IMG/VR virus record: IMGVR_UViG_3300022562_002256
Span: 64,001-128,000 of that record
Origin: a virus
Strand: one strand, 5' to 3'
DNA length: 64,000 bases
Below are positions 1 to 64,000 of the stretch, in pieces; positions within the stretch are counted from its first letter, which is position 1, and each line of letters opens with the position of its first letter. The notes below the pieces were generated by a model. The model was not told the DNA's origin, did no database searches, and saw nothing but the letters and a program-made list of their open reading frames with translations. The position numbers were made by a program, and so were the translations under genes.

Positions 1-940
1 GCTGAGGGCGCAGGAGAGCCGGGTCGAGCTTTGAGACGTCGTTCACAGTGAGCAGAACCGGCATGGTCGGAAACGACGCCTTGATCATCTCCAGGACAAA
101 GAGGATCCGTGCGCTCACCGCGTCCATCGGTGAGCGATCGAGGTCATCGATGATGAGAGCGGTCGGCCGCAGTGCGTCAATCATGAACGCAAGCTCGCGT
201 ACCCCCATGTGAGGCAGCGCGGCGGCGTCGATTTTGAGCGGTCGACCACCTACGCGTTGGGCGAATAATATAGCAAACACGCTCTTGCCGGACCCGGGCT
301 CACCGACACACAGAAACGTCCTATGGCGCCCGCGTGCCCGCGCGCGGTGGTAGTTGACCACCTGGTGCTCAAGGCGTTCGGTCGCCGCGCGCGTGAGCCG
401 ATCGAGTCGTAGCGGTGGGACTGGTCCGAACGTCATCTCGTGGCCATACCCCCGGTCGGAAACATCGACGGACATGTACAGCCCATTGGGGTAGCGTTCC
501 CATAGTCGGTCCACCACCTGGCCAAAGTCGAACTCAGGTGTGTGGTAGAACGACGGTGAGACGGCCCCCCGCCCCCAGTGGTGCTGCTCGAACAGCAGGA
601 TGTCCTCCCCGCGGCTCGCAAACACCAGGGTCGAATCGTCCACGTCAATAGGCGTGACATCGAACATCGTGTGGAGGTCCGCCATGAAGAACAGCCTCAC
701 GAACGCCTCCGAAGTGCGCGCGCGGAGGCCATAGCGAGCCACCATGTCCCGCACGTAGGTGTCTTTCCCGCCGCGCATCACCCCCCTTACCGCGTCGACG
801 ACGGCAAGCGACTTCGTGACTTTCGTCAGCCACGCGTCGTCCTTTTCCGGGAGTTTTTCGGCGATCTTGGTTGCGATTTTGAAAACCAGCTCGATCGTCG
901 CCCATGCCCGCCCGCGCGTGGGCCTTGTGTTCCCGGTCAT
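1..940 (-). CDS. AAA+ ATPase (3' end runs off the window)
   Basis: Not in the ORF track. Hand translation from ATG 940 (SD GAGGA; ATGA overlap with the upstream ORF) gives Walker A GEPGSGKS, Walker B ALIIDDLD, LLTVND and LDPALLRP. Confidence 0.85.
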   Translation of the reverse strand, partial: MTGNTRPTRGRAWATIELVFKIATKIAEKLPEKDDAWLTKVTKSLAVVDAVRGVMRGGKDTYVRDMVARYGLRARTSEAFVRLFFMADLHTMFDVTPIDVDDSTLVFASRGEDILLFEQHHWGRGAVSPSFYHTPEFDFGQVVDRLWERYPNGLYMSVDVSDRGYGHEMTFGPVPPLRLDRLTRAATERLEHQVVNYHRARARGRHRTFLCVGEPGSGKSVFAILFAQRVGGRPLKIDAAALPHMGVRELAFMIDALRPTALIIDDLDRSPMDAVSARILFVLEMIKASFPTMPVLLTVNDVSKLDPALLRPQ

Positions 941-1281
941 TGTTCCTCTATCCGTTCACGACGCTCTTGGTTCCACGCCCGCCATGCCCGTCGTCGCGCG
1001 GTCTTCACATCAACCGGCACGTGGCCGACCATAAACTTGTGCTCGCCCGTTGTCACGCCACTGACGAGCGTGATGAGGCACTGCTCGCACCGGCGTGTGT
1101 GCTTGCCGGGCGCGCGCAGTTGGTCGGCGGGGTACGTGCGACACTGCCCACACGCCCCCGTCATGCCACCACCACCGAACGATGGTCCCATCGCGTGCGC
1201 CGCACGCCGCCCGGGCAGCACCGTCCACGTGGCAGCCTTGATGCGCCGGTCGGCAGCGGCAAGATCAATTGTCGGCGTCAT
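937..1281 (-). CDS. Hypothetical protein with CxxC pairs
   Basis: CGQC and CEQC; start overlaps the recD2 stop; coupled to the AAA gene. Confidence 0.55.
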   Translation of the reverse strand: MTPTIDLAAADRRIKAATWTVLPGRRAAHAMGPSFGGGGMTGACGQCRTYPADQLRAPGKHTRRCEQCLITLVSGVTTGEHKFMVGHVPVDVKTARRRAWRAWNQERRERIEEQ

Positions 1282-3634
1282 CGAGCATTCCATCCAGTTC
1301 AGCGTCCCGGTTGCACCATTCAGCTTCTGCATCGTCGGTGTGCTCACACGTTGCAAGCCCCGTGCCAGCAACGGCCTCGCCCTTCAGCCGCGCGCACAGC
1401 CCCGTCCGCCTGAGTTCGCGCCGCACCTCCGCGAGAGCGACCCGCATCGCCCGCGGGTCCGACAGCATCACCACAAGCCGCTGGCCCCGCGTCACCGCTG
1501 TGTAAACGAGGTTGCGCGACAGCATCACCCAATGGCTGTTGATCACCGGCACCACCACCACCGGGGCCTGGCCGCCCTGCGATCGGTGGATGCTCATGGC
1601 GTACGCTAGAGTGACGTCGCTTACGTGCTTGTCCTCGTACTCGACGCGCCGTCCATCGAAATCGATCACCATCGCTGGTTCTTCGGCCTTGGGGTGGGAG
1701 CGGATAGACGCCACGAACCCCACGTCGCCGTTGAACACGTCGCGGCTGTAGTCGTTTCTGGTTTGGAGCACGCGGTCCCCTACGCGCAAGGTGGTCTTGC
1801 CCCGCGTGATCGCGGGGCCGACCGGGTTAAGTGCAGCCTGCAGCCGCTCGTTCAGCGCGAGCACGCCCGCGTCGCCCTTGTTCATCGGAGCGAGCACCTG
1901 GATGTCGCGCCGCGGGTTGACGCCATACGCTGCTGGTATCCGCGTCGCCACCAACATCGTGATCATGTCGGCCGCTGTGGGGCCGTCCCAGCGGCGCTCG
2001 ATGAGGTGGAAGTCCCCGGTGCCCTTGGGGCCCGTCTCCGGCGCGATACCCGCGTTGATGCGGTGAGCGTTGCGCGTGATGAGGCTCCCTTCCGCCTGCC
2101 GAAAGATCTGGGTCAGTCGCACAGTGGGGACCGCGCCCGAGTCGATGATGTCCCGGAGTACCGCCCCCGGACCGACGCTTGGAAGCTGGTCCACGTCACC
2201 CACAAACACCACCCGCGCGCCGTCGCGAAGCGCGTCAAGAAGGCTGTCTGTGAGCTGAATGTCGCACATGGAGCTCTCGTCGACGATGATCGCATGATCG
2301 TCGAGCGGCGAGGCATGGCCCGCGAAAAAGCCCTCGCAGCCCGGGTCCCATTGCAACAGCCGGTGGATGGTCGTGGCCTGCCGTTTCGTCGCCTCGCTCA
2401 TGCGCTTCGCAGCCCGACCCGTCGGCGCCGCCAGCGAATACTCTAGTCTTGCGCACTCATAAAGTTTTATGATGGCGCGAACGAGATGGGTCTTCCCCGT
2501 CCCGGGGCCGCCGGTCACCACCAACACCTTGTGCCTCGCTGCGGCGCGGACGGCCTCTTTCTGGGCGGGGGCGAGTGTCGTGCCCCCCTCAGCCTCAAAC
2601 GAGGCGATGGCGTCGTCTACGGCCGCCTCCATCGCCGGCGCGGGGGTTCCATCGGGGAGCGGCTTACCCGGACTGGCATCCGTGTCGAGCAGTGCACGCA
2701 GTCTCGCGGCGACCCGCCTTTCCGCCGCATGAAGGGCGGCGAGGTACACCACGTCGTCGGACGTTACGCCTCCGTCACGATCAACCACGACCAGGCCGTC
2801 GCGCTCCAATGCCGTGACGCCTTCCCATGCGCGGGTCGCTGTGCAGTCGAGCAACTCCATCGCCGCGCGCGCGAGGTCCTCACTCGGCGTGTAGCAGTGC
2901 CCGTCGCCGCTATGCTCAATCAGGCAGTGAAGCACCCCCGCCGCCGCGCGATCGAGCGAGTCCCGCGGCACACCGAGGCGCTGCGCGATCTCGTCTGCGG
3001 TCTTGAAACCGATCCCCGAAATATCGAGCGCAAGCCGATAGGGGTTCTTCGTAACCACCTCAATGGTCCGTGCCCCGTAGCGCTTGTGGATGCGGTGTGC
3101 GAGCGCGCTCGTGATGCCGTGACCCTGAAGCCAGATGAGCACCGTCCCCACGGCCTTCTGCTCGATCCACGCCCGTTGGAGGGCCTCCGCTCGCTCCTTG
3201 CCGAGTCGCTTGACCTCACGCGCCACCCGGGCCGGGTCTTGCTCGAGCACATCGAGCGTCGCGGCGCCGAACCTGGCTACGATCCGCTCAGCGAGCCGAG
3301 GGCCCACACCCGACACGATCCCACTGCCGAGAAACCCGGCGATCCCATCGGTGGTCTGTGGCGCGAGTGGCACGACGAGCGCGGTCTCAAACTGCCGCCC
3401 GAACCTCGGGTTGTCGACCCAAGTTCCGAGTCCACGCACGGCGGCCCCCCCCGTGACGCTGGGCATGATGCCAACCCACGTCTGGATGTCCCCCCCAACC
3501 TCAACAGAGAGAACACGGTAGCCGCTGTCCGGGTTGGCGAATCGCTCCCGAACGACGCGCCCCTCCTGCGAAATGGGCGCGGTCATGCCAGGAAACAACT
3601 CATGTTGCTCGTCAGTCATCTCGCCCGACATCAT
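1265..3634 (-). CDS. recD2: RecD2-like SF1B helicase
   Basis: N-terminal OB and HhH region (SGVGPRLAERIV, NPYRLALDISGIGFKTAD), GGPGTGKT, IIVDESSM, VGDVDQLPSVGPG, LAYAMSIHRSQG; start taken at MMSGEM. Confidence 0.93.
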   Translation of the reverse strand: MMSGEMTDEQHELFPGMTAPISQEGRVVRERFANPDSGYRVLSVEVGGDIQTWVGIMPSVTGGAAVRGLGTWVDNPRFGRQFETALVVPLAPQTTDGIAGFLGSGIVSGVGPRLAERIVARFGAATLDVLEQDPARVAREVKRLGKERAEALQRAWIEQKAVGTVLIWLQGHGITSALAHRIHKRYGARTIEVVTKNPYRLALDISGIGFKTADEIAQRLGVPRDSLDRAAAGVLHCLIEHSGDGHCYTPSEDLARAAMELLDCTATRAWEGVTALERDGLVVVDRDGGVTSDDVVYLAALHAAERRVAARLRALLDTDASPGKPLPDGTPAPAMEAAVDDAIASFEAEGGTTLAPAQKEAVRAAARHKVLVVTGGPGTGKTHLVRAIIKLYECARLEYSLAAPTGRAAKRMSEATKRQATTIHRLLQWDPGCEGFFAGHASPLDDHAIIVDESSMCDIQLTDSLLDALRDGARVVFVGDVDQLPSVGPGAVLRDIIDSGAVPTVRLTQIFRQAEGSLITRNAHRINAGIAPETGPKGTGDFHLIERRWDGPTAADMITMLVATRIPAAYGVNPRRDIQVLAPMNKGDAGVLALNERLQAALNPVGPAITRGKTTLRVGDRVLQTRNDYSRDVFNGDVGFVASIRSHPKAEEPAMVIDFDGRRVEYEDKHVSDVTLAYAMSIHRSQGGQAPVVVVPVINSHWVMLSRNLVYTAVTRGQRLVVMLSDPRAMRVALAEVRRELRRTGLCARLKGEAVAGTGLATCEHTDDAEAEWCNRDAELDGMLDDADN

Positions 3635-3784
3635 CGAAACGCAGCATCCCCCTGCGCGCGAGTTTGCGAAATTGTGCCGCCTGTCCCGCGCCGGTGGGAT
3701 AGATCCCCGCACGGAACCGGCGCTCCAAGTCGGCCGCCCTCGCCAGAGTCAAAGCGTCGGCATCTACCACCGATTTTCGGTCCC

Positions 3785-4042
3785 TCACCACAGCGCATCC
3801 CCCCCGCCGCCCGGCTTCTCGCTGTCACGAACTGCGATAATCCGCACGGCAGCCCCGATGACATCATCGATGAACGCGAGCCCCGCAGGTGTGCCTGCGT
3901 CCACCTCAGCCGCCATCTCCGCAGCGGTGAGCCGCTGGCCGTCGGACGCGCGGACAAAACGCGGCGAACCATCGTAGGCGGCTCGCCGGCGCAGCGCGTC
4001 GGCCACTGCCCCGTGGACATTGACGGGGCTAACCGTCTCCAC
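3785..4042 (-). CDS. Hypothetical protein
   Basis: Protein-like ORF in the leftward operon. Confidence 0.55.
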   Translation of the reverse strand: METVSPVNVHGAVADALRRRAAYDGSPRFVRASDGQRLTAAEMAAEVDAGTPAGLAFIDDVIGAAVRIIAVRDSEKPGGGGDALW

Positions 4043-4406
4043 CGCCGCGATCCCCCCCCCTTGCGCGCGGGAGCCTCCACCCGTGAGTCAGCGCGGCGAT
4101 CTCCCACTTCTGCAACATGCGGCCAGTTCTCCACACTACCCTGATAGCAGTCGCGGCGCGCTGCGCGGCTCGTGCCGTTGCGAAAACGAACTCGCCTTCC
4201 GGGACCGTCCGCTTCGCGGCAAACGGGGCGGCGACCTTGCACGCCGCCCACGCCATCCAATGATCGCGGTCCTTCAACCTGCACGGCTCTTTCTTCGGCT
4301 GGCACTGGCCGATCCATGGCTTAGAGAAGGCGTCGGTGTACCCAACCACATCATAGGCCAGGGCGTAAGACCCGTCGCCCCGCGGCCAACATCTCAGCGC
4401 ACTCAT
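4029..4406 (-). CDS. Hypothetical protein
   Basis: Operon context; start MSALRC. Confidence 0.5.
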   Translation of the reverse strand: MSALRCWPRGDGSYALAYDVVGYTDAFSKPWIGQCQPKKEPCRLKDRDHWMAWAACKVAAPFAAKRTVPEGEFVFATARAAQRAATAIRVVWRTGRMLQKWEIAALTHGWRLPRARGGDRGGGDG

Positions 4407-4411
4407 TCCTG

Positions 4412-4840
4412 TCACCACATCCCCTTCGACACCAGCACACCACTGAGGTGCTCCACCCCAACCGAGTAGGCCGTCCACACGCTGACGGCCTCGGCCTCAC
4501 TCATGTTGCGAAGTCGGCCACTCTCCCACCACAGGATACGTCTGCGCACATCGGCGGCGCTTTCGATCGGTAGGCGGTCGACCATTGCCCGGTTCATTGT
4601 GGGGATGACAATCGTCTCAGGAGTGCCTTGCGTGCTGAGCCACTCCTCAATGTCGCGCCAGTGCATCGTGTTGGTGTCGCCGCGCCACACCCAGTCGTTG
4701 CGCGGCGCGTCGTGCTCTTGTCGAACCAGCCACGCCACGCAGTCGGGTACGCCGTGGCCATCCACCGACCAATGGCGCATTAGCACAACGACCGGCCCTG
4801 TCGTGACGTCGCACCCACCGAGTCGCACGGGCTCTGTCAC
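4412..4840 (-). CDS. Hypothetical protein
   Basis: Coupled ORF, Trp-rich. Confidence 0.55.
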   Translation of the reverse strand: MTEPVRLGGCDVTTGPVVVLMRHWSVDGHGVPDCVAWLVRQEHDAPRNDWVWRGDTNTMHWRDIEEWLSTQGTPETIVIPTMNRAMVDRLPIESAADVRRRILWWESGRLRNMSEAEAVSVWTAYSVGVEHLSGVLVSKGMW

Positions 4841-5199
4841 GGGGCTCTCCTGGGTTGCGGTGTCACCGTGACGCGAAACTCCGCGTGTCGCTCACGGAGC
4901 CACATCCCCGCCTGTTCAGCCGATATCGGCATGCGGATGTCACGATGGGTCGCCACGTCCTCGAGCAGTGCGACGTTGCCGTCGTCGGTGTGCTCAACAC
5001 AGATGAGGACAGCCCGGTACTCGACCGGCCACAGCGGCGATTCGATGGCGTCTTGAAGGTCCCGCTCGGCATCGCGTAGTTCGCGCAACAGGCGGGCTGG
5101 CGGTGCCGGGGGGCGGTCGCCGCCGGAGTAGGACTCGACTCTCGCGCGAAGGGTGAGCACGCGGGCCCGCAGTTCGGACAGTGTGGCCGTCGACCTCAT
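4837..5199 (-). CDS. Hypothetical protein
   Basis: ATGA overlaps on both ends. Confidence 0.55.
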   Translation of the reverse strand: MRSTATLSELRARVLTLRARVESYSGGDRPPAPPARLLRELRDAERDLQDAIESPLWPVEYRAVLICVEHTDDGNVALLEDVATHRDIRMPISAEQAGMWLRERHAEFRVTVTPQPRRAP

Positions 5200-5477
5200 C
5201 GGGTGGTGTCCACGTCGACGGCCGCAGGCGCCGCGCACTGGTCCGTCACCGTAAAGCAGAACGACGTCGTGTACTCGACGCGGGTTGTCCATTCCACCCG
5301 GAAGCGCCACTGATCACCTTCGGCCGTAGCCACGTCCACATGAGTCTCCCCATGAGGGTTGTCGCCGCGAACATCCGCGGCGTACATCATTGCCGCATCC
5401 CGGGCGTTGCGTGCCACCAGGGGCACCCACTCGCCACCTGGCACGCGGCACTCGAAAGAATGATGTATCGTGGTCAT
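5196..5477 (-). CDS. Hypothetical protein, probably leaderless
   Basis: ATG 6 nt after the TATCGT -10 box. Confidence 0.65.
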   Translation of the reverse strand: MTTIHHSFECRVPGGEWVPLVARNARDAAMMYAADVRGDNPHGETHVDVATAEGDQWRFRVEWTTRVEYTTSFCFTVTDQCAAPAAVDVDTTR

Positions 5478-5483
5478 GCGACC

Positions 5484-5512
5484 ACGATAACCACGAGCCG
5501 GTCAGATCGCAA
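5484..5512 (-). promoter_or_regulatory. sigma-70-type promoter TTGCGA-N17-TATCGT with overlapping inverted repeat at 5466-5489
   Basis: TGGT directly precedes the -10 box; TATCGTGGTC-N4-GACCACGATA covers the -10 box and start codon. Confidence 0.65.
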
Positions 5513-5524
5513 TGGCGTCGGCCG

Positions 5525-6265
5525 TCAGAAGGGGAGGTCGTCGTCCGAGCCGGTGCCGTACCCCCCCCCGGCGTAGGGGTCATCCTGGGGTGGACTTGCC
5601 GGCGTGGTGGCCCGACGTGGGTGGCTCATCGGCCGCTCGCCACTCCCGCCGTCCGCTCTTCCTCCCCCGCTCCTTCTCGCCAACTCGGCATCAATCGACG
5701 CGAGTTGCAAGCGGGCCTTGCTGTGGTACTTGGCCTTTTCGGGGTCAGCGATGTCCCCCTCGAGCTTGCCGCGCAACCACGCGAGATCAGCGACCGCGCT
5801 GATCTTTTTGCCCTTGTCGTTGCCGAATCCAACGACAAAGTCGCCCGCGGTCGCTGGACCTCCACCATGGTGCGAGCCTCCTGCCGCTGGCGGCGAGGCT
5901 GCGCTGCCCCCCCCCGCGTTCTCCCCTGCACCGCTCCCACCACAGAGCACCACGTTCGTCGCCACGATCTCGACCTTGTACCGCTTGTTGCCGTCGCGGT
6001 CGTCGTAGCTCGAGGTGCGGAGCGACCCTTCGACGTAGAGGCGGCTCCCTTTGCCGACTACCTTCGCGAGCCCTTCGCCCCGCCGGGCCCACACCACGAC
6101 CGAATGCCATTCGGTGCGTTCCTGGACGTTCTTGTCCTTGTCCACGTAACTCTCGGTCGTGGCAAGGCGCATGTTGAGCACGGCTTGTCCCGCTTGCGTG
6201 AATCGCAATTCGGGGTCGGCCCCGAGGTAGCCCAGCAGGAGCACCCGGTTGACACCGGTGCTCAT
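5525..6265 (-). CDS. ssb: Single-stranded DNA-binding protein with an inserted domain
   Basis: NRVLLLGYLGADPELRFT, TEWHSVVVW, LYVEGSLRT, acidic DDDLPF tail. Confidence 0.95.
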   Translation of the reverse strand: MSTGVNRVLLLGYLGADPELRFTQAGQAVLNMRLATTESYVDKDKNVQERTEWHSVVVWARRGEGLAKVVGKGSRLYVEGSLRTSSYDDRDGNKRYKVEIVATNVVLCGGSGAGENAGGGSAASPPAAGGSHHGGGPATAGDFVVGFGNDKGKKISAVADLAWLRGKLEGDIADPEKAKYHSKARLQLASIDAELARRSGGGRADGGSGERPMSHPRRATTPASPPQDDPYAGGGYGTGSDDDLPF

Positions 6266-6447
6266 AGTGCGCCCCCCCAATTCCACACCAGGCGCACGAG
6301 CAACGTCAGCGCTGCAATCGCTGTGACCAGCGCAAACAGCGCGGCCATCCACCCGGCCGCGCGCTTCAGCCTCCCGCGCCACGACCGCGCCTCTCGCGCT
6401 CTCGCCGCCTCAGACTGCGTCCTCACCCATCCTATCGTTGCACTCAT
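6262..6447 (-). CDS. Small membrane protein
   Basis: One hydrophobic segment; TGA overlaps the ssb ATG. Confidence 0.5.
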   Translation of the reverse strand: MSATIGWVRTQSEAARAREARSWRGRLKRAAGWMAALFALVTAIAALTLLVRLVWNWGGAL

Positions 6448-6585
6448 GTGTTCCCTTTCGAGGCGGCTCCGGTGTGTCCGCCTCCGTTGTGGACAGCATA
6501 ACCACCCACCGCTGTGTCGCAACGGCCCGTCACGCGTCGACGCGTCAGCCTAGCCCATTCTTGTCCTGGATGCGACGGGTGTCGC

Positions 6586-7413
6586 TCATCGGCTGAGTAG
6601 CACGAAGCGGTGATCATCACCGTCGATGCCCCGCTCGGGCTCCGCGACGACGCGCGCCCCGCGTCGCGTCATGGCGTTGAGCACGCCAACCCAATCGGTC
6701 GATGACGGGCTGACGCCCGCGCGCTCGAGGCGGGGCACGATCTCGCCTCGCCACAGCAAGCCGAGCGGGCCAGATGAGCACAACTCGTAGAACACCGCAC
6801 CGGCCAGCAGAACCACGTCGATCCCCTCACCCCTCCCGATAGGGTGCGACCGCGCGAGCGTTGCGGCGTGGCGACACTCTGGCGTGGGTGATACAACGTC
6901 GTAGCCAGCATCCCGAAGGACGGACCACGCTCGCAGAAGAGTGGAGGCTGTCGACGGCTCCCACCGCGCTGCCCGCGACGGGCCGCCGCCCTCGCCCCAG
7001 AACAGCGCCCACCGAGCGGGCTCCCCGGGGGCGACATCAACGACCACCCCTGGAGCCCCACCGCGCCCAGTCGGTATGCCCGCCTGGCGGAGCACGGCAT
7101 TGGCGTGCGCGAGCGCCGCTGGGCGAGACGTAGCATTGGCGCTGAGCACGGGCCGGCCGGGCGGTGTGCAGAACGACGTCGGACCGAGATCATCGAGTGG
7201 CAGTCCGGTCAGCTCACGGAGCACGCACCATGCGGCCCAGCGAGGCCAGCCCCCCTGCTCGGGCCACTTGAATTGGCGACCAAACAGTTGGCGCGCGTAG
7301 ATGTCGGCGACGACAGCCAGTTGCCATTGGCTTGGGCTGTCCCCGCCGCCGACGGCCAGCGCGTGCCGAAGCAGCGCCCGTCGCACGACCTGGGGGTCAT
7401 CGTGTGCGCTCAC
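6586..7413 (-). CDS. Hypothetical protein
   Basis: 275-aa ORF downstream of a promoter. Confidence 0.6.
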   Translation of the reverse strand: MSAHDDPQVVRRALLRHALAVGGGDSPSQWQLAVVADIYARQLFGRQFKWPEQGGWPRWAAWCVLRELTGLPLDDLGPTSFCTPPGRPVLSANATSRPAALAHANAVLRQAGIPTGRGGAPGVVVDVAPGEPARWALFWGEGGGPSRAARWEPSTASTLLRAWSVLRDAGYDVVSPTPECRHAATLARSHPIGRGEGIDVVLLAGAVFYELCSSGPLGLLWRGEIVPRLERAGVSPSSTDWVGVLNAMTRRGARVVAEPERGIDGDDHRFVLLSR

Positions 7414-7468
7414 GGGTGCCCCGCAAGCGACCGAAGGTATCGTCTCATAGGCTCATTCCTTCTCCCGA

Positions 7469-7497
7469 CCAATAACCATCCAACGTCGCCTCGTCAA
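7469..7497 (-). promoter_or_regulatory. Promoter TTGACG-N17-TATTGG (TGGTTA class)
   Basis: Read from the reverse strand; SD GGAGAAGG follows. Confidence 0.55.
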
Positions 7498-7823
7498 TCG
7501 GACACCGTGCCCCACAGCCCGAGCTGCCCGCCGCGCAAGCCGACACGTGCGCGACGCGTGGCCCACGCCTTCGCCATGCGCGCTACCGCTCCAACGCGGA
7601 GCCTGCACCGGCGGCAATATCCGCGATGTGGTGGCCCAGTCGTGCGCCCCACGACGTCGCGCGCTGGCTTGCCACACCCCGCCGCACAAGCACCCCGCTG
7701 CTCGGTCAACACCCGGGCCCGCTCGCGCCGCCACTCGGGGCCGGTCATGGCGTGATTATTGCAGAACGGTGAGCGCGGCAGGGGGGGCAGCCGCGTCGAC
7801 GTGGTAGTAAACCGTCTCATCAT
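7494..7823 (-). CDS. Hypothetical Cys-containing protein
   Basis: CAAGC and CRRC; ATGA overlap with the upstream gene; alternative start at 7748. Confidence 0.45.
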   Translation of the reverse strand: MMRRFTTTSTRLPPLPRSPFCNNHAMTGPEWRRERARVLTEQRGACAAGCGKPARDVVGRTTGPPHRGYCRRCRLRVGAVARMAKAWATRRARVGLRGGQLGLWGTVSD

Positions 7824-9069
7824 TGACGGCGTTGACTCCGGAGGTCAGACGGCCCTCGGCGATGAGCTCGGTGGCGAGGTCGGGAAGGATCGTAAGGGCG
7901 TCGCAGCTCGGCACGACATCGGCTGACGCCTCGATGGCCGCTCCGAGCTGCGATCGCTCTACGCCGGCAGCGGCAGCAGCGAGGATACTCTCCTCGAGGA
8001 GTTCCTTGAGGTTGGCCCGAAGTGCGCCTGTGATCGCCAGCCTTGGCGGCGGCGCTGCCGTGGTCGGCGAGGGAGGGGGCTCCGGGGTATCGACCGATGG
8101 CACGCTCACCAGCGTGCCCAGCCGCCCCTTCTCCCCCTCGCACAGATCGTATGTCGATGCCTTCGCGATGTCGGCTTCGCTCATCTCGCGAGCCGCGTAT
8201 TCGTGCCCTGTGGCGAGCACGCCGGCAGTCGTCGGGCTGATGCCAGCCGTGAACAGGGCCCGCGCTTCTTCGGTGTCCACGGTGTCCAGCGGGCCGTTGA
8301 CCGCGATGACCAGTCGCACGGCGGCCGTGGGAGCGTTCCACGCGTTCGACTCGGTGGACACAAACGTCGGGGCGGCCGGGGTGTCCCCACCAGCGTAGGG
8401 CCCCGGAGCCGACGGTGTGGACGGCGCCGCCACGGCCTCCAGTTTGGCTTTCTTGGGGCGCTTGGCTTTCTTGGCGGGTTCACTCCCGGCCTCCGTGTCA
8501 TCGTCGGCGGTGGCGTCATTCCCGGCGCCGGAAGGGGCATCGAGGAGTTCATCGAGCGGCCCGACCACTTTGAGCAGCGCTTCGAGCGCTGCATCGGGCT
8601 CGAGGGCGCCGAGGTACTCATCGAGGTTGCCTGGGTCCTGCGACTCGAGCTCGGGGATGGCGGGGGCTGGCACGTCGGGGGCGGCGTCGACACCGGGGAG
8701 AGGCGTCTGCGCGCGCCGCCGGAGCCACTCCGACTCTTTCGATGTGATGCGGCGTGGCTCGCCCACCACCTCGTTCGTGTCCTCGCGAACGACGTAGACC
8801 ATGCCCGCATCGGTGTCGATCTCGACACGGCAGTCGACTCCGACGAAAATGGTCTTCGCTTCCCATCGCGGAAGCAAGCCGAAGATGTCCTCGTCGATCC
8901 GCTTCACCTTGTCGCCAAGGACTTTGGTGGCGGCGGCCTTCAGCGCTTTGACCTCTTTGTGGCGCCGCAGCAGCCTTTTTACCGCTTGCCCAATGCGGAG
9001 ATCCTCCTCCGCCGTCATCTTCGTCTCGACCGTGCGGCGTGCGGTCCCCATCAAGATCCGATCTGCCAT
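7756..9069 (-). CDS. Hypothetical protein with acidic, Pro-rich linker
   Basis: 437 aa; SD GGAG; first gene after the leftward promoter. Confidence 0.7.
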   Translation of the reverse strand: MADRILMGTARRTVETKMTAEEDLRIGQAVKRLLRRHKEVKALKAAATKVLGDKVKRIDEDIFGLLPRWEAKTIFVGVDCRVEIDTDAGMVYVVREDTNEVVGEPRRITSKESEWLRRRAQTPLPGVDAAPDVPAPAIPELESQDPGNLDEYLGALEPDAALEALLKVVGPLDELLDAPSGAGNDATADDDTEAGSEPAKKAKRPKKAKLEAVAAPSTPSAPGPYAGGDTPAAPTFVSTESNAWNAPTAAVRLVIAVNGPLDTVDTEEARALFTAGISPTTAGVLATGHEYAAREMSEADIAKASTYDLCEGEKGRLGTLVSVPSVDTPEPPPSPTTAAPPPRLAITGALRANLKELLEESILAAAAAGVERSQLGAAIEASADVVPSCDALTILPDLATELIAEGRLTSGVNAVNDETVYYHVDAAAPPAALTVLQ

Positions 9070-9123
9070 GTAATCTCCTCGTTTTGCGTGGCGCCCACGA
9101 GCGGCGCACCCTCGTGATGCGGC

Positions 9124-9194
9124 AGGCTAACCACTCTGTCGGCTCTCCGCAAGTCGACAATGCCCTTGACACGTCGCCGCGGCATGGTTAGGGT
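9124..9194. promoter_or_regulatory. Back-to-back divergent promoters: TTGCGG-N17-TAGCCT (-, 9124-9152) and TTGACA-N17-TAGGGT (+, 9166-9194)
   Basis: At the strand switch; both have TGGT before the -10 box. Confidence 0.75.
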
Positions 9195-9207
9195 CAAACC
9201 GGAAGCA

Positions 9208-9657
9208 ATGACCACCTATTTCGACCAAATGGAGGAGGCGCTCCGGGCGGTGGACACTGGGTCCACCGAGGCGATGGACATGCTCTGGGACATCGACGCG
9301 CGCATCGTCCGCGACGTCTCCTTGGCTGCGGTCTTTCCGCCTGTACCGGCACGCGGCGCGAGCCCCGCTCGTGGTGGATGTCCACCCGCGTTCGCACGTG
9401 CGATCCATCGCATGGTGGCGGAGCATAGCCTTGTGGCGTGGGACGGGCGGCCGAATGGGCCAGACTATCCCGACGAGCGCGCCCACCGAGACGCGCTGCT
9501 TCAGATGGCGTGGAATTTGCATCTTCTTTTTCACGACCTTGCCCACGACCCGGATTGGCCCTACGGTGACAACCCCATCGTACCCCTGGACTACCTGTTG
9601 GGCGACGCCGCCGAGGGGTGGGACGAGTTCATCCCAACACCGGAACTCCTGCCCTGA
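9208..9657 (+). CDS. Hypothetical protein
   Basis: First ORF of the rightward unit. Confidence 0.6.
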   Translation: MTTYFDQMEEALRAVDTGSTEAMDMLWDIDARIVRDVSLAAVFPPVPARGASPARGGCPPAFARAIHRMVAEHSLVAWDGRPNGPDYPDERAHRDALLQMAWNLHLLFHDLAHDPDWPYGDNPIVPLDYLLGDAAEGWDEFIPTPELLP

Positions 9658-9659
9658 AC

Positions 9660-10196
9660 ATGCTCTATATTTTTGACGCAGACGGGACGCTTCGGCGATG
9701 CCTGGTTCCGACACAGCCGTGTCCTCACACCCAGGCAGAGTGGGCGCTCATGCCCGGGGTACTACAGCGGATGGCGCAGATCGACTGGACAGCCAACAAC
9801 TTCGGCATAGCGAGCAACCAAGCCGGTGTCGGGAAGGGCCTGCTGTCCGAAGTGGTGGCGCTGGAGTTGTTGGTGTCCCTCGCGCACACGGTGACTGGCC
9901 AGTGGCCGCCCGTCGGCGCCGTGCGGATGTGCCCTCACAACCACCACGTAGACACATGTTGGTGTCGCAAACCGTCGCCGTGGATGCTTTGGGAGATCAT
10001 GCGTTGCTATGGTGTCCCTCGCGCGGCGGACGGGACGGTGAGGAGCGATGTCATGTTTGTCGGTGACATGGACACCGACCGTCAAGCTGCCCTTGGGGCG
10101 CGGGTGATGTTCACGTGGGCCTGGGACTTTTTCGGGTCAACCAAGGAGGCGTGGGAGCGCGCCATCGGCTACGTGCCGACTTCGGGCCCGTCGTGA
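9660..10196 (+). CDS. HAD subfamily IIIA phosphatase (GmhB / polynucleotide 3'-phosphatase-like)
   Basis: IFDADGTL, SNQAGV, CPH-x6-CWCRKPSP, FVGDMDTD. Confidence 0.88.
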   Translation: MLYIFDADGTLRRCLVPTQPCPHTQAEWALMPGVLQRMAQIDWTANNFGIASNQAGVGKGLLSEVVALELLVSLAHTVTGQWPPVGAVRMCPHNHHVDTCWCRKPSPWMLWEIMRCYGVPRAADGTVRSDVMFVGDMDTDRQAALGARVMFTWAWDFFGSTKEAWERAIGYVPTSGPS

Positions 10197-10570
10197 CCAC
10201 ATCCATCCACGCTCGCTCGCGATCCGTGGACCTATGGCGCATCATGTACGCTGCGCGCGGGGCCGCTCCGGGGCGATGGTCGGCGGAGCAGACCGCGGCG
10301 CATCAGGAGTGGGAGCGGCGGGTTGAGATGGCCGACCACGAGCACGGCGCGGGGGCAAGCGCCGGCAAGGCGGCGCGGTACGACGCGTACGCGGCTGGGC
10401 GCGAGGACGAGGAGGCTGTCCGATGCGAGGACATCCGAATCGCGCGCGAGCTTTACCACGCGCTCGAGTCGGCGCTTGCGCGGCCCGACCGGGCAATTGA
10501 CATATTGCGTGACGCCCTGCGCAGCATGACTTTGCGGGACGTCATGCGCTTGCGACCGGGGACACGGTGA
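10193..10570 (+). CDS. Hypothetical protein
   Basis: GTGA coupling at both ends. Confidence 0.5.
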   Translation: MTTSIHARSRSVDLWRIMYAARGAAPGRWSAEQTAAHQEWERRVEMADHEHGAGASAGKAARYDAYAAGREDEEAVRCEDIRIARELYHALESALARPDRAIDILRDALRSMTLRDVMRLRPGTR

Positions 10571-11130
10571 GGGTTCACAGCACGTGGCTGGGCGACAGCG
10601 CGTGTGCAGGACGTCCACTGCCGTCCTTTACGGTTCGCATCGGCCTCGGTGCCTACCGGGCCATGGTCGCCTTCGCGCGACGGGCGTGGCCCAACGAGAC
10701 GGGCAGCGCGCTTGTGGGCACGTGCTCGGACGACGGCTTGGTTGCCACCGTGGTGCGCGTCATGCCCCGCGAGTTCGTGGCGATCGGCGGCCCGCGGGAC
10801 TGCCTGGTGGGAAACATGCCCGGGGAGCGCGATTACTTTGCCCGGCTGTTCCAGCGCAGCCGTGGTCGGGTGTTTTTCGCCGGGGCATGGCATAGCCACC
10901 CCGGTGGCGCCGCCCGGTTGAGCGAGGTGGACTGGTACGCGGCGCAACGGATCGCGGAGACCCCCGCCGCGGAATGCCCGGTGGTGATTCTCGCGGTGCT
11001 TGCGCTCGCCACAAACGGAGAGGCGTCGCTCGGGGTGAACGTGTATTCGCGGAAAGATGGTCGAATACCACTGCTGCGCGTAGAGCTGCGCGTAGACGGG
11101 GCGCCGGAGGAGTGTCATGGGCATCGATGA
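10567..11130 (+). CDS. JAB/MPN (Mov34) metalloprotease
   Basis: Upstream Glu in PNETG; WHSHP-x6-S-x2-D (GAWHSHPGGAARLSEVD). Confidence 0.85.
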   Translation: MRVHSTWLGDSACAGRPLPSFTVRIGLGAYRAMVAFARRAWPNETGSALVGTCSDDGLVATVVRVMPREFVAIGGPRDCLVGNMPGERDYFARLFQRSRGRVFFAGAWHSHPGGAARLSEVDWYAAQRIAETPAAECPVVILAVLALATNGEASLGVNVYSRKDGRIPLLRVELRVDGAPEECHGHR

Positions 11131-12397
11131 CCTGGTGGGGTGTTATCCGGCGTTTGGCGGCAAGCGCGACCCAGCGCCGGAGGTGTGGCGCAGGTTTGGC
11201 CGGGTCAGGCAGTACATCGAGCCCTGTTGCTTTTCGGCGGCGGTCTTGCTGCTCGCTCCCGAGCCAGCGTCGCTCGAGGTGATTGGTGACGTAAACGGAT
11301 TTGTCGCCAATTTCTGGAGGGCGGTCAAGCACCAGCCGGGAGAGGTGGCGCGGTGGGCGGACTACCCCGTGTCGCACATCGACCTTGGGGCGCGGCATGT
11401 GTGGCTCATGGCGCAGCGCGACCGGCTCGGGGCGAGTCTACAGGACCCCGACTGGCCGGGTGATGCCAAGGTCGCCGGTTGGTGGTTGTGGGGTCAGTGC
11501 TGCTGGATCGGGTCCGGGTGGTGCGAGTGGACGGGGGAGGTGCCTCACGTCGCGGATGCTGGGCTCGGCGTGCAAGCGATCGGGAAGGTGCCTCACGTGA
11601 CCGACGGCGGGCAGGGTGTACAGCCTGTACACCCTGCGTCGATGAGCATCCAGGCGCTGGGTAAGATCCCACTGGTGGGCAATGCCGGCCGGGGGATACA
11701 GCCTGTATCCCCCGGCGAGGACGTGGAACAATCCACTGCTGGCTGTGTACAGGCGCTCGGCAAGACACCACTGGTCACCACCGGCAAGGGGGTTCAGGCC
11801 ATGGGGCAGATCCCGTTCCTAAGCACTCCGGGGATGGGTGTGCAGGCCAGCGGCCACGTCACCCATCCCCGGAGTGTCGACAGCATCCAAGCGATGGGCC
11901 AGATCCCGCTCGTTGGCAACGCTGGCAGGGGCGTGCAGCCTGCACGCCCCTCATCCCTTGTGGACGCGGTGCTCGACATCCCGGGCGACTTGCTCACGTC
12001 GGCGGGACGCGTCGCGTGGGTATGGCTTCATCGCCTCGCTGCTCGGCTCGAGCGGGTGCGCGTCATCCACGGCGACTGGACGCGTACGCTCAACCATCAC
12101 TACGGTGGTGACGACACGGCGGTATTCCTCGATCCGCCCTACGAGGGCTACGAGGGGCTGTACCGGGCGGGATCAATCGCACAGGCTATGGCCGAGTGGG
12201 CGCGTGCCAACGCAAACCTAAAGGTCGCGCTTTGTGGCCACGGGGGCGACTACGACATGCCCGGCTGGGACGTGTACAAGTGGAGCCGTAGGCGGAACAC
12301 CTACGGTGGTGCCGGCACGAAGGACGCTGAGTGCATCTGGTTCTCGCCAGCGTGCCTTAAGCCGAGGACGGCGGGAAGGCAGACGAGTCTGTTTTGA
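11117..12397 (+). CDS. Dam-like (D12 class) N6-adenine DNA methyltransferase with an internal repeat region
   Basis: YPAFGGKR, YIEP, VIGDVNG, FLDPPY. Confidence 0.85.
   Translation: MGIDDLVGCYPAFGGKRDPAPEVWRRFGRVRQYIEPCCFSAAVLLLAPEPASLEVIGDVNGFVANFWRAVKHQPGEVARWADYPVSHIDLGARHVWLMAQRDRLGASLQDPDWPGDAKVAGWWLWGQCCWIGSGWCEWTGEVPHVADAGLGVQAIGKVPHVTDGGQGVQPVHPASMSIQALGKIPLVGNAGRGIQPVSPGEDVEQSTAGCVQALGKTPLVTTGKGVQAMGQIPFLSTPGMGVQASGHVTHPRSVDSIQAMGQIPLVGNAGRGVQPARPSSLVDAVLDIPGDLLTSAGRVAWVWLHRLAARLERVRVIHGDWTRTLNHHYGGDDTAVFLDPPYEGYEGLYRAGSIAQAMAEWARANANLKVALCGHGGDYDMPGWDVYKWSRRRNTYGGAGTKDAECIWFSPACLKPRTAGRQTSLF
11535..11945 (+). repeat. Six imperfect ~16-aa repeats G(K/Q/E)xP(H/L/F)xxxxGxG(V/I)Q inside the MTase
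   Basis: GEVPHVADAGLGVQ, GKVPHVTDGGQGVQ, GKIPLVGNAGRGIQ, GKTPLVTTGKGVQ, GQIPFLSTPGMGVQ, GQIPLVGNAGRGVQ. Confidence 0.85.
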
Positions 12398-12798
12398 TTG
12401 GCGCGCGGTCGAGCACTGGCATGTTGAGCAACACGGTGTTGCCGCAATTCGTGCAGATGAGTGCCACACACGAAAGCGCCATCGCTTTGCCCCCCTGCGG
12501 GATCGTAGCGCCCGTTGAACGCGGCGCGTGCTGCCTCCCAGTCGTGGCCTGCGTACACCAACTCGGCGTGGGCCCGGATGCGGCGGTACGCCTCACGGCT
12601 GCCGAATGGCGCGTCACCGCGCGCGCTGTCCGCCTCGGTGCTGCCGGTGCCGACGGGCCAGCGGTAGACTTCGAGACGGGCGGGGCGGCCGAGCCCCCAG
12701 ACCAGCAGCAGTTGGTGGTGCTGGTGGAAGTTTTCTTGGGCGTAGCCGAACAGCGCGAGGCCGCGGCGACGCCGCCATCGGGTGACGGTGGATGTCAT
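12301..12798 (-). CDS. Hypothetical protein, probably leaderless; 3' end doubtful
   Basis: ATG 6 nt after TACGTT; overlaps the MTase 3' end convergently. Confidence 0.5.
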   Translation of the reverse strand: MTSTVTRWRRRRGLALFGYAQENFHQHHQLLLVWGLGRPARLEVYRWPVGTGSTEADSARGDAPFGSREAYRRIRAHAELVYAGHDWEAARAAFNGRYDPAGGQSDGAFVCGTHLHELRQHRVAQHASARPRANQNRLVCLPAVLGLRHAGENQMHSASFVPAPP

Positions 12799-12804
12799 GT
12801 CAAC

Positions 12805-12833
12805 AACGTAACCACCGAGCCATGAGGGGGCAA
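12805..12833 (-). promoter_or_regulatory. Promoter TTGCCC-N17-TACGTT (TGGTTA class)
   Basis: Read from the reverse strand. Confidence 0.6.
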
Positions 12834-12859
12834 CGGGCACCAGTGCGGGCTTGCGCGTT

Positions 12860-12888
12860 GCGCATGTCGTGCGCATGTTACGCGCATG
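12860..12888 (+). repeat. Three GCGCATG repeats at an 11-bp period (candidate operator)
   Basis: Copies at 12860, 12871 and 12882, overlapping the start of 12886..13116. Confidence 0.6.
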
Positions 12889-13116
12889 GCAATGAGCAAG
12901 GCCGGTGGCAACTTGGCTCGGGGTCGACCCGCACGTGGTCAGCGCGTGGGCCGCGCGGTGGTCAACCTCACGATGCACCCCGACGACAAGGCGCTGCTAG
13001 GACCACGGGGCAAGCGTGGTCGACGCGTGGCGCTCGCGCTCATGGTGCTACGGATCGCGCCGCCCGACTTGGTGGACCGAGCACGGGTGATGGTAGCGGA
13101 AAGGGATGAGGCATAG
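12886..13116 (+). CDS. Small putative DNA-binding protein (paralog of 18122..18316)
   Basis: VNLTMHPDD-xx-LG; shared motif pattern. Confidence 0.65.
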   Translation: MAMSKAGGNLARGRPARGQRVGRAVVNLTMHPDDKALLGPRGKRGRRVALALMVLRIAPPDLVDRARVMVAERDEA

Positions 13117-13119
13117 GCC

Positions 13120-13491
13120 ATGGCTGACGACGCCGGTCACGATCAGATCGTCGACGAAACATTGGCCGAACTGGGGCTGACTCGAACGGTGGTCGAGCCC
13201 GAAGTCGAGTTCCCCATCGAGCACGCCTGCCCTGGCCCGTTCTGCCCGCACAACCACTTCACGGTCGACAAATTCGCTCGTAAAGTCCTCTGTGGCCTTT
13301 GCGGCGTCGCGCTTGACCCGATCGACGTGCTCTTTGAGCTTTCGCTCAATCCGACATGGATCAAGCAGGCGTACGTCGAGCGTCGGCGCGTCGATGAAGA
13401 GGTGAGGGCGCTCCGTGTTGAAGTGTCCAAACTGCGGGCGGCGAGGCGTGCCGTTCTCAACAAGTCCAAACCTCCCCAAGGCGCACCATGA
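13120..13491 (+). CDS. Zn-ribbon plus coiled-coil phage protein
   Basis: CPH, VD-x3-RKVLCGLCG-x2-LDP. Confidence 0.65.
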   Translation: MADDAGHDQIVDETLAELGLTRTVVEPEVEFPIEHACPGPFCPHNHFTVDKFARKVLCGLCGVALDPIDVLFELSLNPTWIKQAYVERRRVDEEVRALRVEVSKLRAARRAVLNKSKPPQGAP

Positions 13492-13555
13492 CCGAGGAAA
13501 GACCGCTTAGCCGCGGCGAGCTCCTTGACGTCGCGTTGGGCGGACGGCATATCTG

Positions 13556-14608
13556 ATGGACACGCTTCGTCAAGACATGCGTCTGCCTCAGCTTCTAGCG
13601 GAGAAGGCGGCGATGTTTGCGGCGTTGCGCAGGGAGGCAGGCATCGCGGCCAAAGCGCCTGTGATCCATGTCACCCGCCGAGCGCCGGTCGCGCCGACGC
13701 CGCTCCGCCAGGTTGTACGTCCGCACTTGGCCTCGGCGACCACCAACGTGGGGGAGTGCCGGTCGCCGAGGCCCGTGTCGCGTGCGGACCTACCTGCGAC
13801 CTACCGTGACGTGACTACGGCCATGATTCGGATGGCGCAGGCGGGTGACACCGTGATGGCGGGGGCGATTGTGCGGGCGAACGAGATGCTGATCTCGCGG
13901 GGGTGTGGAATCTACATACGAAAAAATCCTCACCTACGCGATGACATCCTGCAAGCTGGTCGAATGGGCTTCCTCCATGGAATTGTCAAGTTCGACACCG
14001 ACCGCGGGTATGAGTTGTCCACCTACGCGCTGCCGTGGGTGCGTAGCTACGCGCAGCGGCATGTATTGAACGAGGGGCGCACCATCCGGGTGCCGGTGTA
14101 TGCTCAGGGACTTGTTTCCCAGGCGCTCAACGCGGGGGCGACGACAGTCGATGATGTTCGCGAGATGAAGGGACAGTTCGCAGTGGACGCGTGGTCGCTC
14201 ATGCGCGGCTCTGTCAGCACCGAGGCGGCTCTGAGGTGCGACGGTCATGAGGATGATAACGTGCTCGGTGGAACGCTGGCCGACCCGGATGCGGTGGACC
14301 CCGAGCAGGCGGCGTTGAGTGGGGCGGACCGCGAGCGGGTGCGCAAGGCACTCAACGCCCTACCCGCCCGCGACCGCGAGGTGCTCGAGCTGAAGTACTT
14401 TGGAGGCGACCCATCCGCGGGCGTGCCAGCCGACCCTACGCTCGAGGAGATCGGTGAGCTGTATGGGCTCGGCCGGGAGCGGATCCGGCAGATTATCGCG
14501 GGTGCGCACGCAAAAATGGCAACCATGCTGCGGCGGCTTGACCGCGGCGAAACGTTGCCTCCGCCACAGGCTGAGGACAAGCGCCACCGCCGTGTGCGAC
14601 GAAGGTAA
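13556..14608 (+). CDS. RNA polymerase sigma-70 family factor (paralog 1)
   Basis: Region 2 DDILQAGRMGFLHGIVKFDTDRGYELSTYALPWVR; region 4 TLEEIGELYGLGRERIRQI. Confidence 0.9.
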   Translation: MDTLRQDMRLPQLLAEKAAMFAALRREAGIAAKAPVIHVTRRAPVAPTPLRQVVRPHLASATTNVGECRSPRPVSRADLPATYRDVTTAMIRMAQAGDTVMAGAIVRANEMLISRGCGIYIRKNPHLRDDILQAGRMGFLHGIVKFDTDRGYELSTYALPWVRSYAQRHVLNEGRTIRVPVYAQGLVSQALNAGATTVDDVREMKGQFAVDAWSLMRGSVSTEAALRCDGHEDDNVLGGTLADPDAVDPEQAALSGADRERVRKALNALPARDREVLELKYFGGDPSAGVPADPTLEEIGELYGLGRERIRQIIAGAHAKMATMLRRLDRGETLPPPQAEDKRHRRVRRR

Positions 14609-14627
14609 CCACACGAGAGGACTGGGC

Positions 14628-16085
14628 ATGATTACATTCAAGACCGACGCACAACGAGTACCGCGCGTGTTAGTCCCCAGACCATACCAAGAGAAGGCCA
14701 TCGCAGCGTGCATCGACTTCGCGCTCGACCACCACGATGGAGGCTCAATCCTCATATCATGCCCCCCGGGTGGCGGGAAAACGGTGATCGCCGCCTTCGT
14801 GTTGAGGATCCTCGCTGCCGACCAAGGGCTTCGGGGGCTCGCATGGGCGCACAGGCGGGAAATCGTGTTCCAGATCTACGATCACCTGATCGCATGCGGC
14901 GTGCCGCGCGATCTGCTCGGGGTCATCGTGTCGGGCGACGCCGGGCACGAAGAAGACGATGAGTCTCGGCCGGCGCGTCGCGTGGATCCCGCCGCCCTGA
15001 TCCAGGTAGGGACGATCCAGATGATCACCCGGCGACGCCCACCCGCTGACGTCGTATGGTCGGACGAGGCGCACCTTGACGCTGCTGAAGGGCGCAAGCG
15101 GCTCCGCCGCGCTTATCCGACAGCCGTTCACATAGGGACCACGGGCAGCCCTTGTCGTCTTGACGGACGCGGGCTGAGGTTTGAGTACGACTCCTTGCTC
15201 CAGGTGTCATCCCCGGCAGAGCTCATCGCCCTTGGGTACTTGGCCGAGCCGCGGGTATGGACCGTCCCGCCTGAGCTGCTCCCGGATCTTCGAAGGGTTC
15301 GCAAGACATGCGGCGACTATGCGCCTGGGGAGCTAAGCGATGCCGCGAACCGTCGACCCATCATCGGTGGCATCGTTGAACATTGGAAGCGCCACGCCGA
15401 CGGTCTGAGGACGTTCGCCTTCGCTGTCACGATCGCGCACAGCCGTCACATCACCAAGGCGTTCAAAGAGGCCAACGTCCCCTGGGAGCACGTCGATGGT
15501 GGTACGCCTCTTGCGACGCGCCGTCAGATCCTTGACCGCGTGACCACCGGCGACCTAATGGGCGTGTCCTGCGCGGAGTTGTTGACTGCCGGCGTCGACC
15601 GTCCCCCGATCAAGTGCGTGATCCAGGCGCGGCCGACGCTCTCCCTGGTCCTACATCTTCAGCAGACGGGGCGGTGCATGCGTCCGTGGAACGGGGCCAC
15701 GCCAGTCATCCTCGACCACGCCGGCAACAACGTCCAGCACGGGCTACCCCAAGACGAACGGGATTGGGAGGCCGTGTTTGAGGGCAGCAACGCGCGTCAA
15801 GGCCCGTCTGGGGCGCGCCCGCGCCCACGGGCATGCGGGGCGTGCTACGTGGTCATCACACCGGAACTGACCGCTTGTCCGAGCTGCGGCATGAACGTGC
15901 CCCCGACTCCTCTGCTCGCTCCTCTGGCGCCGGAACGCGATGGGGCGTTGGTCGAACTGAAGTTCCCAGCGGAAAACCGCGCCGACCATTGGCTGATCAT
16001 CCAACACGTCGCCAAGGACATCGGGGCATCGCCTGCATGGGCTGCCGACGTCTACAAGCGCCGCTATGGGGTGCTCCCTCCATGA
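14628..16085 (+). CDS. SF2 DEAH helicase with C-terminal Zn finger
   Basis: PRPYQ, PPGGGKT, SDEAH, GTTGSP, QQTGRCMRP, CGAC and CPSC. Confidence 0.92.
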   Translation: MITFKTDAQRVPRVLVPRPYQEKAIAACIDFALDHHDGGSILISCPPGGGKTVIAAFVLRILAADQGLRGLAWAHRREIVFQIYDHLIACGVPRDLLGVIVSGDAGHEEDDESRPARRVDPAALIQVGTIQMITRRRPPADVVWSDEAHLDAAEGRKRLRRAYPTAVHIGTTGSPCRLDGRGLRFEYDSLLQVSSPAELIALGYLAEPRVWTVPPELLPDLRRVRKTCGDYAPGELSDAANRRPIIGGIVEHWKRHADGLRTFAFAVTIAHSRHITKAFKEANVPWEHVDGGTPLATRRQILDRVTTGDLMGVSCAELLTAGVDRPPIKCVIQARPTLSLVLHLQQTGRCMRPWNGATPVILDHAGNNVQHGLPQDERDWEAVFEGSNARQGPSGARPRPRACGACYVVITPELTACPSCGMNVPPTPLLAPLAPERDGALVELKFPAENRADHWLIIQHVAKDIGASPAWAADVYKRRYGVLPP

Positions 16086-17053
16086 ACAGGCTCAGTCTTG
16101 AACGCAGAGCGGCCGTCCTGCAAGCCTTCACCCGCCATCCCATCCGCGCGGTGGCTGTGGTTGCTGGCGCCGATACGACGACGTGCCTGTCCACCCTGAG
16201 ACTTCTTGCTACCGTGGTGGCGTCTTGGCAGATTGGGTTGTTCGGCATAGTGGTCGAACAAGCTCGCTGTTACATAGGTCGTGTCAAGCTCGGGGCCGGG
16301 GTGGTAGGCTGTGTCTTGATCGACGACTCTACGCGCCTGATCGTCGGGTACGGAGTGGGAACGTCCGTAGAAACCGCCGAATCCGATGCGCTCGCAATGG
16401 CGTCGGTTACTACCCGGCGGATCGAACTTCTGGGCCGTGCGCCATGGGACTTCCCCCTTCCGCGATCGAATAAGCGCCCTCGCGCCGACGTGGCTGGCGC
16501 CAAGACCGCATTCGTTCTCCTGTTGACCGCATGGAATCTCTTGATTGATCACGACGGTTCTTCTCCGGCCTATCGCGCGGGGCTACAGCCGTGCTCTTGG
16601 ACGGCCATCCAACTTGTCGCCGAGGCGACCGGCGAGAAGGCCGAGAGCGCCAACGTGGAAACTCCTCCCCCTTCTCCGCCCACTCCGCATCCTCGCCCCA
16701 TGTCCGTCGAAGAGCGAGAAGCGCGCTGGCTTGGTCAACGGTATGCGCTTCTCGTCGTTGTCGCCCGGGTGCTCAAGGGCACCGCAACATCGCTGCGCCT
16801 GGTGCGGTGCGACTGTGGCGGCTTCAGGGTCTGCAATCTGACGCATCTTCGTTCGGGAGCGACGACGAGCTGTGGCTGTCGTCGCTTGGTTCCGCTGTTT
16901 GGGAGCCGTGTTCCCGCGGTCGTCCGCGCCCTGGGCTATGACTTGTCCATCGGCCAGCTTGCGGCTCTCGCTGGGATGACCCCAACGCAACTTATGGCCC
17001 GGATCGCGCGGGGCATGGACCCGGAAGCGGCGGCCTCGCTCGGGGTCACCTAG
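16082..17053 (+). CDS. Degenerate IS1-family transposase-like region fused to a CDCG..SCGC domain
   Basis: MNRLSLERRAAVL, LIDDSTRLIVGYGVG, AWNL..H...SPAYRAGL...WT; C-terminal RWLGQRY..VRCDCG..LRSG.T.SCGC. Confidence 0.55.
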   Translation: MNRLSLERRAAVLQAFTRHPIRAVAVVAGADTTTCLSTLRLLATVVASWQIGLFGIVVEQARCYIGRVKLGAGVVGCVLIDDSTRLIVGYGVGTSVETAESDALAMASVTTRRIELLGRAPWDFPLPRSNKRPRADVAGAKTAFVLLLTAWNLLIDHDGSSPAYRAGLQPCSWTAIQLVAEATGEKAESANVETPPPSPPTPHPRPMSVEEREARWLGQRYALLVVVARVLKGTATSLRLVRCDCGGFRVCNLTHLRSGATTSCGCRRLVPLFGSRVPAVVRALGYDLSIGQLAALAGMTPTQLMARIARGMDPEAAASLGVT

Positions 17054-17073
17054 AGCGGCTTCAGCGTCACCGG

Positions 17074-17949
17074 ATGGCAAAGCAAGGGTGTTTTTACCAG
17101 GAGGACACAGTGATCGAATTTCAGGACGACTTCGTGGCGACGCAGGACATCGGAGGGGCCGCGCTCTTCCGAGTCACCTACGTGAGTGAGGAGACGGCAC
17201 GCAAGGCTGCAGCGGAGGCCGAGCCGGCGCCGGTCACGTCGTTCGATGCCCGGAAGTGGTTCGGCGATCGTGAGCAGCCGAAGAGCGGCGGTTCAACCTT
17301 CTGGGATGAGCCCATGAGCGGGCGGGGCACCCCATGGGAGGCGTACTTCCGCTCGGTCGCCGACGGCATCGAGACGGGCGTCATGGCGGTATGCCCGCCA
17401 TCCGGTCCGAGTAACCGCTATGAGATTCAGGATGTGTGTCGTACGCTCCTTGACGCAGCCGACGAAGGGGTCAGCGACATCGCCGCCGCCGAGCGCGTGG
17501 TCGCGACGTTGCCTCGGTGGCTGTCCACGGACATGAGCGTGGGGCTGCTGTCCCTCGAGCGCGTGGCACCACCGCCCCCACACGACACGCGGTGGGCACG
17601 TCGCCTCGCGCAATATGCCAACAACACCGATCCCGGCCGGGCCGAGCCCATCCGCAACGCGCTCAGGTGGGGCGTGCGGTCGCTGCACGAGGCCATGTTG
17701 GTGCTGATCGCGCAGGGCGCCCCGCCGACCACGTGCGGCAACCTCGTCGGACGCGTGCTGTTCGACGAGGAGCCAGTCGACGGCGGCGAAACCGATGGCG
17801 ACTCCGGGGCCACCGGCGGTGTGGCGACCCGGTGCCCGACGTGCGGCTCACCCGATTCTGCGCGGGACCGCCGCGTGCTGCTGAACTACGCGGGCGATGC
17901 CCAGCAGTGCCCCGACCCGTGGCACTCGGCGGCGGCGGACACGGCATAG
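17074..17949 (+). CDS. Hypothetical protein with C-terminal CPTCGSP..CPDPWH motif
   Basis: 291-aa ORF. Confidence 0.65.
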   Translation: MAKQGCFYQEDTVIEFQDDFVATQDIGGAALFRVTYVSEETARKAAAEAEPAPVTSFDARKWFGDREQPKSGGSTFWDEPMSGRGTPWEAYFRSVADGIETGVMAVCPPSGPSNRYEIQDVCRTLLDAADEGVSDIAAAERVVATLPRWLSTDMSVGLLSLERVAPPPPHDTRWARRLAQYANNTDPGRAEPIRNALRWGVRSLHEAMLVLIAQGAPPTTCGNLVGRVLFDEEPVDGGETDGDSGATGGVATRCPTCGSPDSARDRRVLLNYAGDAQQCPDPWHSAAADTA

Positions 17950-18086
17950 CGTACGTAAGCCGACCAGGCGCGCCCGCCGACGTCCGACGCGCCATAGGGG
18001 GCGACTCAACCGCTGCGCACCGACGTGTTATGTGTAAGCGTTTTGCTGTCAAAATGACTACACCGTGTGCGCTCTGTGCGCAAGAC

Positions 18087-18114
18087 TTGCTGTTTCATGG
18101 TTGTGGGTTATACT
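18087..18114 (+). promoter_or_regulatory. Promoter TTGCTG-N16-TATACT, probably leaderless
   Basis: ATG 18122 lies 7 nt after the -10 box. Confidence 0.65.
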
Positions 18115-18121
18115 CACCGCC

Positions 18122-18316
18122 ATGACCCAGACACAGCCTCCGTCCTCAAAAAAGGTGATGGTTTGCCTGACGTTGCACCCCGATGACTACAAGCGACTCG
18201 GGATCAAAGGGCGACAGAGTAGGATGGTGGCACTCGCGCTGGCGGTGCTCGAACTCGCCCCAGAGCAGCTCATCGACAAGGCGCGCGCCATCGTCGCCAA
18301 GCGAGACCTCGCATGA
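18122..18316 (+). CDS. Small putative DNA-binding protein (paralog of 12886..13116)
   Basis: VCLTLHPDDYKRLG..ALALAVLELAPEQLIDKARAIVAKRD. Confidence 0.7.
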   Translation: MTQTQPPSSKKVMVCLTLHPDDYKRLGIKGRQSRMVALALAVLELAPEQLIDKARAIVAKRDLA

Positions 18317-18909
18317 GCGGCCATGGCACCAGCATGCCATGGCGCAAGTTGGCCAGGTTCGAAGAAGGCCAGTTGTGGGGTGCCCCGTTTTTTACGCGTG
18401 CGGTGGCCTCTGCTCTAATCAAGGTGTGCAACGATGCTGGTCGCATTCCCGTGGGGACAGCGGGCAACATCATGAACGTGCTGACATGCCGATGTCGTGT
18501 TGAGCGGGGCGAGGAGCGGTCGTTCGAGAAGCACGTGCAACGGCTGTTTTCCGCCGGCTATTTGTCGTTAGACGACGACGGATGGGTCACCATTCACGGC
18601 TTCATCCCGGACGACCACCCCCCGGTGACCAACCACCCCGCCTCGCTCGTGTATTTCATCACAGCAGGCGGGGATGCACCGATCAAAATCGGCTGCTCAA
18701 CCAACGTTTTCGGACGGCTGGCTACCTTGCAAACCGCTAGCCCGGCCCCACTCGGGGTGGTGTGCACACTGCCTGGTGACAGAACGACAGAAGCGACGTT
18801 GCACCGGCGGTTTAAGGACTACCGTCTCAAGGGTGAGTGGTTCAGCCCGGCGCCACCCATTCTCGACTACATCCGCGAGGTGCAGTCGTCGCGTCCGGTG
18901 GGGTGGTGA
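18313..18909 (+). CDS. T5orf172/MUG113 (GIY-YIG-like) domain protein
   Basis: VYFI..IKIGCS..RLATLQTASP..EATLHRRF..GEWF. Confidence 0.85.
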   Translation: MSGHGTSMPWRKLARFEEGQLWGAPFFTRAVASALIKVCNDAGRIPVGTAGNIMNVLTCRCRVERGEERSFEKHVQRLFSAGYLSLDDDGWVTIHGFIPDDHPPVTNHPASLVYFITAGGDAPIKIGCSTNVFGRLATLQTASPAPLGVVCTLPGDRTTEATLHRRFKDYRLKGEWFSPAPPILDYIREVQSSRPVGW

Positions 18910-18910
18910 C

Positions 18911-20374
18911 ATGGTGTGGGTCCGGTTCCACGAGGAGATCACCATGGGCACCAAGCGAGGCATCCCGCGCGCGCAGCGGTTCGTGCTGATGGAGCTCTCC
19001 CTCAAGGCTCGTCGCCTCGGAGGTCGTGTCGAGCTGCCCTCCGGCATGTCCTACATCGACGCCGTGCATGACCTGCTCGGCGGCAACCGAAAAGAGATCG
19101 CTGATGCGCTGGCGACGTTCGGTGCGGAGGTCGAGCCGGTCATCACGTTCGCCACCGAGGGGACGCGACGGTACTTGGTCCTCACGTCGTGGCAGAAATG
19201 GAACCCCGGCGGGGAGGCCCCGGGAGCCAGCACCGAGCGAAGCCGTCGCAGCCGCGAGGCGATGCGCGCGGCTGCAACGGTCGAGCAACGGTCGAGCGAC
19301 GGTCGAGCAACGGTCGACGCATCGCCCCCGCCTCCCGCGTTGCCTAGCCGTTGCGACGAGCCTGCAACGGTCTCTAGACGGAGAGAGAGAGGAAGAGCAG
19401 AGGGAGATCCAGATGGAGAAGCGCTGAAGACCAGTACCGTTGATCCCCCCGTTGCGCGCGTGGACCGCCATAAATCGCGCGCGCGTGATATAAAGGACTC
19501 TTCCGCCCCCTCGCCGACGAGCGAGCAGCCCGTCGCGGCGGCGGAGGACCATCCGGTCGTTGCAGCCCACCCCTCGCAGCCCGGAGCGCCGCCAGTCGCC
19601 GAGCGGCTCGCGCCTCCCCCAGCCGCACCGGCTGCGCCCCCCGAGCCGTGCCCTGGGTTGCCGGCCATCGCGGACGCGGAGTTCCTCGCTGGGTTGTTCC
19701 GGTCGGTGCCGGCGTTGTCGCGGCTTGCTGGCCGTGAGCGCGAGTTGGATGGCATCGCGGGGCGGTGCGCGACCGGGGCGGTGACGTGCGAGCTCGTCCG
19801 GGGGGCGTTCGACGAGTTCTGTGACGCCCACGCCCATGAGCTCGCGTCGATGGACGAGTCGGCGGTGTTTTCCAAGTTCAACCGCTTCGTCATGCAGGCC
19901 AGGAAGAACGCTCGGCGAGGCGATGGGCGTTTGCCGGCGCAGGAAGGCGGCAAGGCGGCGGTTTCGTTGCCGGGGGTAGGTAGGGTGCCAGGACCAGACG
20001 GTGCGGCCGTTTGCGCCTACGCCGAGGGGCAGGAACGGGCAAGCGGGAAGCCGTACCCCCGGGTGCAGGGCGACAGGCGGGAGCGCGAGGCGTTGGCGGT
20101 CGCCATCGATACGTTCGGGCCTGGTCCGGATGTGTCGGACGAAGCGAAGTGTGAGTGGATTCGGGAGACCAGCGCGGCGTACCGGGCGGCGCAGCCCGAT
20201 CCGACCTACGAGAAGGGCTACAACCCGAGCGCGTTTTTGCGGTGGCTTCAAGGGGGGCAGCCGTCGGCGCTGGCGGCTCTTCGGCGTCGGCAGGGCTTGC
20301 CGATGACGTTGGACGATGAGAGGCTGGCGCGCGGCGAACGGCTTCACTGGATGCCAGCGGAGGGGTCGGCGTGA
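18911..20374 (+). CDS. Replication initiator (lambda O-like by position)
   Basis: Directly upstream of the DnaC-like loader and DnaB; internal iterons; RSRRSREAMR basic linker. Confidence 0.7.
   Translation: MVWVRFHEEITMGTKRGIPRAQRFVLMELSLKARRLGGRVELPSGMSYIDAVHDLLGGNRKEIADALATFGAEVEPVITFATEGTRRYLVLTSWQKWNPGGEAPGASTERSRRSREAMRAAATVEQRSSDGRATVDASPPPPALPSRCDEPATVSRRRERGRAEGDPDGEALKTSTVDPPVARVDRHKSRARDIKDSSAPSPTSEQPVAAAEDHPVVAAHPSQPGAPPVAERLAPPPAAPAAPPEPCPGLPAIADAEFLAGLFRSVPALSRLAGRERELDGIAGRCATGAVTCELVRGAFDEFCDAHAHELASMDESAVFSKFNRFVMQARKNARRGDGRLPAQEGGKAAVSLPGVGRVPGPDGAAVCAYAEGQERASGKPYPRVQGDRREREALAVAIDTFGPGPDVSDEAKCEWIRETSAAYRAAQPDPTYEKGYNPSAFLRWLQGGQPSALAALRRRQGLPMTLDDERLARGERLHWMPAEGSA
19274..19408 (+). 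repeat. Putative replication origin: 4 tandem 11-bp iterons GC(A/G)ACGGTCGA, partial and inverted copies, and a purine tract
   Basis: Copies at 19274, 19285, 19296 and 19307; CCGTTGC at 19348; GCAACGGTC at 19364; GA-rich tract about 19379-19408. Confidence 0.7.
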
Positions 20375-21225
20375 TCAGAACGGGTGGCCTGACGAGTCTC
20401 GCGGCGGACGTGGAGACGGCGGTGCCACGGCGTCACCCGCCGGGTAAGTGCACGATGTGTGGGTGCGACACGGGGCCTGGGGTGTGGTTGTGTGGGCCGT
20501 GCGCGGTGGAGGATGCGCGGCAGCTCCAGGCGCGGGCGGACGAGGCGTGGCTGCGGGAGTACCGGCAGAGCATCGAGCGGGCGCGGCAGAGCATCCCGGA
20601 GCGGTTTCGCGGGCTCACGCCGAGCAACCCGCGTGTGCATGCGCTGCCGGCGGGGTCGCTCGCGGCGGTTCAGCGGGCGGTTGCCTCCGGGGATGTGACC
20701 ATCACGGGCGAGAGTGGGCGGGGCAAGACCACGGCGGCGGCGGCGATGCTGTGGGGGTTGTTCGAGGCGGGGCTCGCGGCGCCGCGCTCGGCGGTGGGGG
20801 CGCTGGCGCGTGGGGCCCGGCTCATCCACGCGCGCGATCTCGCCAAGTCGCGTGCGTTCGGCGACGGGGGGCGGGGTTATGGCGAGGAATCGGCGGAGAT
20901 GCTCATGGCGCACCACGCGACGGTGTTGGTGCTCGACAACGTGGGCGGCGAGGGGAATCAGCCGGGGCGCGCGGACATGATCGCGGAGGTGCTCCACGAC
21001 CGATACCAGCGCGCGGCTCGTACGGTGGTGACCACCACGTTGCCGCTTCGTGTGGCGGTGGATCGGTATGGGCCGGAGATCGGGCGGCGGCTGTTCGACA
21101 CGGCGCAAGTCACGGTGGTGTCGCTCGACCCGGTGCGGGGGGACGCGGGCGGTGGTGGGAGTACGCCGGCGCCGAAACGTGGGCGGGCGGTGCTCATGGG
21201 CGGAGGTGGTTCGGGTGGCTGGTAA
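20371..21225 (+). CDS. DnaC/IstB-like helicase loader ATPase
   Basis: CTMC and CGPC, TGESGRGKT, VLVLDNVG, VLHDRY, TVVTT. Confidence 0.85.
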   Translation: MIRTGGLTSLAADVETAVPRRHPPGKCTMCGCDTGPGVWLCGPCAVEDARQLQARADEAWLREYRQSIERARQSIPERFRGLTPSNPRVHALPAGSLAAVQRAVASGDVTITGESGRGKTTAAAAMLWGLFEAGLAAPRSAVGALARGARLIHARDLAKSRAFGDGGRGYGEESAEMLMAHHATVLVLDNVGGEGNQPGRADMIAEVLHDRYQRAARTVVTTTLPLRVAVDRYGPEIGRRLFDTAQVTVVSLDPVRGDAGGGGSTPAPKRGRAVLMGGGGSGGW

Positions 21226-22825
21226 GCACGGCAAGGGCTACTCCGATGCGTATCCGGCTCGGCTCGAGCCCCCGATGGTGGCGGGGCGCGTGCCCCCGCA
21301 CGACCTCGAGGCGGAGGCGGCTTCGCTTAGCGCGGCGATGCTTGACCGTGGGGCCATGGCCACTGTGCTGGCGCTGTTGAAGCCGGTGCATCCCTACAGC
21401 GAAGCGAATGGGCGGATTCTGGCCGCTATCACGGACCTCGCGTCCACGGGGATCCCGGTGGACATCGTGTCGGTGGCTTCGTGGCTTCGTGACCGGGGGT
21501 GGCTGACGAGCGTGGGGGGGCCTGGTTACCTCGCGCAGATCGCCGACGCGACCCCGGCGGTTCACCACGTACGCGACCATGCCCGGACGGTGGTGGAAAA
21601 GTGGCTTGTACGGCAGGTGATCGCGACGTGCCAGCGCATCGCGGCGGAGGGGTACGGCGACGTTGGGCCGGCGCGTGATTTCGTGAACCGGGCGGCGGCG
21701 GCGCTCGCTGGACTGGCGCAGGACGGGTTCCGGGACGGGCGACCGATTGAGGTGGCCTCGGTGCTGAAGGCGGAAGTCGACCGATTGAGTCGGCAAGCCG
21801 ACCACCCCGAGGAATTCGGGGGCATCGCGACGCGGTACGCGAAGCTCGATGCGAAGCTGTCGGGCTTGCACGGGGGGGAATTGCTCATCTTGGCGGCACG
21901 ACCGGGTATGGGCAAGACCAGCCTGGCGCTGGGGATTGCCCTGAACGTGGCGGCGCCGGTGCGCGAGGAAGCGCCCCTGAGCGTGCCGCAGACGGGGGTT
22001 GTGTTCTTCTCGCACGAAATGCCGCGCGAACAGCTTCTAATGCGGTTGATTTGCTCGGAGGCGCGAGTAGAGCTTGGGCGCTACAGGCAGGCGGAGCGGC
22101 TCACCGGCGGCGATTGGGGGAGGATCTACCAGGCGGTGGACTTCCTTGTTGCTGCTGGGCGCAACCTGTGGATCGATGACACCCCGGCGCAGACGGTTGC
22201 GGCGATATCGGCCAAGGTGCGTGCGCTGCAGACGGAATACAACGTCGAGCCAAAATGGCAAGCATGCCCCACGTGCGGTGGCGTCATCACGCAGGTCGAG
22301 ATCGGCGTGCGGGCGTGGACGTGCCGGGCGTGCACGCCGGACGTGAGCGTCCCGGCGGCGGTGTGGTGGGACCAGCCCCCAGCGCAGTTGGTGCGCGAGC
22401 GCAAGGTGGGGCTGGTCGTGATCGATTATCTCCAGCTTATGAAGGGGCGCGAGGGGGTAGCGAGCCGCGAGCAAGAGATCGGGGAGATATCGAGGGGGTT
22501 GAAGCAAATGGCGAAGGAACTCGGCGTGCCGGTGCTCGCGCTCGCCCAACTCAGCCGCGCCGTCGAACGCCGACCCGACAAGCGCCCGCTGCTGTCCGAC
22601 CTTCGAGAATCGGGGAGCCTCGAGCAAGACGCCGACACCGTGATTTTTATCTACGTCGACGAGTACTACAACCCCGACACGGGGGCGAAAGGGCTGGCCG
22701 AGTTGCTCGTCGGCAAGCAGCGAAACGGCTCGACGGGCAAGGTGGTGGTGCGGTTTGAACGGGCATGCACGCGCTTTGACAACCTGGCAGAGGGTGATTA
22801 CCCTGAGTGGGCAACCGATGGGTGA
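21215..22825 (+). CDS. dnaB: Replicative helicase DnaB with Zn-ribbon insertion
   Basis: RVPPHDLEAE, AARPGMGKT, VIDYLQLM, LAQLSRAVE, SDLRESGSLEQDAD, KQRNG; GTG start at 21215. Confidence 0.95.
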   Translation: MAGKHGKGYSDAYPARLEPPMVAGRVPPHDLEAEAASLSAAMLDRGAMATVLALLKPVHPYSEANGRILAAITDLASTGIPVDIVSVASWLRDRGWLTSVGGPGYLAQIADATPAVHHVRDHARTVVEKWLVRQVIATCQRIAAEGYGDVGPARDFVNRAAAALAGLAQDGFRDGRPIEVASVLKAEVDRLSRQADHPEEFGGIATRYAKLDAKLSGLHGGELLILAARPGMGKTSLALGIALNVAAPVREEAPLSVPQTGVVFFSHEMPREQLLMRLICSEARVELGRYRQAERLTGGDWGRIYQAVDFLVAAGRNLWIDDTPAQTVAAISAKVRALQTEYNVEPKWQACPTCGGVITQVEIGVRAWTCRACTPDVSVPAAVWWDQPPAQLVRERKVGLVVIDYLQLMKGREGVASREQEIGEISRGLKQMAKELGVPVLALAQLSRAVERRPDKRPLLSDLRESGSLEQDADTVIFIYVDEYYNPDTGAKGLAELLVGKQRNGSTGKVVVRFERACTRFDNLAEGDYPEWATDG

Positions 22826-22903
22826 TCCGATACAAGCGCCCGTCCCGTCCCGGTGCGGGGACATGGTGAAGAGGTGTGCGGCCTGCCTGCGGATGAGGTG
22901 GTG

Positions 22904-23179
22904 ATGACAAGGTTCCGGGCGTTGATCGCTGTCAGCATCGGCAACCGTGTGCTCGGCGTCGCGTGTTTTTGCGGTGCCGCATACCTGGCCATCCGGGAAG
23001 GCCAGGTATACAGGGCGCTCTTGGGGGTGTTTTTGGCAGGGCTTACGTGTGCCGTCGGTGTGTTTGATACGATTGGAATTTGGAGGTGCGCACGTGGAGT
23101 CCCAGGGCGCGCTCCGAGTCGTGCGGCGGTGGCTGGATGGACTACCCGTTCCCCCACGGTGCGGTCACGCCGTGCATAG
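22904..23179 (+). CDS. Small membrane protein (2 TM)
   Basis: Two hydrophobic stretches. Confidence 0.5.
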   Translation: MTRFRALIAVSIGNRVLGVACFCGAAYLAIREGQVYRALLGVFLAGLTCAVGVFDTIGIWRCARGVPGRAPSRAAVAGWTTRSPTVRSRRA

Positions 23180-23369
23180 CGGCCGGGCGACCGTCATGCG
23201 CGGCTGGCCATGCATGAAATCGGCGACCCGGATCGTGGGAATGGACATCGGTCACATGGACGTGCTGTGCGACACGGCGCACCCCGAGATCGAACCGCGG
23301 GGCGAATGGATGTGAGTGGTGGCCGATCGTGATGGAGCCGTGGGACGGAGGCGAGGAGCAGAAAGACTA

Positions 23370-24200
23370 ATGAGACATGGCACATATGTGGGGATCAGCG
23401 GGTTTACGGCGGCGGCTGAGGCGCGGGCCGCGCTCGCGCACTTCCGTGGGGTCGGCCTGGCGGCAGCGGGGTGGTTGCTCGGCGTTGGGGTGCTGACGTC
23501 GACCAAGACGCTCCTCGGGCGGTCGAACAGGTGGCCCCTGCGCTACCCACGGTCAGTGTCGGACGTCGAAACGATATTTTTGGACGAGCCCGAAGTGCTT
23601 AACGTGGTGCACGTCTCCCACGACCCAACCCTCGGGGTGCCGGTCTTGGTCGACCTCCAACGGGGGCTCTCCGCCGGGGGGTCGCTGTGTCACGGGCTGC
23701 AAATCAACGGTCTCGCTCTTTGGGACGCACCAACACCGCGACAGCGGCTGGACGAGATGTGGGGCCTGGCCATGTTCCGCGAGCGGCACCCGGACATCCG
23801 TGTCGTCCTGCAGGTGCGGCCGGGCGAGACCGCGGCTCACGACGCGGGGGGGATCCGCATGGTAGCCGGCCTGGTGACGGACGTGCTGCTCGACCCGAGC
23901 GGGGGGCAAGGGCGTCAGAGTGCCTTTGACGGCGTCGGGTTGGCAGCGCGATGCGTCGAGATCCGTGAGGCTTGCCCGTCGGTGAGGGTCGGCGTCGCCG
24001 GCGGCTTGGACGCGGCACTGGTTGAGCAATATGAGCCGACGCCTCTCGGCTACCTGTGGCGCAACCGAGAGGCGAGTAGCGACGCCGAGGGTCGGTTGCG
24101 TGACGATGAGCCGGGTGGCGGACGCCTTGTCGCCGAGAATGTGCGAGCCTACCTGGAGGCGATGGCAAGATGTGGAGGGGCGGCCGGTGTGCCGGTGTGA
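23370..24200 (+). CDS. TrpF/PRAI-like TIM-barrel protein
   Basis: VGISG, LLDPSGGQG, GVAGGL, SDAEGRLRD. Confidence 0.6.
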   Translation: MRHGTYVGISGFTAAAEARAALAHFRGVGLAAAGWLLGVGVLTSTKTLLGRSNRWPLRYPRSVSDVETIFLDEPEVLNVVHVSHDPTLGVPVLVDLQRGLSAGGSLCHGLQINGLALWDAPTPRQRLDEMWGLAMFRERHPDIRVVLQVRPGETAAHDAGGIRMVAGLVTDVLLDPSGGQGRQSAFDGVGLAARCVEIREACPSVRVGVAGGLDAALVEQYEPTPLGYLWRNREASSDAEGRLRDDEPGGGRLVAENVRAYLEAMARCGGAAGVPV

Positions 24201-24203
24201 GAG

Positions 24204-24635
24204 ATGACGCGCGATGATGTTCTCAGACCGGGGTGGTGGGGGCTCCCGGGCCCCGACGGTAACCAGTTGGTGCGGCTTTCTGCTCAGGAAATTGCGGTTA
24301 AGTCGGATGAGCCGGGGTGCGAGCAGGAGTCGTCGTGGCAGTTCGTGGTGGACCCCCAATTGCCATGGGAGTATCTGGGCGACGGCGACTACCCCGAACC
24401 GACCGAGTGGCTTTTGGGGATATGCACCGAAGTGGCGCTGATAATGGTGTATGGCCAACAGGCGGCGCGCGGCGAGATGGCCAGCTACGCGGCGGCAGGC
24501 TACATGCGCGCGACGCGAGCGCTGCTCATGGGGGAGCCGATCGGCGACGAGGAGCACGCCGCGCTGGATGATCCCGCGGTCAAGGCGGTGATTCGGCTTT
24601 TTCGGGATCGGCTGCTCATGACCAGCACGTGGTGA
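24204..24635 (+). CDS. Hypothetical protein
   Basis: Operon context. Confidence 0.55.
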   Translation: MTRDDVLRPGWWGLPGPDGNQLVRLSAQEIAVKSDEPGCEQESSWQFVVDPQLPWEYLGDGDYPEPTEWLLGICTEVALIMVYGQQAARGEMASYAAAGYMRATRALLMGEPIGDEEHAALDDPAVKAVIRLFRDRLLMTSTW

Positions 24636-24724
24636 CGCCGATCGCGGCGATCAAAGAAATGTAGGTGTGGTGGGACGGCCCCGGCGCGCCCGGACGCCAT
24701 GGGGGAAGGCGGGGCCCATGCCCC

Positions 24725-24753
24725 TTGACACACGCGCTGCGGATGGTTATGCC
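24725..24753 (+). promoter_or_regulatory. Promoter TTGACA-N17-TATGCC (TGGTTA class)
   Basis: Intergenic; AAGGAG SD follows. Confidence 0.65.
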
Positions 24754-24772
24754 TCATCGCAAGGAGCGAGTC

Positions 24773-24997
24773 ATGACGACCCATCGCAAACAGCGCATTG
24801 CGCCTCGCACGTGCCCTTTCATCGAGGGAGCCGACCAAGAGATCATGGACTTTATGCCCGCCGGCTTTGGCGCCTTCATGGCGGCTCGCGGCGAAGATGA
24901 GCCGGGGGGGGTATCCGCTGCCGCTGAGCTGATGCTGGGATCGATGGCTGGGGACGAGGACGAGGCGGACTCCGACGGTGGGGGAATTGCCCCGTGA
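24773..24997 (+). CDS. Small acidic protein
   Basis: SD AAGGAG. Confidence 0.55.
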   Translation: MTTHRKQRIAPRTCPFIEGADQEIMDFMPAGFGAFMAARGEDEPGGVSAAAELMLGSMAGDEDEADSDGGGIAP

Positions 24998-26346
24998 CCG
25001 TGAAACTGTACAAACTCACCCGTGATGGGTGTAGCCCGCATACAGGTTACGAGTGGTCGCTTCCGACGCGCTCGGCGCCGGGTGGTTGGCACACGGTGGA
25101 CGCGGGGCCACTCGTACCCCACAAAAACGCGTTCCACCTCACATCGAAGCCGAAGGCCCACTGGAGCGCCGGGCTCGAGGTGTGGGAGGTCGAGGCCGTG
25201 GGCACTAAGCGGCTCGTCAACTGCAGCGAGGCGGAGTACATCGCTCGCAAGGTGCGGTTCGTTCGGCGGCTGACGCCGCGTGAACTCGACGCTTTGGATG
25301 TTGGCGTTGAGCGAACATATCGAACATCGCATCGAGCCGGCGTTCGGCGCCGCGTTCCCAAGGGGATGAGCCCCGTGATGCAGGTGTTGACGGTGGTGCG
25401 TGATCACGCGCTCACGGCCGGTAACCGTCGGGGCGACAACATGTTTGCCTACGTGATGCGTCGCCTGTTCGACGTGGTGGTCGAGGCGCGAATGGACTTC
25501 GCGCCGGCGGACTTCGCCGAGATCGCTAAGCTGGGGGGCTTGGGAGTCGGGAGCGAGGCGGTTTATGCGGCACTGGTGCAGAGCGGCAACGCGTCGGCGT
25601 TGAAAGCGTGGGAGGCGTGGCAGGGGCGCACGCCGTGGATGTGGCAGGGGCGGCGCCTCTACGTCGGCGCGCCGCTGAGATGGCGAGGCCGTGAGTGCAA
25701 GGTCACGGCCATTGACGACGCCACAGGCACAATCCGTGCCTGTGCCTACCACCAACGCCAATACAACGATCGAGGATACCCGATAGACGACTTGCGGGTG
25801 TCCCAAAGGCACCGGATCACGAAGGCGGCGCTTGCGGACGCGGACAAGGCGCAAAAGTTGGCGGACGCGTGGCTTGAGAAGAGCGCTGCGCTCGCCAAGT
25901 TGATCTACGGGAAGCAAACGTCCCGTCCGCGCCGCCATCGCTCTGCCGCACACGCGGCGTTTTGGATGGGCGATCACGCCATCATGATCGCGATGTGGTC
26001 GGCGGAGGAGCGTGCGGAGGCCGAGGAGTGGGCGCGGCTTCGCGACGCCGACCGCGGGAAGACGCGCGTCAGGGTAGCCGCCCCCCCGGTGTGTGTGCTG
26101 GCCACGGCCGATGCCATAAAGCTCCACAAGGACGCTGAGACGGCGGCCTCTCGGGCGTTTGGAGACGCGTTGGCGGCCCGCGGAACGAGCGCGGCTTCTC
26201 CGGTGTATGAGCCTGTGACTGGGACGCCCGTGTGTGCGGCGAGCGAGGCGCTGGGGCGTTGGGCGGAGGCGGCATGCGCCGGCTTCCCGGCGCAACACCT
26301 TGCCCCATCGACGAAGGTGCCCGCTAGGAAGGCAAGGGCGGCGTGA
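24994..26346 (+). CDS. Hypothetical protein
   Basis: 450 aa; GTGA coupling. Confidence 0.7.
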   Translation: MTVKLYKLTRDGCSPHTGYEWSLPTRSAPGGWHTVDAGPLVPHKNAFHLTSKPKAHWSAGLEVWEVEAVGTKRLVNCSEAEYIARKVRFVRRLTPRELDALDVGVERTYRTSHRAGVRRRVPKGMSPVMQVLTVVRDHALTAGNRRGDNMFAYVMRRLFDVVVEARMDFAPADFAEIAKLGGLGVGSEAVYAALVQSGNASALKAWEAWQGRTPWMWQGRRLYVGAPLRWRGRECKVTAIDDATGTIRACAYHQRQYNDRGYPIDDLRVSQRHRITKAALADADKAQKLADAWLEKSAALAKLIYGKQTSRPRRHRSAAHAAFWMGDHAIMIAMWSAEERAEAEEWARLRDADRGKTRVRVAAPPVCVLATADAIKLHKDAETAASRAFGDALAARGTSAASPVYEPVTGTPVCAASEALGRWAEAACAGFPAQHLAPSTKVPARKARAA

Positions 26347-26469
26347 GCGGGGTCTGGCTTCTTGCGGTCACGGCTTGCACGGCCTACCAGCGGACGAGAC
26401 CGACCACGGGGTGTGCGCGTGGCTGTGGACATCCGGCCATGACGTCGGCCGCGCGATAGCGAGGCGGAC

Positions 26470-26658
26470 GTGCTAAGCCTTTCAACTCGCCTGCTCGTGG
26501 TCGGTGTGGTCTGGGGGTTGATGGTGGCATGGGGTTTTGTCGCTGGCGTCGTCGACGGGTATAGAGGCGTAGTCGGTGACCTGAATCACCCGCTGGCCGT
26601 CGTTTGGATGCCTGGCAGGAAGGTCGGCGCGTGGTTGCGTCGGCACGGTCGGAGGTAA
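26470..26658 (+). CDS. Small membrane protein
   Basis: Hydrophobic N-terminus. Confidence 0.45.
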   Translation: MLSLSTRLLVVGVVWGLMVAWGFVAGVVDGYRGVVGDLNHPLAVVWMPGRKVGAWLRRHGRR

Positions 26659-26660
26659 GC

Positions 26661-27023
26661 ATGGGAACGTTTTACGGCTTGTTTACGCAGAGCGGTGAGG
26701 GGTGTGACTACACGATCGGCTGTGGTATGGTGTGGCGAAAGCTGAGGGCCACCACGCCGGAGGAGGCAGTGACCGAGGCGATGGGTGCGTTCTCGCTCGA
26801 GGTGTCGGACGTCCACAACATCGAGGTCATTCGTGTCGTCGAGGTCGCGGCTGAGATTGACCTGGCTGATGAGATAAAGGCGGCACGGCAGGTCATCAAA
26901 GAAGAGCGTGCCGCGTCGGCGCGGGCCGCGAAGCGTGCCCAGATCGAGCGACTGCAACGAGAGTTGGATGGCGTCGAGGGGGAGGCGGCGAGCATCGCAC
27001 GGTGCGATCACCGCCACGGTTAG
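26661..27023 (+). CDS. Hypothetical protein (GEGCDYTIGCG motif)
   Basis: SD GGAGG. Confidence 0.65.
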   Translation: MGTFYGLFTQSGEGCDYTIGCGMVWRKLRATTPEEAVTEAMGAFSLEVSDVHNIEVIRVVEVAAEIDLADEIKAARQVIKEERAASARAAKRAQIERLQRELDGVEGEAASIARCDHRHG

Positions 27024-27042
27024 TGGCCAAAGGAGGAGAACG

Positions 27043-27363
27043 ATGAGCAGAGGTGCGTGGGTAGTATCCATGGTAATGGTCGTGGTGCTCGGGATGATTT
27101 CGACCTTGGGTGCGGTCGAGTGCGCCACAGGCGACAAGATACGGAGCGCCGCCGAGGACGAGGCGCGAACGTTCGCGCAGACCCTCGGCTTGGATGACGT
27201 CGGCGTGTCGTGCGCCGACGTAGACAGCGACGGCGACGGGTACGTGAGCTGCGCGATCAACGCGGGGGCAGCCGGATTTCGTGCGGTTGAGTGCCGCAGT
27301 CGGTGGGCGATTGGGCATGGGTGCCGCGTTCCGAAGTTGCGCGCGGTCAGCCAAGAGCCGTAA
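27043..27363 (+). CDS. Exported Cys-rich protein (DSDGDGYVSC motif)
   Basis: SD AGGAGG; signal-like N-terminus. Confidence 0.7.
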   Translation: MSRGAWVVSMVMVVVLGMISTLGAVECATGDKIRSAAEDEARTFAQTLGLDDVGVSCADVDSDGDGYVSCAINAGAAGFRAVECRSRWAIGHGCRVPKLRAVSQEP

Positions 27364-27431
27364 CGACCACGCCGATCGAGGCGTCGACAACGGCGCCGGG
27401 GCGACTTATACTGCTGACCGAGCGGACAGCC

Positions 27432-27692
27432 ATGGCGATGTGTCGGAAGTGCAACAGGGGTGGGACAAAGAGGCACGCACGTGGCTGTCCGCGTCGGGGG
27501 GCGTGCCACAAGAAGGGAGCCGCCGCGCGAGCGGCGTACGAGCAGCGGATGGTCGCCGCGAACGCGGAACTCGAGGCGGCAAACCAGGTGCTCGCAGAGC
27601 TGCAGCGGTTGCAGCGCGGGAAGGCGGGCGACTTCCGCGTGGTGTCGTTTGCCGTGCCAGTCCGGTGGACAGAGCACCCGCTTCCGCCGTGA
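27432..27692 (+). CDS. Hypothetical protein
   Basis: CRKC plus coiled coil. Confidence 0.5.
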   Translation: MAMCRKCNRGGTKRHARGCPRRGACHKKGAAARAAYEQRMVAANAELEAANQVLAELQRLQRGKAGDFRVVSFAVPVRWTEHPLPP

Positions 27693-27697
27693 GCACG

Positions 27698-27970
27698 ATG
27701 CGGTTGGCGTGCCGGTGCTGTGGCGACGAGGCTTGTTTGCCGACGTTGCCGGATGTTGGCGAGGACGCGTTCTGCGACCATTGCCGCAGCGTGGTAGAAC
27801 GAACCCCGCCGCCCAAACGAGCGGCGTGCTCACGTGATGAGCACGTGGGTGACGTGTGGCGAACCACGTTGGACGTGCTGGCCGAGGACGCCGCCGATGC
27901 GGCGTGGAGCGAAGAGGAGTGGTGGAGCGAACCACCACGAAGGGACACCTATGGGTATCATCACGGTTGA
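27698..27970 (+). CDS. Hypothetical Zn-ribbon protein
   Basis: CRCC and CDHC. Confidence 0.5.
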   Translation: MRLACRCCGDEACLPTLPDVGEDAFCDHCRSVVERTPPPKRAACSRDEHVGDVWRTTLDVLAEDAADAAWSEEEWWSEPPRRDTYGYHHG

Positions 27971-28124
27971 GTGGGTCGCGCGCTACCTGTTGACGGCGGA
28001 GGTGTGGGCCGAGGTCGGGTGGCTCGCGGCGGGGGACACGGCTGGGCCCCACGCGGTTGGGTACGCGTCTGCTCTCGCAGAGGGGGAACGCCGCTTGCGC
28101 GCGGCGGTGGGTGGGTCGGCGTGA
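27951..28124 (+). CDS. Hypothetical protein
   Basis: Coupled ORF. Confidence 0.45.
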   Translation: MGIITVEWVARYLLTAEVWAEVGWLAAGDTAGPHAVGYASALAEGERRLRAAVGGSA

Positions 28125-28795
28125 TCCTTGGTCCGACCGAGATCGATGTCGTACGCCGGGTACTACTCCGTGGCGTGGTAGACATGGCCGCCGCGGACGT
28201 TGCGGCGGCGCGCGCGTTGCTTGCACGCATTGAGCGCGAGCACGTCGTGCGGGGCGCGCGCGTGTTCTCCTTGGAGTTGGGCATCGGGTCCGAGGCGACC
28301 AAGCAAGTGAAGAAGTGGGTGGCGGCGCGAAGGGAATTCAGAAAGAAACTGGGCGTCAAAAGGCTAAAAAAAGGCGAGGGCCCCGCGATAAGCGTGTTGG
28401 TATGGGCACCTACGCTTAACGAGTACAACGGACTGGACAGTCGGCAAAAGGAGCAACTCCGTAAGGCCATCGACGCGAGGATCGTCGAGACGCGGGAGGG
28501 GTGGCCGGACTGGCACGCCGGGTTTCGAGAGGGAGCATCCGTGGCACGCGGCAAAGTTCGGGTGGCTCGCGAAGGGGGGCGCCGCCGAGCGGTGGTGGTA
28601 ACGAGATACTCGAGCCGGCGTGTGGACGAGGTGAGCGTCGATGTGTGTGGGGGAAAGATGCCGATCGACAGGCTGGTGTTGGCGGGCGTGCTCCGTGGCG
28701 ACACCGATGAGTGGCTCGTGCGCGAGGCGGCATGGGTGCCAGTGGCGCCGGGGCATGGCAAGGTCGTAGTGGATGTGTACGAGATTGGAGGATAG
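28121..28795 (+). CDS. RusA-like Holliday junction resolvase
   Basis: RRVD..GGK..IDRLV..GVL.GD acidic pattern; C-terminal beta strand. Confidence 0.55.
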   Translation: MILGPTEIDVVRRVLLRGVVDMAAADVAAARALLARIEREHVVRGARVFSLELGIGSEATKQVKKWVAARREFRKKLGVKRLKKGEGPAISVLVWAPTLNEYNGLDSRQKEQLRKAIDARIVETREGWPDWHAGFREGASVARGKVRVAREGGRRRAVVVTRYSSRRVDEVSVDVCGGKMPIDRLVLAGVLRGDTDEWLVREAAWVPVAPGHGKVVVDVYEIGG

Positions 28796-28797
28796 CC

Positions 28798-29181
28798 GTG
28801 GGTTCGTTCCGCATCGCTCCGTACACCGGGAGAACGCAGTCAACCATCGGCCGCCGAAACGCGGTGCTTATCCGGAGCGAGGCCGGGGCATGTAGGGTCG
28901 TCGCGGCAGACGTAGACTCGTACGTCGGCGAGGTTTTGCACAAAACCTACGGCGCGAGCGACGGGTTTGACCTCGAGTTGGGGGTGGATGTCGAGGACTT
29001 GGAGCCCGGACTTTGGGTGGCGGACATCGCCATTCGAGGGCTCGGGCCGCCAGCCTGGTTCGGTGTCGAGCGCGACTGGCGGGTCGACTTGACGGGAGCG
29101 CGGCGGGCGACATCAGAAGACGTGTCCTCGTTCGGGCCGGGTGGTGACGAAGCCCAGATCGCCACGCTGGTTGATGCGTAG
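28798..29181 (+). CDS. Hypothetical protein
   Basis: SD GGAGG. Confidence 0.55.
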   Translation: MGSFRIAPYTGRTQSTIGRRNAVLIRSEAGACRVVAADVDSYVGEVLHKTYGASDGFDLELGVDVEDLEPGLWVADIAIRGLGPPAWFGVERDWRVDLTGARRATSEDVSSFGPGGDEAQIATLVDA

Positions 29182-29199
29182 CGTTTTGGTGGTTATGGG
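29171..29199 (+). promoter_or_regulatory. Promoter TTGATG-N17-TATGGG (TGGTTA class)
   Basis: Upstream of 29214. Confidence 0.5.
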
Positions 29200-29213
29200 T
29201 AGGATGTGGAAGG

Positions 29214-29606
29214 ATGGTCGATATGAGCCCGGGCGACCTTGTAGAACTCCTGGCGGCGGTCAGCGGGGTGTTCGCGGCATGCCTACGCGATGGCGGTGAT
29301 GTGCCGACGTGTGTGCGTTGTGGCGGCATCGGGGCGATGCTGTGCGAGGAAACCGCGGGCCATGTTATCGGGACGGTGTGCCCTGAGTGTGAGCGCCCGA
29401 CGGACCACGCCGTCTACGGTGGCCGGCGTGTTAACCGGGCGGTCAAGCGCCTGGACCGACTCCTCCGGCGGCTTGAACGACAGCGAAATGTGGCGAAGGG
29501 CGTGCGAGCTGTGGCACCGTTCCTGGACAGTGACCCCGCGCGAGCAGCAGCGGTGCGTCCACAAGACATCGACTGGCACCTCGAACCAGACGAGATGAAG
29601 CCGTAG
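29214..29606 (+). CDS. Hypothetical Zn-ribbon protein
   Basis: CVRC and CPEC. Confidence 0.6.
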   Translation: MVDMSPGDLVELLAAVSGVFAACLRDGGDVPTCVRCGGIGAMLCEETAGHVIGTVCPECERPTDHAVYGGRRVNRAVKRLDRLLRRLERQRNVAKGVRAVAPFLDSDPARAAAVRPQDIDWHLEPDEMKP

Positions 29607-29649
29607 GCCCCTCAGTCGACTTTGTGGGTATCGTGGTTATCCAAGGGGC

Positions 29650-30096
29650 ATGAAGAGATGGTCGACTACTAGTGACTCACGGGTCGAGTCCCCGCGCGCC
29701 GATGCGTTTTTGGCCGACCTCGAGGCTGTGTTTGCGAGGCACGGCCTGTCGATTGGACACGAGGACAGCCAGGGGGCTTTCATCATCGAGCCCTTCGACG
29801 AGTACAACGTGCGGTGGCTTCGCTCTGCTCATGTCGGTGACATCGGGCCTGACCCGGGCATTGCAGCGCTTGTCGATGGCCATGGCGACCTCGCCCGCGC
29901 GGCGATGACGGCCGAGCGTCGCGCGCTGCTTACGGGCATCGCGGCGGCAGCCTTGTGGGTTCCAGTCAGTGACGTGGTCGTCGACGACGACGGCCGAGTC
30001 TCGCTCGGCTGTGCTCTCACCTCGTCGGAGAACGACGCGCTCGCGATTGTGATGCGCCACGCCATGGGAGAGAACGATGGTAGCGCTAGTCGTTGA
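29650..30096 (+). CDS. Hypothetical protein
   Basis: LSIGHEDSQGAFIIEP motif; TGGTTA promoter candidate at 29615-29643. Confidence 0.6.
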   Translation: MKRWSTTSDSRVESPRADAFLADLEAVFARHGLSIGHEDSQGAFIIEPFDEYNVRWLRSAHVGDIGPDPGIAALVDGHGDLARAAMTAERRALLTGIAAAALWVPVSDVVVDDDGRVSLGCALTSSENDALAIVMRHAMGENDGSASR

Positions 30097-30667
30097 CGGG
30101 ACGGAACACCACATCGGTCAGATAGACCACGCCGAAATCCGGCGTCATGATGTCATCATGCTTGGGGACGGTGAGCGGTGGCGAGTCCTTCGCAAGGAGT
30201 GGAGGAGCGGTCTGCGGGTTGAGCGGCACTCTGCCACTCCTGTCACATCCTGTGTGGCAGTTGTCGTGGTGCCGGAAAATCAGAAAGCACGAGAGATGGT
30301 GGCAACGGGGGGGGGCGGCGCCCTGGTTTCCGCGAGATCACCGCACCCGTTGCCGGGTGCACCCGGCAACGGGGCTGATGCTGCCATCGAACGCACCATG
30401 AGAGACATCGAGGTGAGGTGGCCAATTACAATGCGGCTGCTCGACGATGGGGCTCAAGAAAGCCGTGCCACGGAGCAAACGGTTCCGGCGGAGGCTGTCC
30501 CTTGTTCCCGCCACCGCCCTAAGCGGCACCGCACAATGCCGCTCCGGGATGACGTCAAGGCATTCGAAGAGGCGTTCGAGGCGGCTGCTACCCGGTCGGC
30601 GCCCAGCGCGGACACCAGGGCGAATGCCGCTGCCAAGAAGGTGGCGCGGAAGGGATGCAGGCGATGA
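30077..30667 (+). CDS. Hypothetical protein
   Basis: Operon context. Confidence 0.5.
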   Translation: MVALVVDGTEHHIGQIDHAEIRRHDVIMLGDGERWRVLRKEWRSGLRVERHSATPVTSCVAVVVVPENQKAREMVATGGGGALVSARSPHPLPGAPGNGADAAIERTMRDIEVRWPITMRLLDDGAQESRATEQTVPAEAVPCSRHRPKRHRTMPLRDDVKAFEEAFEAAATRSAPSADTRANAAAKKVARKGCRR

Positions 30668-31062
30668 GCGATGTGATCGAGATAGGGACGCACCGACTGT
30701 TTTGGAAGCCCGAGGTGGGGGGCGAAGGGGCTCACGGCACTGTCTGGCTTGCGCCACTGGACGCCGGTGAGACGCTGGAAGATGCCGAGGACTTGGCCAC
30801 ATGCGTCGCGGTCGGCCCCGAATGCCTTGACGAGCTTGCCGACGGGCTGCGGTGTGCCAAGCGATGGTATGGCCAACCGGTCCCAGACGAGCCGGAACTC
30901 GACGCCTTCCGGCTCGGCGTAGCGTGCGTGGTCCTCGGCGTGTCGCTTGACAGGCTTGGTGGTGGCGCGAGGAGGCCGGACCTGACTCTCGATGGTAAGC
31001 CGCTCCGCGCGAGCGCCGCCGCCAAGGTCGAACGTGCCGTTCGGGCGGCCATCGGGGGGTGA
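30664..31062 (+). CDS. Hypothetical protein
   Basis: ATGA coupling. Confidence 0.55.
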   Translation: MSDVIEIGTHRLFWKPEVGGEGAHGTVWLAPLDAGETLEDAEDLATCVAVGPECLDELADGLRCAKRWYGQPVPDEPELDAFRLGVACVVLGVSLDRLGGGARRPDLTLDGKPLRASAAAKVERAVRAAIGG

Positions 31063-31332
31063 TTGTTCGTCATGGCAGCCGAGGGAGACGTGACATCGTC
31101 GTGGTTTAGGCAAGTGGCCGAGACGCTCGCCTCGGAAATCATCGCCGCCTACGCCGCACCGAGCCGGTCCGCTGCCGGAGGAAGCCGTCTGGCGTCGTGT
31201 GATGCCATGACGGCGGTAAGGATGGAGCTGCTCGGCGAAGGGGCGGGCATCCGGTCAATTGGCCGCGCGCGTTGCAGTTGTTCAGAAAGGTGCTTATGCT
31301 TGGGCGTAAAGGCGCCATCAAACACGGAATGA
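31063..31332 (+). CDS. Hypothetical protein
   Basis: Stop overlaps the sigma ATG. Confidence 0.4.
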   Translation: MFVMAAEGDVTSSWFRQVAETLASEIIAAYAAPSRSAAGGSRLASCDAMTAVRMELLGEGAGIRSIGRARCSCSERCLCLGVKAPSNTE

Positions 31333-32246
31333 AGCGACGCACACGAGGACCAAGATCAGACCAGGATGCCACACGGGCTCCGTCGTGTGCCCCGCTCGGC
31401 CCTCGTCCCGCGCTGCCCGCGACGTATCACGACCTGTACGGCGACGCCGGACGGGCGCTCATCGAGTGGGCCCAGCGCGGGGATAGTGTCATGACGGGGG
31501 CCATTCTCACTGCCAACGAAGCGCTTATCGCGAAGGCGTGCGGACGGTGGCTTCGCCTCTATCCCGAGCTTCGCGACGACATCTTGCAGGAGGGACGGGC
31601 AGGCTTTCTTCACGCGCTCGGCAAGTTTGAGACAGGGCGGGGTCTGGCCCTGTCGACCTACGCCGTGTCGTGGGTGCGGCACTACGTGCAGCGATACATA
31701 AAAAACCATGTGCGAACGGTGAGGGTGCCGGTATGCGCGCAAGAGAGAGTGGCGCACCTGCTGCGGGGCGGCGCTCACACGTTCGACGAGATTCTCGAGT
31801 CGGGCGGGCAGTCAGCGGTCGATGCGTGGTCTCTTCTTGGCGGGACGGTGAGCCTGGAGTCGCGCCTTCATGCGCGGGGGGATGAGGGGGGTGGCGGCGA
31901 CGAGAGATTGCCCTTGGGGGGCTTGATCGCTGACCAAGATGCCGTGAACCCGGAGATGGATGCCGTAAGGGGGGAGGCGCGCGCCCGCGTCCACCTTGCG
32001 TTGACGGCACTGCCCGAGCGAGAACGCGACATCGTGCGGCTGCGTTTCTTGGGGACCGGCACCGAGTCGGACCTGACGCTCGAAAAGATAGGTCAAAAGT
32101 ACGGCTTGAGTCGCGAACGGATTCGGCAGGTGCTCGACGTGGCATTGGCGCGACTTGCAACACTACTCACCCGTCTCGACCGGGGGGAAAAGTTGCCGCC
32201 CCCGCCGGCGCCAGACCGTCGCAGGCGGTATCATCGGCGTCGATGA
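31329..32246 (+). CDS. RNA polymerase sigma-70 family factor (paralog 2)
   Basis: DDILQEGRAGFLHALGKFETGRGLALSTYAVSWVR; LTLEKIGQKYGLSRERIRQV. Confidence 0.9.
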   Translation: MKRRTRGPRSDQDATRAPSCAPLGPRPALPATYHDLYGDAGRALIEWAQRGDSVMTGAILTANEALIAKACGRWLRLYPELRDDILQEGRAGFLHALGKFETGRGLALSTYAVSWVRHYVQRYIKNHVRTVRVPVCAQERVAHLLRGGAHTFDEILESGGQSAVDAWSLLGGTVSLESRLHARGDEGGGGDERLPLGGLIADQDAVNPEMDAVRGEARARVHLALTALPERERDIVRLRFLGTGTESDLTLEKIGQKYGLSRERIRQVLDVALARLATLLTRLDRGEKLPPPPAPDRRRRYHRRR

Positions 32247-32256
32247 GGACCGGGGC

Positions 32257-32904
32257 ATGAGCGAGGCAGTCGTCGGTTCGGCGGGGAACGGTTGGCGGAT
32301 GGCTCAGCCCGCTCGCGTGGTGCTCGCCTATGCGCCGGCCGACTCGCGTGCGACGGTGACAGCGTTGCGGCGCTGGGGGCGCACCGTGATATTCGGTGCG
32401 GCAGAAGAGCCGCGTGGCAGCGCCGACCGGGCCAATCGCATCCACCGAGCTCTTGCGGGGCTGGACGTTACCCTTCTGGGGGTGGGTTATGCCGGGTGTT
32501 GTGCCGTGGCGCGATACCTTACACACGGCGCTGAAGGGGTTTCGACGGTGGTGTTGGTCGACCCCGCGGTCCCGTGTCAAGCGCTGGGGCGGCTCGACCC
32601 CATTCGCGCGGTGGCGTCGGCTGCCACCGAAGTGCGGCTGGTGGGCGGGGCGTGCGCCGCCCCCGTTGTGCGACTGATCCTCATGTGCGCTGAGACGTCG
32701 CGCGCCTGTGAAGGAAGCGGCCTGTGTTCGTGCGGCGAGGGCCCGGTCCGGTCATCGGCGGACGTAGCGTGGGAACTCAGCGGGCGACGGCCGCGACGCG
32801 CCGGCCTTTACTTTGAGGGGGGCCTATCGATCGGCTCGTTTGCGACCAAGCAAGAGTTGGACGAGCGAGGACTTCCGATGGCAATCGACGCGGCCATCGG
32901 CTAA
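32257..32904 (+). CDS. Possible degenerate alpha/beta-hydrolase-fold protein
   Basis: VTLLGVGYAG and VVLVDP pattern; nucleophile Ser not evident. Confidence 0.35.
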   Translation: MSEAVVGSAGNGWRMAQPARVVLAYAPADSRATVTALRRWGRTVIFGAAEEPRGSADRANRIHRALAGLDVTLLGVGYAGCCAVARYLTHGAEGVSTVVLVDPAVPCQALGRLDPIRAVASAATEVRLVGGACAAPVVRLILMCAETSRACEGSGLCSCGEGPVRSSADVAWELSGRRPRRAGLYFEGGLSIGSFATKQELDERGLPMAIDAAIG

Positions 32905-32915
32905 GGGCGAGGGTC

Positions 32916-33305
32916 ATGACGGGGTGCAAGCCAACCGAACTCAGCGATCTTGCCGGGGCGCTTCGCGCGCGTCGCTACGTCGCAGCGGACGAAGCCGCAC
33001 TGCAAGAGGCTGTGCCCGCGGCGCTTCGGGCTGCGGGCTACCACGTGGAAGAGCAAGTGCCCCTGGACCGCCGCAACAGGATCGACGCGGTGGTGACCCT
33101 GGCGGGTGGGGCACGTGTCGGGATCGAATTGAAGACACGGGGAGGGCGCACGGCGCTCATTTTGCAATTGCGTCGGTACGCTGGGACGGGCAAGGTCGAC
33201 ACGCTGGTTGTCGCGACAACCAGCGTGCGGTTGTGCTTTGCGCTGCCAGCCTCGTTGATGGGAGTGCCTATTGCGGTGGTGCGGCTGCCGGGGGGTGTCA
33301 TCTGA
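32916..33305 (+). CDS. PD-(D/E)XK restriction-fold nuclease
   Basis: E-x-A-L..EEQVPL..RID..GIELK..QLRRY. Confidence 0.75.
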   Translation: MTGCKPTELSDLAGALRARRYVAADEAALQEAVPAALRAAGYHVEEQVPLDRRNRIDAVVTLAGGARVGIELKTRGGRTALILQLRRYAGTGKVDTLVVATTSVRLCFALPASLMGVPIAVVRLPGGVI

Positions 33306-35017
33306 CACCCGGGGCAGTAGGGACGGCGGTGCTCGTGCGGGGCACGTGGGAGATCACATGCGAGCCCCATGCGATGATCCGACTGAAGGCCATCTTCCCA
33401 GCCATCAACAAGACCCAGATGGGAAGGGTGTACCTCAGCGACACGCCGAGTAACGCCAGGGACCTTCTATGGTTTGCGGAGCGCTACCCGCTGGACATCC
33501 GGCCCAAGGCCGTGGCGACCATGCGTGCGCTCGAGCAACACGCGCGTGAGGCCACGGTCGCCCAGGTACTCGATGCTGGATACGTGCCGCCGTCTGTCGA
33601 CCTCGCGCTGCCACCACGGCCCTACCAACTCGTGCCAGCGCCGCTGATGCGAAGTTCCGGTGGGCTGCTGCTCGCGGACGAGGCGGGGCTGGGAAAGACA
33701 GTAAGTACAATTGTAGGATTTGTTTCGGGGGACGCGCTCCCCGCGGTGGTGGTGACCCAGGCGCACTTGCCTGGGCAGTGGTGTCGCGAGATGGCGCGGT
33801 TTGCGCCTGGACTCAGGACGCACATCGCGACCAAGGGAACGCCCTACGACGTGCGAGGCAAGGACGGGAAGCTGCCGGACGTGTTGGTGCTCAACTACCA
33901 CAAGCTCGCCGGGTGGGCTGAGGAGCTGGCGGCGAAGAAGCGCTGCCGGATGCTCGCATACGACGAGTGCCAAGAGCTGCGACATTTCGACACGGCCAGG
34001 TACGTGGGGGGCATGCATTTACGGGCGTCGGCTGCGTATGGCCATGGAAATTCGATGACCCCCATCTACAACTACGGCGGAGAAATATGGTCCGTGATGA
34101 ACGCGATCCTGCCGGGGGTGCTTGGAAGCCGTGAGGAGTTCGCGCGCGAGTGGTGCGAGTCGACGGGTGAGGACCGGAAGCTCCGGGTGGTGGACCCCGC
34201 CGCGCTGGGGACCTACTTGCGCCGGGCTGGGCTCATGCTGCGCCGCACGCGCGAGGAGGTCGGGAGGCAGCTACCGGAGAAGACCACCGTGGTGCATACG
34301 GTGGACATCGACGACGACCGGGTGCGCGAGGTCGACGACCAGGTGGCGGAGTTGGCGAAGGCGATCCTCGCCACCGGGGGTGATGGGTTCAGCAAGATGA
34401 AGGCCGGCGGCGTTCTCGACATGTTGCTGAGGCAAGCCACGGGCATAGGCAAGGCGCCGTACGTCGCCCACTTCGTTCGCATGCTCATCGAAGCTGGGGA
34501 GCATGTTGTGCTCTACGGCTGGCACCGGGCGGTTTACGAGATTTGGGCGGAGATGCTCAAGGACTTCAACCCAGCGTTTTACACGGGCAGCGAGACGTCG
34601 CGGCAGAAGGATGAGGCGCGCCGTCGATTTGTGGAGCGCGGCGCGCCGGACCACACGCCGCTCATCATCCTGTCGCTCCGCTCTGGGTCTGGGCTCGACG
34701 GGCTGCAGGGGGCGTCGAGCGTGGTGGTGTTCGGCGAACTCGACTGGGCGCCGGGGGTGCATCTCCAGGCGGAGGACCGAGTGCATCGGGATGGCCAAAC
34801 GAAGCCGGTGGTGGTGTATTACCTCGTCGCCGAGTCTGGGTCGGATCCGGTGGTGGCGGACGTGCTCAACCTGAAGGCTGCGCAGAGCGAGGGGTTGCGC
34901 AACCCGGACGCTGGACCGAGCGGCGCGAACGTGCTCGGGAGCATCGACCACGACCGGGTGAAGCGGCTCGCGCGCGAGGCTTTAGCGCGGCGGGCCAAGA
35001 AGGGCGGCCCGAAGTGA
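33302..35017 (+). CDS. SNF2-family helicase (start uncertain; possible CTG at 33302)
   Basis: LADEAGLGKT, YDECQELR, TPIYNYGGE, GLDGLQ, QAEDRVHRDGQ. Confidence 0.9.
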   Translation: MTPGAVGTAVLVRGTWEITCEPHAMIRLKAIFPAINKTQMGRVYLSDTPSNARDLLWFAERYPLDIRPKAVATMRALEQHAREATVAQVLDAGYVPPSVDLALPPRPYQLVPAPLMRSSGGLLLADEAGLGKTVSTIVGFVSGDALPAVVVTQAHLPGQWCREMARFAPGLRTHIATKGTPYDVRGKDGKLPDVLVLNYHKLAGWAEELAAKKRCRMLAYDECQELRHFDTARYVGGMHLRASAAYGHGNSMTPIYNYGGEIWSVMNAILPGVLGSREEFAREWCESTGEDRKLRVVDPAALGTYLRRAGLMLRRTREEVGRQLPEKTTVVHTVDIDDDRVREVDDQVAELAKAILATGGDGFSKMKAGGVLDMLLRQATGIGKAPYVAHFVRMLIEAGEHVVLYGWHRAVYEIWAEMLKDFNPAFYTGSETSRQKDEARRRFVERGAPDHTPLIILSLRSGSGLDGLQGASSVVVFGELDWAPGVHLQAEDRVHRDGQTKPVVVYYLVAESGSDPVVADVLNLKAAQSEGLRNPDAGPSGANVLGSIDHDRVKRLAREALARRAKKGGPK

Positions 35018-37104
35018 CCGGCGCGACCCAAAACGCCATAGACGGGCTCCTGGGGGGCGCTGCGGGCGACTGGGCGATGGTGTGCGGCGACAACCTGGCG
35101 GCGCTACGCGAACTGCCGGATGATCTGTTCGACGGGGCGCTGCTTGACCCACCGTACGGGTTGGGCAACCGCGCGCCGACGCCGGACGATATCCTCGCCT
35201 TTCTCGGAGGCGACCAACTCGACCATGGAGGTGACTTCATGGGTGTGAATTGGAGTATCCCCGCGGTCGAGTTCTGGCGCGAGTTGTGCCGGGTGATGAA
35301 GCCCGGGGCGGCGATCGGCGTGTACGCAGGCACGCAGGCCGACGACTTGCTGAGCATCGGGGCGCGGCTTGGAGGGTTCGTACGCGAGGACGCGATCGAT
35401 GTGTTCGGGACGGCCCGGTTCGCGTGGCTGCAGGGGCAAGGTATGCCGCACGGGCTCAACGTGAGCCGCGCGATCGATGAAGCCGCTGGCGTGGAGCGCG
35501 AGGTCGTGGGCACGGTGTCAAAGGCCGATTCGTACACCAACGCCACAGGAATATTTGGAGGGGGTCCAGATCATGGTGGAGCCATGCGCATCACCGTGTC
35601 GACCACACCGCACGCCGCACGGTGGTCGGGCTACCACACCCAACTCGCCCCAAAACACGAGGTGGTGCTCATCTTCCGCAAGCCGGCGCGCGCGGTGACG
35701 TCCGACGAGCTCTACGCGGCGACGGGGTGGGATTACTGGCACGTGGTGACCGATGTCCGCACGCCGGAGACGCGGGCGCGCATGGTCGAGCGGTACGGCG
35801 CCGTCGTCATCCCCGACCGAGGCGAGACGCAGAGCAGGCGTCTCCGCCCCCTCCACGCCGGGGTGCGCGAAGCACATGAGCTGCGCTGGCGGCCGGAGCA
35901 CGTGGTGAAGCGGTTCATCCCGCGGCGCGTGGTGGACTGCATGGGGTGCGGAGAGAGCCCGCTCGATGACGGTGCGCCGCTGGCGTGCCCCAAGTGCGCG
36001 GGCATGTTCCTGACCGAGCGGGTGCGGGTGGTGGTCGACGAGACGAAGTGGCCAGGTGCGTGGCGAGTTCTGGCGCGCATCGAGTTGGGGGAGCCTTACC
36101 GCGCATGGTCGACTGACTCGACGGCAGCGACGGTGTTGGTGCGCGGCGTGGGGGCGATGAATATCGATGCGACGCGGGTGTACACTGACTGGAACGAGCT
36201 CGACCGCGGGGCTGCTTGGAAGCGCGGGGGGCATACAGCGAAACCGGAGGCGCGGAAGATCGGGGGGGCGCCCCCCGGCAACGGCATGAGCCTGCACAGC
36301 GCGGGGCGCTTCACGCCCAACGTGGTGGCCATTCACGACCCAGCCTGCGTGTGCCGGGGTCATCGCGACGTTCAGGCCGGACGTCCACGAGGCGAGTCGA
36401 AGGCGCCGTCAACCAAGGCGGCCTACGGCGCATACAAGAAGCGCTCGACGGTAGGAACCATGAGCCGCGAGGAATTCGAGGCATGCGGGGGCGCCGAGAC
36501 CGTCGCGTACGACTGTGCGTGCTTGTGCCTCGCGTGCGGGCCGGACGTGGCGCCTGCGGGTGGCCAGGCGGCGCCATGCCCTACGTGCGGCGCGAGCCGG
36601 CTGTGGTTGTGCGCGGTGGCAGCGCTCGACGCGCAGAGCGGAGTGAGGACGAGCGGCGAGTTAAAGAAAAGCTACAGTCGCAAGAAGGCCCACTGTTATG
36701 GTGAATTCGGCGCAACGCAGTGGCGCGGGGAGGCCAACTCCGGTGGCGCCTCGCGCTTCGTGACGGTGCTCGAGCCGGATTTCCACTACGCCGCCAAGGT
36801 CGCGCCATCAGAGCGCAACGCTGGCATGCCAGCGGGCATAGACAACCCCGGGCTGTGCCTCAAGCCACTCTCTTTCGGGGTCCACCTCGCGACGCTGCTA
36901 TGCCCCCCTGGCGGGCTCACGCTGACGACCAACGCGGGCACCGGCTCCGAGGTCGCGGCCATGGTCATCGCCGGCTGCCGGGTGCTGGGCATCGAGCGCG
37001 ACGCGGCGCAGGTCGAGATCGCGCATCGGCACATCCCAGGGCTGATCCGCATGCACGCGCGCGAACGGGGCGACCCGGGGCAGACAACCTTGCCACACGA
37101 GTAG
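35014..37104 (+). CDS. Beta-class N4/N6 DNA methyltransferase with large Cys-rich insertions
   Basis: LDPPYGL near the N-terminus; NAGTGS..GIE at the C-terminus; NIDATR, GRFTPNV, GGASRF. Confidence 0.88.
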   Translation: MTGATQNAIDGLLGGAAGDWAMVCGDNLAALRELPDDLFDGALLDPPYGLGNRAPTPDDILAFLGGDQLDHGGDFMGVNWSIPAVEFWRELCRVMKPGAAIGVYAGTQADDLLSIGARLGGFVREDAIDVFGTARFAWLQGQGMPHGLNVSRAIDEAAGVEREVVGTVSKADSYTNATGIFGGGPDHGGAMRITVSTTPHAARWSGYHTQLAPKHEVVLIFRKPARAVTSDELYAATGWDYWHVVTDVRTPETRARMVERYGAVVIPDRGETQSRRLRPLHAGVREAHELRWRPEHVVKRFIPRRVVDCMGCGESPLDDGAPLACPKCAGMFLTERVRVVVDETKWPGAWRVLARIELGEPYRAWSTDSTAATVLVRGVGAMNIDATRVYTDWNELDRGAAWKRGGHTAKPEARKIGGAPPGNGMSLHSAGRFTPNVVAIHDPACVCRGHRDVQAGRPRGESKAPSTKAAYGAYKKRSTVGTMSREEFEACGGAETVAYDCACLCLACGPDVAPAGGQAAPCPTCGASRLWLCAVAALDAQSGVRTSGELKKSYSRKKAHCYGEFGATQWRGEANSGGASRFVTVLEPDFHYAAKVAPSERNAGMPAGIDNPGLCLKPLSFGVHLATLLCPPGGLTLTTNAGTGSEVAAMVIAGCRVLGIERDAAQVEIAHRHIPGLIRMHARERGDPGQTTLPHE

Positions 37105-37189
37105 TCACACGATCGGCACGTTCACCGGAGATGACCGTCGGTTGACGGACGCCGAGGGGCGACACATGGTAACCGCAAAGGAGCACCGC

Positions 37190-37954
37190 ATGAAGGTACG
37201 CGTCATAAGCAAGCACCCACAATTCAACGGCCGCGAGTTGCGGCAACATACCATCAACGGTGACCTAACGGTGGGGGTGTGGGGCGACGAGCCCTACGCT
37301 ATTCACCTTATCAACGACAGCGGCGCCATCGAGGAGGCACGGGTCGCCATCGACGGGACCGACATCATGACGGGGCAGCCCGCGACGCGCGAGCCTGTGG
37401 GGCCACGATGGGTGCTCCGTCCCTACCAGTCCATGGCCTTGGAAGCGTGGCCGGAAACACACTACGACGGGGCTCGGTTCGTGTTCAAACACGCTGGCGG
37501 GTCGGTCGCATCGCACGTCCGGGGGGACACCTCGGACCTTGGCACTATCGCCGTGGCGGTGTTCACCGAGGGGCACGTGCCTCCTATGCACTACCGCCGC
37601 ACCGCGCCGTGGGGTTGTATGGGTGGCCACACCACTAGGGGCGGCGACCATTACACAAGTGACGCGGAAGCGTACGTGCGCGGTCCCGGCACGGGGGCGG
37701 GTGAGCGCGTGACCCAGCACATCACGACGGCGACGGGGCTCACGTCGCCTCGGTACAGCTACGACGTGCGCGTGCGGTACGTGTGGTGGGACGACCTGGA
37801 AAGGATGCTACGTGCACGGGATCTCCCGAGGGCCGGGGCGGCAGGTGATGGGTTTCCCGGTGAGCGGGGGTTTGGCATTGACCTCAGCACGACGCCCCGA
37901 CCGGATGCACGGCCCACTGCCGTCGCTATGCCAGTGTTCCAACGAGTCATCTGA
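37190..37954 (+). CDS. Conserved-looking hypothetical protein
   Basis: TTGACG-N17-CATGGT promoter and AAGGAG SD; IDGTD, GTIAVAVFTE, GTGAGE motifs. Confidence 0.7.
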   Translation: MKVRVISKHPQFNGRELRQHTINGDLTVGVWGDEPYAIHLINDSGAIEEARVAIDGTDIMTGQPATREPVGPRWVLRPYQSMALEAWPETHYDGARFVFKHAGGSVASHVRGDTSDLGTIAVAVFTEGHVPPMHYRRTAPWGCMGGHTTRGGDHYTSDAEAYVRGPGTGAGERVTQHITTATGLTSPRYSYDVRVRYVWWDDLERMLRARDLPRAGAAGDGFPGERGFGIDLSTTPRPDARPTAVAMPVFQRVI

Positions 37955-38138
37955 CCGTGGCGTCCGCCGCCTCTCCCATTGCGGATCGAGGCGTTGGTGG
38001 TCCAGCATCGAACGGACATCGACGCGCTTTTGTAGGGTGCCTTGCTGTGGCGACGCTTATAGGCACCCTACCACCACCAACCGTCTCGTTGACATGACCT
38101 GCTGAGTGATGATCTTGCCGCGTAGGAGGTGTCATCCA

Positions 38139-38465
38139 ATGGCACAAGCGAAGACAAAGACAGGCTCAGGGGTGTCGGTGGCGAAGCGGGCGACATACAC
38201 GCAATGGGTGTGGCGCGGGCGGCTCGAGGAAATTGAGGAAGCCTTGGTGCGCAAGGCGAAGGCACGCGGTGTTGACTTCCGTGTGGAGGCCCTGGACGAA
38301 ATCGAGGCGGGACGCGATGAGGTGGGGTTCACCGAGGTGCTTGCCGGCATGGGCTACTCGTGCACGGACGTCGGCGCGGAAATCAACCTGGTGCGACAGC
38401 GGCTGGCCGACTCACTGCCCGCCTGGGAAAATCTCGCTTCGCCCCCGCGCGCGCTCGCGGCCTAA
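38139..38465 (+). CDS. Hypothetical protein
   Basis: TTGACA upstream; SD AGGAGGT. Confidence 0.65.
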   Translation: MAQAKTKTGSGVSVAKRATYTQWVWRGRLEEIEEALVRKAKARGVDFRVEALDEIEAGRDEVGFTEVLAGMGYSCTDVGAEINLVRQRLADSLPAWENLASPPRALAA

Positions 38466-38504
38466 CCGCCCTGACGGCGACGGAAGCCATCGAGAAAGGG
38501 CGCC

Positions 38505-38738
38505 ATGACCTACGCGGCTGAGTATCTCGTTTCGATCCACACGCCCGACTACAACGCGGTCTATCGGATGTGGTACGGGCGCGAGTGCGACCCGGACTTC
38601 GTCGAGGCGTTCGTCAAACTGACGCCGGGGGAGACGCTGCTCGGGACATGGCGGCGTCTCACCGGGATGTCAGTGCCGACTGGCATGGAGCGGTGGACTC
38701 CGCCTCCGCCGCTCAAGGCGTCGTCGGCCACTCAGTGA
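38505..38738 (+). CDS. Hypothetical protein
   Basis: Protein-like ORF. Confidence 0.55.
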   Translation: MTYAAEYLVSIHTPDYNAVYRMWYGRECDPDFVEAFVKLTPGETLLGTWRRLTGMSVPTGMERWTPPPPLKASSATQ

Positions 38739-39463
38739 ACGACCACCACCCAAGGGTGGTCTAGGGCGTCGACGCTGTAGTCCTTCATCGCGTGGACGGC
38801 ACCGTCGGGGTCTTCCCAGGCGTCCCTGGGTGAGCTGGGCGCCCCCTTCCAATTCAACACGGCAGTGGTGTCCGCCGCTGTGGATGTATTCCGAAGGCAC
38901 ACCAGAAACCACCCGCTGGCCGGGATGGTTGTAGGTGGCAGCGGCGTCGCCAACTCTTGGACACCTGCAAGAAGCACGCCACCTTTCGGGACACCTGCGC
39001 CGAACTCAAGCGTGCGCTCGACGGCACCTGCGCCACACGCGACGTCGATGGGGTCGATAAGAGGCGACACCGTGCCCGCGGTGATGGTCCACGGGTCGGT
39101 GATGGTGAACGGGTCGACCGCGACAGCGAATCGCACCTCGGTGACGGTCTGGGAGGTGCACAACGGCCCGAACAGCACGCGAACGTACGACCCGTCCTCG
39201 ACTGGGCCGATAGGCGGAACAGCGACGAAGCCGACTCCATCTACGGCCTCCGTGGCGAGGTCGGCGAGATCGAACGGCACGTTGGCGAGCGAGTCGTCGC
39301 AAGCGCCGGAGCCACCCGCGCCGCCTACGGCGTCGCCGCCACCGCCACCTGTCCCACCGCCGCCCGCGCCGACGTCGGTGGCGTCACTCCCATCCATCAC
39401 CGCCGATGAACACCCCAACAACAACGCCCCAACCACGATCGTCCAGCCTGTTCTTCGCATCAT
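38732..39463 (-). CDS. Lipoprotein with Gly-rich linker (myxobacterial style)
   Basis: Lipobox LLGC; GAGGGGTGGGGG; beta-rich domain; opposite strand to its neighbours. Confidence 0.75.
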   Translation of the reverse strand: MMRRTGWTIVVGALLLGCSSAVMDGSDATDVGAGGGGTGGGGGDAVGGAGGSGACDDSLANVPFDLADLATEAVDGVGFVAVPPIGPVEDGSYVRVLFGPLCTSQTVTEVRFAVAVDPFTITDPWTITAGTVSPLIDPIDVACGAGAVERTLEFGAGVPKGGVLLAGVQELATPLPPTTIPASGWFLVCLRNTSTAADTTAVLNWKGAPSSPRDAWEDPDGAVHAMKDYSVDALDHPWVVVVH

Positions 39464-39527
39464 ATCTTTGCTCCTTGGGCGAGATGCCCGCGCGGTGTGT
39501 AGCCGCTCGTTCGGCGACGCGCCACGG

Positions 39528-39556
39528 TGGCAACACCGCTCTTGGATGGTTATGGT
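39528..39556 (+). promoter_or_regulatory. Promoter TGGCAA-N17-TATGGT (TGGTTA class) with leader hairpin at 39558-39578
   Basis: CGGAGAGC-N5-GCTCTCCG, then GGAGG SD. Confidence 0.6.
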
Positions 39557-39588
39557 GCGGAGAGCCGATTGCTCTCCGGTGGAGGATC

Positions 39589-40785
39589 ATGGACGTAAGC
39601 GATGACACGGTGTACAAGGCGTATCTTACCGCATATCGCGGCAGCTACGTGCCGCCCCTGTCGGCGAAGCACTTGGCCGCGGCGGCAATTGCTGATAAGG
39701 ACAGGGAAGAAAAGCGGGAGCCGCGCACGGGGGCACAGGTGGTGGCGTGGGTGGCAGCGCTGTTCGACGTCGGAGGAGCGCCGACAAGTGGGCAGACGGA
39801 CGCAGCGACGGATGCATCGAACTTGGCGGGGTTGCTCACGGTCATCGATCCACCCGGCGAGCGGAAGACGCCAAACCCGCTGCTGGGCAAGAGGCACGCC
39901 TTCGCCGAGGCCGACGCCGCTCGACGAGCGAGGGATGGTCACTCCGTCCCCGAGGTTCGCCCCGGAGACATCCTGCGGTTGAAGCCCCACCTTGGTCGTG
40001 GGGAGGTGATGGTGGTGTGTGACACCATCGCTGGCAGGGCTGTTCGGTTGGCCACCGCCACCGGTGCGCCGCAGTTGGTGGGGATGATGACGACCGAAGT
40101 TGTCTATGGCGCATATGACATCGTGTGGGCGCTCGACACGCCGGTGTCGTTTCAGTTCGCTCACGGTTGGTGGTTGGCGACGACGAAGGGGTGCGCCGAC
40201 CCGGTGCGAGTTGCGTTGGACATCGAGGAAGCCGTGGCGGCGGCAGATGCTGCCAGGAAGGAGGGCGACTGCCGGTCGCTCCGCACTCTCCTCGATATCT
40301 CTGTGGCGCTTGTCGCGCTCGCGCTTCGGAACGACGCCGCTGCTGGTTCGACGGCGCCGGTGCCATCCACCCCAGCGGCACCGAACCCGCTCATGGTTCC
40401 GGCATCGCAGGCACTTTTGTCATGGCTCCCCCGCGACGTCGACGGTCCCGCTCATGGGGCGGTGGCGCGCTTGCTTGAGCTTCGGGGCACCCGTGAAGGC
40501 GTGCCTCCGACATCGGGGGCGATCGAGAACGGCATGGATGTCATCGCATGGCTGGCCGAGGCGGGCTTCGTCCCGAGTGATGTGTCGGCCGACGTGCTCG
40601 GGGGCGTGGCGCTGTGGTTCGTGCCGACTTCGGCACGTCGGGACGACACTAGGTATGTGTGGATTTCGTGCATGAATGACGGCTCGTCGGCAGTAGTGTA
40701 CGACGGGTCACGCGGGGTCGATGGGCGCCCGTTCACCAAGGGCGAGGTGGCCAAGATTAAGGAATTCCTTGAGGAGGAACCGTGA
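39589..40785 (+). CDS. Hypothetical multidomain protein
   Basis: SD GGAGG; 398 aa. Confidence 0.65.
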   Translation: MDVSDDTVYKAYLTAYRGSYVPPLSAKHLAAAAIADKDREEKREPRTGAQVVAWVAALFDVGGAPTSGQTDAATDASNLAGLLTVIDPPGERKTPNPLLGKRHAFAEADAARRARDGHSVPEVRPGDILRLKPHLGRGEVMVVCDTIAGRAVRLATATGAPQLVGMMTTEVVYGAYDIVWALDTPVSFQFAHGWWLATTKGCADPVRVALDIEEAVAAADAARKEGDCRSLRTLLDISVALVALALRNDAAAGSTAPVPSTPAAPNPLMVPASQALLSWLPRDVDGPAHGAVARLLELRGTREGVPPTSGAIENGMDVIAWLAEAGFVPSDVSADVLGGVALWFVPTSARRDDTRYVWISCMNDGSSAVVYDGSRGVDGRPFTKGEVAKIKEFLEEEP

Positions 40786-41453
40786 GTCTTGTCGCTGAGA
40801 TTGTTGCTGTCAGCCGCGTCGCCGACGATGTTGCGGACGGGGAGCTTTTGGAGTTCTTGAAGGCGCACTCAGCCTGCACGCTTGATGAGGCATACGACCG
40901 CGCACCCCCGACCGTGCTAGTCCGGTGGGCTAGCTTGCGGGGCTTGAGCCGGCAGGACCATCTGCGCGTCGCCTTAGCGGTGGCGCGGCTCGTGGTGCCG
41001 CGGCTGTGGTATGCTCGCGATGTCGTGCGGGGGGCGCTCGACGCCGTAGAGGCAGGCGGGGGCGTTTGTGGACTGCGCGAGGTGATTGGCGCTGTCGAGC
41101 AGCACCAACAAATCCACCACCACTCGCCGAGGCGGGCTGGGGACAGTGGCCCCCATCCAATGAGCGAGCGCGGTGAGATGTATTGGACGGACTGTGCGGC
41201 GTGTAGTGCCGCACACGCGTGTCTCGACGCGGTCGTCGCGTCGGAGTCCCATGGCGACTGGCTGCGCATCTTCACAGCGAGTGCGGTAGACTGGGCGACA
41301 TGGGCGGCTGCAGCAACGGGGGGCTGCTGGGGAAGAGTTGACGAAGCGAGGCCGAGCGAGCCCCTCCCCGCCGATGCGATACGCAAGGTCTGCGAGGCGC
41401 TCATCCCCCGAGCCATGTTCCACCACCAACCGCAACCCACAGAGCAACGATGA
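40782..41453 (+). CDS. Hypothetical protein
   Basis: GTGA coupling. Confidence 0.6.
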   Translation: MSLVAEIVAVSRVADDVADGELLEFLKAHSACTLDEAYDRAPPTVLVRWASLRGLSRQDHLRVALAVARLVVPRLWYARDVVRGALDAVEAGGGVCGLREVIGAVEQHQQIHHHSPRRAGDSGPHPMSERGEMYWTDCAACSAAHACLDAVVASESHGDWLRIFTASAVDWATWAAAATGGCWGRVDEARPSEPLPADAIRKVCEALIPRAMFHHQPQPTEQR

Positions 41454-42049
41454 AGCGCCCACCCGATCCAGTTGACCCCTCCCCTGCCCCGGCGCCGGCG
41501 GTCAAGATAGCCACCCGCGATGCCCGTTACGACGCGGTGATGAAGTACCACAATCGCATCGCCGCAACTGGCGCGCCGGAGTTGACACCCGACGCGCTGA
41601 CGACGGCCATCGCCGAGGGGCGGGAGTTGCGAGCGGGGCTCGAACCCAGGCTGGCCGCGATGCAGCAGGACCCGCTCGCGGCACGGGTCGGAGCCGTGCG
41701 GTTCGGCGCTTCCGTGCCGCTCGACGACCCCGAGTTCTGGGAGGTGTGGAAAGCGGCTGGATGCGTAGGCGGCGCTGGCGTGTCACACCTGTGGGGCATA
41801 CCCAGCGAGAGGCTTGAGGTGGCTTTGCGGCGGTACTGGCGCGGTGAGGGCGACGCGATCACGTTGCTGGCCCCGCTGTTGTTCGAGGCATGGGGACCGA
41901 GGCGAGCGGTCATGTGTAGTGGTGATGCACTCCTTGAGTGCGGCGGCTACTGCGATGGGTGTCCGCGGTGCACCGGATCCTGGCCATCTTATAGTGAGGT
42001 GCCCAAACACAGGCCGTCCGTGCCTTCGGGCAAGACAGAGGAGACGTGA
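41450..42049 (+). CDS. Hypothetical protein
   Basis: ATGA coupling. Confidence 0.55.
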   Translation: MKRPPDPVDPSPAPAPAVKIATRDARYDAVMKYHNRIAATGAPELTPDALTTAIAEGRELRAGLEPRLAAMQQDPLAARVGAVRFGASVPLDDPEFWEVWKAAGCVGGAGVSHLWGIPSERLEVALRRYWRGEGDAITLLAPLLFEAWGPRRAVMCSGDALLECGGYCDGCPRCTGSWPSYSEVPKHRPSVPSGKTEET

Positions 42050-42068
42050 CGGTGGCCCCCCACCGCTG

Positions 42069-42230
42069 TCACTTGTCGGGTCGTTTCCCGCGGTAGGGCA
42101 GTCGCTTGACCTGCCTGATTGCCTTTTTGATGCGGCGGCGGACCCGCCGCCGGTCGCCAGGGTGCTTGAGTTTTGACGCCTCGCGCAAGGCGTCGATGAG
42201 GGCCGCGTACACGGCGTTGACGGTCTTCAT
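42069..42230 (-). CDS. Small basic protein (53 aa)
   Basis: ATG 14 nt after the -12 C of a sigma-54-like site. Confidence 0.6.
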   Translation of the reverse strand: MKTVNAVYAALIDALREASKLKHPGDRRRVRRRIKKAIRQVKRLPYRGKRPDK

Positions 42231-42242
42231 GCCCCGCTGTCT

Positions 42243-42258
42243 TGCACTGTCCGTGCCA
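42243..42258 (-). promoter_or_regulatory. sigma-54-like -24/-12 site TGGCAC-GGACA-GTGCA
   Basis: Exact motif, intergenic. Confidence 0.75.
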
Positions 42259-42370
42259 TCGTGGTGTGGTAGCCCCGCGGCGCGCTGGCCGTGTGTTGTC
42301 TTACGTGTGTGGATCGGGATCGATCCACGCCGCGTCAATGATTTCGAGCACTTGGCCGCGTCGGCTGGGC

Positions 42371-42473
42371 GTGGCATGTTGCCACGGTGTGGCAGACCGC
42401 CACACGTTGCAGAACCAGCACTCAGGTGGCTGCCAGCGCGCGACCCTGGAACGAATCCGTGGCAGAACGCCAC
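42371..42473. promoter_or_regulatory. Putative enhancer: core AGCACTCAGGTGGCTGCCA (42417-42435) plus three GTGGC-N5-GCCAC palindromes
   Basis: Palindromes at 42371, 42389 and 42459; core matches the 53774 copy with 1 mismatch and the 55692 copy with 2. Confidence 0.65.
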
Positions 42474-42574
42474 AACCAATACTGAACACCACCAAACCAC
42501 TGAATAAGACATGGACGAGCGGCGGAGCGCAGGGCGGGGCATGTGCTTCAAGCCCGTGCGCAAGAGGGCGAGGG

Positions 42575-42590
42575 TGGCACGGGTAGTGCA
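42575..42590 (+). promoter_or_regulatory. sigma-54-like site TGGCAC-GGGTA-GTGCA
   Basis: Exact motif; no ATG at the usual distance. Confidence 0.7.
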
Positions 42591-42759
42591 AGGCGTACGT
42601 TGTCCGTGCACCGGCCAGGAGTTGCGACCTTGTTCGCAACGTTTTAACGGTCGCGTATCCCGGTGTGATAGTCGAGGCTTGTTGGTAACAGCGAGACCTC
42701 GCTAGCCGCCCCGTCGTGCCCTACGGTTTCGGCGGGGGGGTAGTGATGCTCCCCCCAGG

Positions 42760-42775
42760 TGGCACAAGTAGTGCA
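42760..42775 (+). promoter_or_regulatory. sigma-54-like site TGGCAC-AAGTA-GTGCA
   Basis: ATG 42789 is 15 nt after the -12 C. Confidence 0.75.
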
Positions 42776-42788
42776 AGAAAACTTGAGC

Positions 42789-43328
42789 ATGCAGGCCCCC
42801 TCCGATGTCGTCTCCCCCTCCACTCATCCCTTCGAGCGTGCTGGGTTGGGCAAGGCGCCCTTCCGCTGCGTGGGGATGTCGGTCGAGCAGTACCAGGCGA
42901 TTCCGGGCGACCCGAGCTGCCCTATGCAGCCGGGCGCGTCGTGCGACTACTGCGGGCAGGGCATCATGCTTGTCTACCGCATCCAGGGTGTGGACGGGGC
43001 GAGGTTCAAGGTGGGGTGCGACTGTGTGCGGAAGACGGGGGACACGCGACTTGTCGCCCAAGCCTCCGACTTGGAGCGCAAGCATAACCGCGCGCTCGCG
43101 GCGTCGCGCAAGGCGAAGAAGCTCGCCAGCCGCGCAGAGCGCAACGCCGTCGAGCTGGCGGACGTGCTTGCCAGCCTCGACGAACTCGCTGGCCACCCCG
43201 CTGTTAGCCAGTGGGGGCGGGGCTTCGCGCAGGACGTGGCGAAGCGCATCCGGGCGGGGAAGATGGGCGCTCTCAGCACACCGCAAGCCCAGACCCTTGC
43301 GAAGCTCAGGGGCGAGGTGGGGCCGTGA
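42789..43328 (+). CDS. Phage Zn-binding hypothetical protein
   Basis: HPFERAGLGKAPFR, CDYCG, FKVGCDCV. Confidence 0.7.
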   Translation: MQAPSDVVSPSTHPFERAGLGKAPFRCVGMSVEQYQAIPGDPSCPMQPGASCDYCGQGIMLVYRIQGVDGARFKVGCDCVRKTGDTRLVAQASDLERKHNRALAASRKAKKLASRAERNAVELADVLASLDELAGHPAVSQWGRGFAQDVAKRIRAGKMGALSTPQAQTLAKLRGEVGP

Positions 43329-43579
43329 CGGCTCGCTTAGAACGCAGCCCCCATCGGGCCAGAGCACGCAAGTCCGGGCGCTACACCGCTAGCCCGCTGT
43401 GTGACGCGTGTGGCAAGCCGTGCGGAACGGCTTACTTCACAGACGACGAGGTCTGTGGGGGCACGGACGGCCCTGGGTTTTTCCTGTACGAGCGGCGTTC
43501 GTGTATTGTGGCACGTAGCTTGCCGGTGGAGGAGCGGCGGGCGCTGTACACCCGCATGCGCGCCTTGCAGGAGAACTGA
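43325..43579 (+). CDS. Hypothetical protein
   Basis: CDACGK; GTGA coupling. Confidence 0.55.
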   Translation: MTARLERSPHRARARKSGRYTASPLCDACGKPCGTAYFTDDEVCGGTDGPGFFLYERRSCIVARSLPVEERRALYTRMRALQEN

Positions 43580-43580
43580 G

Positions 43581-44525
43581 ATGAGACTCGCACTACCAGA
43601 TACCGCGCTGCCCGTTGACGAGATCGTCGTGGCTACGTTTGATCTTACCGACGTCGCCGTAGACGGCGGGCACCCCACGGTCGAGGAGATCGTCGATCTC
43701 GCTCTTGACCCGTACCAAGAGGTAGATATCCCGGACGGGAGCGTTCTCGCCGAGTCGGTCGAGCAAGACGAGGTGGTGCGTTTTGTGCGTGACGCGCACG
43801 CGCTCGGCGCGCGAGGGGTGCACCATCTTCTCGCTCGGATCGAGTCCTATGCACCACCCCCGCTCCCTCTCGAGTCGGTCGAGCCAGCCCTACCCGTGGC
43901 TCTGGCATCCCCGCAGCCCCCTCGTCCGCCGGTGCCTGACGCGGAGCTTGATGATCGCCTCGCGGCATGGAGGCGAGCCCTGCAAGGAGGCGACACGGTG
44001 GGGGCGCTTCGTGCGTGGCGGGCACTGCGTGCCGGCGCGACTGACCCTCCCTGGGAATACCTCGGACCCACGCCGGGGTATCGGGCGTGGGCGGACGCCG
44101 CTGCGCGAGTGTCTCAGCCCCACTACGGTGGGACCACGCGCGTCGATGAGGACGGGTATGAGGAGCACACCACAGGGTGGTGTGAGGGGGGCACCAACCC
44201 CATCCCGTCCGACTGGGTCGTCGATGGGTACGAACATAACTACCGATGGTATGGGGGCAGTTCGTCGGGGGAGCGCCGGCGGTCTCTTGAGGCTGTGGCA
44301 AGAGCCGCGAGGTGGCGGGCTGCACTGCCGACGGCGATAGCCGAGCCAGGGGCGGAGGCGTTTTTCGCCACCCTGCCCATGGACGAGCTCGGCGGTCCTC
44401 CCTACACCGATGCTATCGGGGTAATGGAGGGGCGCGCCCTCCAGGGGCGCGGTCGACGTTGGAAGCCACCGCCGAACGTGGTGGGGGCTATTGCGATTCT
44501 TAGAGGAGAAAGAGGAGGAGTGTAA
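43581..44525 (+). CDS. Hypothetical protein
   Basis: SD AGGAG. Confidence 0.65.
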   Translation: MRLALPDTALPVDEIVVATFDLTDVAVDGGHPTVEEIVDLALDPYQEVDIPDGSVLAESVEQDEVVRFVRDAHALGARGVHHLLARIESYAPPPLPLESVEPALPVALASPQPPRPPVPDAELDDRLAAWRRALQGGDTVGALRAWRALRAGATDPPWEYLGPTPGYRAWADAAARVSQPHYGGTTRVDEDGYEEHTTGWCEGGTNPIPSDWVVDGYEHNYRWYGGSSSGERRRSLEAVARAARWRAALPTAIAEPGAEAFFATLPMDELGGPPYTDAIGVMEGRALQGRGRRWKPPPNVVGAIAILRGERGGV

Positions 44526-44526
44526 C

Positions 44527-44826
44527 ATGAGATACGCTGGAGAGGTCGACGGGCAGAGGGTAACGATCGGTCAGCAGGCGTTGGTCGCGGTGTTGGTCCC
44601 CGCCTACCCCGTTTGTGGGGCGAGCGGGCGGATTCGCGACGTCGCGGCGATCGATGTGCGCCCGGCGGTGATTGAGACGGTGACACCCCTCACCCTGCGC
44701 GACTCGCGGGGCGAGGTGCACGAGGCTTTCCGGTACGAGGAGCCCGTCGTGAGGGATGGGTGCATCGCGATGGAGGGAGGTACGTGGTGTTGGCCCCCTT
44801 TCGCCCAGTCTTGCCGCAAGGCGTGA
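44527..44826 (+). CDS. Hypothetical protein
   Basis: SD GGAGGAG. Confidence 0.6.
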   Translation: MRYAGEVDGQRVTIGQQALVAVLVPAYPVCGASGRIRDVAAIDVRPAVIETVTPLTLRDSRGEVHEAFRYEEPVVRDGCIAMEGGTWCWPPFAQSCRKA

Positions 44827-44955
44827 GCGATAGCCGACAGGCTGGGCCAGAAGCCTCCCATCCATCTATAACGCCGACACGCGCAGACGCTTGGAGCTCG
44901 ACGGATGGGAGGCAGCTCTTCTTAGTGTTTTCCCAAGCCTCTCGCAAGCCGCGGC

Positions 44956-44992
44956 TTGACTCTCGCTCATGGTAGTGATATCACTACCATGA
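44956..44992 (+). promoter_or_regulatory. Promoter TTGACT-N17-TATCAC overlapped by a perfect 26-bp palindrome
   Basis: TCATGGTAGTGATATCACTACCATGA at 44967-44992 covers the -10 box and ATG. Confidence 0.75.
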
Positions 44993-45459
44993 TGAGCAAG
45001 GACACGCTGCGCCTCACTCGACAGGCCCAACACCTCAGTCGTGCGGCGCTGAGCAAGACGACCGGGGTACACCCAACGCTGGTCTTCAACGTCGAGACCG
45101 GGGCGCAGCCGATGCCCGGCCGGTACGTCGGTGCATGGGCTGATGCCCTGCACCTGCCTCGCGAAGCGGTCGAGCGCTACGTTGGCGGCGCCGTCAAGCT
45201 GTACGGCCTCACGGCGCATCAGCGCGCGTTCGTTAGCAAGTTGGTGGACCTACTCGCGTGGGGTGGCGAGGAACTCCGGGGGGAGCCGTTGCTGCCGACG
45301 CTGGAGCCCGACGGAGCCGCGGAATTGGACCATATCGCGAGGTTGTCCGACGCTGAGGTGGACGAGGAGTTGCTAGGGCGCAACCTGGAGCCGGCTGAGG
45401 TGCGCGCTCTTGGCGAGGAGTTTGTCACTAAGGCACTGATGGATCGGCTGCGCCCATGA
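44989..45459 (+). CDS. XRE-family HTH regulator
   Basis: LRLTRQAQHLSRAALSKTTGVHPTLVFNVETG..WADAL. Confidence 0.75.
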   Translation: MMSKDTLRLTRQAQHLSRAALSKTTGVHPTLVFNVETGAQPMPGRYVGAWADALHLPREAVERYVGGAVKLYGLTAHQRAFVSKLVDLLAWGGEELRGEPLLPTLEPDGAAELDHIARLSDAEVDEELLGRNLEPAEVRALGEEFVTKALMDRLRP

Positions 45460-45650
45460 GACCACACCACCACCCCTCGGGGGGTAGACCCATCGACTCA
45501 AGCCCCACCTACGTCGCCTGTTCGCTGTGTGGCAAGGCCACCACGGTGCGCGTCGGTGAGGTGCCGCTACCTGTTCGACACGCGGCTTGCCACGAGGCGT
45601 TCATGCGCACTCGAACGCCCACAGGGCAGCCGAAAAGGGCCCATCGATGA
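45456..45650 (+). CDS. Small Zn-finger protein
   Basis: CSLC, HAAC. Confidence 0.45.
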   Translation: MRPHHHPSGGRPIDSSPTYVACSLCGKATTVRVGEVPLPVRHAACHEAFMRTRTPTGQPKRAHR

Positions 45651-46141
45651 CTCAGTTCACGCCAAACGACGCGCAGTGGTGCATCGACTGCGGCGAGATG
45701 GAGGCGTCGAGCCCCGCTGGGCGTTGTCGTGATTGCGACCATTCCTACCTGTTCGCCGCGGGGTCGTGTCGCGAGTGCCTGCGTTGGATCATCCGCGAGG
45801 ACATCGGCGGCCCTGCAGCCGACCAACACGCGGTGCCATGCACCTTGCGCGCGAGCGGCGCCGACTGCTATCCGCGTGACGAGGCGGAGAACCTCCTCAT
45901 CCGGCAACGCAAGGGCTACCCGGGTGTGCCACCGCTGTCGCTCACCTACCCTGCACCCACCGCCACCCGGGCCGAAGTCGACGCGTGGTACAAAGCGCAC
46001 GCGCCACCACCGGAGCCCCCTCACGAGGCGCCGCCGGTCGCAAACGGGCCGTCGCCCGTGTGCTCGGCGTGCGGAGTGGTTAGGATCAAGGCACTCGGCC
46101 CTCCGTTCTGCGAGGGGTGCCGTCGGAGCATGGATATATGA
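45647..46141 (+). CDS. Cys-rich hypothetical protein
   Basis: Several CxxC pairs. Confidence 0.55.
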   Translation: MTQFTPNDAQWCIDCGEMEASSPAGRCRDCDHSYLFAAGSCRECLRWIIREDIGGPAADQHAVPCTLRASGADCYPRDEAENLLIRQRKGYPGVPPLSLTYPAPTATRAEVDAWYKAHAPPPEPPHEAPPVANGPSPVCSACGVVRIKALGPPFCEGCRRSMDI

Positions 46142-47043
46142 ACGACACAGCAACGTCGACGACCACCCCCGAGCTCGAGTCAGCGCGCCGGGTGCTCGCC
46201 GCACTGAGGGCCTACGACGACGCGGGCCATGACCCAGGCTCGATGGAGGACCGTATGGCCCTGGCCGTCGTACTACGCGCACTCGACGGTCACGATGCGG
46301 GGTACATCTTTGGGTTCGACGCGGTGCTTAACGGCAGAACGCCCGTCGCCGAGGCACCACCATCCACCGGCCGCACATTGCCGCCGCCGACCGAGGCAGA
46401 AGCGCGCGCGATCGTGGCGGCGAGGTGTGACGATGGGGTTTCGAGGCCGGATGGGTGGCTGGAGTCGCTCACCGAGTCCCTCATGGCCGCGTGGCGCGAA
46501 CCCCAGAACCAGGCAGACATCCGCATCCTCCGGGCGGGTATCGCCATCGGAAGAGCCCGCGCGATGGCATCGCGCGGCAGGACCGAGTCGCCGGGCAAGT
46601 CCATGCCAGCGGTGCCCCATGAGCTCGATGAGCAACTTGCCGACATGCTAACGCCACAAGACCTCGGCGATGGTGGCGTGGTTCAGCTCGACCCGACCTA
46701 CGTGCGCGCTGTGGGGGTCGTGCTCAAGGCTATCGTAGGTCCAGATACGGGCATCCCAACCCCGGTGCTGTACGCCACGCCCGAGGCCACCATCCGGGCA
46801 GAGTGGTCGATTCGGCCGCGAGATGTTGTTGTGGATATCGGCCCGGCAGCCGGCATGAACATCACTGATGGGGTTGCCATCCACGCGTTTGCGGTCGACG
46901 TTGCCCCACCTGGATCAGTTGACGAGGCGACGTTCAGTTTGCCTCACGATCGTGGGGTTGAGCCGGTGGTCGAGTGGCTGCGTAGGTGGGTTATTCCACC
47001 TACGCCGAAGGGGTCGACGGGCGGCACACCGGAGGCACCATGA
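46138..47043 (+). CDS. Hypothetical protein
   Basis: ATGA coupling. Confidence 0.6.
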   Translation: MNDTATSTTTPELESARRVLAALRAYDDAGHDPGSMEDRMALAVVLRALDGHDAGYIFGFDAVLNGRTPVAEAPPSTGRTLPPPTEAEARAIVAARCDDGVSRPDGWLESLTESLMAAWREPQNQADIRILRAGIAIGRARAMASRGRTESPGKSMPAVPHELDEQLADMLTPQDLGDGGVVQLDPTYVRAVGVVLKAIVGPDTGIPTPVLYATPEATIRAEWSIRPRDVVVDIGPAAGMNITDGVAIHAFAVDVAPPGSVDEATFSLPHDRGVEPVVEWLRRWVIPPTPKGSTGGTPEAP

Positions 47044-47345
47044 GCGTACCTTACACCATCTGCATGCCACAACACACAGCAGCGGAGTTCTGGCGGATCA
47101 TTCACAGATGCCAGGGGGGCCCGGCGGCGCTTTGTTCTGCGCTGTGCGCGCTCCTCGGCGACCGCGTGACCGACACTCTCGTGCGGGAGGCCAAGAAAGG
47201 GTGCTGCATCCGCGTGGTGACCGAACCACCGGCCACCCGCGTAAACGCACACAACTTCGACCCGTGGACGACGCCGGAAGCCGTAGCTTGTGGTGTCATC
47301 GACCTCGTCCAGCCGTGGCAGGAGGTTGAGGTGACGGTCGCATGA
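47040..47345 (+). CDS. Hypothetical protein
   Basis: SD GGAGG. Confidence 0.55.
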   Translation: MSVPYTICMPQHTAAEFWRIIHRCQGGPAALCSALCALLGDRVTDTLVREAKKGCCIRVVTEPPATRVNAHNFDPWTTPEAVACGVIDLVQPWQEVEVTVA

Positions 47346-47887
47346 CGTGCCACCACAAGACCATCCACGACCACTCCACGCTCACCGAAACGCACGAGCG
47401 CATCTGGCGGTGTTCGTGCTGCGGGCAAGATGCGCCGTGGACGGACGGGTGGATCTATGTCGGCACGGTCAAATGCCGGCGGTGCGAATACGGGCGCGTC
47501 GAAAGCGTGGCGTGTCCTCACTGCGCACCAGCGTTGGAGGCTGCTTGCGACGCGGCGGCATCCGCCCGCCGGACCAGGACGGTTCTCCCCTGGCAGCGCC
47601 AAGCTCGACTCGCCGGATGGACACCGCCCAAGTCGGCATGTCCGCCGACGCCGAGGGTACACCACGAGCGCCCAGGATGGAATTGCCCGAGCTGCCACCG
47701 CCGGGGGCCAAGAGTCGACTGCGCTCGATGCTGTCTCAAGGCGACCGAGCACACCCGCGCGACCGGGGGCGCACACGCGATTGACGGGCATGTCGCCGGT
47801 CCGCTGGCCGAGTGCCCAGCGTGCTCACCCCGCCGCCCACCACCGAAACCGCGCTCACCCCTTGCCGACCCAGAGGAAACCCCATGA
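47342..47887 (+). CDS. Zn-binding protein, tandem paralog A
   Basis: HKT..DHS..ER.WRC..CG..W.DGW...C.RC.Y..V.SVACP.CAP. Confidence 0.7.
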   Translation: MTCHHKTIHDHSTLTETHERIWRCSCCGQDAPWTDGWIYVGTVKCRRCEYGRVESVACPHCAPALEAACDAAASARRTRTVLPWQRQARLAGWTPPKSACPPTPRVHHERPGWNCPSCHRRGPRVDCARCCLKATEHTRATGGAHAIDGHVAGPLAECPACSPRRPPPKPRSPLADPEETP

Positions 47888-48465
47888 AGTGCGGGCACAA
47901 AACTCTCAAGGACCACTCGCGGCTTTCCAAGGGTACTGAACGGCTGTGGCGATGCACGCACTGCGGTCGGGAGGGGCCATGGGCCGACGGCTGGGCCTAC
48001 TTCGGCAACATTGAGTGCCTCCGGTGCGGCTACGCCCAAGTCGATAGCGTCGCGTGCCCCACGTGCGCACCGGGCCAGATGGCGCCGGGACCGCCGTCCG
48101 CGCCACCCCAGCCTCGACCAAGGCGGGAACCCGCTTGGCAGCGCAAGGCCCGACTCGCAGGCTGGGCGCCACCTCAACCACAGCCGGACACGCCCGATGC
48201 CCGCCGCGCACCACACGCCGAAACGGGGACGGTGCACATCCGTGTGTCGCGCGAGGTCCACCAGGCGATGCAACAGCTCTACCAACGCCACGGGTCGGAC
48301 CAGTTGGCGCTAATCAGCGCCATGCACAAACTACTCGGTGACGTCGCCGCCGAGTACGTTCTCAGCGCGAACGTCATCGGCGCCAGCCCTCGAGTGGTCG
48401 TGGATCCGACGCTACACGGGGGCCACGCGGTGGTCGTCAGTCGGGGGGCGGTGGTCGCGAGGTAG
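47884..48465 (+). CDS. Zn-binding protein, tandem paralog B
   Basis: Same N-terminal domain as 47342..47887. Confidence 0.7.
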   Translation: MKCGHKTLKDHSRLSKGTERLWRCTHCGREGPWADGWAYFGNIECLRCGYAQVDSVACPTCAPGQMAPGPPSAPPQPRPRREPAWQRKARLAGWAPPQPQPDTPDARRAPHAETGTVHIRVSREVHQAMQQLYQRHGSDQLALISAMHKLLGDVAAEYVLSANVIGASPRVVVDPTLHGGHAVVVSRGAVVAR

Positions 48466-48470
48466 CCGCA

Positions 48471-49250
48471 ATGACGAGACAAGGCATGGGCAGCACACTG
48501 GAGTCGTTTCTGTCCGGCGCCGACCACCACGCCGATTGCGTGTGCTGGGATGTTGAGGACGCCAACTGGGAGTCGTGGTGCGACTGCGGCTTGACCGAGT
48601 ACAGCAACCTGCTGCGCACAGCGCCCCCCAGGTTCGAAGACGCGGTTGAGGAGCTGTTCGACGCGTGGGCCCACGCGCACACCTCGGACCAAAAGCGAAG
48701 CCTGAACTTACTATGTGCGCAGATTTACTCTGCCATCCGCGAGTGGGAGCGAGTCGCCGGCCTGGGACCACTGATGCACCGCATCGATGGCCGCAAGCTC
48801 GGCAATGCTTTCCGGGGGCACCAGCCCAAGAGACGCCCCGGGTCGGTCGACGGGGACATCGGCCCCAGAGCCGCCGCTGGCCCCAACCCTCGCGACGACC
48901 ACCCCGCGCTCGCCGGTCAGTCCGCGACGCCTGCAGTGTCACTACCACGCTGCCGGTTCTGCCAACGCCCGTGGCAACCGCCACCCGGGGTCAACGCGGA
49001 CGTGGCATACTGCCAGGCGTGCTCGCCGGAGCGCCGCGCAAAAGCCGCCGCGGTGTTCGGCAACGACGGCAAGCGCGAGGTGCTCGTCGGCGGCAAGTAC
49101 CTGATCCGGGTGCCTGCCGCCACCACCGCCCCACGGTCCCCGAACGCTGCCACGACGTCGCCCACAGCGGGCCCGTCCCCCGACGGAGCCACCCCAGTGG
49201 CCAGCGGCGACCAAACCGCCACCGCGGCCCCACCACGGCCCCGCAAGTAG
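48471..49250 (+). CDS. Hypothetical protein
   Basis: CRFC and CQAC; operon context. Confidence 0.55.
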   Translation: MTRQGMGSTLESFLSGADHHADCVCWDVEDANWESWCDCGLTEYSNLLRTAPPRFEDAVEELFDAWAHAHTSDQKRSLNLLCAQIYSAIREWERVAGLGPLMHRIDGRKLGNAFRGHQPKRRPGSVDGDIGPRAAAGPNPRDDHPALAGQSATPAVSLPRCRFCQRPWQPPPGVNADVAYCQACSPERRAKAAAVFGNDGKREVLVGGKYLIRVPAATTAPRSPNAATTSPTAGPSPDGATPVASGDQTATAAPPRPRK

Positions 49251-49263
49251 GCACCGCACGCCC

Positions 49264-50307
49264 ATGCCCTGCCCCGTATGCCAACACCCCGCCCTAGACG
49301 AGATCAATCGGCGACTCGCAGCCGGCGACAGCCTCCGATGTATGGCGCGGGAGTATGGCTTCAACGGCCACGTCGCCCTCCACCGCCACCGCCACGGATG
49401 CCTGGCGAATACCGCCACGTCATCGACCCCGCCGGCCGACCAGGCGCCCGAGCCCACCGCCACCGCCACAGGAACCATCTCACAAATAGAGCCAACCAGA
49501 AACAGCGTTCCTGCCGTTTCCGATCCGTCCAGAAACGCCGAGGAAACACCGCGAAACGCGGTGAGGCACGCTAACTCTCCAGGGTTTACCGTGTCGACCA
49601 TGCTGAAGGGTTCTCCGTTTCAGCGAGTAGCTGATGCGCCGGTCGCGGGGCGGAAGGAGATATGGGCTGTGCTCGAGCCGGAGTGCCTTCGGCTCCGCCT
49701 TCGGGGCATGGGGTACGAGGACATCGCCATCAAGCTCGGATGGCATCCCAACGACGTCAAGACCGCGGTCGAGCGCGCGCTGGCCAAGACTCGCCGCGGC
49801 CTCAGTGCCAACGCTGACGGCGTGCGCGCGCTGGAGATCGCGCGACTCGACCGGCTGATGGAGGCCCTGTGGGAGCGCGCGGTCCCGGCCCAAGGCGCCC
49901 ACGGTGACCAAGAGGCCAAGACATCGACGGGGGCGGGTGTGCCCTTCAAGGAGCAGCATCGCGCGATCGAGCTTGTCGTGAAGCTCATGGAGCGGCGGGC
50001 CAAGTACGAGGGGCTCGATGTCCACACCGGTCCGAGCACGGTCGTGAACGTGCTCCAGGCGGACGGTGTGCGCGAACTCGTGAGCACCATCCGGGCGTAC
50101 ATCCAACAGGAGGCGCCGAGCGTCCTTCCTGGCCTCGATCGCCATCTGCGGCACGCCATGCTCCAACGCAAGGCAGCCGCGTTGGGAGTGACGGTGCTCG
50201 ATGGGCCGGCGGGTGATGGGTCCACGGTGGTGATCGATGGCGCGGGCGTCGAGGTGACTGGCACGCCGGCGCTTTCGCCGCCATCGGAGGATGGCGAGGA
50301 CACGTGA
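49264..50307 (+). CDS. Terminase small subunit-like protein (two HTH modules)
   Basis: CPVCQHP..INRRL..G.SLR.MAREYG; LRLRGMGYEDIA.KLG; LEIARLDRL; MERRAKYEGLD; upstream of TerL. Confidence 0.65.
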   Translation: MPCPVCQHPALDEINRRLAAGDSLRCMAREYGFNGHVALHRHRHGCLANTATSSTPPADQAPEPTATATGTISQIEPTRNSVPAVSDPSRNAEETPRNAVRHANSPGFTVSTMLKGSPFQRVADAPVAGRKEIWAVLEPECLRLRLRGMGYEDIAIKLGWHPNDVKTAVERALAKTRRGLSANADGVRALEIARLDRLMEALWERAVPAQGAHGDQEAKTSTGAGVPFKEQHRAIELVVKLMERRAKYEGLDVHTGPSTVVNVLQADGVRELVSTIRAYIQQEAPSVLPGLDRHLRHAMLQRKAAALGVTVLDGPAGDGSTVVIDGAGVEVTGTPALSPPSEDGEDT

Positions 50308-50543
50308 GTTACGCTGACCTGAGTGCACGGATCGCCGCTCTCTCCGACGAGGATCGCCGCATCGTCGAGGCGCTGCTGGCGTACCTGCCGGCGGGGAGCA
50401 TGGGCCGATTCCTCGCGATGCGAGACGCGCGAAGGGCGGAGCATGGCGGCGCCGGGCCCGCACCCATGAGGAGCGAGGGGCCAGAGGCATACGACGCGGT
50501 GACGGTGTACCGCGCGATCGAGGTGCTCCGGAGGCGCGAATGA
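50304..50543 (+). CDS. Hypothetical protein
   Basis: GTGA coupling. Confidence 0.5.
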   Translation: MSYADLSARIAALSDEDRRIVEALLAYLPAGSMGRFLAMRDARRAEHGGAGPAPMRSEGPEAYDAVTVYRAIEVLRRRE

Positions 50544-50576
50544 GCCTCCGGAGCCGGCTCATCCAGAGAGGCGCGC

Positions 50577-52247
50577 ATGCCGGTGCGTAGAGGCGGCGGC
50601 GTGGCCTTGCAAGACGCGTGGATGGCTGAGGTGCCCATGGACCCGTTCTGCGACGTCGTGGGGTTGTTCCTGAGCCTGGGCGAGGCCGAGTCGCCACCGA
50701 CGGAGGTGCGCGCGCCCTATGAGGAGTACCACGACGACCCGGTCGGGTTCGCGGGCGACGTGCTTGGGATGGAGCCGTGGGAGCGGGAGCCGACCATGCC
50801 AGCGGAGGTGGCATCCCAAGCGGACGTGCTCCGAGCGGTGGCAAAGTACCGGCGCGTAGCGGACAAGAGCGGCCAGAAGACGGGCAAGAGCAGCCTCGCC
50901 GCCGTGGCAGCGCTGTGGTGGGTGTACACCCGGGTCCAGGGTTATGTCGTGCTGACAGCCCCGTCGGCGCCCCAGGTGGATGCGATCCTGTGGACGGAGA
51001 TACGCCTGGTGGCGCAGGGGCACCACCCGACACAGCGGGCCAAGGGGTTCGTCCCCAAGCTGCCAGGTGTGAACGGCGAGCCGGGGGGGCGTCTTTATGA
51101 GAGCGCGAGCCACGGATTGTCGCTGGGGGATGGGTGGGGCATCACGGGCCGGACCACGGACAAGCCCGAGCGGATGCAGGGGCCGAGCGGGGCCAATCAG
51201 TTCTATATCGTTGACGAGGCGAGCGGCTACTCGGAGGCCAACCTGCAGGCGATTCTTGGCAACCTGGCGGGCGGAGGCCACATCCTGATGCTCAGCAACC
51301 CGACCCAGGTGACCGGGACGTTCTTCGACGCGTTCCACGACAAGGCCGAGGTGTGGGAGACGTTCTCGCAGTCGTCGTTGCACACGCCGAACTTCCACGG
51401 CAAGTGCATCCCGGGGCTCGCCGACGCGGACTACGAGCGGCTGGCCAAGGTCGACTGGGGCGGCCCCGGCAACCCGATGTTCGATGCCCGTGTCCTTGGC
51501 CGCTTCCCGAGCGCGGGGGCGATGGTCGTGGTGCCCCTCTCCCTGGTCGAAGCGGCGAAGGCGCGGTGGGCAGAAGCTCCGTGGGAGGGGCGCCTCGAAG
51601 TGGGGTTGGACCCGAGCCGCGGCGGCGATGAGTGCGTCTATGTGTTTCGACGTGGGCTCAAGGTGGCGATGCCCGTGCCAGTCCATGTGGATGCCAACGA
51701 TGTCGAGGTGCCACCCGGTTGGCAGGTCGGCGCGGCGGTGGCGCGCGCGGTGCTCGAAGAACACGCCCTGCATCCCCATCCGGAAAAGCCGAGGGTCAAG
51801 GTTGACGCCATCGGGGTCGGGACAAGCGTGGTGGACTACCTCATGGCGAAGCATCGCCATGATTTTGACGTGATCGCGGTGGTGAGCAGCGGCGAGGCGA
51901 GTCCCCGCGTGCAGGTGCGACCCGGGCGCACGGCCAAAGATGAGTACACCAACCTGCGTTCCCAGATCGCGTTCGGCGTTCCCGAGTTCTTGCGGGCCGG
52001 CGGTGCTCTTCCGCCCGACGGCAAACTCCACGGCGACCTGGTAGCGGCGAAGTACAAGTTTGTCGGCGAGAAGACCGCGGTTGAGGAAAAGAGAGAGATC
52101 ACCAAGCGACTGAGGAGGTCGCCCGACCGGGGCGACGCCGTGGGACTGGTGATCTACGTGCCAGCCGGGCGGCGCTCGCCGCCGGCGCCCCCCGTCAAGC
52201 CACCCCCTCTGCAGTGCTTCCCCGCGGGGGCAATGGGGTGGGGTTGA
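50577..52247 (+). CDS. terL: Terminase large subunit
   Basis: SGQKTGKS, TAPSAPQV, IVDEASG, LSNPT, GLDPSRGGDE, VDAIGVG, SPDRGDA. Confidence 0.9.
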   Translation: MPVRRGGGVALQDAWMAEVPMDPFCDVVGLFLSLGEAESPPTEVRAPYEEYHDDPVGFAGDVLGMEPWEREPTMPAEVASQADVLRAVAKYRRVADKSGQKTGKSSLAAVAALWWVYTRVQGYVVLTAPSAPQVDAILWTEIRLVAQGHHPTQRAKGFVPKLPGVNGEPGGRLYESASHGLSLGDGWGITGRTTDKPERMQGPSGANQFYIVDEASGYSEANLQAILGNLAGGGHILMLSNPTQVTGTFFDAFHDKAEVWETFSQSSLHTPNFHGKCIPGLADADYERLAKVDWGGPGNPMFDARVLGRFPSAGAMVVVPLSLVEAAKARWAEAPWEGRLEVGLDPSRGGDECVYVFRRGLKVAMPVPVHVDANDVEVPPGWQVGAAVARAVLEEHALHPHPEKPRVKVDAIGVGTSVVDYLMAKHRHDFDVIAVVSSGEASPRVQVRPGRTAKDEYTNLRSQIAFGVPEFLRAGGALPPDGKLHGDLVAAKYKFVGEKTAVEEKREITKRLRRSPDRGDAVGLVIYVPAGRRSPPAPPVKPPPLQCFPAGAMGWG

Positions 52248-52333
52248 CGTCATCCGTTGGTGTTGCTGGTTCGGGCGGTTTCGGGTCTCAGCCCGGGGAT
52301 CCGCCATCCCATCGGCGTGGTCCGTAAGGATCG

Positions 52334-52356
52334 AAAGGTGACGCCACGTCACTTTT
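52334..52356. terminator. Probable bidirectional intrinsic terminator
   Basis: AAAGGTGACG-CCA-CGTCACTTTT between convergent genes. Confidence 0.6.
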
Positions 52357-52476
52357 CACGGGCGAGTCCTACTCGACGGCCGGAGCGTCCGTGGCCCAGA
52401 CTTTGATAGGGCTGCCGTTATCGGCAACCACGATGGGGCGGCGGAGTGGCGGTGTCGTGCCTCCGCCACTGGTTGG

Positions 52477-53160
52477 TCACCAACCCACTTCCACAACTCG
52501 CTGAAGAGTCGCGACGATGCTCTTGTGATATTTTTGCATCGCCCCGGGCACCCCGCGTCCGGTGACGATCGCCTCTCCAAGGAGCATGCCTGCAAGCAGG
52601 TAGGCGCGCTGCAGCCAAGTGTGCCCGTACGCATCCCATGCCGCCCACGGCACGGCCTCCGCCTCCGCGTAGGTCATCGGGCACGGGCTATCCTCCCCCT
52701 CACGCACAGCGAGAATCCATTGGCGGAGAGGCTCAAGGTACGGTGGCGAACACAGCATGCCCGGCAGCATGCCCCGCGCAGCCTCAAGATCCCCCGTCAG
52801 CGGATCGAGGAGCCCCACGCACACAGCCTCAGTGACCATGCGATGCACCGAGTCGGAGTAGCGAACATTGTGGTGACGCGGATGGCGCGTGCCGCCCACA
52901 TACCACTCACCCATGGGGCCGAGGGGTGCATCCACGCTCCCCTCACGGTCGCGCCCCTCGCGCGCTCGGCACGGAAACCCGAGCCAAGCAGCGAAATCGG
53001 CGACAAGGTCGACGGGCACCCCGAGGTCGGACTGCATCACCTCGCATCCATCTGGCTCAAGGGTGGGCATGCCCACCCTTCCGAGCACCTCATTGAGCGC
53101 ATCGAGCCGGTCGCCAGGCGGTGTAAGAAACCGGAACTCAATTCGGTACCAGTTGCTCAT
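52477..53160 (-). CDS. Hypothetical protein
   Basis: Start MSNWYRIEF; ATGA coupling. Confidence 0.65.
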   Translation of the reverse strand: MSNWYRIEFRFLTPPGDRLDALNEVLGRVGMPTLEPDGCEVMQSDLGVPVDLVADFAAWLGFPCRAREGRDREGSVDAPLGPMGEWYVGGTRHPRHHNVRYSDSVHRMVTEAVCVGLLDPLTGDLEAARGMLPGMLCSPPYLEPLRQWILAVREGEDSPCPMTYAEAEAVPWAAWDAYGHTWLQRAYLLAGMLLGEAIVTGRGVPGAMQKYHKSIVATLQRVVEVGW

Positions 53161-53381
53161 GGTGAACCCAATTCCGCTCGTCGCGCGGCCACGAAAACCT
53201 CCAACCAAGTCGCTCCGACCGCGAGGCGCGTGACGCTCCGCTCGCCGGTGTTGCGCCAAAGCGTCGCGCGGCCATTGGTCCGCTGCGCGTAGGCACCGTC
53301 GCCGAACAACCTCTTTGCAACCATGGTCGCATCTCGGACACTTAGCCGGTTCACTCTGGCTGCCTCCGCCGCACTGATCAC
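53157..53381 (-). CDS. Hypothetical protein
   Basis: GTG start with GAGG SD. Confidence 0.5.
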   Translation of the reverse strand: MISAAEAARVNRLSVRDATMVAKRLFGDGAYAQRTNGRATLWRNTGERSVTRLAVGATWLEVFVAARRAELGSP

Positions 53382-53397
53382 TTGTGCCCTCAGCTTC

Positions 53398-53583
53398 TTA
53401 GGCGTTGAGGATGGCGGCTTCGGCCGCGGCGAAGTGGGTGGTGGCTTCGATGCGCCACTCGGCGAGGATGCTGCGGTCGACGTACCCGTCGGCGAAGCCG
53501 GCGAGGCTGTTGATGATGTCCATCGCCTCATCGAGGTCACGGCCGATGGCGTCGAGTTTCTCATTGCGGGCTGCGTCGTTCAT
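53398..53583 (-). CDS. Small helical protein
   Basis: ATG 14 nt after the sigma-54-like -12 C. Confidence 0.65.
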   Translation of the reverse strand: MNDAARNEKLDAIGRDLDEAMDIINSLAGFADGYVDRSILAEWRIEATTHFAAAEAAILNA

Positions 53584-53595
53584 GTCCGGCCGTCT

Positions 53596-53611
53596 TGCAC
53601 GCATCGTGCCA
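53596..53611 (-). promoter_or_regulatory. sigma-54-like site TGGCAC-GATGC-GTGCA
   Basis: Exact motif. Confidence 0.75.
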
Positions 53612-53715
53612 AGGTGGTGGGGCGCAAAGCGGACTTCCCACGCCTCGCGTTTGCGGCACGTTTCGGGGCGAACAGCACGCACCGCCGATTCTGGACTATC
53701 ATCCCAGCGCGCAAA

Positions 53716-53828
53716 CGTTTGCGCGTCGATTTTGCCAGGTTGGTGAATCCGCTCACGGTGGCACGCACGATCTAGCACTCAAGTGGCTGCCATCAGGCGC
53801 CGGTAAATTCTGCCGGCTAAACGCAAGA
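53716..53828 (+). repeat. Left arm of a ~113-bp imperfect inverted repeat (contains the enhancer core)
   Basis: Reverse complement of 55655-55768; core ACGATCTAGC(A/G)CTCAAGTGGCTGCCATCAGG(C/T)GCCGGTAAATTCTGCCGGC; 18-bp palindrome CGCGCAAACGTTTGCGCG at 53708-53725. Confidence 0.9.
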
Positions 53829-53965
53829 AGTGCGCGGGCGGTGGGGCGTGAGGATGGCACGGCGCGGGGGTGGCGGCGTGACCCCTGACGCACGGGTGCG
53901 TTAATCTGCGGCGATTTGCGATCGAGCGCCGCTCAACCGCCACCCCCGCGCCGTGCCGCTCGCCG

Positions 53966-53981
53966 TGGCACGGTTAGTGCA
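53966..53981 (+). promoter_or_regulatory. sigma-54-like site TGGCAC-GGTTA-GTGCA
   Basis: ATG 53994 is 14 nt after the -12 C. Confidence 0.75.
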
Positions 53982-53993
53982 TTATTGTCGGTC

Positions 53994-54191
53994 ATGAACC
54001 GCCCCGCGAACCTCGCCGACGCCCGTCAGACCTACCGCGCCCTCCGCCTTGCCACCACCCGCCACACGGCGGCCGATTTTGATGATCTCGCTCGGTCTAT
54101 TGCTAGCGAACTCGCCGACGGTGAGGACATCACCCCGGGGCTATGGGTAGATGCCGCTTATATCCTCCACAGCGGCCGAGACTACGCATGA
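53994..54191 (+). CDS. Small hypothetical protein
   Basis: MNRPANL; leaderless spacing. Confidence 0.6.
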   Translation: MNRPANLADARQTYRALRLATTRHTAADFDDLARSIASELADGEDITPGLWVDAAYILHSGRDYA

Positions 54192-54419
54192 AAGACGCCA
54201 CGTCATCCGGGCTGCCTTGCGGCGCCCGCTGGACGCCAATTGCAGGCGGTCACCCAAGGCGGTTACAGCCTCGCCAACCGCAGTGAACGTGGTCGTAGGG
54301 TACTTCTCAAGTAACCACTTGAGTTGCTCGGAGGTAGTGCGACCCCGCGTGCCGCCGTGGAGGTAGAATTTATAGAGCGCTCGCGCGAGATCATCGAGCG
54401 CTGCTGAGTTCACCGTCAT
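54141..54419 (-). CDS. Small hypothetical protein
   Basis: MTVNSAALDD; ATG 16 nt after the -12 C. Confidence 0.55.
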   Translation of the reverse strand: MTVNSAALDDLARALYKFYLHGGTRGRTTSEQLKWLLEKYPTTTFTAVGEAVTALGDRLQLASSGRRKAARMTWRLSCVVSAAVEDISGIYP

Positions 54420-54433
54420 GGTCGCCGTCGCTA

Positions 54434-54449
54434 TGCACGCTGCGTGCCA
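54434..54449 (-). promoter_or_regulatory. sigma-54-like site TGGCAC-GCAGC-GTGCA
   Basis: Exact motif. Confidence 0.75.
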
Positions 54450-54509
54450 TGGTGAAGGATACCGCATCTGCCTTGCGCATGGGTCGCAGCGCTCCGCCAT
54501 GGTGAAGGA
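54446..54509 (+). repeat. 14-bp exact direct repeat GCCATGGTGAAGGA x2
   Basis: At 54446 and 54496, between divergent sigma-54-like sites. Confidence 0.75.
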
Positions 54510-54521
54510 ACGGTCGCCGGG

Positions 54522-54537
54522 TGGCACGGCTCGTGCA
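54522..54537 (+). promoter_or_regulatory. sigma-54-like site TGGCAC-GGCTC-GTGCA
   Basis: ATG 54550 is 14 nt after the -12 C. Confidence 0.75.
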
Positions 54538-54549
54538 AGACGGGCAGGC

Positions 54550-54801
54550 ATGACGACCACCAAACAGACCACGGCGGAAAAGTTCGCGACAGCGTGGGCG
54601 GAGTCCGTTCGCACCAACAGCCCGCTCGACGAGATGGGCATCGATCTCCTCGCCGATACCAAGAACAGGGTCGGCGTGTTCCCCGACGGCAGCGCCGTCG
54701 TGCTCCTCTACATCACCAGCGAAACTGGTTTCGCTGGTGCCGCCGTGGTCGCCAAAGCATCCGAGGCCGACGCCCGCGCTGCGCTGGCGGCCAACATCTG
54801 A
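54550..54801 (+). CDS. Small hypothetical protein
   Basis: MTTTKQTT. Confidence 0.65.
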   Translation: MTTTKQTTAEKFATAWAESVRTNSPLDEMGIDLLADTKNRVGVFPDGSAVVLLYITSETGFAGAAVVAKASEADARAALAANI

Positions 54802-54808
54802 GGACGCC

Positions 54809-55666
54809 ATGAGCACCCATCCCACACCCAAAATCACCAGGCAGGAAGTCCGCTGGATCCCGCTGCCGGACAGCAAAACGATTGACGTCTCGGGTCGCCC
54901 CGCGCGACTCTGGACGCTCTACGGCCCCGGTCGCGATGACCCGGCCGTGCCGCCCCAACTGCCCATCACCCCGGTCCATCACCATGGGGCATTCCTAGAG
55001 GACGAGACGCACGACTGGATCGTGCGCGGCAATACCCTGCGGTACTTCAGTCGCGTCACAGACCGAGGGACATGGGTGTTGCTCGAGTACGAGGATGCCC
55101 CTCCCCTCCCTTCCACCTCGTCGTCCACCCCCCTCACGCTTTCGGGACTCCTCGCCGCCGTAGAAACCGCGCGCGGCAACCGACAAGCTGCCGCGCGCGC
55201 CCTTGGCCTGCCGCTGCGTACATTCCACCGCCGCGTCGACGAGCTCGGCAGGGAAGCGGTCGACGAGTTGACCGCTCGTCTGGCTGCCGACGGACGCCTC
55301 GATTCTGCCACACGCCGCGGCACCGGGCACGCCCACAGCGCGCTCGCCGTACGGCAGGCATGGGATGCCCATCCGACTAACCGCGAGGCCGCCGCGCGGG
55401 CGCTGGGGGTGTGCGTTCGGGTGGCACTCCGGCTGGCCAAGCGCCACGGAGTCCATGTGCCGCGACCACCACGCTCAGCCACGTCACCGTGCCCCACAGT
55501 GGATTTCGTCTGCGCTCAATGTGGTGCGCGTCACCCGCGAGCGTGGCCGTCGCACAGCCTTCAGTGTCCGGCATGTGGCGGCGATGCATTCCGGCAAGGG
55601 GTGACAGCCCCGGGCGGCGACTCTGACTTGAGGCCGCCCGCGCCCCCATGCAAGTCTTGCGCTTAG
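54809..55666 (+). CDS. Regulator with two Fis-type (HTH_8-like) HTHs and a C-terminal Zn ribbon
   Basis: AVETARGNRQAAARALGLPLRTFHRRVDELG; TNREAAARALGV; CAQC and CPAC; no Walker A or GAFTGA motif. Confidence 0.75.
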   Translation: MSTHPTPKITRQEVRWIPLPDSKTIDVSGRPARLWTLYGPGRDDPAVPPQLPITPVHHHGAFLEDETHDWIVRGNTLRYFSRVTDRGTWVLLEYEDAPPLPSTSSSTPLTLSGLLAAVETARGNRQAAARALGLPLRTFHRRVDELGREAVDELTARLAADGRLDSATRRGTGHAHSALAVRQAWDAHPTNREAAARALGVCVRVALRLAKRHGVHVPRPPRSATSPCPTVDFVCAQCGARHPRAWPSHSLQCPACGGDAFRQGVTAPGGDSDLRPPAPPCKSCA

Positions 55667-55768
55667 GCCGGCAGAATTTACCGGCACCTGATGGCAGCCA
55701 CTTGAGCGCTAGATCGTATGCAAGGTCGTGACCAACTTCACCAACTCGCCAAAATCGACGCGCAAACG
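55655..55768 (-). repeat. Right arm of the inverted repeat (contains the enhancer core)
   Basis: Matches 53716-53828; the ORF track shows DLALKWLPSGAGKFCR in both. Confidence 0.9.
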
Positions 55769-55864
55769 GTGCGTTGCTTCTCTCCGACCCGGGGTGCTGC
55801 CCCGAGCAGGCATCATGCAGCGACACGTGACCCCCATTTGGTACTCGCCACGCCCTGCAGCCTG

Positions 55865-55880
55865 TGGCACGGTGCGTGCA
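55865..55880 (+). promoter_or_regulatory. sigma-54-like site TGGCAC-GGTGC-GTGCA
   Basis: ATG 55894 is 15 nt after the -12 C. Confidence 0.75.
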
Positions 55881-55893
55881 TACGATCTCCGCC

Positions 55894-56127
55894 ATGCTCA
55901 TGCTCGCCGACCGAATCGCAAATATAGTCATGACCATCCACGCCGACCCCGCCGCCTGGCTGCTGGAGGCGCGTCGCCTCTGCGACCGGGCGGGGTTGTC
56001 GCCTGCACGCGCGATTGTCCTTCCCGGGACGCTTGCGGCGGTGGCGCGAGCCATCGTCGAGGAAGCACAGAAGCAAGGGCGCTTCCAGCAGCTCGATGCT
56101 GCTGTGACCGCCATGGAGCAGCCATGA
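55894..56127 (+). CDS. Small hypothetical protein
   Basis: Leaderless spacing; ATGA coupling downstream. Confidence 0.6.
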   Translation: MLMLADRIANIVMTIHADPAAWLLEARRLCDRAGLSPARAIVLPGTLAAVARAIVEEAQKQGRFQQLDAAVTAMEQP

Positions 56128-56558
56128 CGACCGATATCCGCCGTGGAGACCGCATGGTCTTGGTGGCGGGGTCATGGCCCCGCCAGGTTGTAGCCGTGGC
56201 GGCAGTCGACGGCGATGGTTCCGTAGAAGCCCCCACAGGGGTAGCCGGGGCACTGGAGTGGTGGAGCCCTAACGGCCGCCGGCGCGGGGGGTTACGGACC
56301 GATACGCGCCGGCTCGTGCCACCAACCCCCGCGCTGCTCACGCGCCTCAGCGAGCGTCTTTTGTGGGAGGTGGCGGGCCGGCTCGCAACCGAGCTTGAGG
56401 ACGCCACAACGCACGGGCTACCTCCCACGGGCGAGGCGCTGGTCGCCTTTGTAGACCACCTGCGGGCGGCGCGGGAGATGCTGGACACCCGTGCTCAGGC
56501 CACACTGGCGGTCGACGCTTGTGGCCGACCACTCTACGCTCCCGAGGAGACACCATGA
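56124..56558 (+). CDS. Hypothetical protein (paralog of 56555..56938)
   Basis: W..NG..RG..RRLV.PTP. Confidence 0.6.
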   Translation: MTTDIRRGDRMVLVAGSWPRQVVAVAAVDGDGSVEAPTGVAGALEWWSPNGRRRGGLRTDTRRLVPPTPALLTRLSERLLWEVAGRLATELEDATTHGLPPTGEALVAFVDHLRAAREMLDTRAQATLAVDACGRPLYAPEETP

Positions 56559-56938
56559 GCACGCAATTCGCGGTGGGTGAAGAGGCCATCCTTCTGGAGG
56601 GCGGCAAGCCCGTGGCGGTTGTCGCCATCATCAAGGTCACCCCGGGGGGACTTGTTGACGCCACGACGGGGTGGAATAGCCAAACCGAACGATGGAACGC
56701 CGATGGGTCTCCCCGCGGTAGCAGCTACCGTGGCTTCAGGTTACGCCGACTCGTGGTGCCTACCCCGTCACTCCGCGGGGAGGCCATCGCGAACACACAG
56801 CGCGCCGCGGTGCGGAAGGCGCTGGATGCGCTATCGAAGGCGACAATGGACGTTCTGCCGGCTGATGTGCTCCCCGATGTCATCCAGCACCTCGATGCCG
56901 CCATCGCCGCCATCGGGTCACGAGCGAGCAATGCGTGA
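56555..56938 (+). CDS. Hypothetical protein (paralog of 56124..56558)
   Basis: W..DG..RG..RRLV.PTP. Confidence 0.65.
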   Translation: MSTQFAVGEEAILLEGGKPVAVVAIIKVTPGGLVDATTGWNSQTERWNADGSPRGSSYRGFRLRRLVVPTPSLRGEAIANTQRAAVRKALDALSKATMDVLPADVLPDVIQHLDAAIAAIGSRASNA

Positions 56939-58271
56939 GATCATCGTTGACTGCTTCGCCGGCGGCGGTGGTGCCTCAACCGGAATCGAGCAGGCGCTCG
57001 GGCGGTCGCCGGACATCGCGATCAACCATGATCCAGAAGCCGTGGCGATGCATGCGGTCAACCATCCGGCGACGACGCACCTCTGCGGTGACGTCTGGGA
57101 CGTGAAGCCGCTTGACGCGACCCGGGGGCGACCGGTTGGGCTGCTTTGGGCCTCGCCAGACTGCAGACACTTCAGCAAGGCGAAGGGCGGTAAGCCGGTT
57201 GAAAAGCGCGTTCGGAGCCTCGCCTGGGTCGTTGTGAGGTGGGCGCGCGAGGTGCAACCGCGTGTGATCTGTCTCGAAAATGTCGAGGAGTTCGCCGACT
57301 GGGGCCCGCTCGTCGATGGGCGCCCGTGTCCTCTCCGAAAGGGCTTCACCTTTCGCCGCTGGGTCAAGGCTCTGGAGAAGGCCGGTTACCTTGTCGAGAC
57401 GCGCGATCTGCGCGCCTGCGACTTCGGGGCACCGACGATCCGCAAGCGCCTCTTCGTGGTCGCGCGCCGTGACGGGCTTCCCGCGGTCTGGCCAGCAGCG
57501 ACCCATGGCCGCGGGCTCCTCCCATACCGCACCGCGGCGGATTGCATCGACTGGAACATCCCTTGCCCGTCGATCTTCGATCGCAAGAAGCCGCTCGCCG
57601 CCAAGACGTTGCGCCGGATCGCGCGAGGGGTCCAGCGATACGTCGTCGACTCGCCCCACCCGTTCATCGTCCCGGGCACCGAGCCCACACCACTCGCTCT
57701 CCCACTCCAAGAATCGCTTTTCACGAACACCGATGACCCCGCATCTGGCGACCACGCCGGCGTAAGCGCCTTCCTGACCGACTACCTTGGCGGCGAAAGC
57801 GATGTCGCGCCATCAAGGCTTGGGTTGCATGCCATCCGCCCCGGCGCGGCGACCGACGTCGATCTCGTCGCATCCAGCCTGGTTCTATTCCACGGGTCGC
57901 GACGCGATGGTCAACCTATCGAGCGACCACTCCCCACTGTACGTGCTGGCGGCATGCATATTGCAGAGGTTCGCGCCTTCCTGGGCAGGCTTCGCTACGA
58001 GCACTCTCTTGCGGGGGGCGCCCCCGTCGTGATGATCGGCGCTGAGCCATACGGGATCGTTGATATCGGGATGCGTATGCTTTCGCCACGCGAGCTTTAC
58101 CGGGCTCAAGGCTTCGATGACGGCCATGTGATCGACGTCGATGCGAACGGCAAACGCCTCACCAAGGAGGCACAGGTGCGGCTGTGCGGCAACAGCGTGG
58201 TCCCCGCCGTCGCTCGCGCGATCGTTGTGGCAAACATGACCATGACGATGGCCGCCACCACGGCCGCGTGA
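56931..58271 (+). CDS. C5-cytosine DNA methyltransferase
   Basis: DCFAGGGG, ASPDCRHFSKAKG, ENVEEF, RKRLF, CGNSV. Confidence 0.93.
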   Translation: MREIIVDCFAGGGGASTGIEQALGRSPDIAINHDPEAVAMHAVNHPATTHLCGDVWDVKPLDATRGRPVGLLWASPDCRHFSKAKGGKPVEKRVRSLAWVVVRWAREVQPRVICLENVEEFADWGPLVDGRPCPLRKGFTFRRWVKALEKAGYLVETRDLRACDFGAPTIRKRLFVVARRDGLPAVWPAATHGRGLLPYRTAADCIDWNIPCPSIFDRKKPLAAKTLRRIARGVQRYVVDSPHPFIVPGTEPTPLALPLQESLFTNTDDPASGDHAGVSAFLTDYLGGESDVAPSRLGLHAIRPGAATDVDLVASSLVLFHGSRRDGQPIERPLPTVRAGGMHIAEVRAFLGRLRYEHSLAGGAPVVMIGAEPYGIVDIGMRMLSPRELYRAQGFDDGHVIDVDANGKRLTKEAQVRLCGNSVVPAVARAIVVANMTMTMAATTAA

Positions 58272-58315
58272 CCGTTGTTCAACCGCGGCACGGTTGATGC
58301 ATGCCACCACCCGCG

Positions 58316-58534
58316 ATGACCACACCGACCACAATTCACTACGCTGTCTGGGACATGCGCGGGCCCGAACCTGTGCTTCAAGCGCGTTGCCTCAACCAGC
58401 AACGCGGAGACGGGCTGTCCGCGCTCAGCACCTACACCAACTGCCCAGCATGTATCGCGCTCCGAGCCGCCGACGAGCGAACCGACAAAAACCGGTGTCA
58501 TACGGCGAGGGGCACCCCGCCACCGGGATGGTGA
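58316..58534 (+). CDS. Small hypothetical protein
   Basis: Variant sigma-54-like site CGGCAC-GGTTG-ATGCA at 58286-58301; ATG 16 nt after the -12 C. Confidence 0.5.
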   Translation: MTTPTTIHYAVWDMRGPEPVLQARCLNQQRGDGLSALSTYTNCPACIALRAADERTDKNRCHTARGTPPPGW

Positions 58535-58538
58535 CGTC

Positions 58539-59054
58539 ATGTGGCCACGGTCCAATCCATACATCGCCGACCGGCGCGCCGAGCGAGACCTCGCTCGGCA
58601 GGAGCTGCGACTGCAGTACGTGGCCAGCCAAAACAGGGTCTCCCGTATCGTCTGGGAGGCCGACGGCGCCCCGCTAAGTAAGGTCCGCTTGCTCCGAATA
58701 GCACACCAACGGGCGATCCAGTGTGAGTGCGAGAAGCAGATCGCCACTCTTCGCGAGTTGGACTACGAGGAATTCCTCCTGAGCAGGGGGGAGGCGCAAG
58801 CCCCGGCGCGGCGGCATCTCCCCTACGCGCTCCCCTACACGGTATTTCGAAAGCCCGCGGCAATCGAGCCCGCGGCAATCGAATCGCCATTCCAGTCATG
58901 GCGGGGATTCTTTCCGACAGGACCGGAGTGGCAATCCGAGGCGGCCCGGCGCGCCGAAGCGCGCCTGTATTTGTTTACGACCATGGCGCTTCGCCATCCA
59001 TGGCCCCGAAGCGCGTCGATGCCAACCACCGAGGATGCAGCCAATGACTCATGA
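58539..59054 (+). CDS. Hypothetical protein
   Basis: Operon context. Confidence 0.55.
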   Translation: MWPRSNPYIADRRAERDLARQELRLQYVASQNRVSRIVWEADGAPLSKVRLLRIAHQRAIQCECEKQIATLRELDYEEFLLSRGEAQAPARRHLPYALPYTVFRKPAAIEPAAIESPFQSWRGFFPTGPEWQSEAARRAEARLYLFTTMALRHPWPRSASMPTTEDAANDS

Positions 59055-59538
59055 CGATACGTTTGACCTCACTGAGACGCACATCAAGCTGCTCCGCGCG
59101 GCCCACGTCGACTGGAACGGCGGCGAGTTCGGGGCCCCATGCATCGACCCCAAGCGCCCCTATGGCAGCAGTGATGGTGTGCGCGACGTCGCGCGGGCCA
59201 TGGGGTGGCCTATCCCTCCCATCGATCCGCCGCGCGAGCCGTACGAAAAGTGGCTTCGGGGGATCCATCGTGAAACCGCGACAGCCCTTCAGATCGTTCT
59301 GTGCACGGGTTCGTTCACACCCGGGACCTATCGGCGGCGAGTGGAGTGGGACGCGCGCTCGTGGGAGTTGGTGCCGGCAGCGCGCGAGGTGCGGGAGCAC
59401 TACGAGATCATCTGCGGGGGCAACGTGGTCGGTTGCACGTGGGGTGACGATGGCAAGGCATCGGTGCTCGCCGAAGAACCGCGCGCGTCATTCCGGCTGG
59501 TCGAGCCATCGGCATGCATGTCGTGCGCGGCTGGGTGA
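59044..59538 (+). CDS. Phage hypothetical protein (GAPCIDPKRPYG motif)
   Basis: LTETHIKLLR..W..EFGAP.IDPKRPYG. Confidence 0.7.
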   Translation: MTHDDTFDLTETHIKLLRAAHVDWNGGEFGAPCIDPKRPYGSSDGVRDVARAMGWPIPPIDPPREPYEKWLRGIHRETATALQIVLCTGSFTPGTYRRRVEWDARSWELVPAAREVREHYEIICGGNVVGCTWGDDGKASVLAEEPRASFRLVEPSACMSCAAG

Positions 59539-59580
59539 CGGCGTACCGTCACCCAGCCGCCACCACGTGGGCCGATCATC

Positions 59581-59943
59581 TCAGTCTTTCCAGTAGTATT
59601 CGGTTGGGTGGGCCAGCTCACCGCACCGCCACCGCTCGGCCGCGCGCTCCTCCTCCTTTGAGTAGGGTCGGCAGAGGTGCTGGATGCATCGAGCGCAGTG
59701 CCAACAATCATCGTCTCCGTCGCACGCTCGCACCGGCACACACAACCCGTCGTGACAGAACCCCGGGTGGTCCAGCGGAGTCGAACACGCAAGCCCCTCC
59801 CTTGCGGGGAGCACGGGGCCGGCGGGATCGAAATGTTTGCAAGGTGCGATGTTCCACGGTATGGACGGCCGCGAGGCCCTTACCGCCTCGTCGTCGACAC
59901 ACGCCGCGACCGCCATTAGCATTAGCAGTATCACCGGTCTCAT
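59581..59943 (-). CDS. Cys-rich lipoprotein
   Basis: Lipobox VAAC; CHDGLC, CDGDDDC. Confidence 0.65.
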   Translation of the reverse strand: MRPVILLMLMAVAACVDDEAVRASRPSIPWNIAPCKHFDPAGPVLPAREGLACSTPLDHPGFCHDGLCVPVRACDGDDDCWHCARCIQHLCRPYSKEEERAAERWRCGELAHPTEYYWKD

Positions 59944-60022
59944 CGAATTCTCCTCACACCGTGTAGCTGTGCAAATTGGGATGACGCGTCACCCCGCGTG
60001 TCACCCGCCTCGCCGTGCGGGT

Positions 60023-60652
60023 TCATGTCGACGCCCGTTCGGTCCCCGGGGGCGCCTCATCGTCGACCATCTCCCATGCCCGGCTGTAGACCACCTTTGC
60101 GAACAGCGCCGCGACGCCGGTCAACTGCTTGTACCTGAACACGGCGTCCTCCTCGATGCCGAGCTTCGTAGCGATGTCCGCGTCAGAAAGCCCCTGCTCG
60201 ACCAACTTGCGGATCAGGTCCGCATCCAAGTCCACTTGATGCACCCCGCGCGCTTTATTGAACCTCCACGTGGCAGCAAGCCGCTGCGCCATCGTCAGCC
60301 GGAGCATCACCAGGGGCAGGTAGTCACAGTCGAGCCACCCAACACCGAGCACGAGCTTGCGGTGTGCCCCGTCCACCACCACGAACCGCTCCTGGTCATC
60401 ATCCCAGATCACCACGATCGGGAAGCAGAAGCCGCTCTCGACGATGTTTTCGACGAGGCACTCGAGCTTATCCCCGCTCACGTTGTTAGGATTATACAGA
60501 TTTTCCAGAACAAGTACGGGGCGCACCAGCCAGGTGTTGCAGCACGGCACCTCGATCCGGCCGCGAGTGCGCGAGGTGATGAATACCGGCTCGAGTGCTG
60601 CGCGCGCCGCGTGAAACTGCTCAATCGTGTCGATGCACACTACCGACATCAC
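60023..60652 (-). CDS. ibrB: ParB/Srx-domain protein, IbrB-like
   Basis: NLYNPN, GFCFPIV, VVDGAHR, FNKARGVH, C-terminal HTH. Confidence 0.8.
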   Translation of the reverse strand: MMSVVCIDTIEQFHAARAALEPVFITSRTRGRIEVPCCNTWLVRPVLVLENLYNPNNVSGDKLECLVENIVESGFCFPIVVIWDDDQERFVVVDGAHRKLVLGVGWLDCDYLPLVMLRLTMAQRLAATWRFNKARGVHQVDLDADLIRKLVEQGLSDADIATKLGIEEDAVFRYKQLTGVAALFAKVVYSRAWEMVDDEAPPGTERAST

Positions 60653-61791
60653 AGCACCTCATCGTAGTAGCGGATCAACTCATCGCGAGGGTCGGGGCGG
60701 TTGTCCACCACCAGGTTGTTCTCGTAGTCGTTCAGCGCCACCTGTCGGCACTGCTGTCGAGCCACGTACTCGTTCGTCAGATGGCGGCGGAACCGCTCGA
60801 CGAACAGGTGCCTTCGCTCTTCATCGGGGTGGGTGGCCAGCAAGAAGTCCCTGTACGCCACCCACGATCGGAAGTTTTTCGGCAGCTTGGCGACACGGAA
60901 CATCTTTGCGTCCCGCCCCGTCTCCGCTGCAAGCGCGATGCCCTTCACGCGCTTGAGGAGTCGGTTGTACGTCGCGGGCTCGAATTCCTGGAGGTCGGTG
61001 AGGCACTTGAACGACTTCTCGTGGATGAGCGACGAGACGCGCATCGCCTCGGGCGCGTACCCCTTCTTGTGCTGGAGGTCGTAGATCTTGGAGTACCTCA
61101 CACCGTGATCGTGGACGTACCGCCAGATGTCGTGGAACTGCCAATCGTAGATCGGGTAGAGTGTCCAGTTTTCCTCTTTTCTGGTGCCCCAGTAGACCGA
61201 GTGATCGCCGATGGTGACTGGGTTCTTCGCGACGGCGCGCCAGCGGTTGATCGACTCTCCGCTCGCCCGGATGCCCACCAGGAACGCGGTCCGCGAGTAG
61301 CACCGCGAGAACGTGTCGATCACGTCGTAGAAGCCGAACCCCTTGTTCTTGTCGCGGATGGTCTCCTTCTCCGGCGGCCAGAATTTCGCCTTGATCGCGT
61401 CGTCGCGTTTGTGGCGCATCCAGGTCTTGTGCTTGCCGGGATCCCACGCGCCGAGCTGCCCTTCCTCGCGACTCGTCGCATTGGTGAGGTTGAACGGGAT
61501 CTGGAGCCACTGTTTGATGGTCACCCCGGGGAACAGCTCCATGAGGTAGGCCACTTGCTCGACGCTGCTCTGGTACATGACCTCCTCGTCGAGGACATGG
61601 ACGCCGATGCGCACTCCCCGCCGCGCCGCCTCCGTCAGGGCGAGGTGCGCGAGCACCGTGCTGTCCTTGCCACCAGACACCGACACGATGATCCCGTTGA
61701 GCGAGCCGTCCGCCACCCGGTCGAACACCCACCCGATGCGACGCTGTGCGGCTTCGAGGACCGACTCACCCGTGAAGTGCTGCCTGGGCAT
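60649..61791 (-). CDS. ibrA: PP-loop / PAPS-reductase-family protein, IbrA-like
   Basis: SVSGGKDST, LDEE, VGIRASGESINR, YPIYDW..DIW, MRVSSLIHE. Confidence 0.8.
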   Translation of the reverse strand: MPRQHFTGESVLEAAQRRIGWVFDRVADGSLNGIIVSVSGGKDSTVLAHLALTEAARRGVRIGVHVLDEEVMYQSSVEQVAYLMELFPGVTIKQWLQIPFNLTNATSREEGQLGAWDPGKHKTWMRHKRDDAIKAKFWPPEKETIRDKNKGFGFYDVIDTFSRCYSRTAFLVGIRASGESINRWRAVAKNPVTIGDHSVYWGTRKEENWTLYPIYDWQFHDIWRYVHDHGVRYSKIYDLQHKKGYAPEAMRVSSLIHEKSFKCLTDLQEFEPATYNRLLKRVKGIALAAETGRDAKMFRVAKLPKNFRSWVAYRDFLLATHPDEERRHLFVERFRRHLTNEYVARQQCRQVALNDYENNLVVDNRPDPRDELIRYYDEVL

Positions 61792-62695
61792 CCGCCAGTC
61801 TCCTCGCCCACCCCTCGAACCGTTCCTGATACCACCGCTCAGCCTTCGTGTCGGCCACCAACACATCGACCGTGCTCTGCCGTGTGATGGCGAGGAAATC
61901 CGTCATGTCCAGGAAGTTGTGTGGCAACTCGAGCACCGTCCGGTGCACCTCGTCGCGCACGTCGCGGTAGGTAGCCAAGTTGGGTAGTCGGAAGCGGTTG
62001 TTGCGCCCGATGTACGAACGGGCGGGGTCCACGTGCGCGAGCTTCGCCTTCCCAGTGACAAGAAGCAGGTTCCGCGGGATCTGATGGGGGTCCTTCTCCG
62101 GGTCGCCGCGCACCATGTCGAACAGCGCAGCCCGCTCCTTGGCATAGGCGGCATGCACGGCCGCGTCCGTGGTGATGTGGTGGAACCGAAAACTCACCGG
62201 CGTCGGCGTGTGGTGGAGCGAGGCTTCCCGCAGCAACTCGCGGGTGAGCGTGCGTTCGTGCTTCCACCTGCTCTCGGTAACGAAATCGAACAGCACCCCG
62301 AAGTCCTCGACGGTGTCGATCATGGGGAGGTACTGGAAGACGAGGCAGTGGGGCGTCTGGAGTAGGTAACGTCGGATGCAGTTATAGGACAGATCGTAGC
62401 GGTCCTGCACCCGCATGCACTCATTCAGCACGACCAGCACCGACGGGTCGATGCGTTGCTGGAGGTCGTAATACACCCGGTACCAGAAGACCTTGGCGTG
62501 CTCGACGTCGTGACACGGAAGCACGTCGACAGGAAAGCGGCGATGCGGTGGCGAGATGAGGACCACCTGTTTGATGCCGGCGTGCCCGGCCACGTAGCGT
62601 CGCACCACGTCGGCCTTTGCCGCCCCGTCGAGCCCTAGATAGATCGCGCGGTCCAACGCCACCTCACGGAGTTCTCGGCGATCCATCCGATGCAC
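61766..62695 (-). CDS. Hypothetical protein, possibly an inactive helicase-like fold
   Basis: VLVVLNECMR resembles a degenerate Walker B; no Walker A. Confidence 0.55.
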   Translation of the reverse strand: MHRMDRRELREVALDRAIYLGLDGAAKADVVRRYVAGHAGIKQVVLISPPHRRFPVDVLPCHDVEHAKVFWYRVYYDLQQRIDPSVLVVLNECMRVQDRYDLSYNCIRRYLLQTPHCLVFQYLPMIDTVEDFGVLFDFVTESRWKHERTLTRELLREASLHHTPTPVSFRFHHITTDAAVHAAYAKERAALFDMVRGDPEKDPHQIPRNLLLVTGKAKLAHVDPARSYIGRNNRFRLPNLATYRDVRDEVHRTVLELPHNFLDMTDFLAITRQSTVDVLVADTKAERWYQERFEGWARRLADAQAALHG

Positions 62696-63261
62696 GTGGC
62701 GTTGATATCACTCATGGTGAAGCGGCCCCCACGCTCTACAAACGCCCGACCCGTGTTGCCATATCCACAGCACGGGTCACCCACGTGCAAGTATCGTGCC
62801 GCGAGATCATCGAGCACGTCGGTGGTGACATCGCCATCCGGTGCGAGCGTCGTGCGATAGACGAGCGCGACGCACCGCCCATTTCGATGGAGGTCATCGG
62901 GGAACCTCAGCGCGAGGCTCTGCTCCGGCGCTGGCATGTAGCGCACCAGGGATGGCGCCGTGACGATGCACGCCGGCACGGCCATGCGACTGACCATCCC
63001 CGACAATGCCTCCAGGTATTCGGCGAACGACGTCGTCCCCTCGCTCCCCGCGCGGTCCTGAAAGATCCTGTAGCCGGGGCGCCACGCCATCTCGGTGTAG
63101 AGCACGTCACAGTCACCATACTCGGCCGGAAGTACCCCTCCGTGCGCGGCCATGTCGTACACGAACGCGACCGACCCGTCGCGTTCGAACCGCTCGGCAG
63201 GCTGCGCGTCGTTCGGCGGATGAAGGGCCGAGTGGTAGGTTACACGTGCTTTCGTAGCCAT
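62635..63261 (-). CDS. Methyltransferase-fold protein with atypical catalytic motif
   Basis: DVLYTEMAW in place of DPP(Y/W); VGDPCCGYG and SDIN SAM-binding-like. Confidence 0.6.
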   Translation of the reverse strand: MATKARVTYHSALHPPNDAQPAERFERDGSVAFVYDMAAHGGVLPAEYGDCDVLYTEMAWRPGYRIFQDRAGSEGTTSFAEYLEALSGMVSRMAVPACIVTAPSLVRYMPAPEQSLALRFPDDLHRNGRCVALVYRTTLAPDGDVTTDVLDDLAARYLHVGDPCCGYGNTGRAFVERGGRFTMSDINATCIGWIAENSVRWRWTARSI

Positions 63262-63854
63262 TCGGCAGTCCTATCGAGGCGTGTGGCGTTGAGTTCTGTG
63301 CCCCGGAACGTCGCCCCGATGGCGTGAGTGACGCGCGCTGTCATACCAAGGCCGGTGCACGGGTCGAGCACCACGGTCCCCGGCTGCACGCAGGCGTTGA
63401 GCGCTGCCCTGGTCACCCCCTCACCGTGTGGCGGCACCGGCATGACGACATTGACGTCGGTCGCCCCGTAGAGCGACAGCGTGTTCGGCAATGGCTTTTT
63501 CTTGGGGCCATAGAGGATTGTCCATCGACGGCGCGGTGGGCGTCCAACGCTGGTCATCGCCGCGTCTAACTCGTCAACCCACCTGATGCCCATCTCCACG
63601 AACACCGGCGCGGCGGGGCGCGAGAACGTCGACACGGCAGCACAAAATGCCGCCAAAAAGCCGGGCCACGACGTGCGCGGCTCCGCTCCTCGAGCCATCA
63701 CGGTGTGCCAATAGCGCTGATTCCCCGGGCCCCACGGCGGGTCGCTGTACACCACGTCGGCGAGTTCATCACCCATGAGGGTCGCGACGACCCCCGATGT
63801 CAGGTCGCCGCACAACACCCGGTGCTTGCCGATCTCAAGAATTTGCCCTAACAC
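63240..63854 (-). CDS. Small beta-class amino-methyltransferase
   Basis: HRVLCGD, VYSDPPW, VLDPCTGLG, GTELN. Confidence 0.85.
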   Translation of the reverse strand: MLGQILEIGKHRVLCGDLTSGVVATLMGDELADVVYSDPPWGPGNQRYWHTVMARGAEPRTSWPGFLAAFCAAVSTFSRPAAPVFVEMGIRWVDELDAAMTSVGRPPRRRWTILYGPKKKPLPNTLSLYGATDVNVVMPVPPHGEGVTRAALNACVQPGTVVLDPCTGLGMTARVTHAIGATFRGTELNATRLDRTAEWLRKHV

Positions 63855-64000
63855 CTTTTCTCGGTCCCTTTAACCACCGTGATGAGCGCCGGGTGGCGGC
63901 CGTGCTCGTCCGCCACCACATAGAACCGGAGCCTGTGCGGACGAGCACCACGCCACAGATCGGCGAGCTTCCCATCGATTAGGTAGGGAAGGGCACGCAC
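63848..64000 (-). CDS. 3' end of a CDS entering from beyond the window
   Basis: Open frame VRALPYL...KRC* overlapping the MTase start. Confidence 0.5.
   Translation of the reverse strand: MRALPYLIDGKLADLWRGARPHRLRFYVVADEHGRHPALITVVKGTEKRC

Follow-up and report, generated by a model that had tools for sequence, protein, structure and literature searches.

The genome of a large uncultured virus carries about 40–60 putative sigma-54-type promoters in front of its accessory genes. The stretch analyzed in detail (the window) comprises 64,000 nucleotides, positions 64,001 to 128,000 of IMG/VR record IMGVR_UViG_3300022562_002256, and was considered together with the complete 198-kb phage genome (G000). 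It is probable that the phage uses promoters of the host RpoN polymerase and that these are fired via borrowed host enhancer-binding proteins (EBPs); this reading has no start-site, binding or genetic data behind it.

Promoter Motif and Genomic Distribution

It is known that TGGCAC-N5-TTGC(A/T) is the −24/−12 consensus of RpoN and that canonical sigma-54 requires an EBP. A preliminary description of the window had reported at least eight exact copies of a related motif, TGGCAC-N5-GTGCA, and had proposed a motif scan of the whole genome. All eight were present, and for the window the number stands; genome-wide it is too low, as the scan returned 40 exact copies (chance expectation approximately 0.15–0.2) and 68 relaxed matches, compared with 7 in the reversed control. 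When the window was shuffled in 100 rounds, the exact motif occurred 0.06 times on average and at most once, against 8 in the real sequence. The spacer was 5 nt in 40 sites, and the other spacers within 3–7 nt gave one site. No single-base variants of the GG and GC were found in the whole-genome variant count, and their 10-nt separation met that of an RpoN promoter. An ATG lay 12–17 nt past the motif C in 29 of 40 sites against a background of 8% (p = 2e-23), exactly 14–15 nt past it in 25, and no ATG peak was seen on the reverse side of the 40 exact sites. The motif is thus directional, intergenic and at a fixed distance from a transcript start that is inferred, not mapped. Because of the fixed spacer, the invariant GG/GC and the one-sided ATG, the view that these sites behave as sigma-54 promoters is supported by the sequence, in the absence of expression or binding data. 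The canonical TGGCAC-N5-TTGCA form had a sole genome copy (1352–1367, minus strand), within the 3′ end of the RecD2 gene and with an ATG at 21 nt.

The preliminary description had also allowed that the 16-mer, the inner part of which is quasi-palindromic, could be the operator of a dimeric phage repressor. The commonest form indeed has a palindromic core, with G at −20 and C at −16, and the phage has HTH proteins. However, the two-fold symmetry and lack of fixed direction expected of such an operator were not met: the outer positions are absolutely asymmetric, the fully symmetric form was never found, the halves show no covariation, and the ATGs are one-sided at a fixed distance. Unrelated phages and host promoters also show this geometry, and no tyrosine integrase was found in the phage. 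A repressor operator is therefore very improbable as the explanation of the motif, and an additional operator role is not excluded.

Small accessory genes and, in a few cases, RNAs follow the sites, which avoid the modules for replication and for head and tail. The leaderless proteins behind them gave zero Pfam matches. The base at −15 was G in 53 of 68 phage sites compared with 12 of 61 host enhancer-linked promoters, where G is a tolerated minority base, and this bias remains unexplained. In five Myxococcota MAGs, the G(−15) form showed no enrichment (35 versus 61 in the control), whereas the T form was enriched (24 versus 7).

Promoters and Cassettes of the Window

Several promoter sites in the window are accompanied by duplicated non-coding cassettes, of which the genome contains eight copies of type A (75–92% identical) and four of type B (87–93% identical). 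All 12 are oriented toward a promoter site, and 20 of 40 sites lie within 450 nt of a cassette. The cassette copies are non-independent observations. The preliminary description overlooked these upstream cassettes, as well as a Fis-type HTH gene and three phage sigma-70-family genes described below.

A cassette B copy (42270–42492, minus strand) serves the promoter at 42243–42258 (minus), which is followed by a leaderless 53-aa ORF (42069–42230; ATG at 14 nt). The copy contains three GTGGC-N5-GCCAC palindromes (42371, 42389 and 42459), a core in common with cassette A (42417–42432), an IHF-like site (42340–42353) and a GGATC-N6-GATCC dyad (42311–42326). Divergent from it, the promoter at 42575–42590 (plus) has no ATG and heads a structured non-coding stretch, a candidate RNA at 42600–42758 (plus) with a fold z of −3.4 and no Rfam match. 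The next promoter (42760–42775, plus) precedes a leaderless 179-aa ORF (42789–43328; ATG at 15 nt).

A cassette A copy (53680–53835, minus) serves the promoter at 53596–53611 (minus), with a leaderless 61-aa ORF (53398–53583; ATG at 14 nt). It comprises an NmpR-type site (53821–53835), a central dyad (53799–53817), the shared core (53774–53789) and a second NmpR-type site whose spacer is 6 nt here (53709–53724). The promoter at 53966–53981 (plus) is divergent from this cassette and precedes a leaderless 65-aa ORF (53994–54191; ATG at 14 nt). Two promoters have no recognized enhancer within 300 nt: 54434–54449 (minus), upstream of ORF 54141–54419 (ATG at 16 nt), and 54522–54537 (plus), upstream of a leaderless 83-aa ORF (54550–54801; ATG at 14 nt) and then the Fis-type HTH gene. 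Another cassette A copy (55648–55776, plus), with NmpR-type sites at 55648–55662 (degenerate) and 55760–55774, a central dyad at 55667–55685 and the shared core at 55695–55710, serves the promoter at 55865–55880 (plus). Here a leaderless 77-aa ORF (55894–56127; ATG at 15 nt) opens a gene run that ends with a DNA cytosine methylase (56931–58271), of which an identical copy is present in run SRR14699976. The variant site at 58286–58301 (plus) was found with two mismatched positions (C at −26 and A at −15), an ATG at 16 nt and a 72-aa ORF.

The preliminary description was accurate on the details of these sites: ATG offsets of 14–16 nt occur at seven of the eight, 42575 being the exception, and the genes at 42243, 53596 and 54522 continue GTGCAAGAC.

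Inferred Transcript Start and Phage Sigma Factors

The preliminary description expected +1 about 12 nt after the motif C; a start 14–15 nt past it is more probable, as inferred without mapping. In the uncultured phage G135, a pyrimidine-A step occurs at 13/14 in 19 of 20 sites regardless of the following sequence (p = 6e-18), and the 5′ end of a tmRNA/tRNA-like RNA lies 15 nt past one site of the present genome. Among NmpR-type host promoters, 8 of 30 have an ATG at 14–15 nt. With such a start, most of the mRNAs would be truly leaderless.

The phage has three sigma-70-family genes, one of which could in principle read the motif. The first (13556–14608, plus), with regions 2 and 4, has surroundings almost without sigma-54 sites; the second is located at 31491–32246 (plus), and the third, at 22641–23429 of the complete genome, is downstream of a sigma-54 site and cassette A. 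However, the motif lies 13–28 nt before the inferred start and not at −35/−10, one sigma gene is itself behind the motif, and four other motif-bearing phage records, which are incomplete, have no Sigma70_r2 match. We therefore give almost no credence to reading by these factors. Simple word counts revealed no separate late-promoter motif for them.

Host and Phage Gene Content

The SSB of the phage is 60–66% identical to Myxococcota proteins, compared with 34–45% for four other phyla, each represented by a single genome, which fits the myxobacterial setting assumed in the preliminary description. The host is probably a myxobacterium, a call based on this one protein. The absence of rpoN and EBP ATPase genes, previously noted for the window, extends to the complete phage genome, where PF00158, PF04552 and PF04963 (RpoN/EBP) and PF00216 had no match. 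As far as family searches of the sequence can show, the phage encodes no RpoN, EBP or IHF, and a phage-encoded sigma-54 system, defined by rpoN or an EBP AAA+ domain, was not supported. Across 27–30 phage records, only three AAA-type matches were found, all weak and partial.

The gene at 54809–55666 (plus) encodes an orphan protein of 285 aa that contains an HTH_8 domain of the Fis type and lacks an AAA+ domain; searches gave neither homologues nor a clear Atlas match. Since this domain type is that of EBP DNA binding, the protein is a possible EBP mimic, with its role untested. A non-canonical phage activator or adaptor, such as this protein or another orphan, might bind the cassettes and fire or redirect host sigma-54 polymerase. 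The HTH_8 match is the only one among 30 phage records and lies inside a sigma-54-headed unit, and YuA has a class of promoters thought to depend on a phage factor (10.1101/2023.10.13.562163). Nevertheless, the protein lacks an AAA+ domain and homologues, its own gene follows a promoter of this type, the recognition helix is unlike those of EBPs beside host B-type sites, and the cassette palindromes match host sites. In the one generic AAA protein checked, the part that was read contained no GAFTGA loop. A phage activator of this kind is accordingly quite unlikely.

Cassette A and a Suggested Link to NmpR

Cassette A carries two copies of GCGCA-N5-TGCGC, the consensus of NmpR, an oxygen-responsive Myxococcus EBP for which the consensus was shown via EMSA, lacZ fusions and hypoxia induction (PMC11841059). 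The genome contains 17 such palindromes, and other spacers gave only 2–3. Three of seven stand-alone palindromes are also upstream of a sigma-54 site (p = 0.008). Cassette A shows part of the makeup of an NmpR regulon promoter: intergenic palindromes whose GCA-N5-TGC core is intact, with a sigma-54 site no more than 500 nt downstream. NmpR-bound promoters of M. xanthus have paired sites 5–24 nt apart, mostly 14–15 nt (PMC11841059); this pairing is absent here, as the good sites of cassette A are approximately 96 nt apart and only degenerate look-alikes lie 5 and approximately 12 nt from them. Cassette A can therefore be said to work like an NmpR regulon promoter, not to be one.

In Polyangia-class genomes, the palindrome together with the promoter gave 215 matches in 108 of 301 genomes versus approximately 29 for the reversed control, and, over the same 201 genomes, 129 versus 27 for a spacer+1 control (sums by hand). 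Targets included CBS, Usp, hemerythrin, NapC and hydrogenase genes, overlapping with the published NmpR regulon. The central dyad had only two host matches with one mismatch. Among the cassette A copies, the palindrome arms are retained while spacers and flanks drift. Cassette A was also considered as a structured RNA and rejected, with a double change in 1 of 27 pairs and no RNA covariation. The arrangement suggests a link between these promoters and an NmpR-like host EBP with a low-oxygen signal; there are no binding data, and the host NmpR orthologue is unidentified. The host EBP signal inferred in the preliminary description is supported, by inference, through the NmpR consensus, with low oxygen and a second unknown EBP suggested and not specifically starvation.

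Cassette B and Sites without a Cassette

The tandem palindrome of cassette B also precedes host sigma-54 sites and twice adjoins REC-AAA-Fis EBP genes. Palindrome plus host promoter was found 50 times versus 3 in the reversed control, and 26 versus 17 in the spacer control, barely above it. In one copy, the exact promoter distance is kept despite replacement of the last 28 nt. A second host EBP site in cassette B is more weakly supported than the putative NmpR-like site of cassette A.

For approximately half of the sites, no copy of either palindrome lies within 300 nt. Unrelated uncultured phages carry similar promoter arrays; as each record was selected by a pattern that already demands one leaderless site with G(−15), only further sites are informative. 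In the leaderless arrays of G135, G001, G002 and G003, at most one such palindrome was present in the region read, and this near absence runs against the main reading. The host sigma-54 promoters might instead fire without dedicated enhancers, through EBPs in solution or because G(−15) helps to keep the barrier low, with the cassettes mainly PeSL-like duplication modules taken over from a host promoter and oxygen control minor. The palindrome-free half of the sites, these four arrays, the −15 bias separating phage from host enhancer-linked sites and the atypical site spacing of cassette A all favor such firing. On the other hand, canonical sigma-54 is established to need an EBP, palindrome arms are kept amid drifting spacers and flanks, three other promoters have a stand-alone NmpR-type site upstream, and the altered cassette B copy preserves its promoter distance. 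We regard enhancer-free firing as unlikely, though not negligible.

No close relatives were detected via the capsid in IMG/VR and INPHARED, and cassette A had no close relative among cultured phages. The cassette core gave 14 single matches in IMG/VR, none reaching past 19 nt.

Proposed Mechanism and Implications

In the preferred reading, borrowed host EBPs at host RpoN promoters, an NmpR-like EBP would bind cassette A when oxygen is low, loop the DNA, possibly with host IHF, and open the promoters flanking the cassette, in many cases two divergent ones; a second host EBP would act likewise at cassette B. Since a cassette A site heads a phage sigma-70-family gene, which it would feed, this tier may begin a cascade. 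Cassettes would multiply by duplication, in the manner of the PeSLs of T4-type phages. Cassette-free sites, still unexplained, would presumably depend on enhancers farther away, on activation from solution or on sites that escaped recognition here. As nothing has been bench-tested, the support is inferential.

Transcription of early phage genes normally falls to the housekeeping sigma factor or to a phage polymerase, because neither needs an activator. It is plausible, though tentative for now, that in large phages of myxobacteria host sigma-54 promoters drive a first gene tier made up of leaderless accessory genes by the dozen, small RNAs and one phage sigma factor. Mobile enhancer cassettes would connect these promoters with two or more two-component activators of the host, an oxygen sensor among them. 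Host hypoxia or stress would then gate the programme, and arrays of leaderless sigma-54 promoters would be a widespread, undescribed phage strategy. With an accessory programme resting on an activator-dependent polymerase, and with its own copies of host enhancer sites, such a phage would sense the physiological state of its host (oxygen) directly at the level of transcription; the data suggest, without a test, that the virus times its accessory genes to host state. A sigma-54 array could serve as a host-prediction signal for uncultured phages, and the findings point to leaderless sigma-54 transcripts with a +14/15 start geometry in Myxococcota. The claim is cheaply testable, as M. xanthus nmpR-ON and nmpR-null strains and purified NmpR have already been described.

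Comparison with Known Systems

Promoters of the NmpR regulon (PMC11841059) and PexR targets (PMC12754779) share with the phage sites the GG-N10-GC arrangement, the consensus yTGGCACG and interrupted palindromes 50–210 nt upstream. Three repeats suffice at PexR targets, and cassette B likewise has three palindromes (PMC12754779). Unlike these promoters, the sites here are on a phage, have G and not T at −15 and are mostly leaderless; unlike in the NmpR regulon, the NmpR-type sites are widely separated and half of the promoters lack a recognized enhancer.

The PeSL cassettes of the T4-type phages RB49 and phi1 are likewise duplicated non-coding promoter cassettes among small non-essential genes (PMC2839356). 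However, a PeSL couples a constitutive sigma-70 promoter to a terminator stem-loop (PMC2839356), a combination that our cassettes, enhancer-like sigma-54 arrays, did not show; sigma-70 promoter or terminator matches were not in excess between 41.5 and 59.5 kb. The copy-to-copy shuffling of gene modules seen with PeSLs is not shown for the present cassettes.

The preliminary description was aware of no such phage programme, which holds only in part: phage sigma-54 use is already known from YuA, the literature searched yielded no phage with enhancer cassettes for host EBPs, and what is new here is the duplicated cassettes with a host EBP site. YuA reportedly has three sigma-54 promoters in its structural/lysis region. 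This Pseudomonas phage uses host sigma-54 promoters (Ceyssens et al., 2008, cited in 10.1101/2023.10.13.562163), and one sigma-54-like promoter was reported in a cappable-seq study (10.1101/2023.10.13.562163). In contrast to the few promoters of YuA, the 40–60 of the present phage front accessory genes, are absent from the head/tail module and are accompanied by enhancer cassettes.

Promoter Sites in the Phage Genome

The preliminary description had counted eight exact copies of the sigma-54 (RpoN)-type promoter motif TGGCAC-N5-GTGCA in the window; all were found at the places given, and shuffled sequences gave 0.06. The scan that it had proposed for the whole 198-kb phage genome (G000) returned 40 exact sites where Markov simulations gave 0.15–0.2; the relaxed pattern matched 68 times, compared to 7 for the reversed pattern. 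A spacer of 5 nt was the only one used, and no single-base variants at GG or GC occurred. ATG followed 12–17 nt past the C of GC in 29 of the 40 exact sites, 25 of them at 14–15 nt (background, 8%; p = 2e-23), with no ATG peak on the opposite side.

An operator reading of the 16-mer is very unlikely, as the fully symmetric form was never present, the two halves did not covary, and the ATGs lay on one side only. Since the spacer is fixed and GG and GC are invariant as well, the sites are very likely sigma-54 promoters. They match the consensus yTGGCACG-n4-TTGCw (quoted in PMC12754779), except for a G at -15, which was observed in 53 of 68 phage sites in G000 but in only 12 of 61 host enhancer-linked promoters. 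This unexplained bias may be relevant to how sites without an adjacent cassette (described below) are activated. Exact sites were clustered ahead of small orphan genes and were lacking from G000 60–100 kb (replication genes) and 180–198 kb (head and tail).

Inferred Transcript Start

A +1 about 12 nt after the C had been expected; three lines of evidence point to 14–15 nt instead. A pyrimidine-A step was observed at 13/14 in 19 of 20 sites of another uncultured phage, G135 (p = 6e-18), irrespective of the element that followed (ATG, 3-nt leader, or Shine-Dalgarno). A cloverleaf RNA whose variable arm is long (L002:13527–13651 (-), corresponding to G000 32527–32651) has its 5′ end exactly 15 nt past a sigma-54-type site; it matched the tmRNA model weakly (E value, 4e-8, below the gathering score). 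Its 5′ end is consistent with +1 at 15 but is not proof, because such ends can be processed. ATG was also located at 14–15 in 8 of 30 enhancer-linked promoters of Polyangia genomes. With +1 at 14–15 nt, most phage mRNAs would be truly leaderless, an inference made without mapped starts.

The stretch G135:32000–45200 carries 20 co-oriented sites, each ahead of a 55–190-codon gene that has either a leader of 3 nt or a directly adjoining Shine-Dalgarno, and is the clearest model for start-site mapping. In G000, two ATG-less sites, 46937(+) and 49733(-), have identical sequence from the inferred +1 on, which suggests that they may produce related small RNAs. Window 42600–42758 (+), between two sigma-54-type sites, is a well-folding non-coding stretch (z, -3.4) without an Rfam match.

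Duplicated Cassettes and Candidate Enhancers

Self-comparison of the genome identified two families of duplicated non-coding DNA beside the sites: cassette A (eight copies of ~150 bp, 75–92% identity; window 53680–53835 and 55648–55776) and cassette B (four copies of ~240 bp, 87–93% identity; one in the window, 42270–42492). Each of the 12 cassettes is oriented toward an exact site, and many have another, divergent site on the far side. For 20 of the 40 sites, the nearest cassette is no more than 450 nt away. RNA covariation was not found in cassette A, nor was there an excess of sigma-70 or terminator matches in the cassettes. A third repeat family (four copies of ~100 bp, 76–91% identity; window 52248–52348 and G000 33789–33891, 172800–172900, and 190905–191009) is unconnected with sigma-54 sites. 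On one strand, three of the copies have an ATG at their end; no Rfam match was obtained. It is possibly a leader or antisense RNA.

GCGCA-N5-TGCG(C/T) stands at both ends of cassette A, and the core between its good sites is presumably IHF-like. G000 contains 17 such palindromes, compared to 2–3 at spacers of 4, 6, or 7, and three of the seven outside cassettes are also upstream of a site (p = 0.008). NmpR, an oxygen-responsive enhancer-binding protein (EBP) of Myxococcus xanthus, binds GCGCA-N5-TGCGC, as determined by EMSA and lacZ fusions; it is hypoxia-induced, works via sigma-54, and has CBS, Usp, hemerythrin, and cbb3 oxidase genes in its regulon (PMC11841059). Among 301 genomes from the class to which a Polyangiaceae MAG belongs, 108 carried the palindrome together with a promoter (215 matches, compared to ~29 for the reversed pattern); the first 201 genomes gave 129, compared to 27 with the spacer longer by one. 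Ten sampled host targets were CBS (two), Usp (three), hemerythrin, NapC/NirT, NiFe hydrogenase, SulP, and DUF2933. However, NmpR-bound promoters have paired sites 5–24 nt apart (PMC11841059), whereas the good sites of cassette A are ~96 nt apart, with the core that is shared with cassette B between them, and thus lack this defining spacing.

In cassette B, three GTGGC-N5-GCCAC palindromes are accompanied by an IHF-like site and another dyad, all at constant spacing, and 12 of 13 genome-wide matches to the palindrome are inside it. A tandem GTGGC palindrome with the same 3-nt gap occurs ahead of sigma-54 sites in host genomes: one instance directly follows a REC-AAA-Fis EBP gene, another directly precedes one, and a third lies, like the phage copy, between two divergent promoters. 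Host targets of B-type palindromes include ferritin/Dps, BON, OmpA, and glutathione-synthetase-like genes. Palindrome plus site was found 50 times in host genomes, compared to 3 for the reversed pattern; because the spacer control gave just 26 versus 17, cassette B as an enhancer, its EBP unnamed, is plausible but not established. Outside cassette B, its GGATC-N6-GATCC dyad occurs alone at G000 37346, between divergent sites 37155 and 37425, and is a possible third binding site.

Gene Content of the Phage

The 198,045-bp IMG/VR record, of which the window covers bases 64,001–128,000, has terminal repeats and is rated complete. The portal, protease, major head, sheath, baseplate, and tape-measure proteins that it encodes mark it as a contractile-tailed phage. 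A tyrosine integrase was not found, and G000 gave no IHF/HU match. The reported absence of RpoN and EBP genes from the window was upheld, and the EBP ATPase and the two RpoN domains tested had no match across G000. The phage SSB shares 60–66% identity with the best Myxococcota SSBs and 34–45% with those of Acidobacteriota, Planctomycetota, Gemmatimonadota, and Burkholderiaceae (one genome each), which points to a Myxococcota host by a single marker.

Three sigma-70-family factors are encoded (window 13556–14608 and 31491–32246; G000 22641–23429). One such gene lies downstream of a cassette-A-flanked site, with a leaderless ORF of 24 codons in between, the stop of which overlaps the sigma start; judged from this gene order alone, a cascade from host sigma-54 to phage sigma is suggested. 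No late motif for the phage sigma factors was found. A region-4-like domain is additionally present at window 49600–50307. An orphan protein with a Fis-type HTH and no ATPase (window 54809–55666) could modulate the sigma-54 system. The DnaB helicase (window 21215–22825) aligns to homologues in two pieces, which suggests a putative insertion such as a small intein. A transposase-like gene with IS1/IS66 DDE matches (L007:3611–4705 (-)) lies in an accessory region.

Comparison With Other Phages and Known Systems

An IMG/VR scan for sites gave 59 stretches. Clusters comprised 20 sites on one strand in G135, 18 in G132, 16 in G002, and 12 in G160 (controls, 0–1), and sites were mostly leaderless in G135, G001, G002, and G003. 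In the fetched stretches, few proteins were common to G000 and these array phages; no clear EBP or RpoN was found in them, and A or B palindromes were almost absent. G132 (57000–72000), G139, and G167 form a separate phage group in which 18–20 sigma-54-like sites crowd into non-coding DNA; many of these overlap as inverted pairs and lack an ATG. This group has its own repeated cassette and may use the motif in a different way.

The observation of the sites is real, and the whole model, in which host EBPs act on cassettes to fire sigma-54 promoters, is considered fairly probable. Within the limited coverage of the literature search, neither a genome-wide sigma-54 programme nor host EBP enhancer cassettes were found for any phage. 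Sigma-54 use by a phage is already known for YuA (cited in 10.1101/2023.10.13.562163), and duplicated promoter cassettes are already known as PeSLs (PMC2839356).
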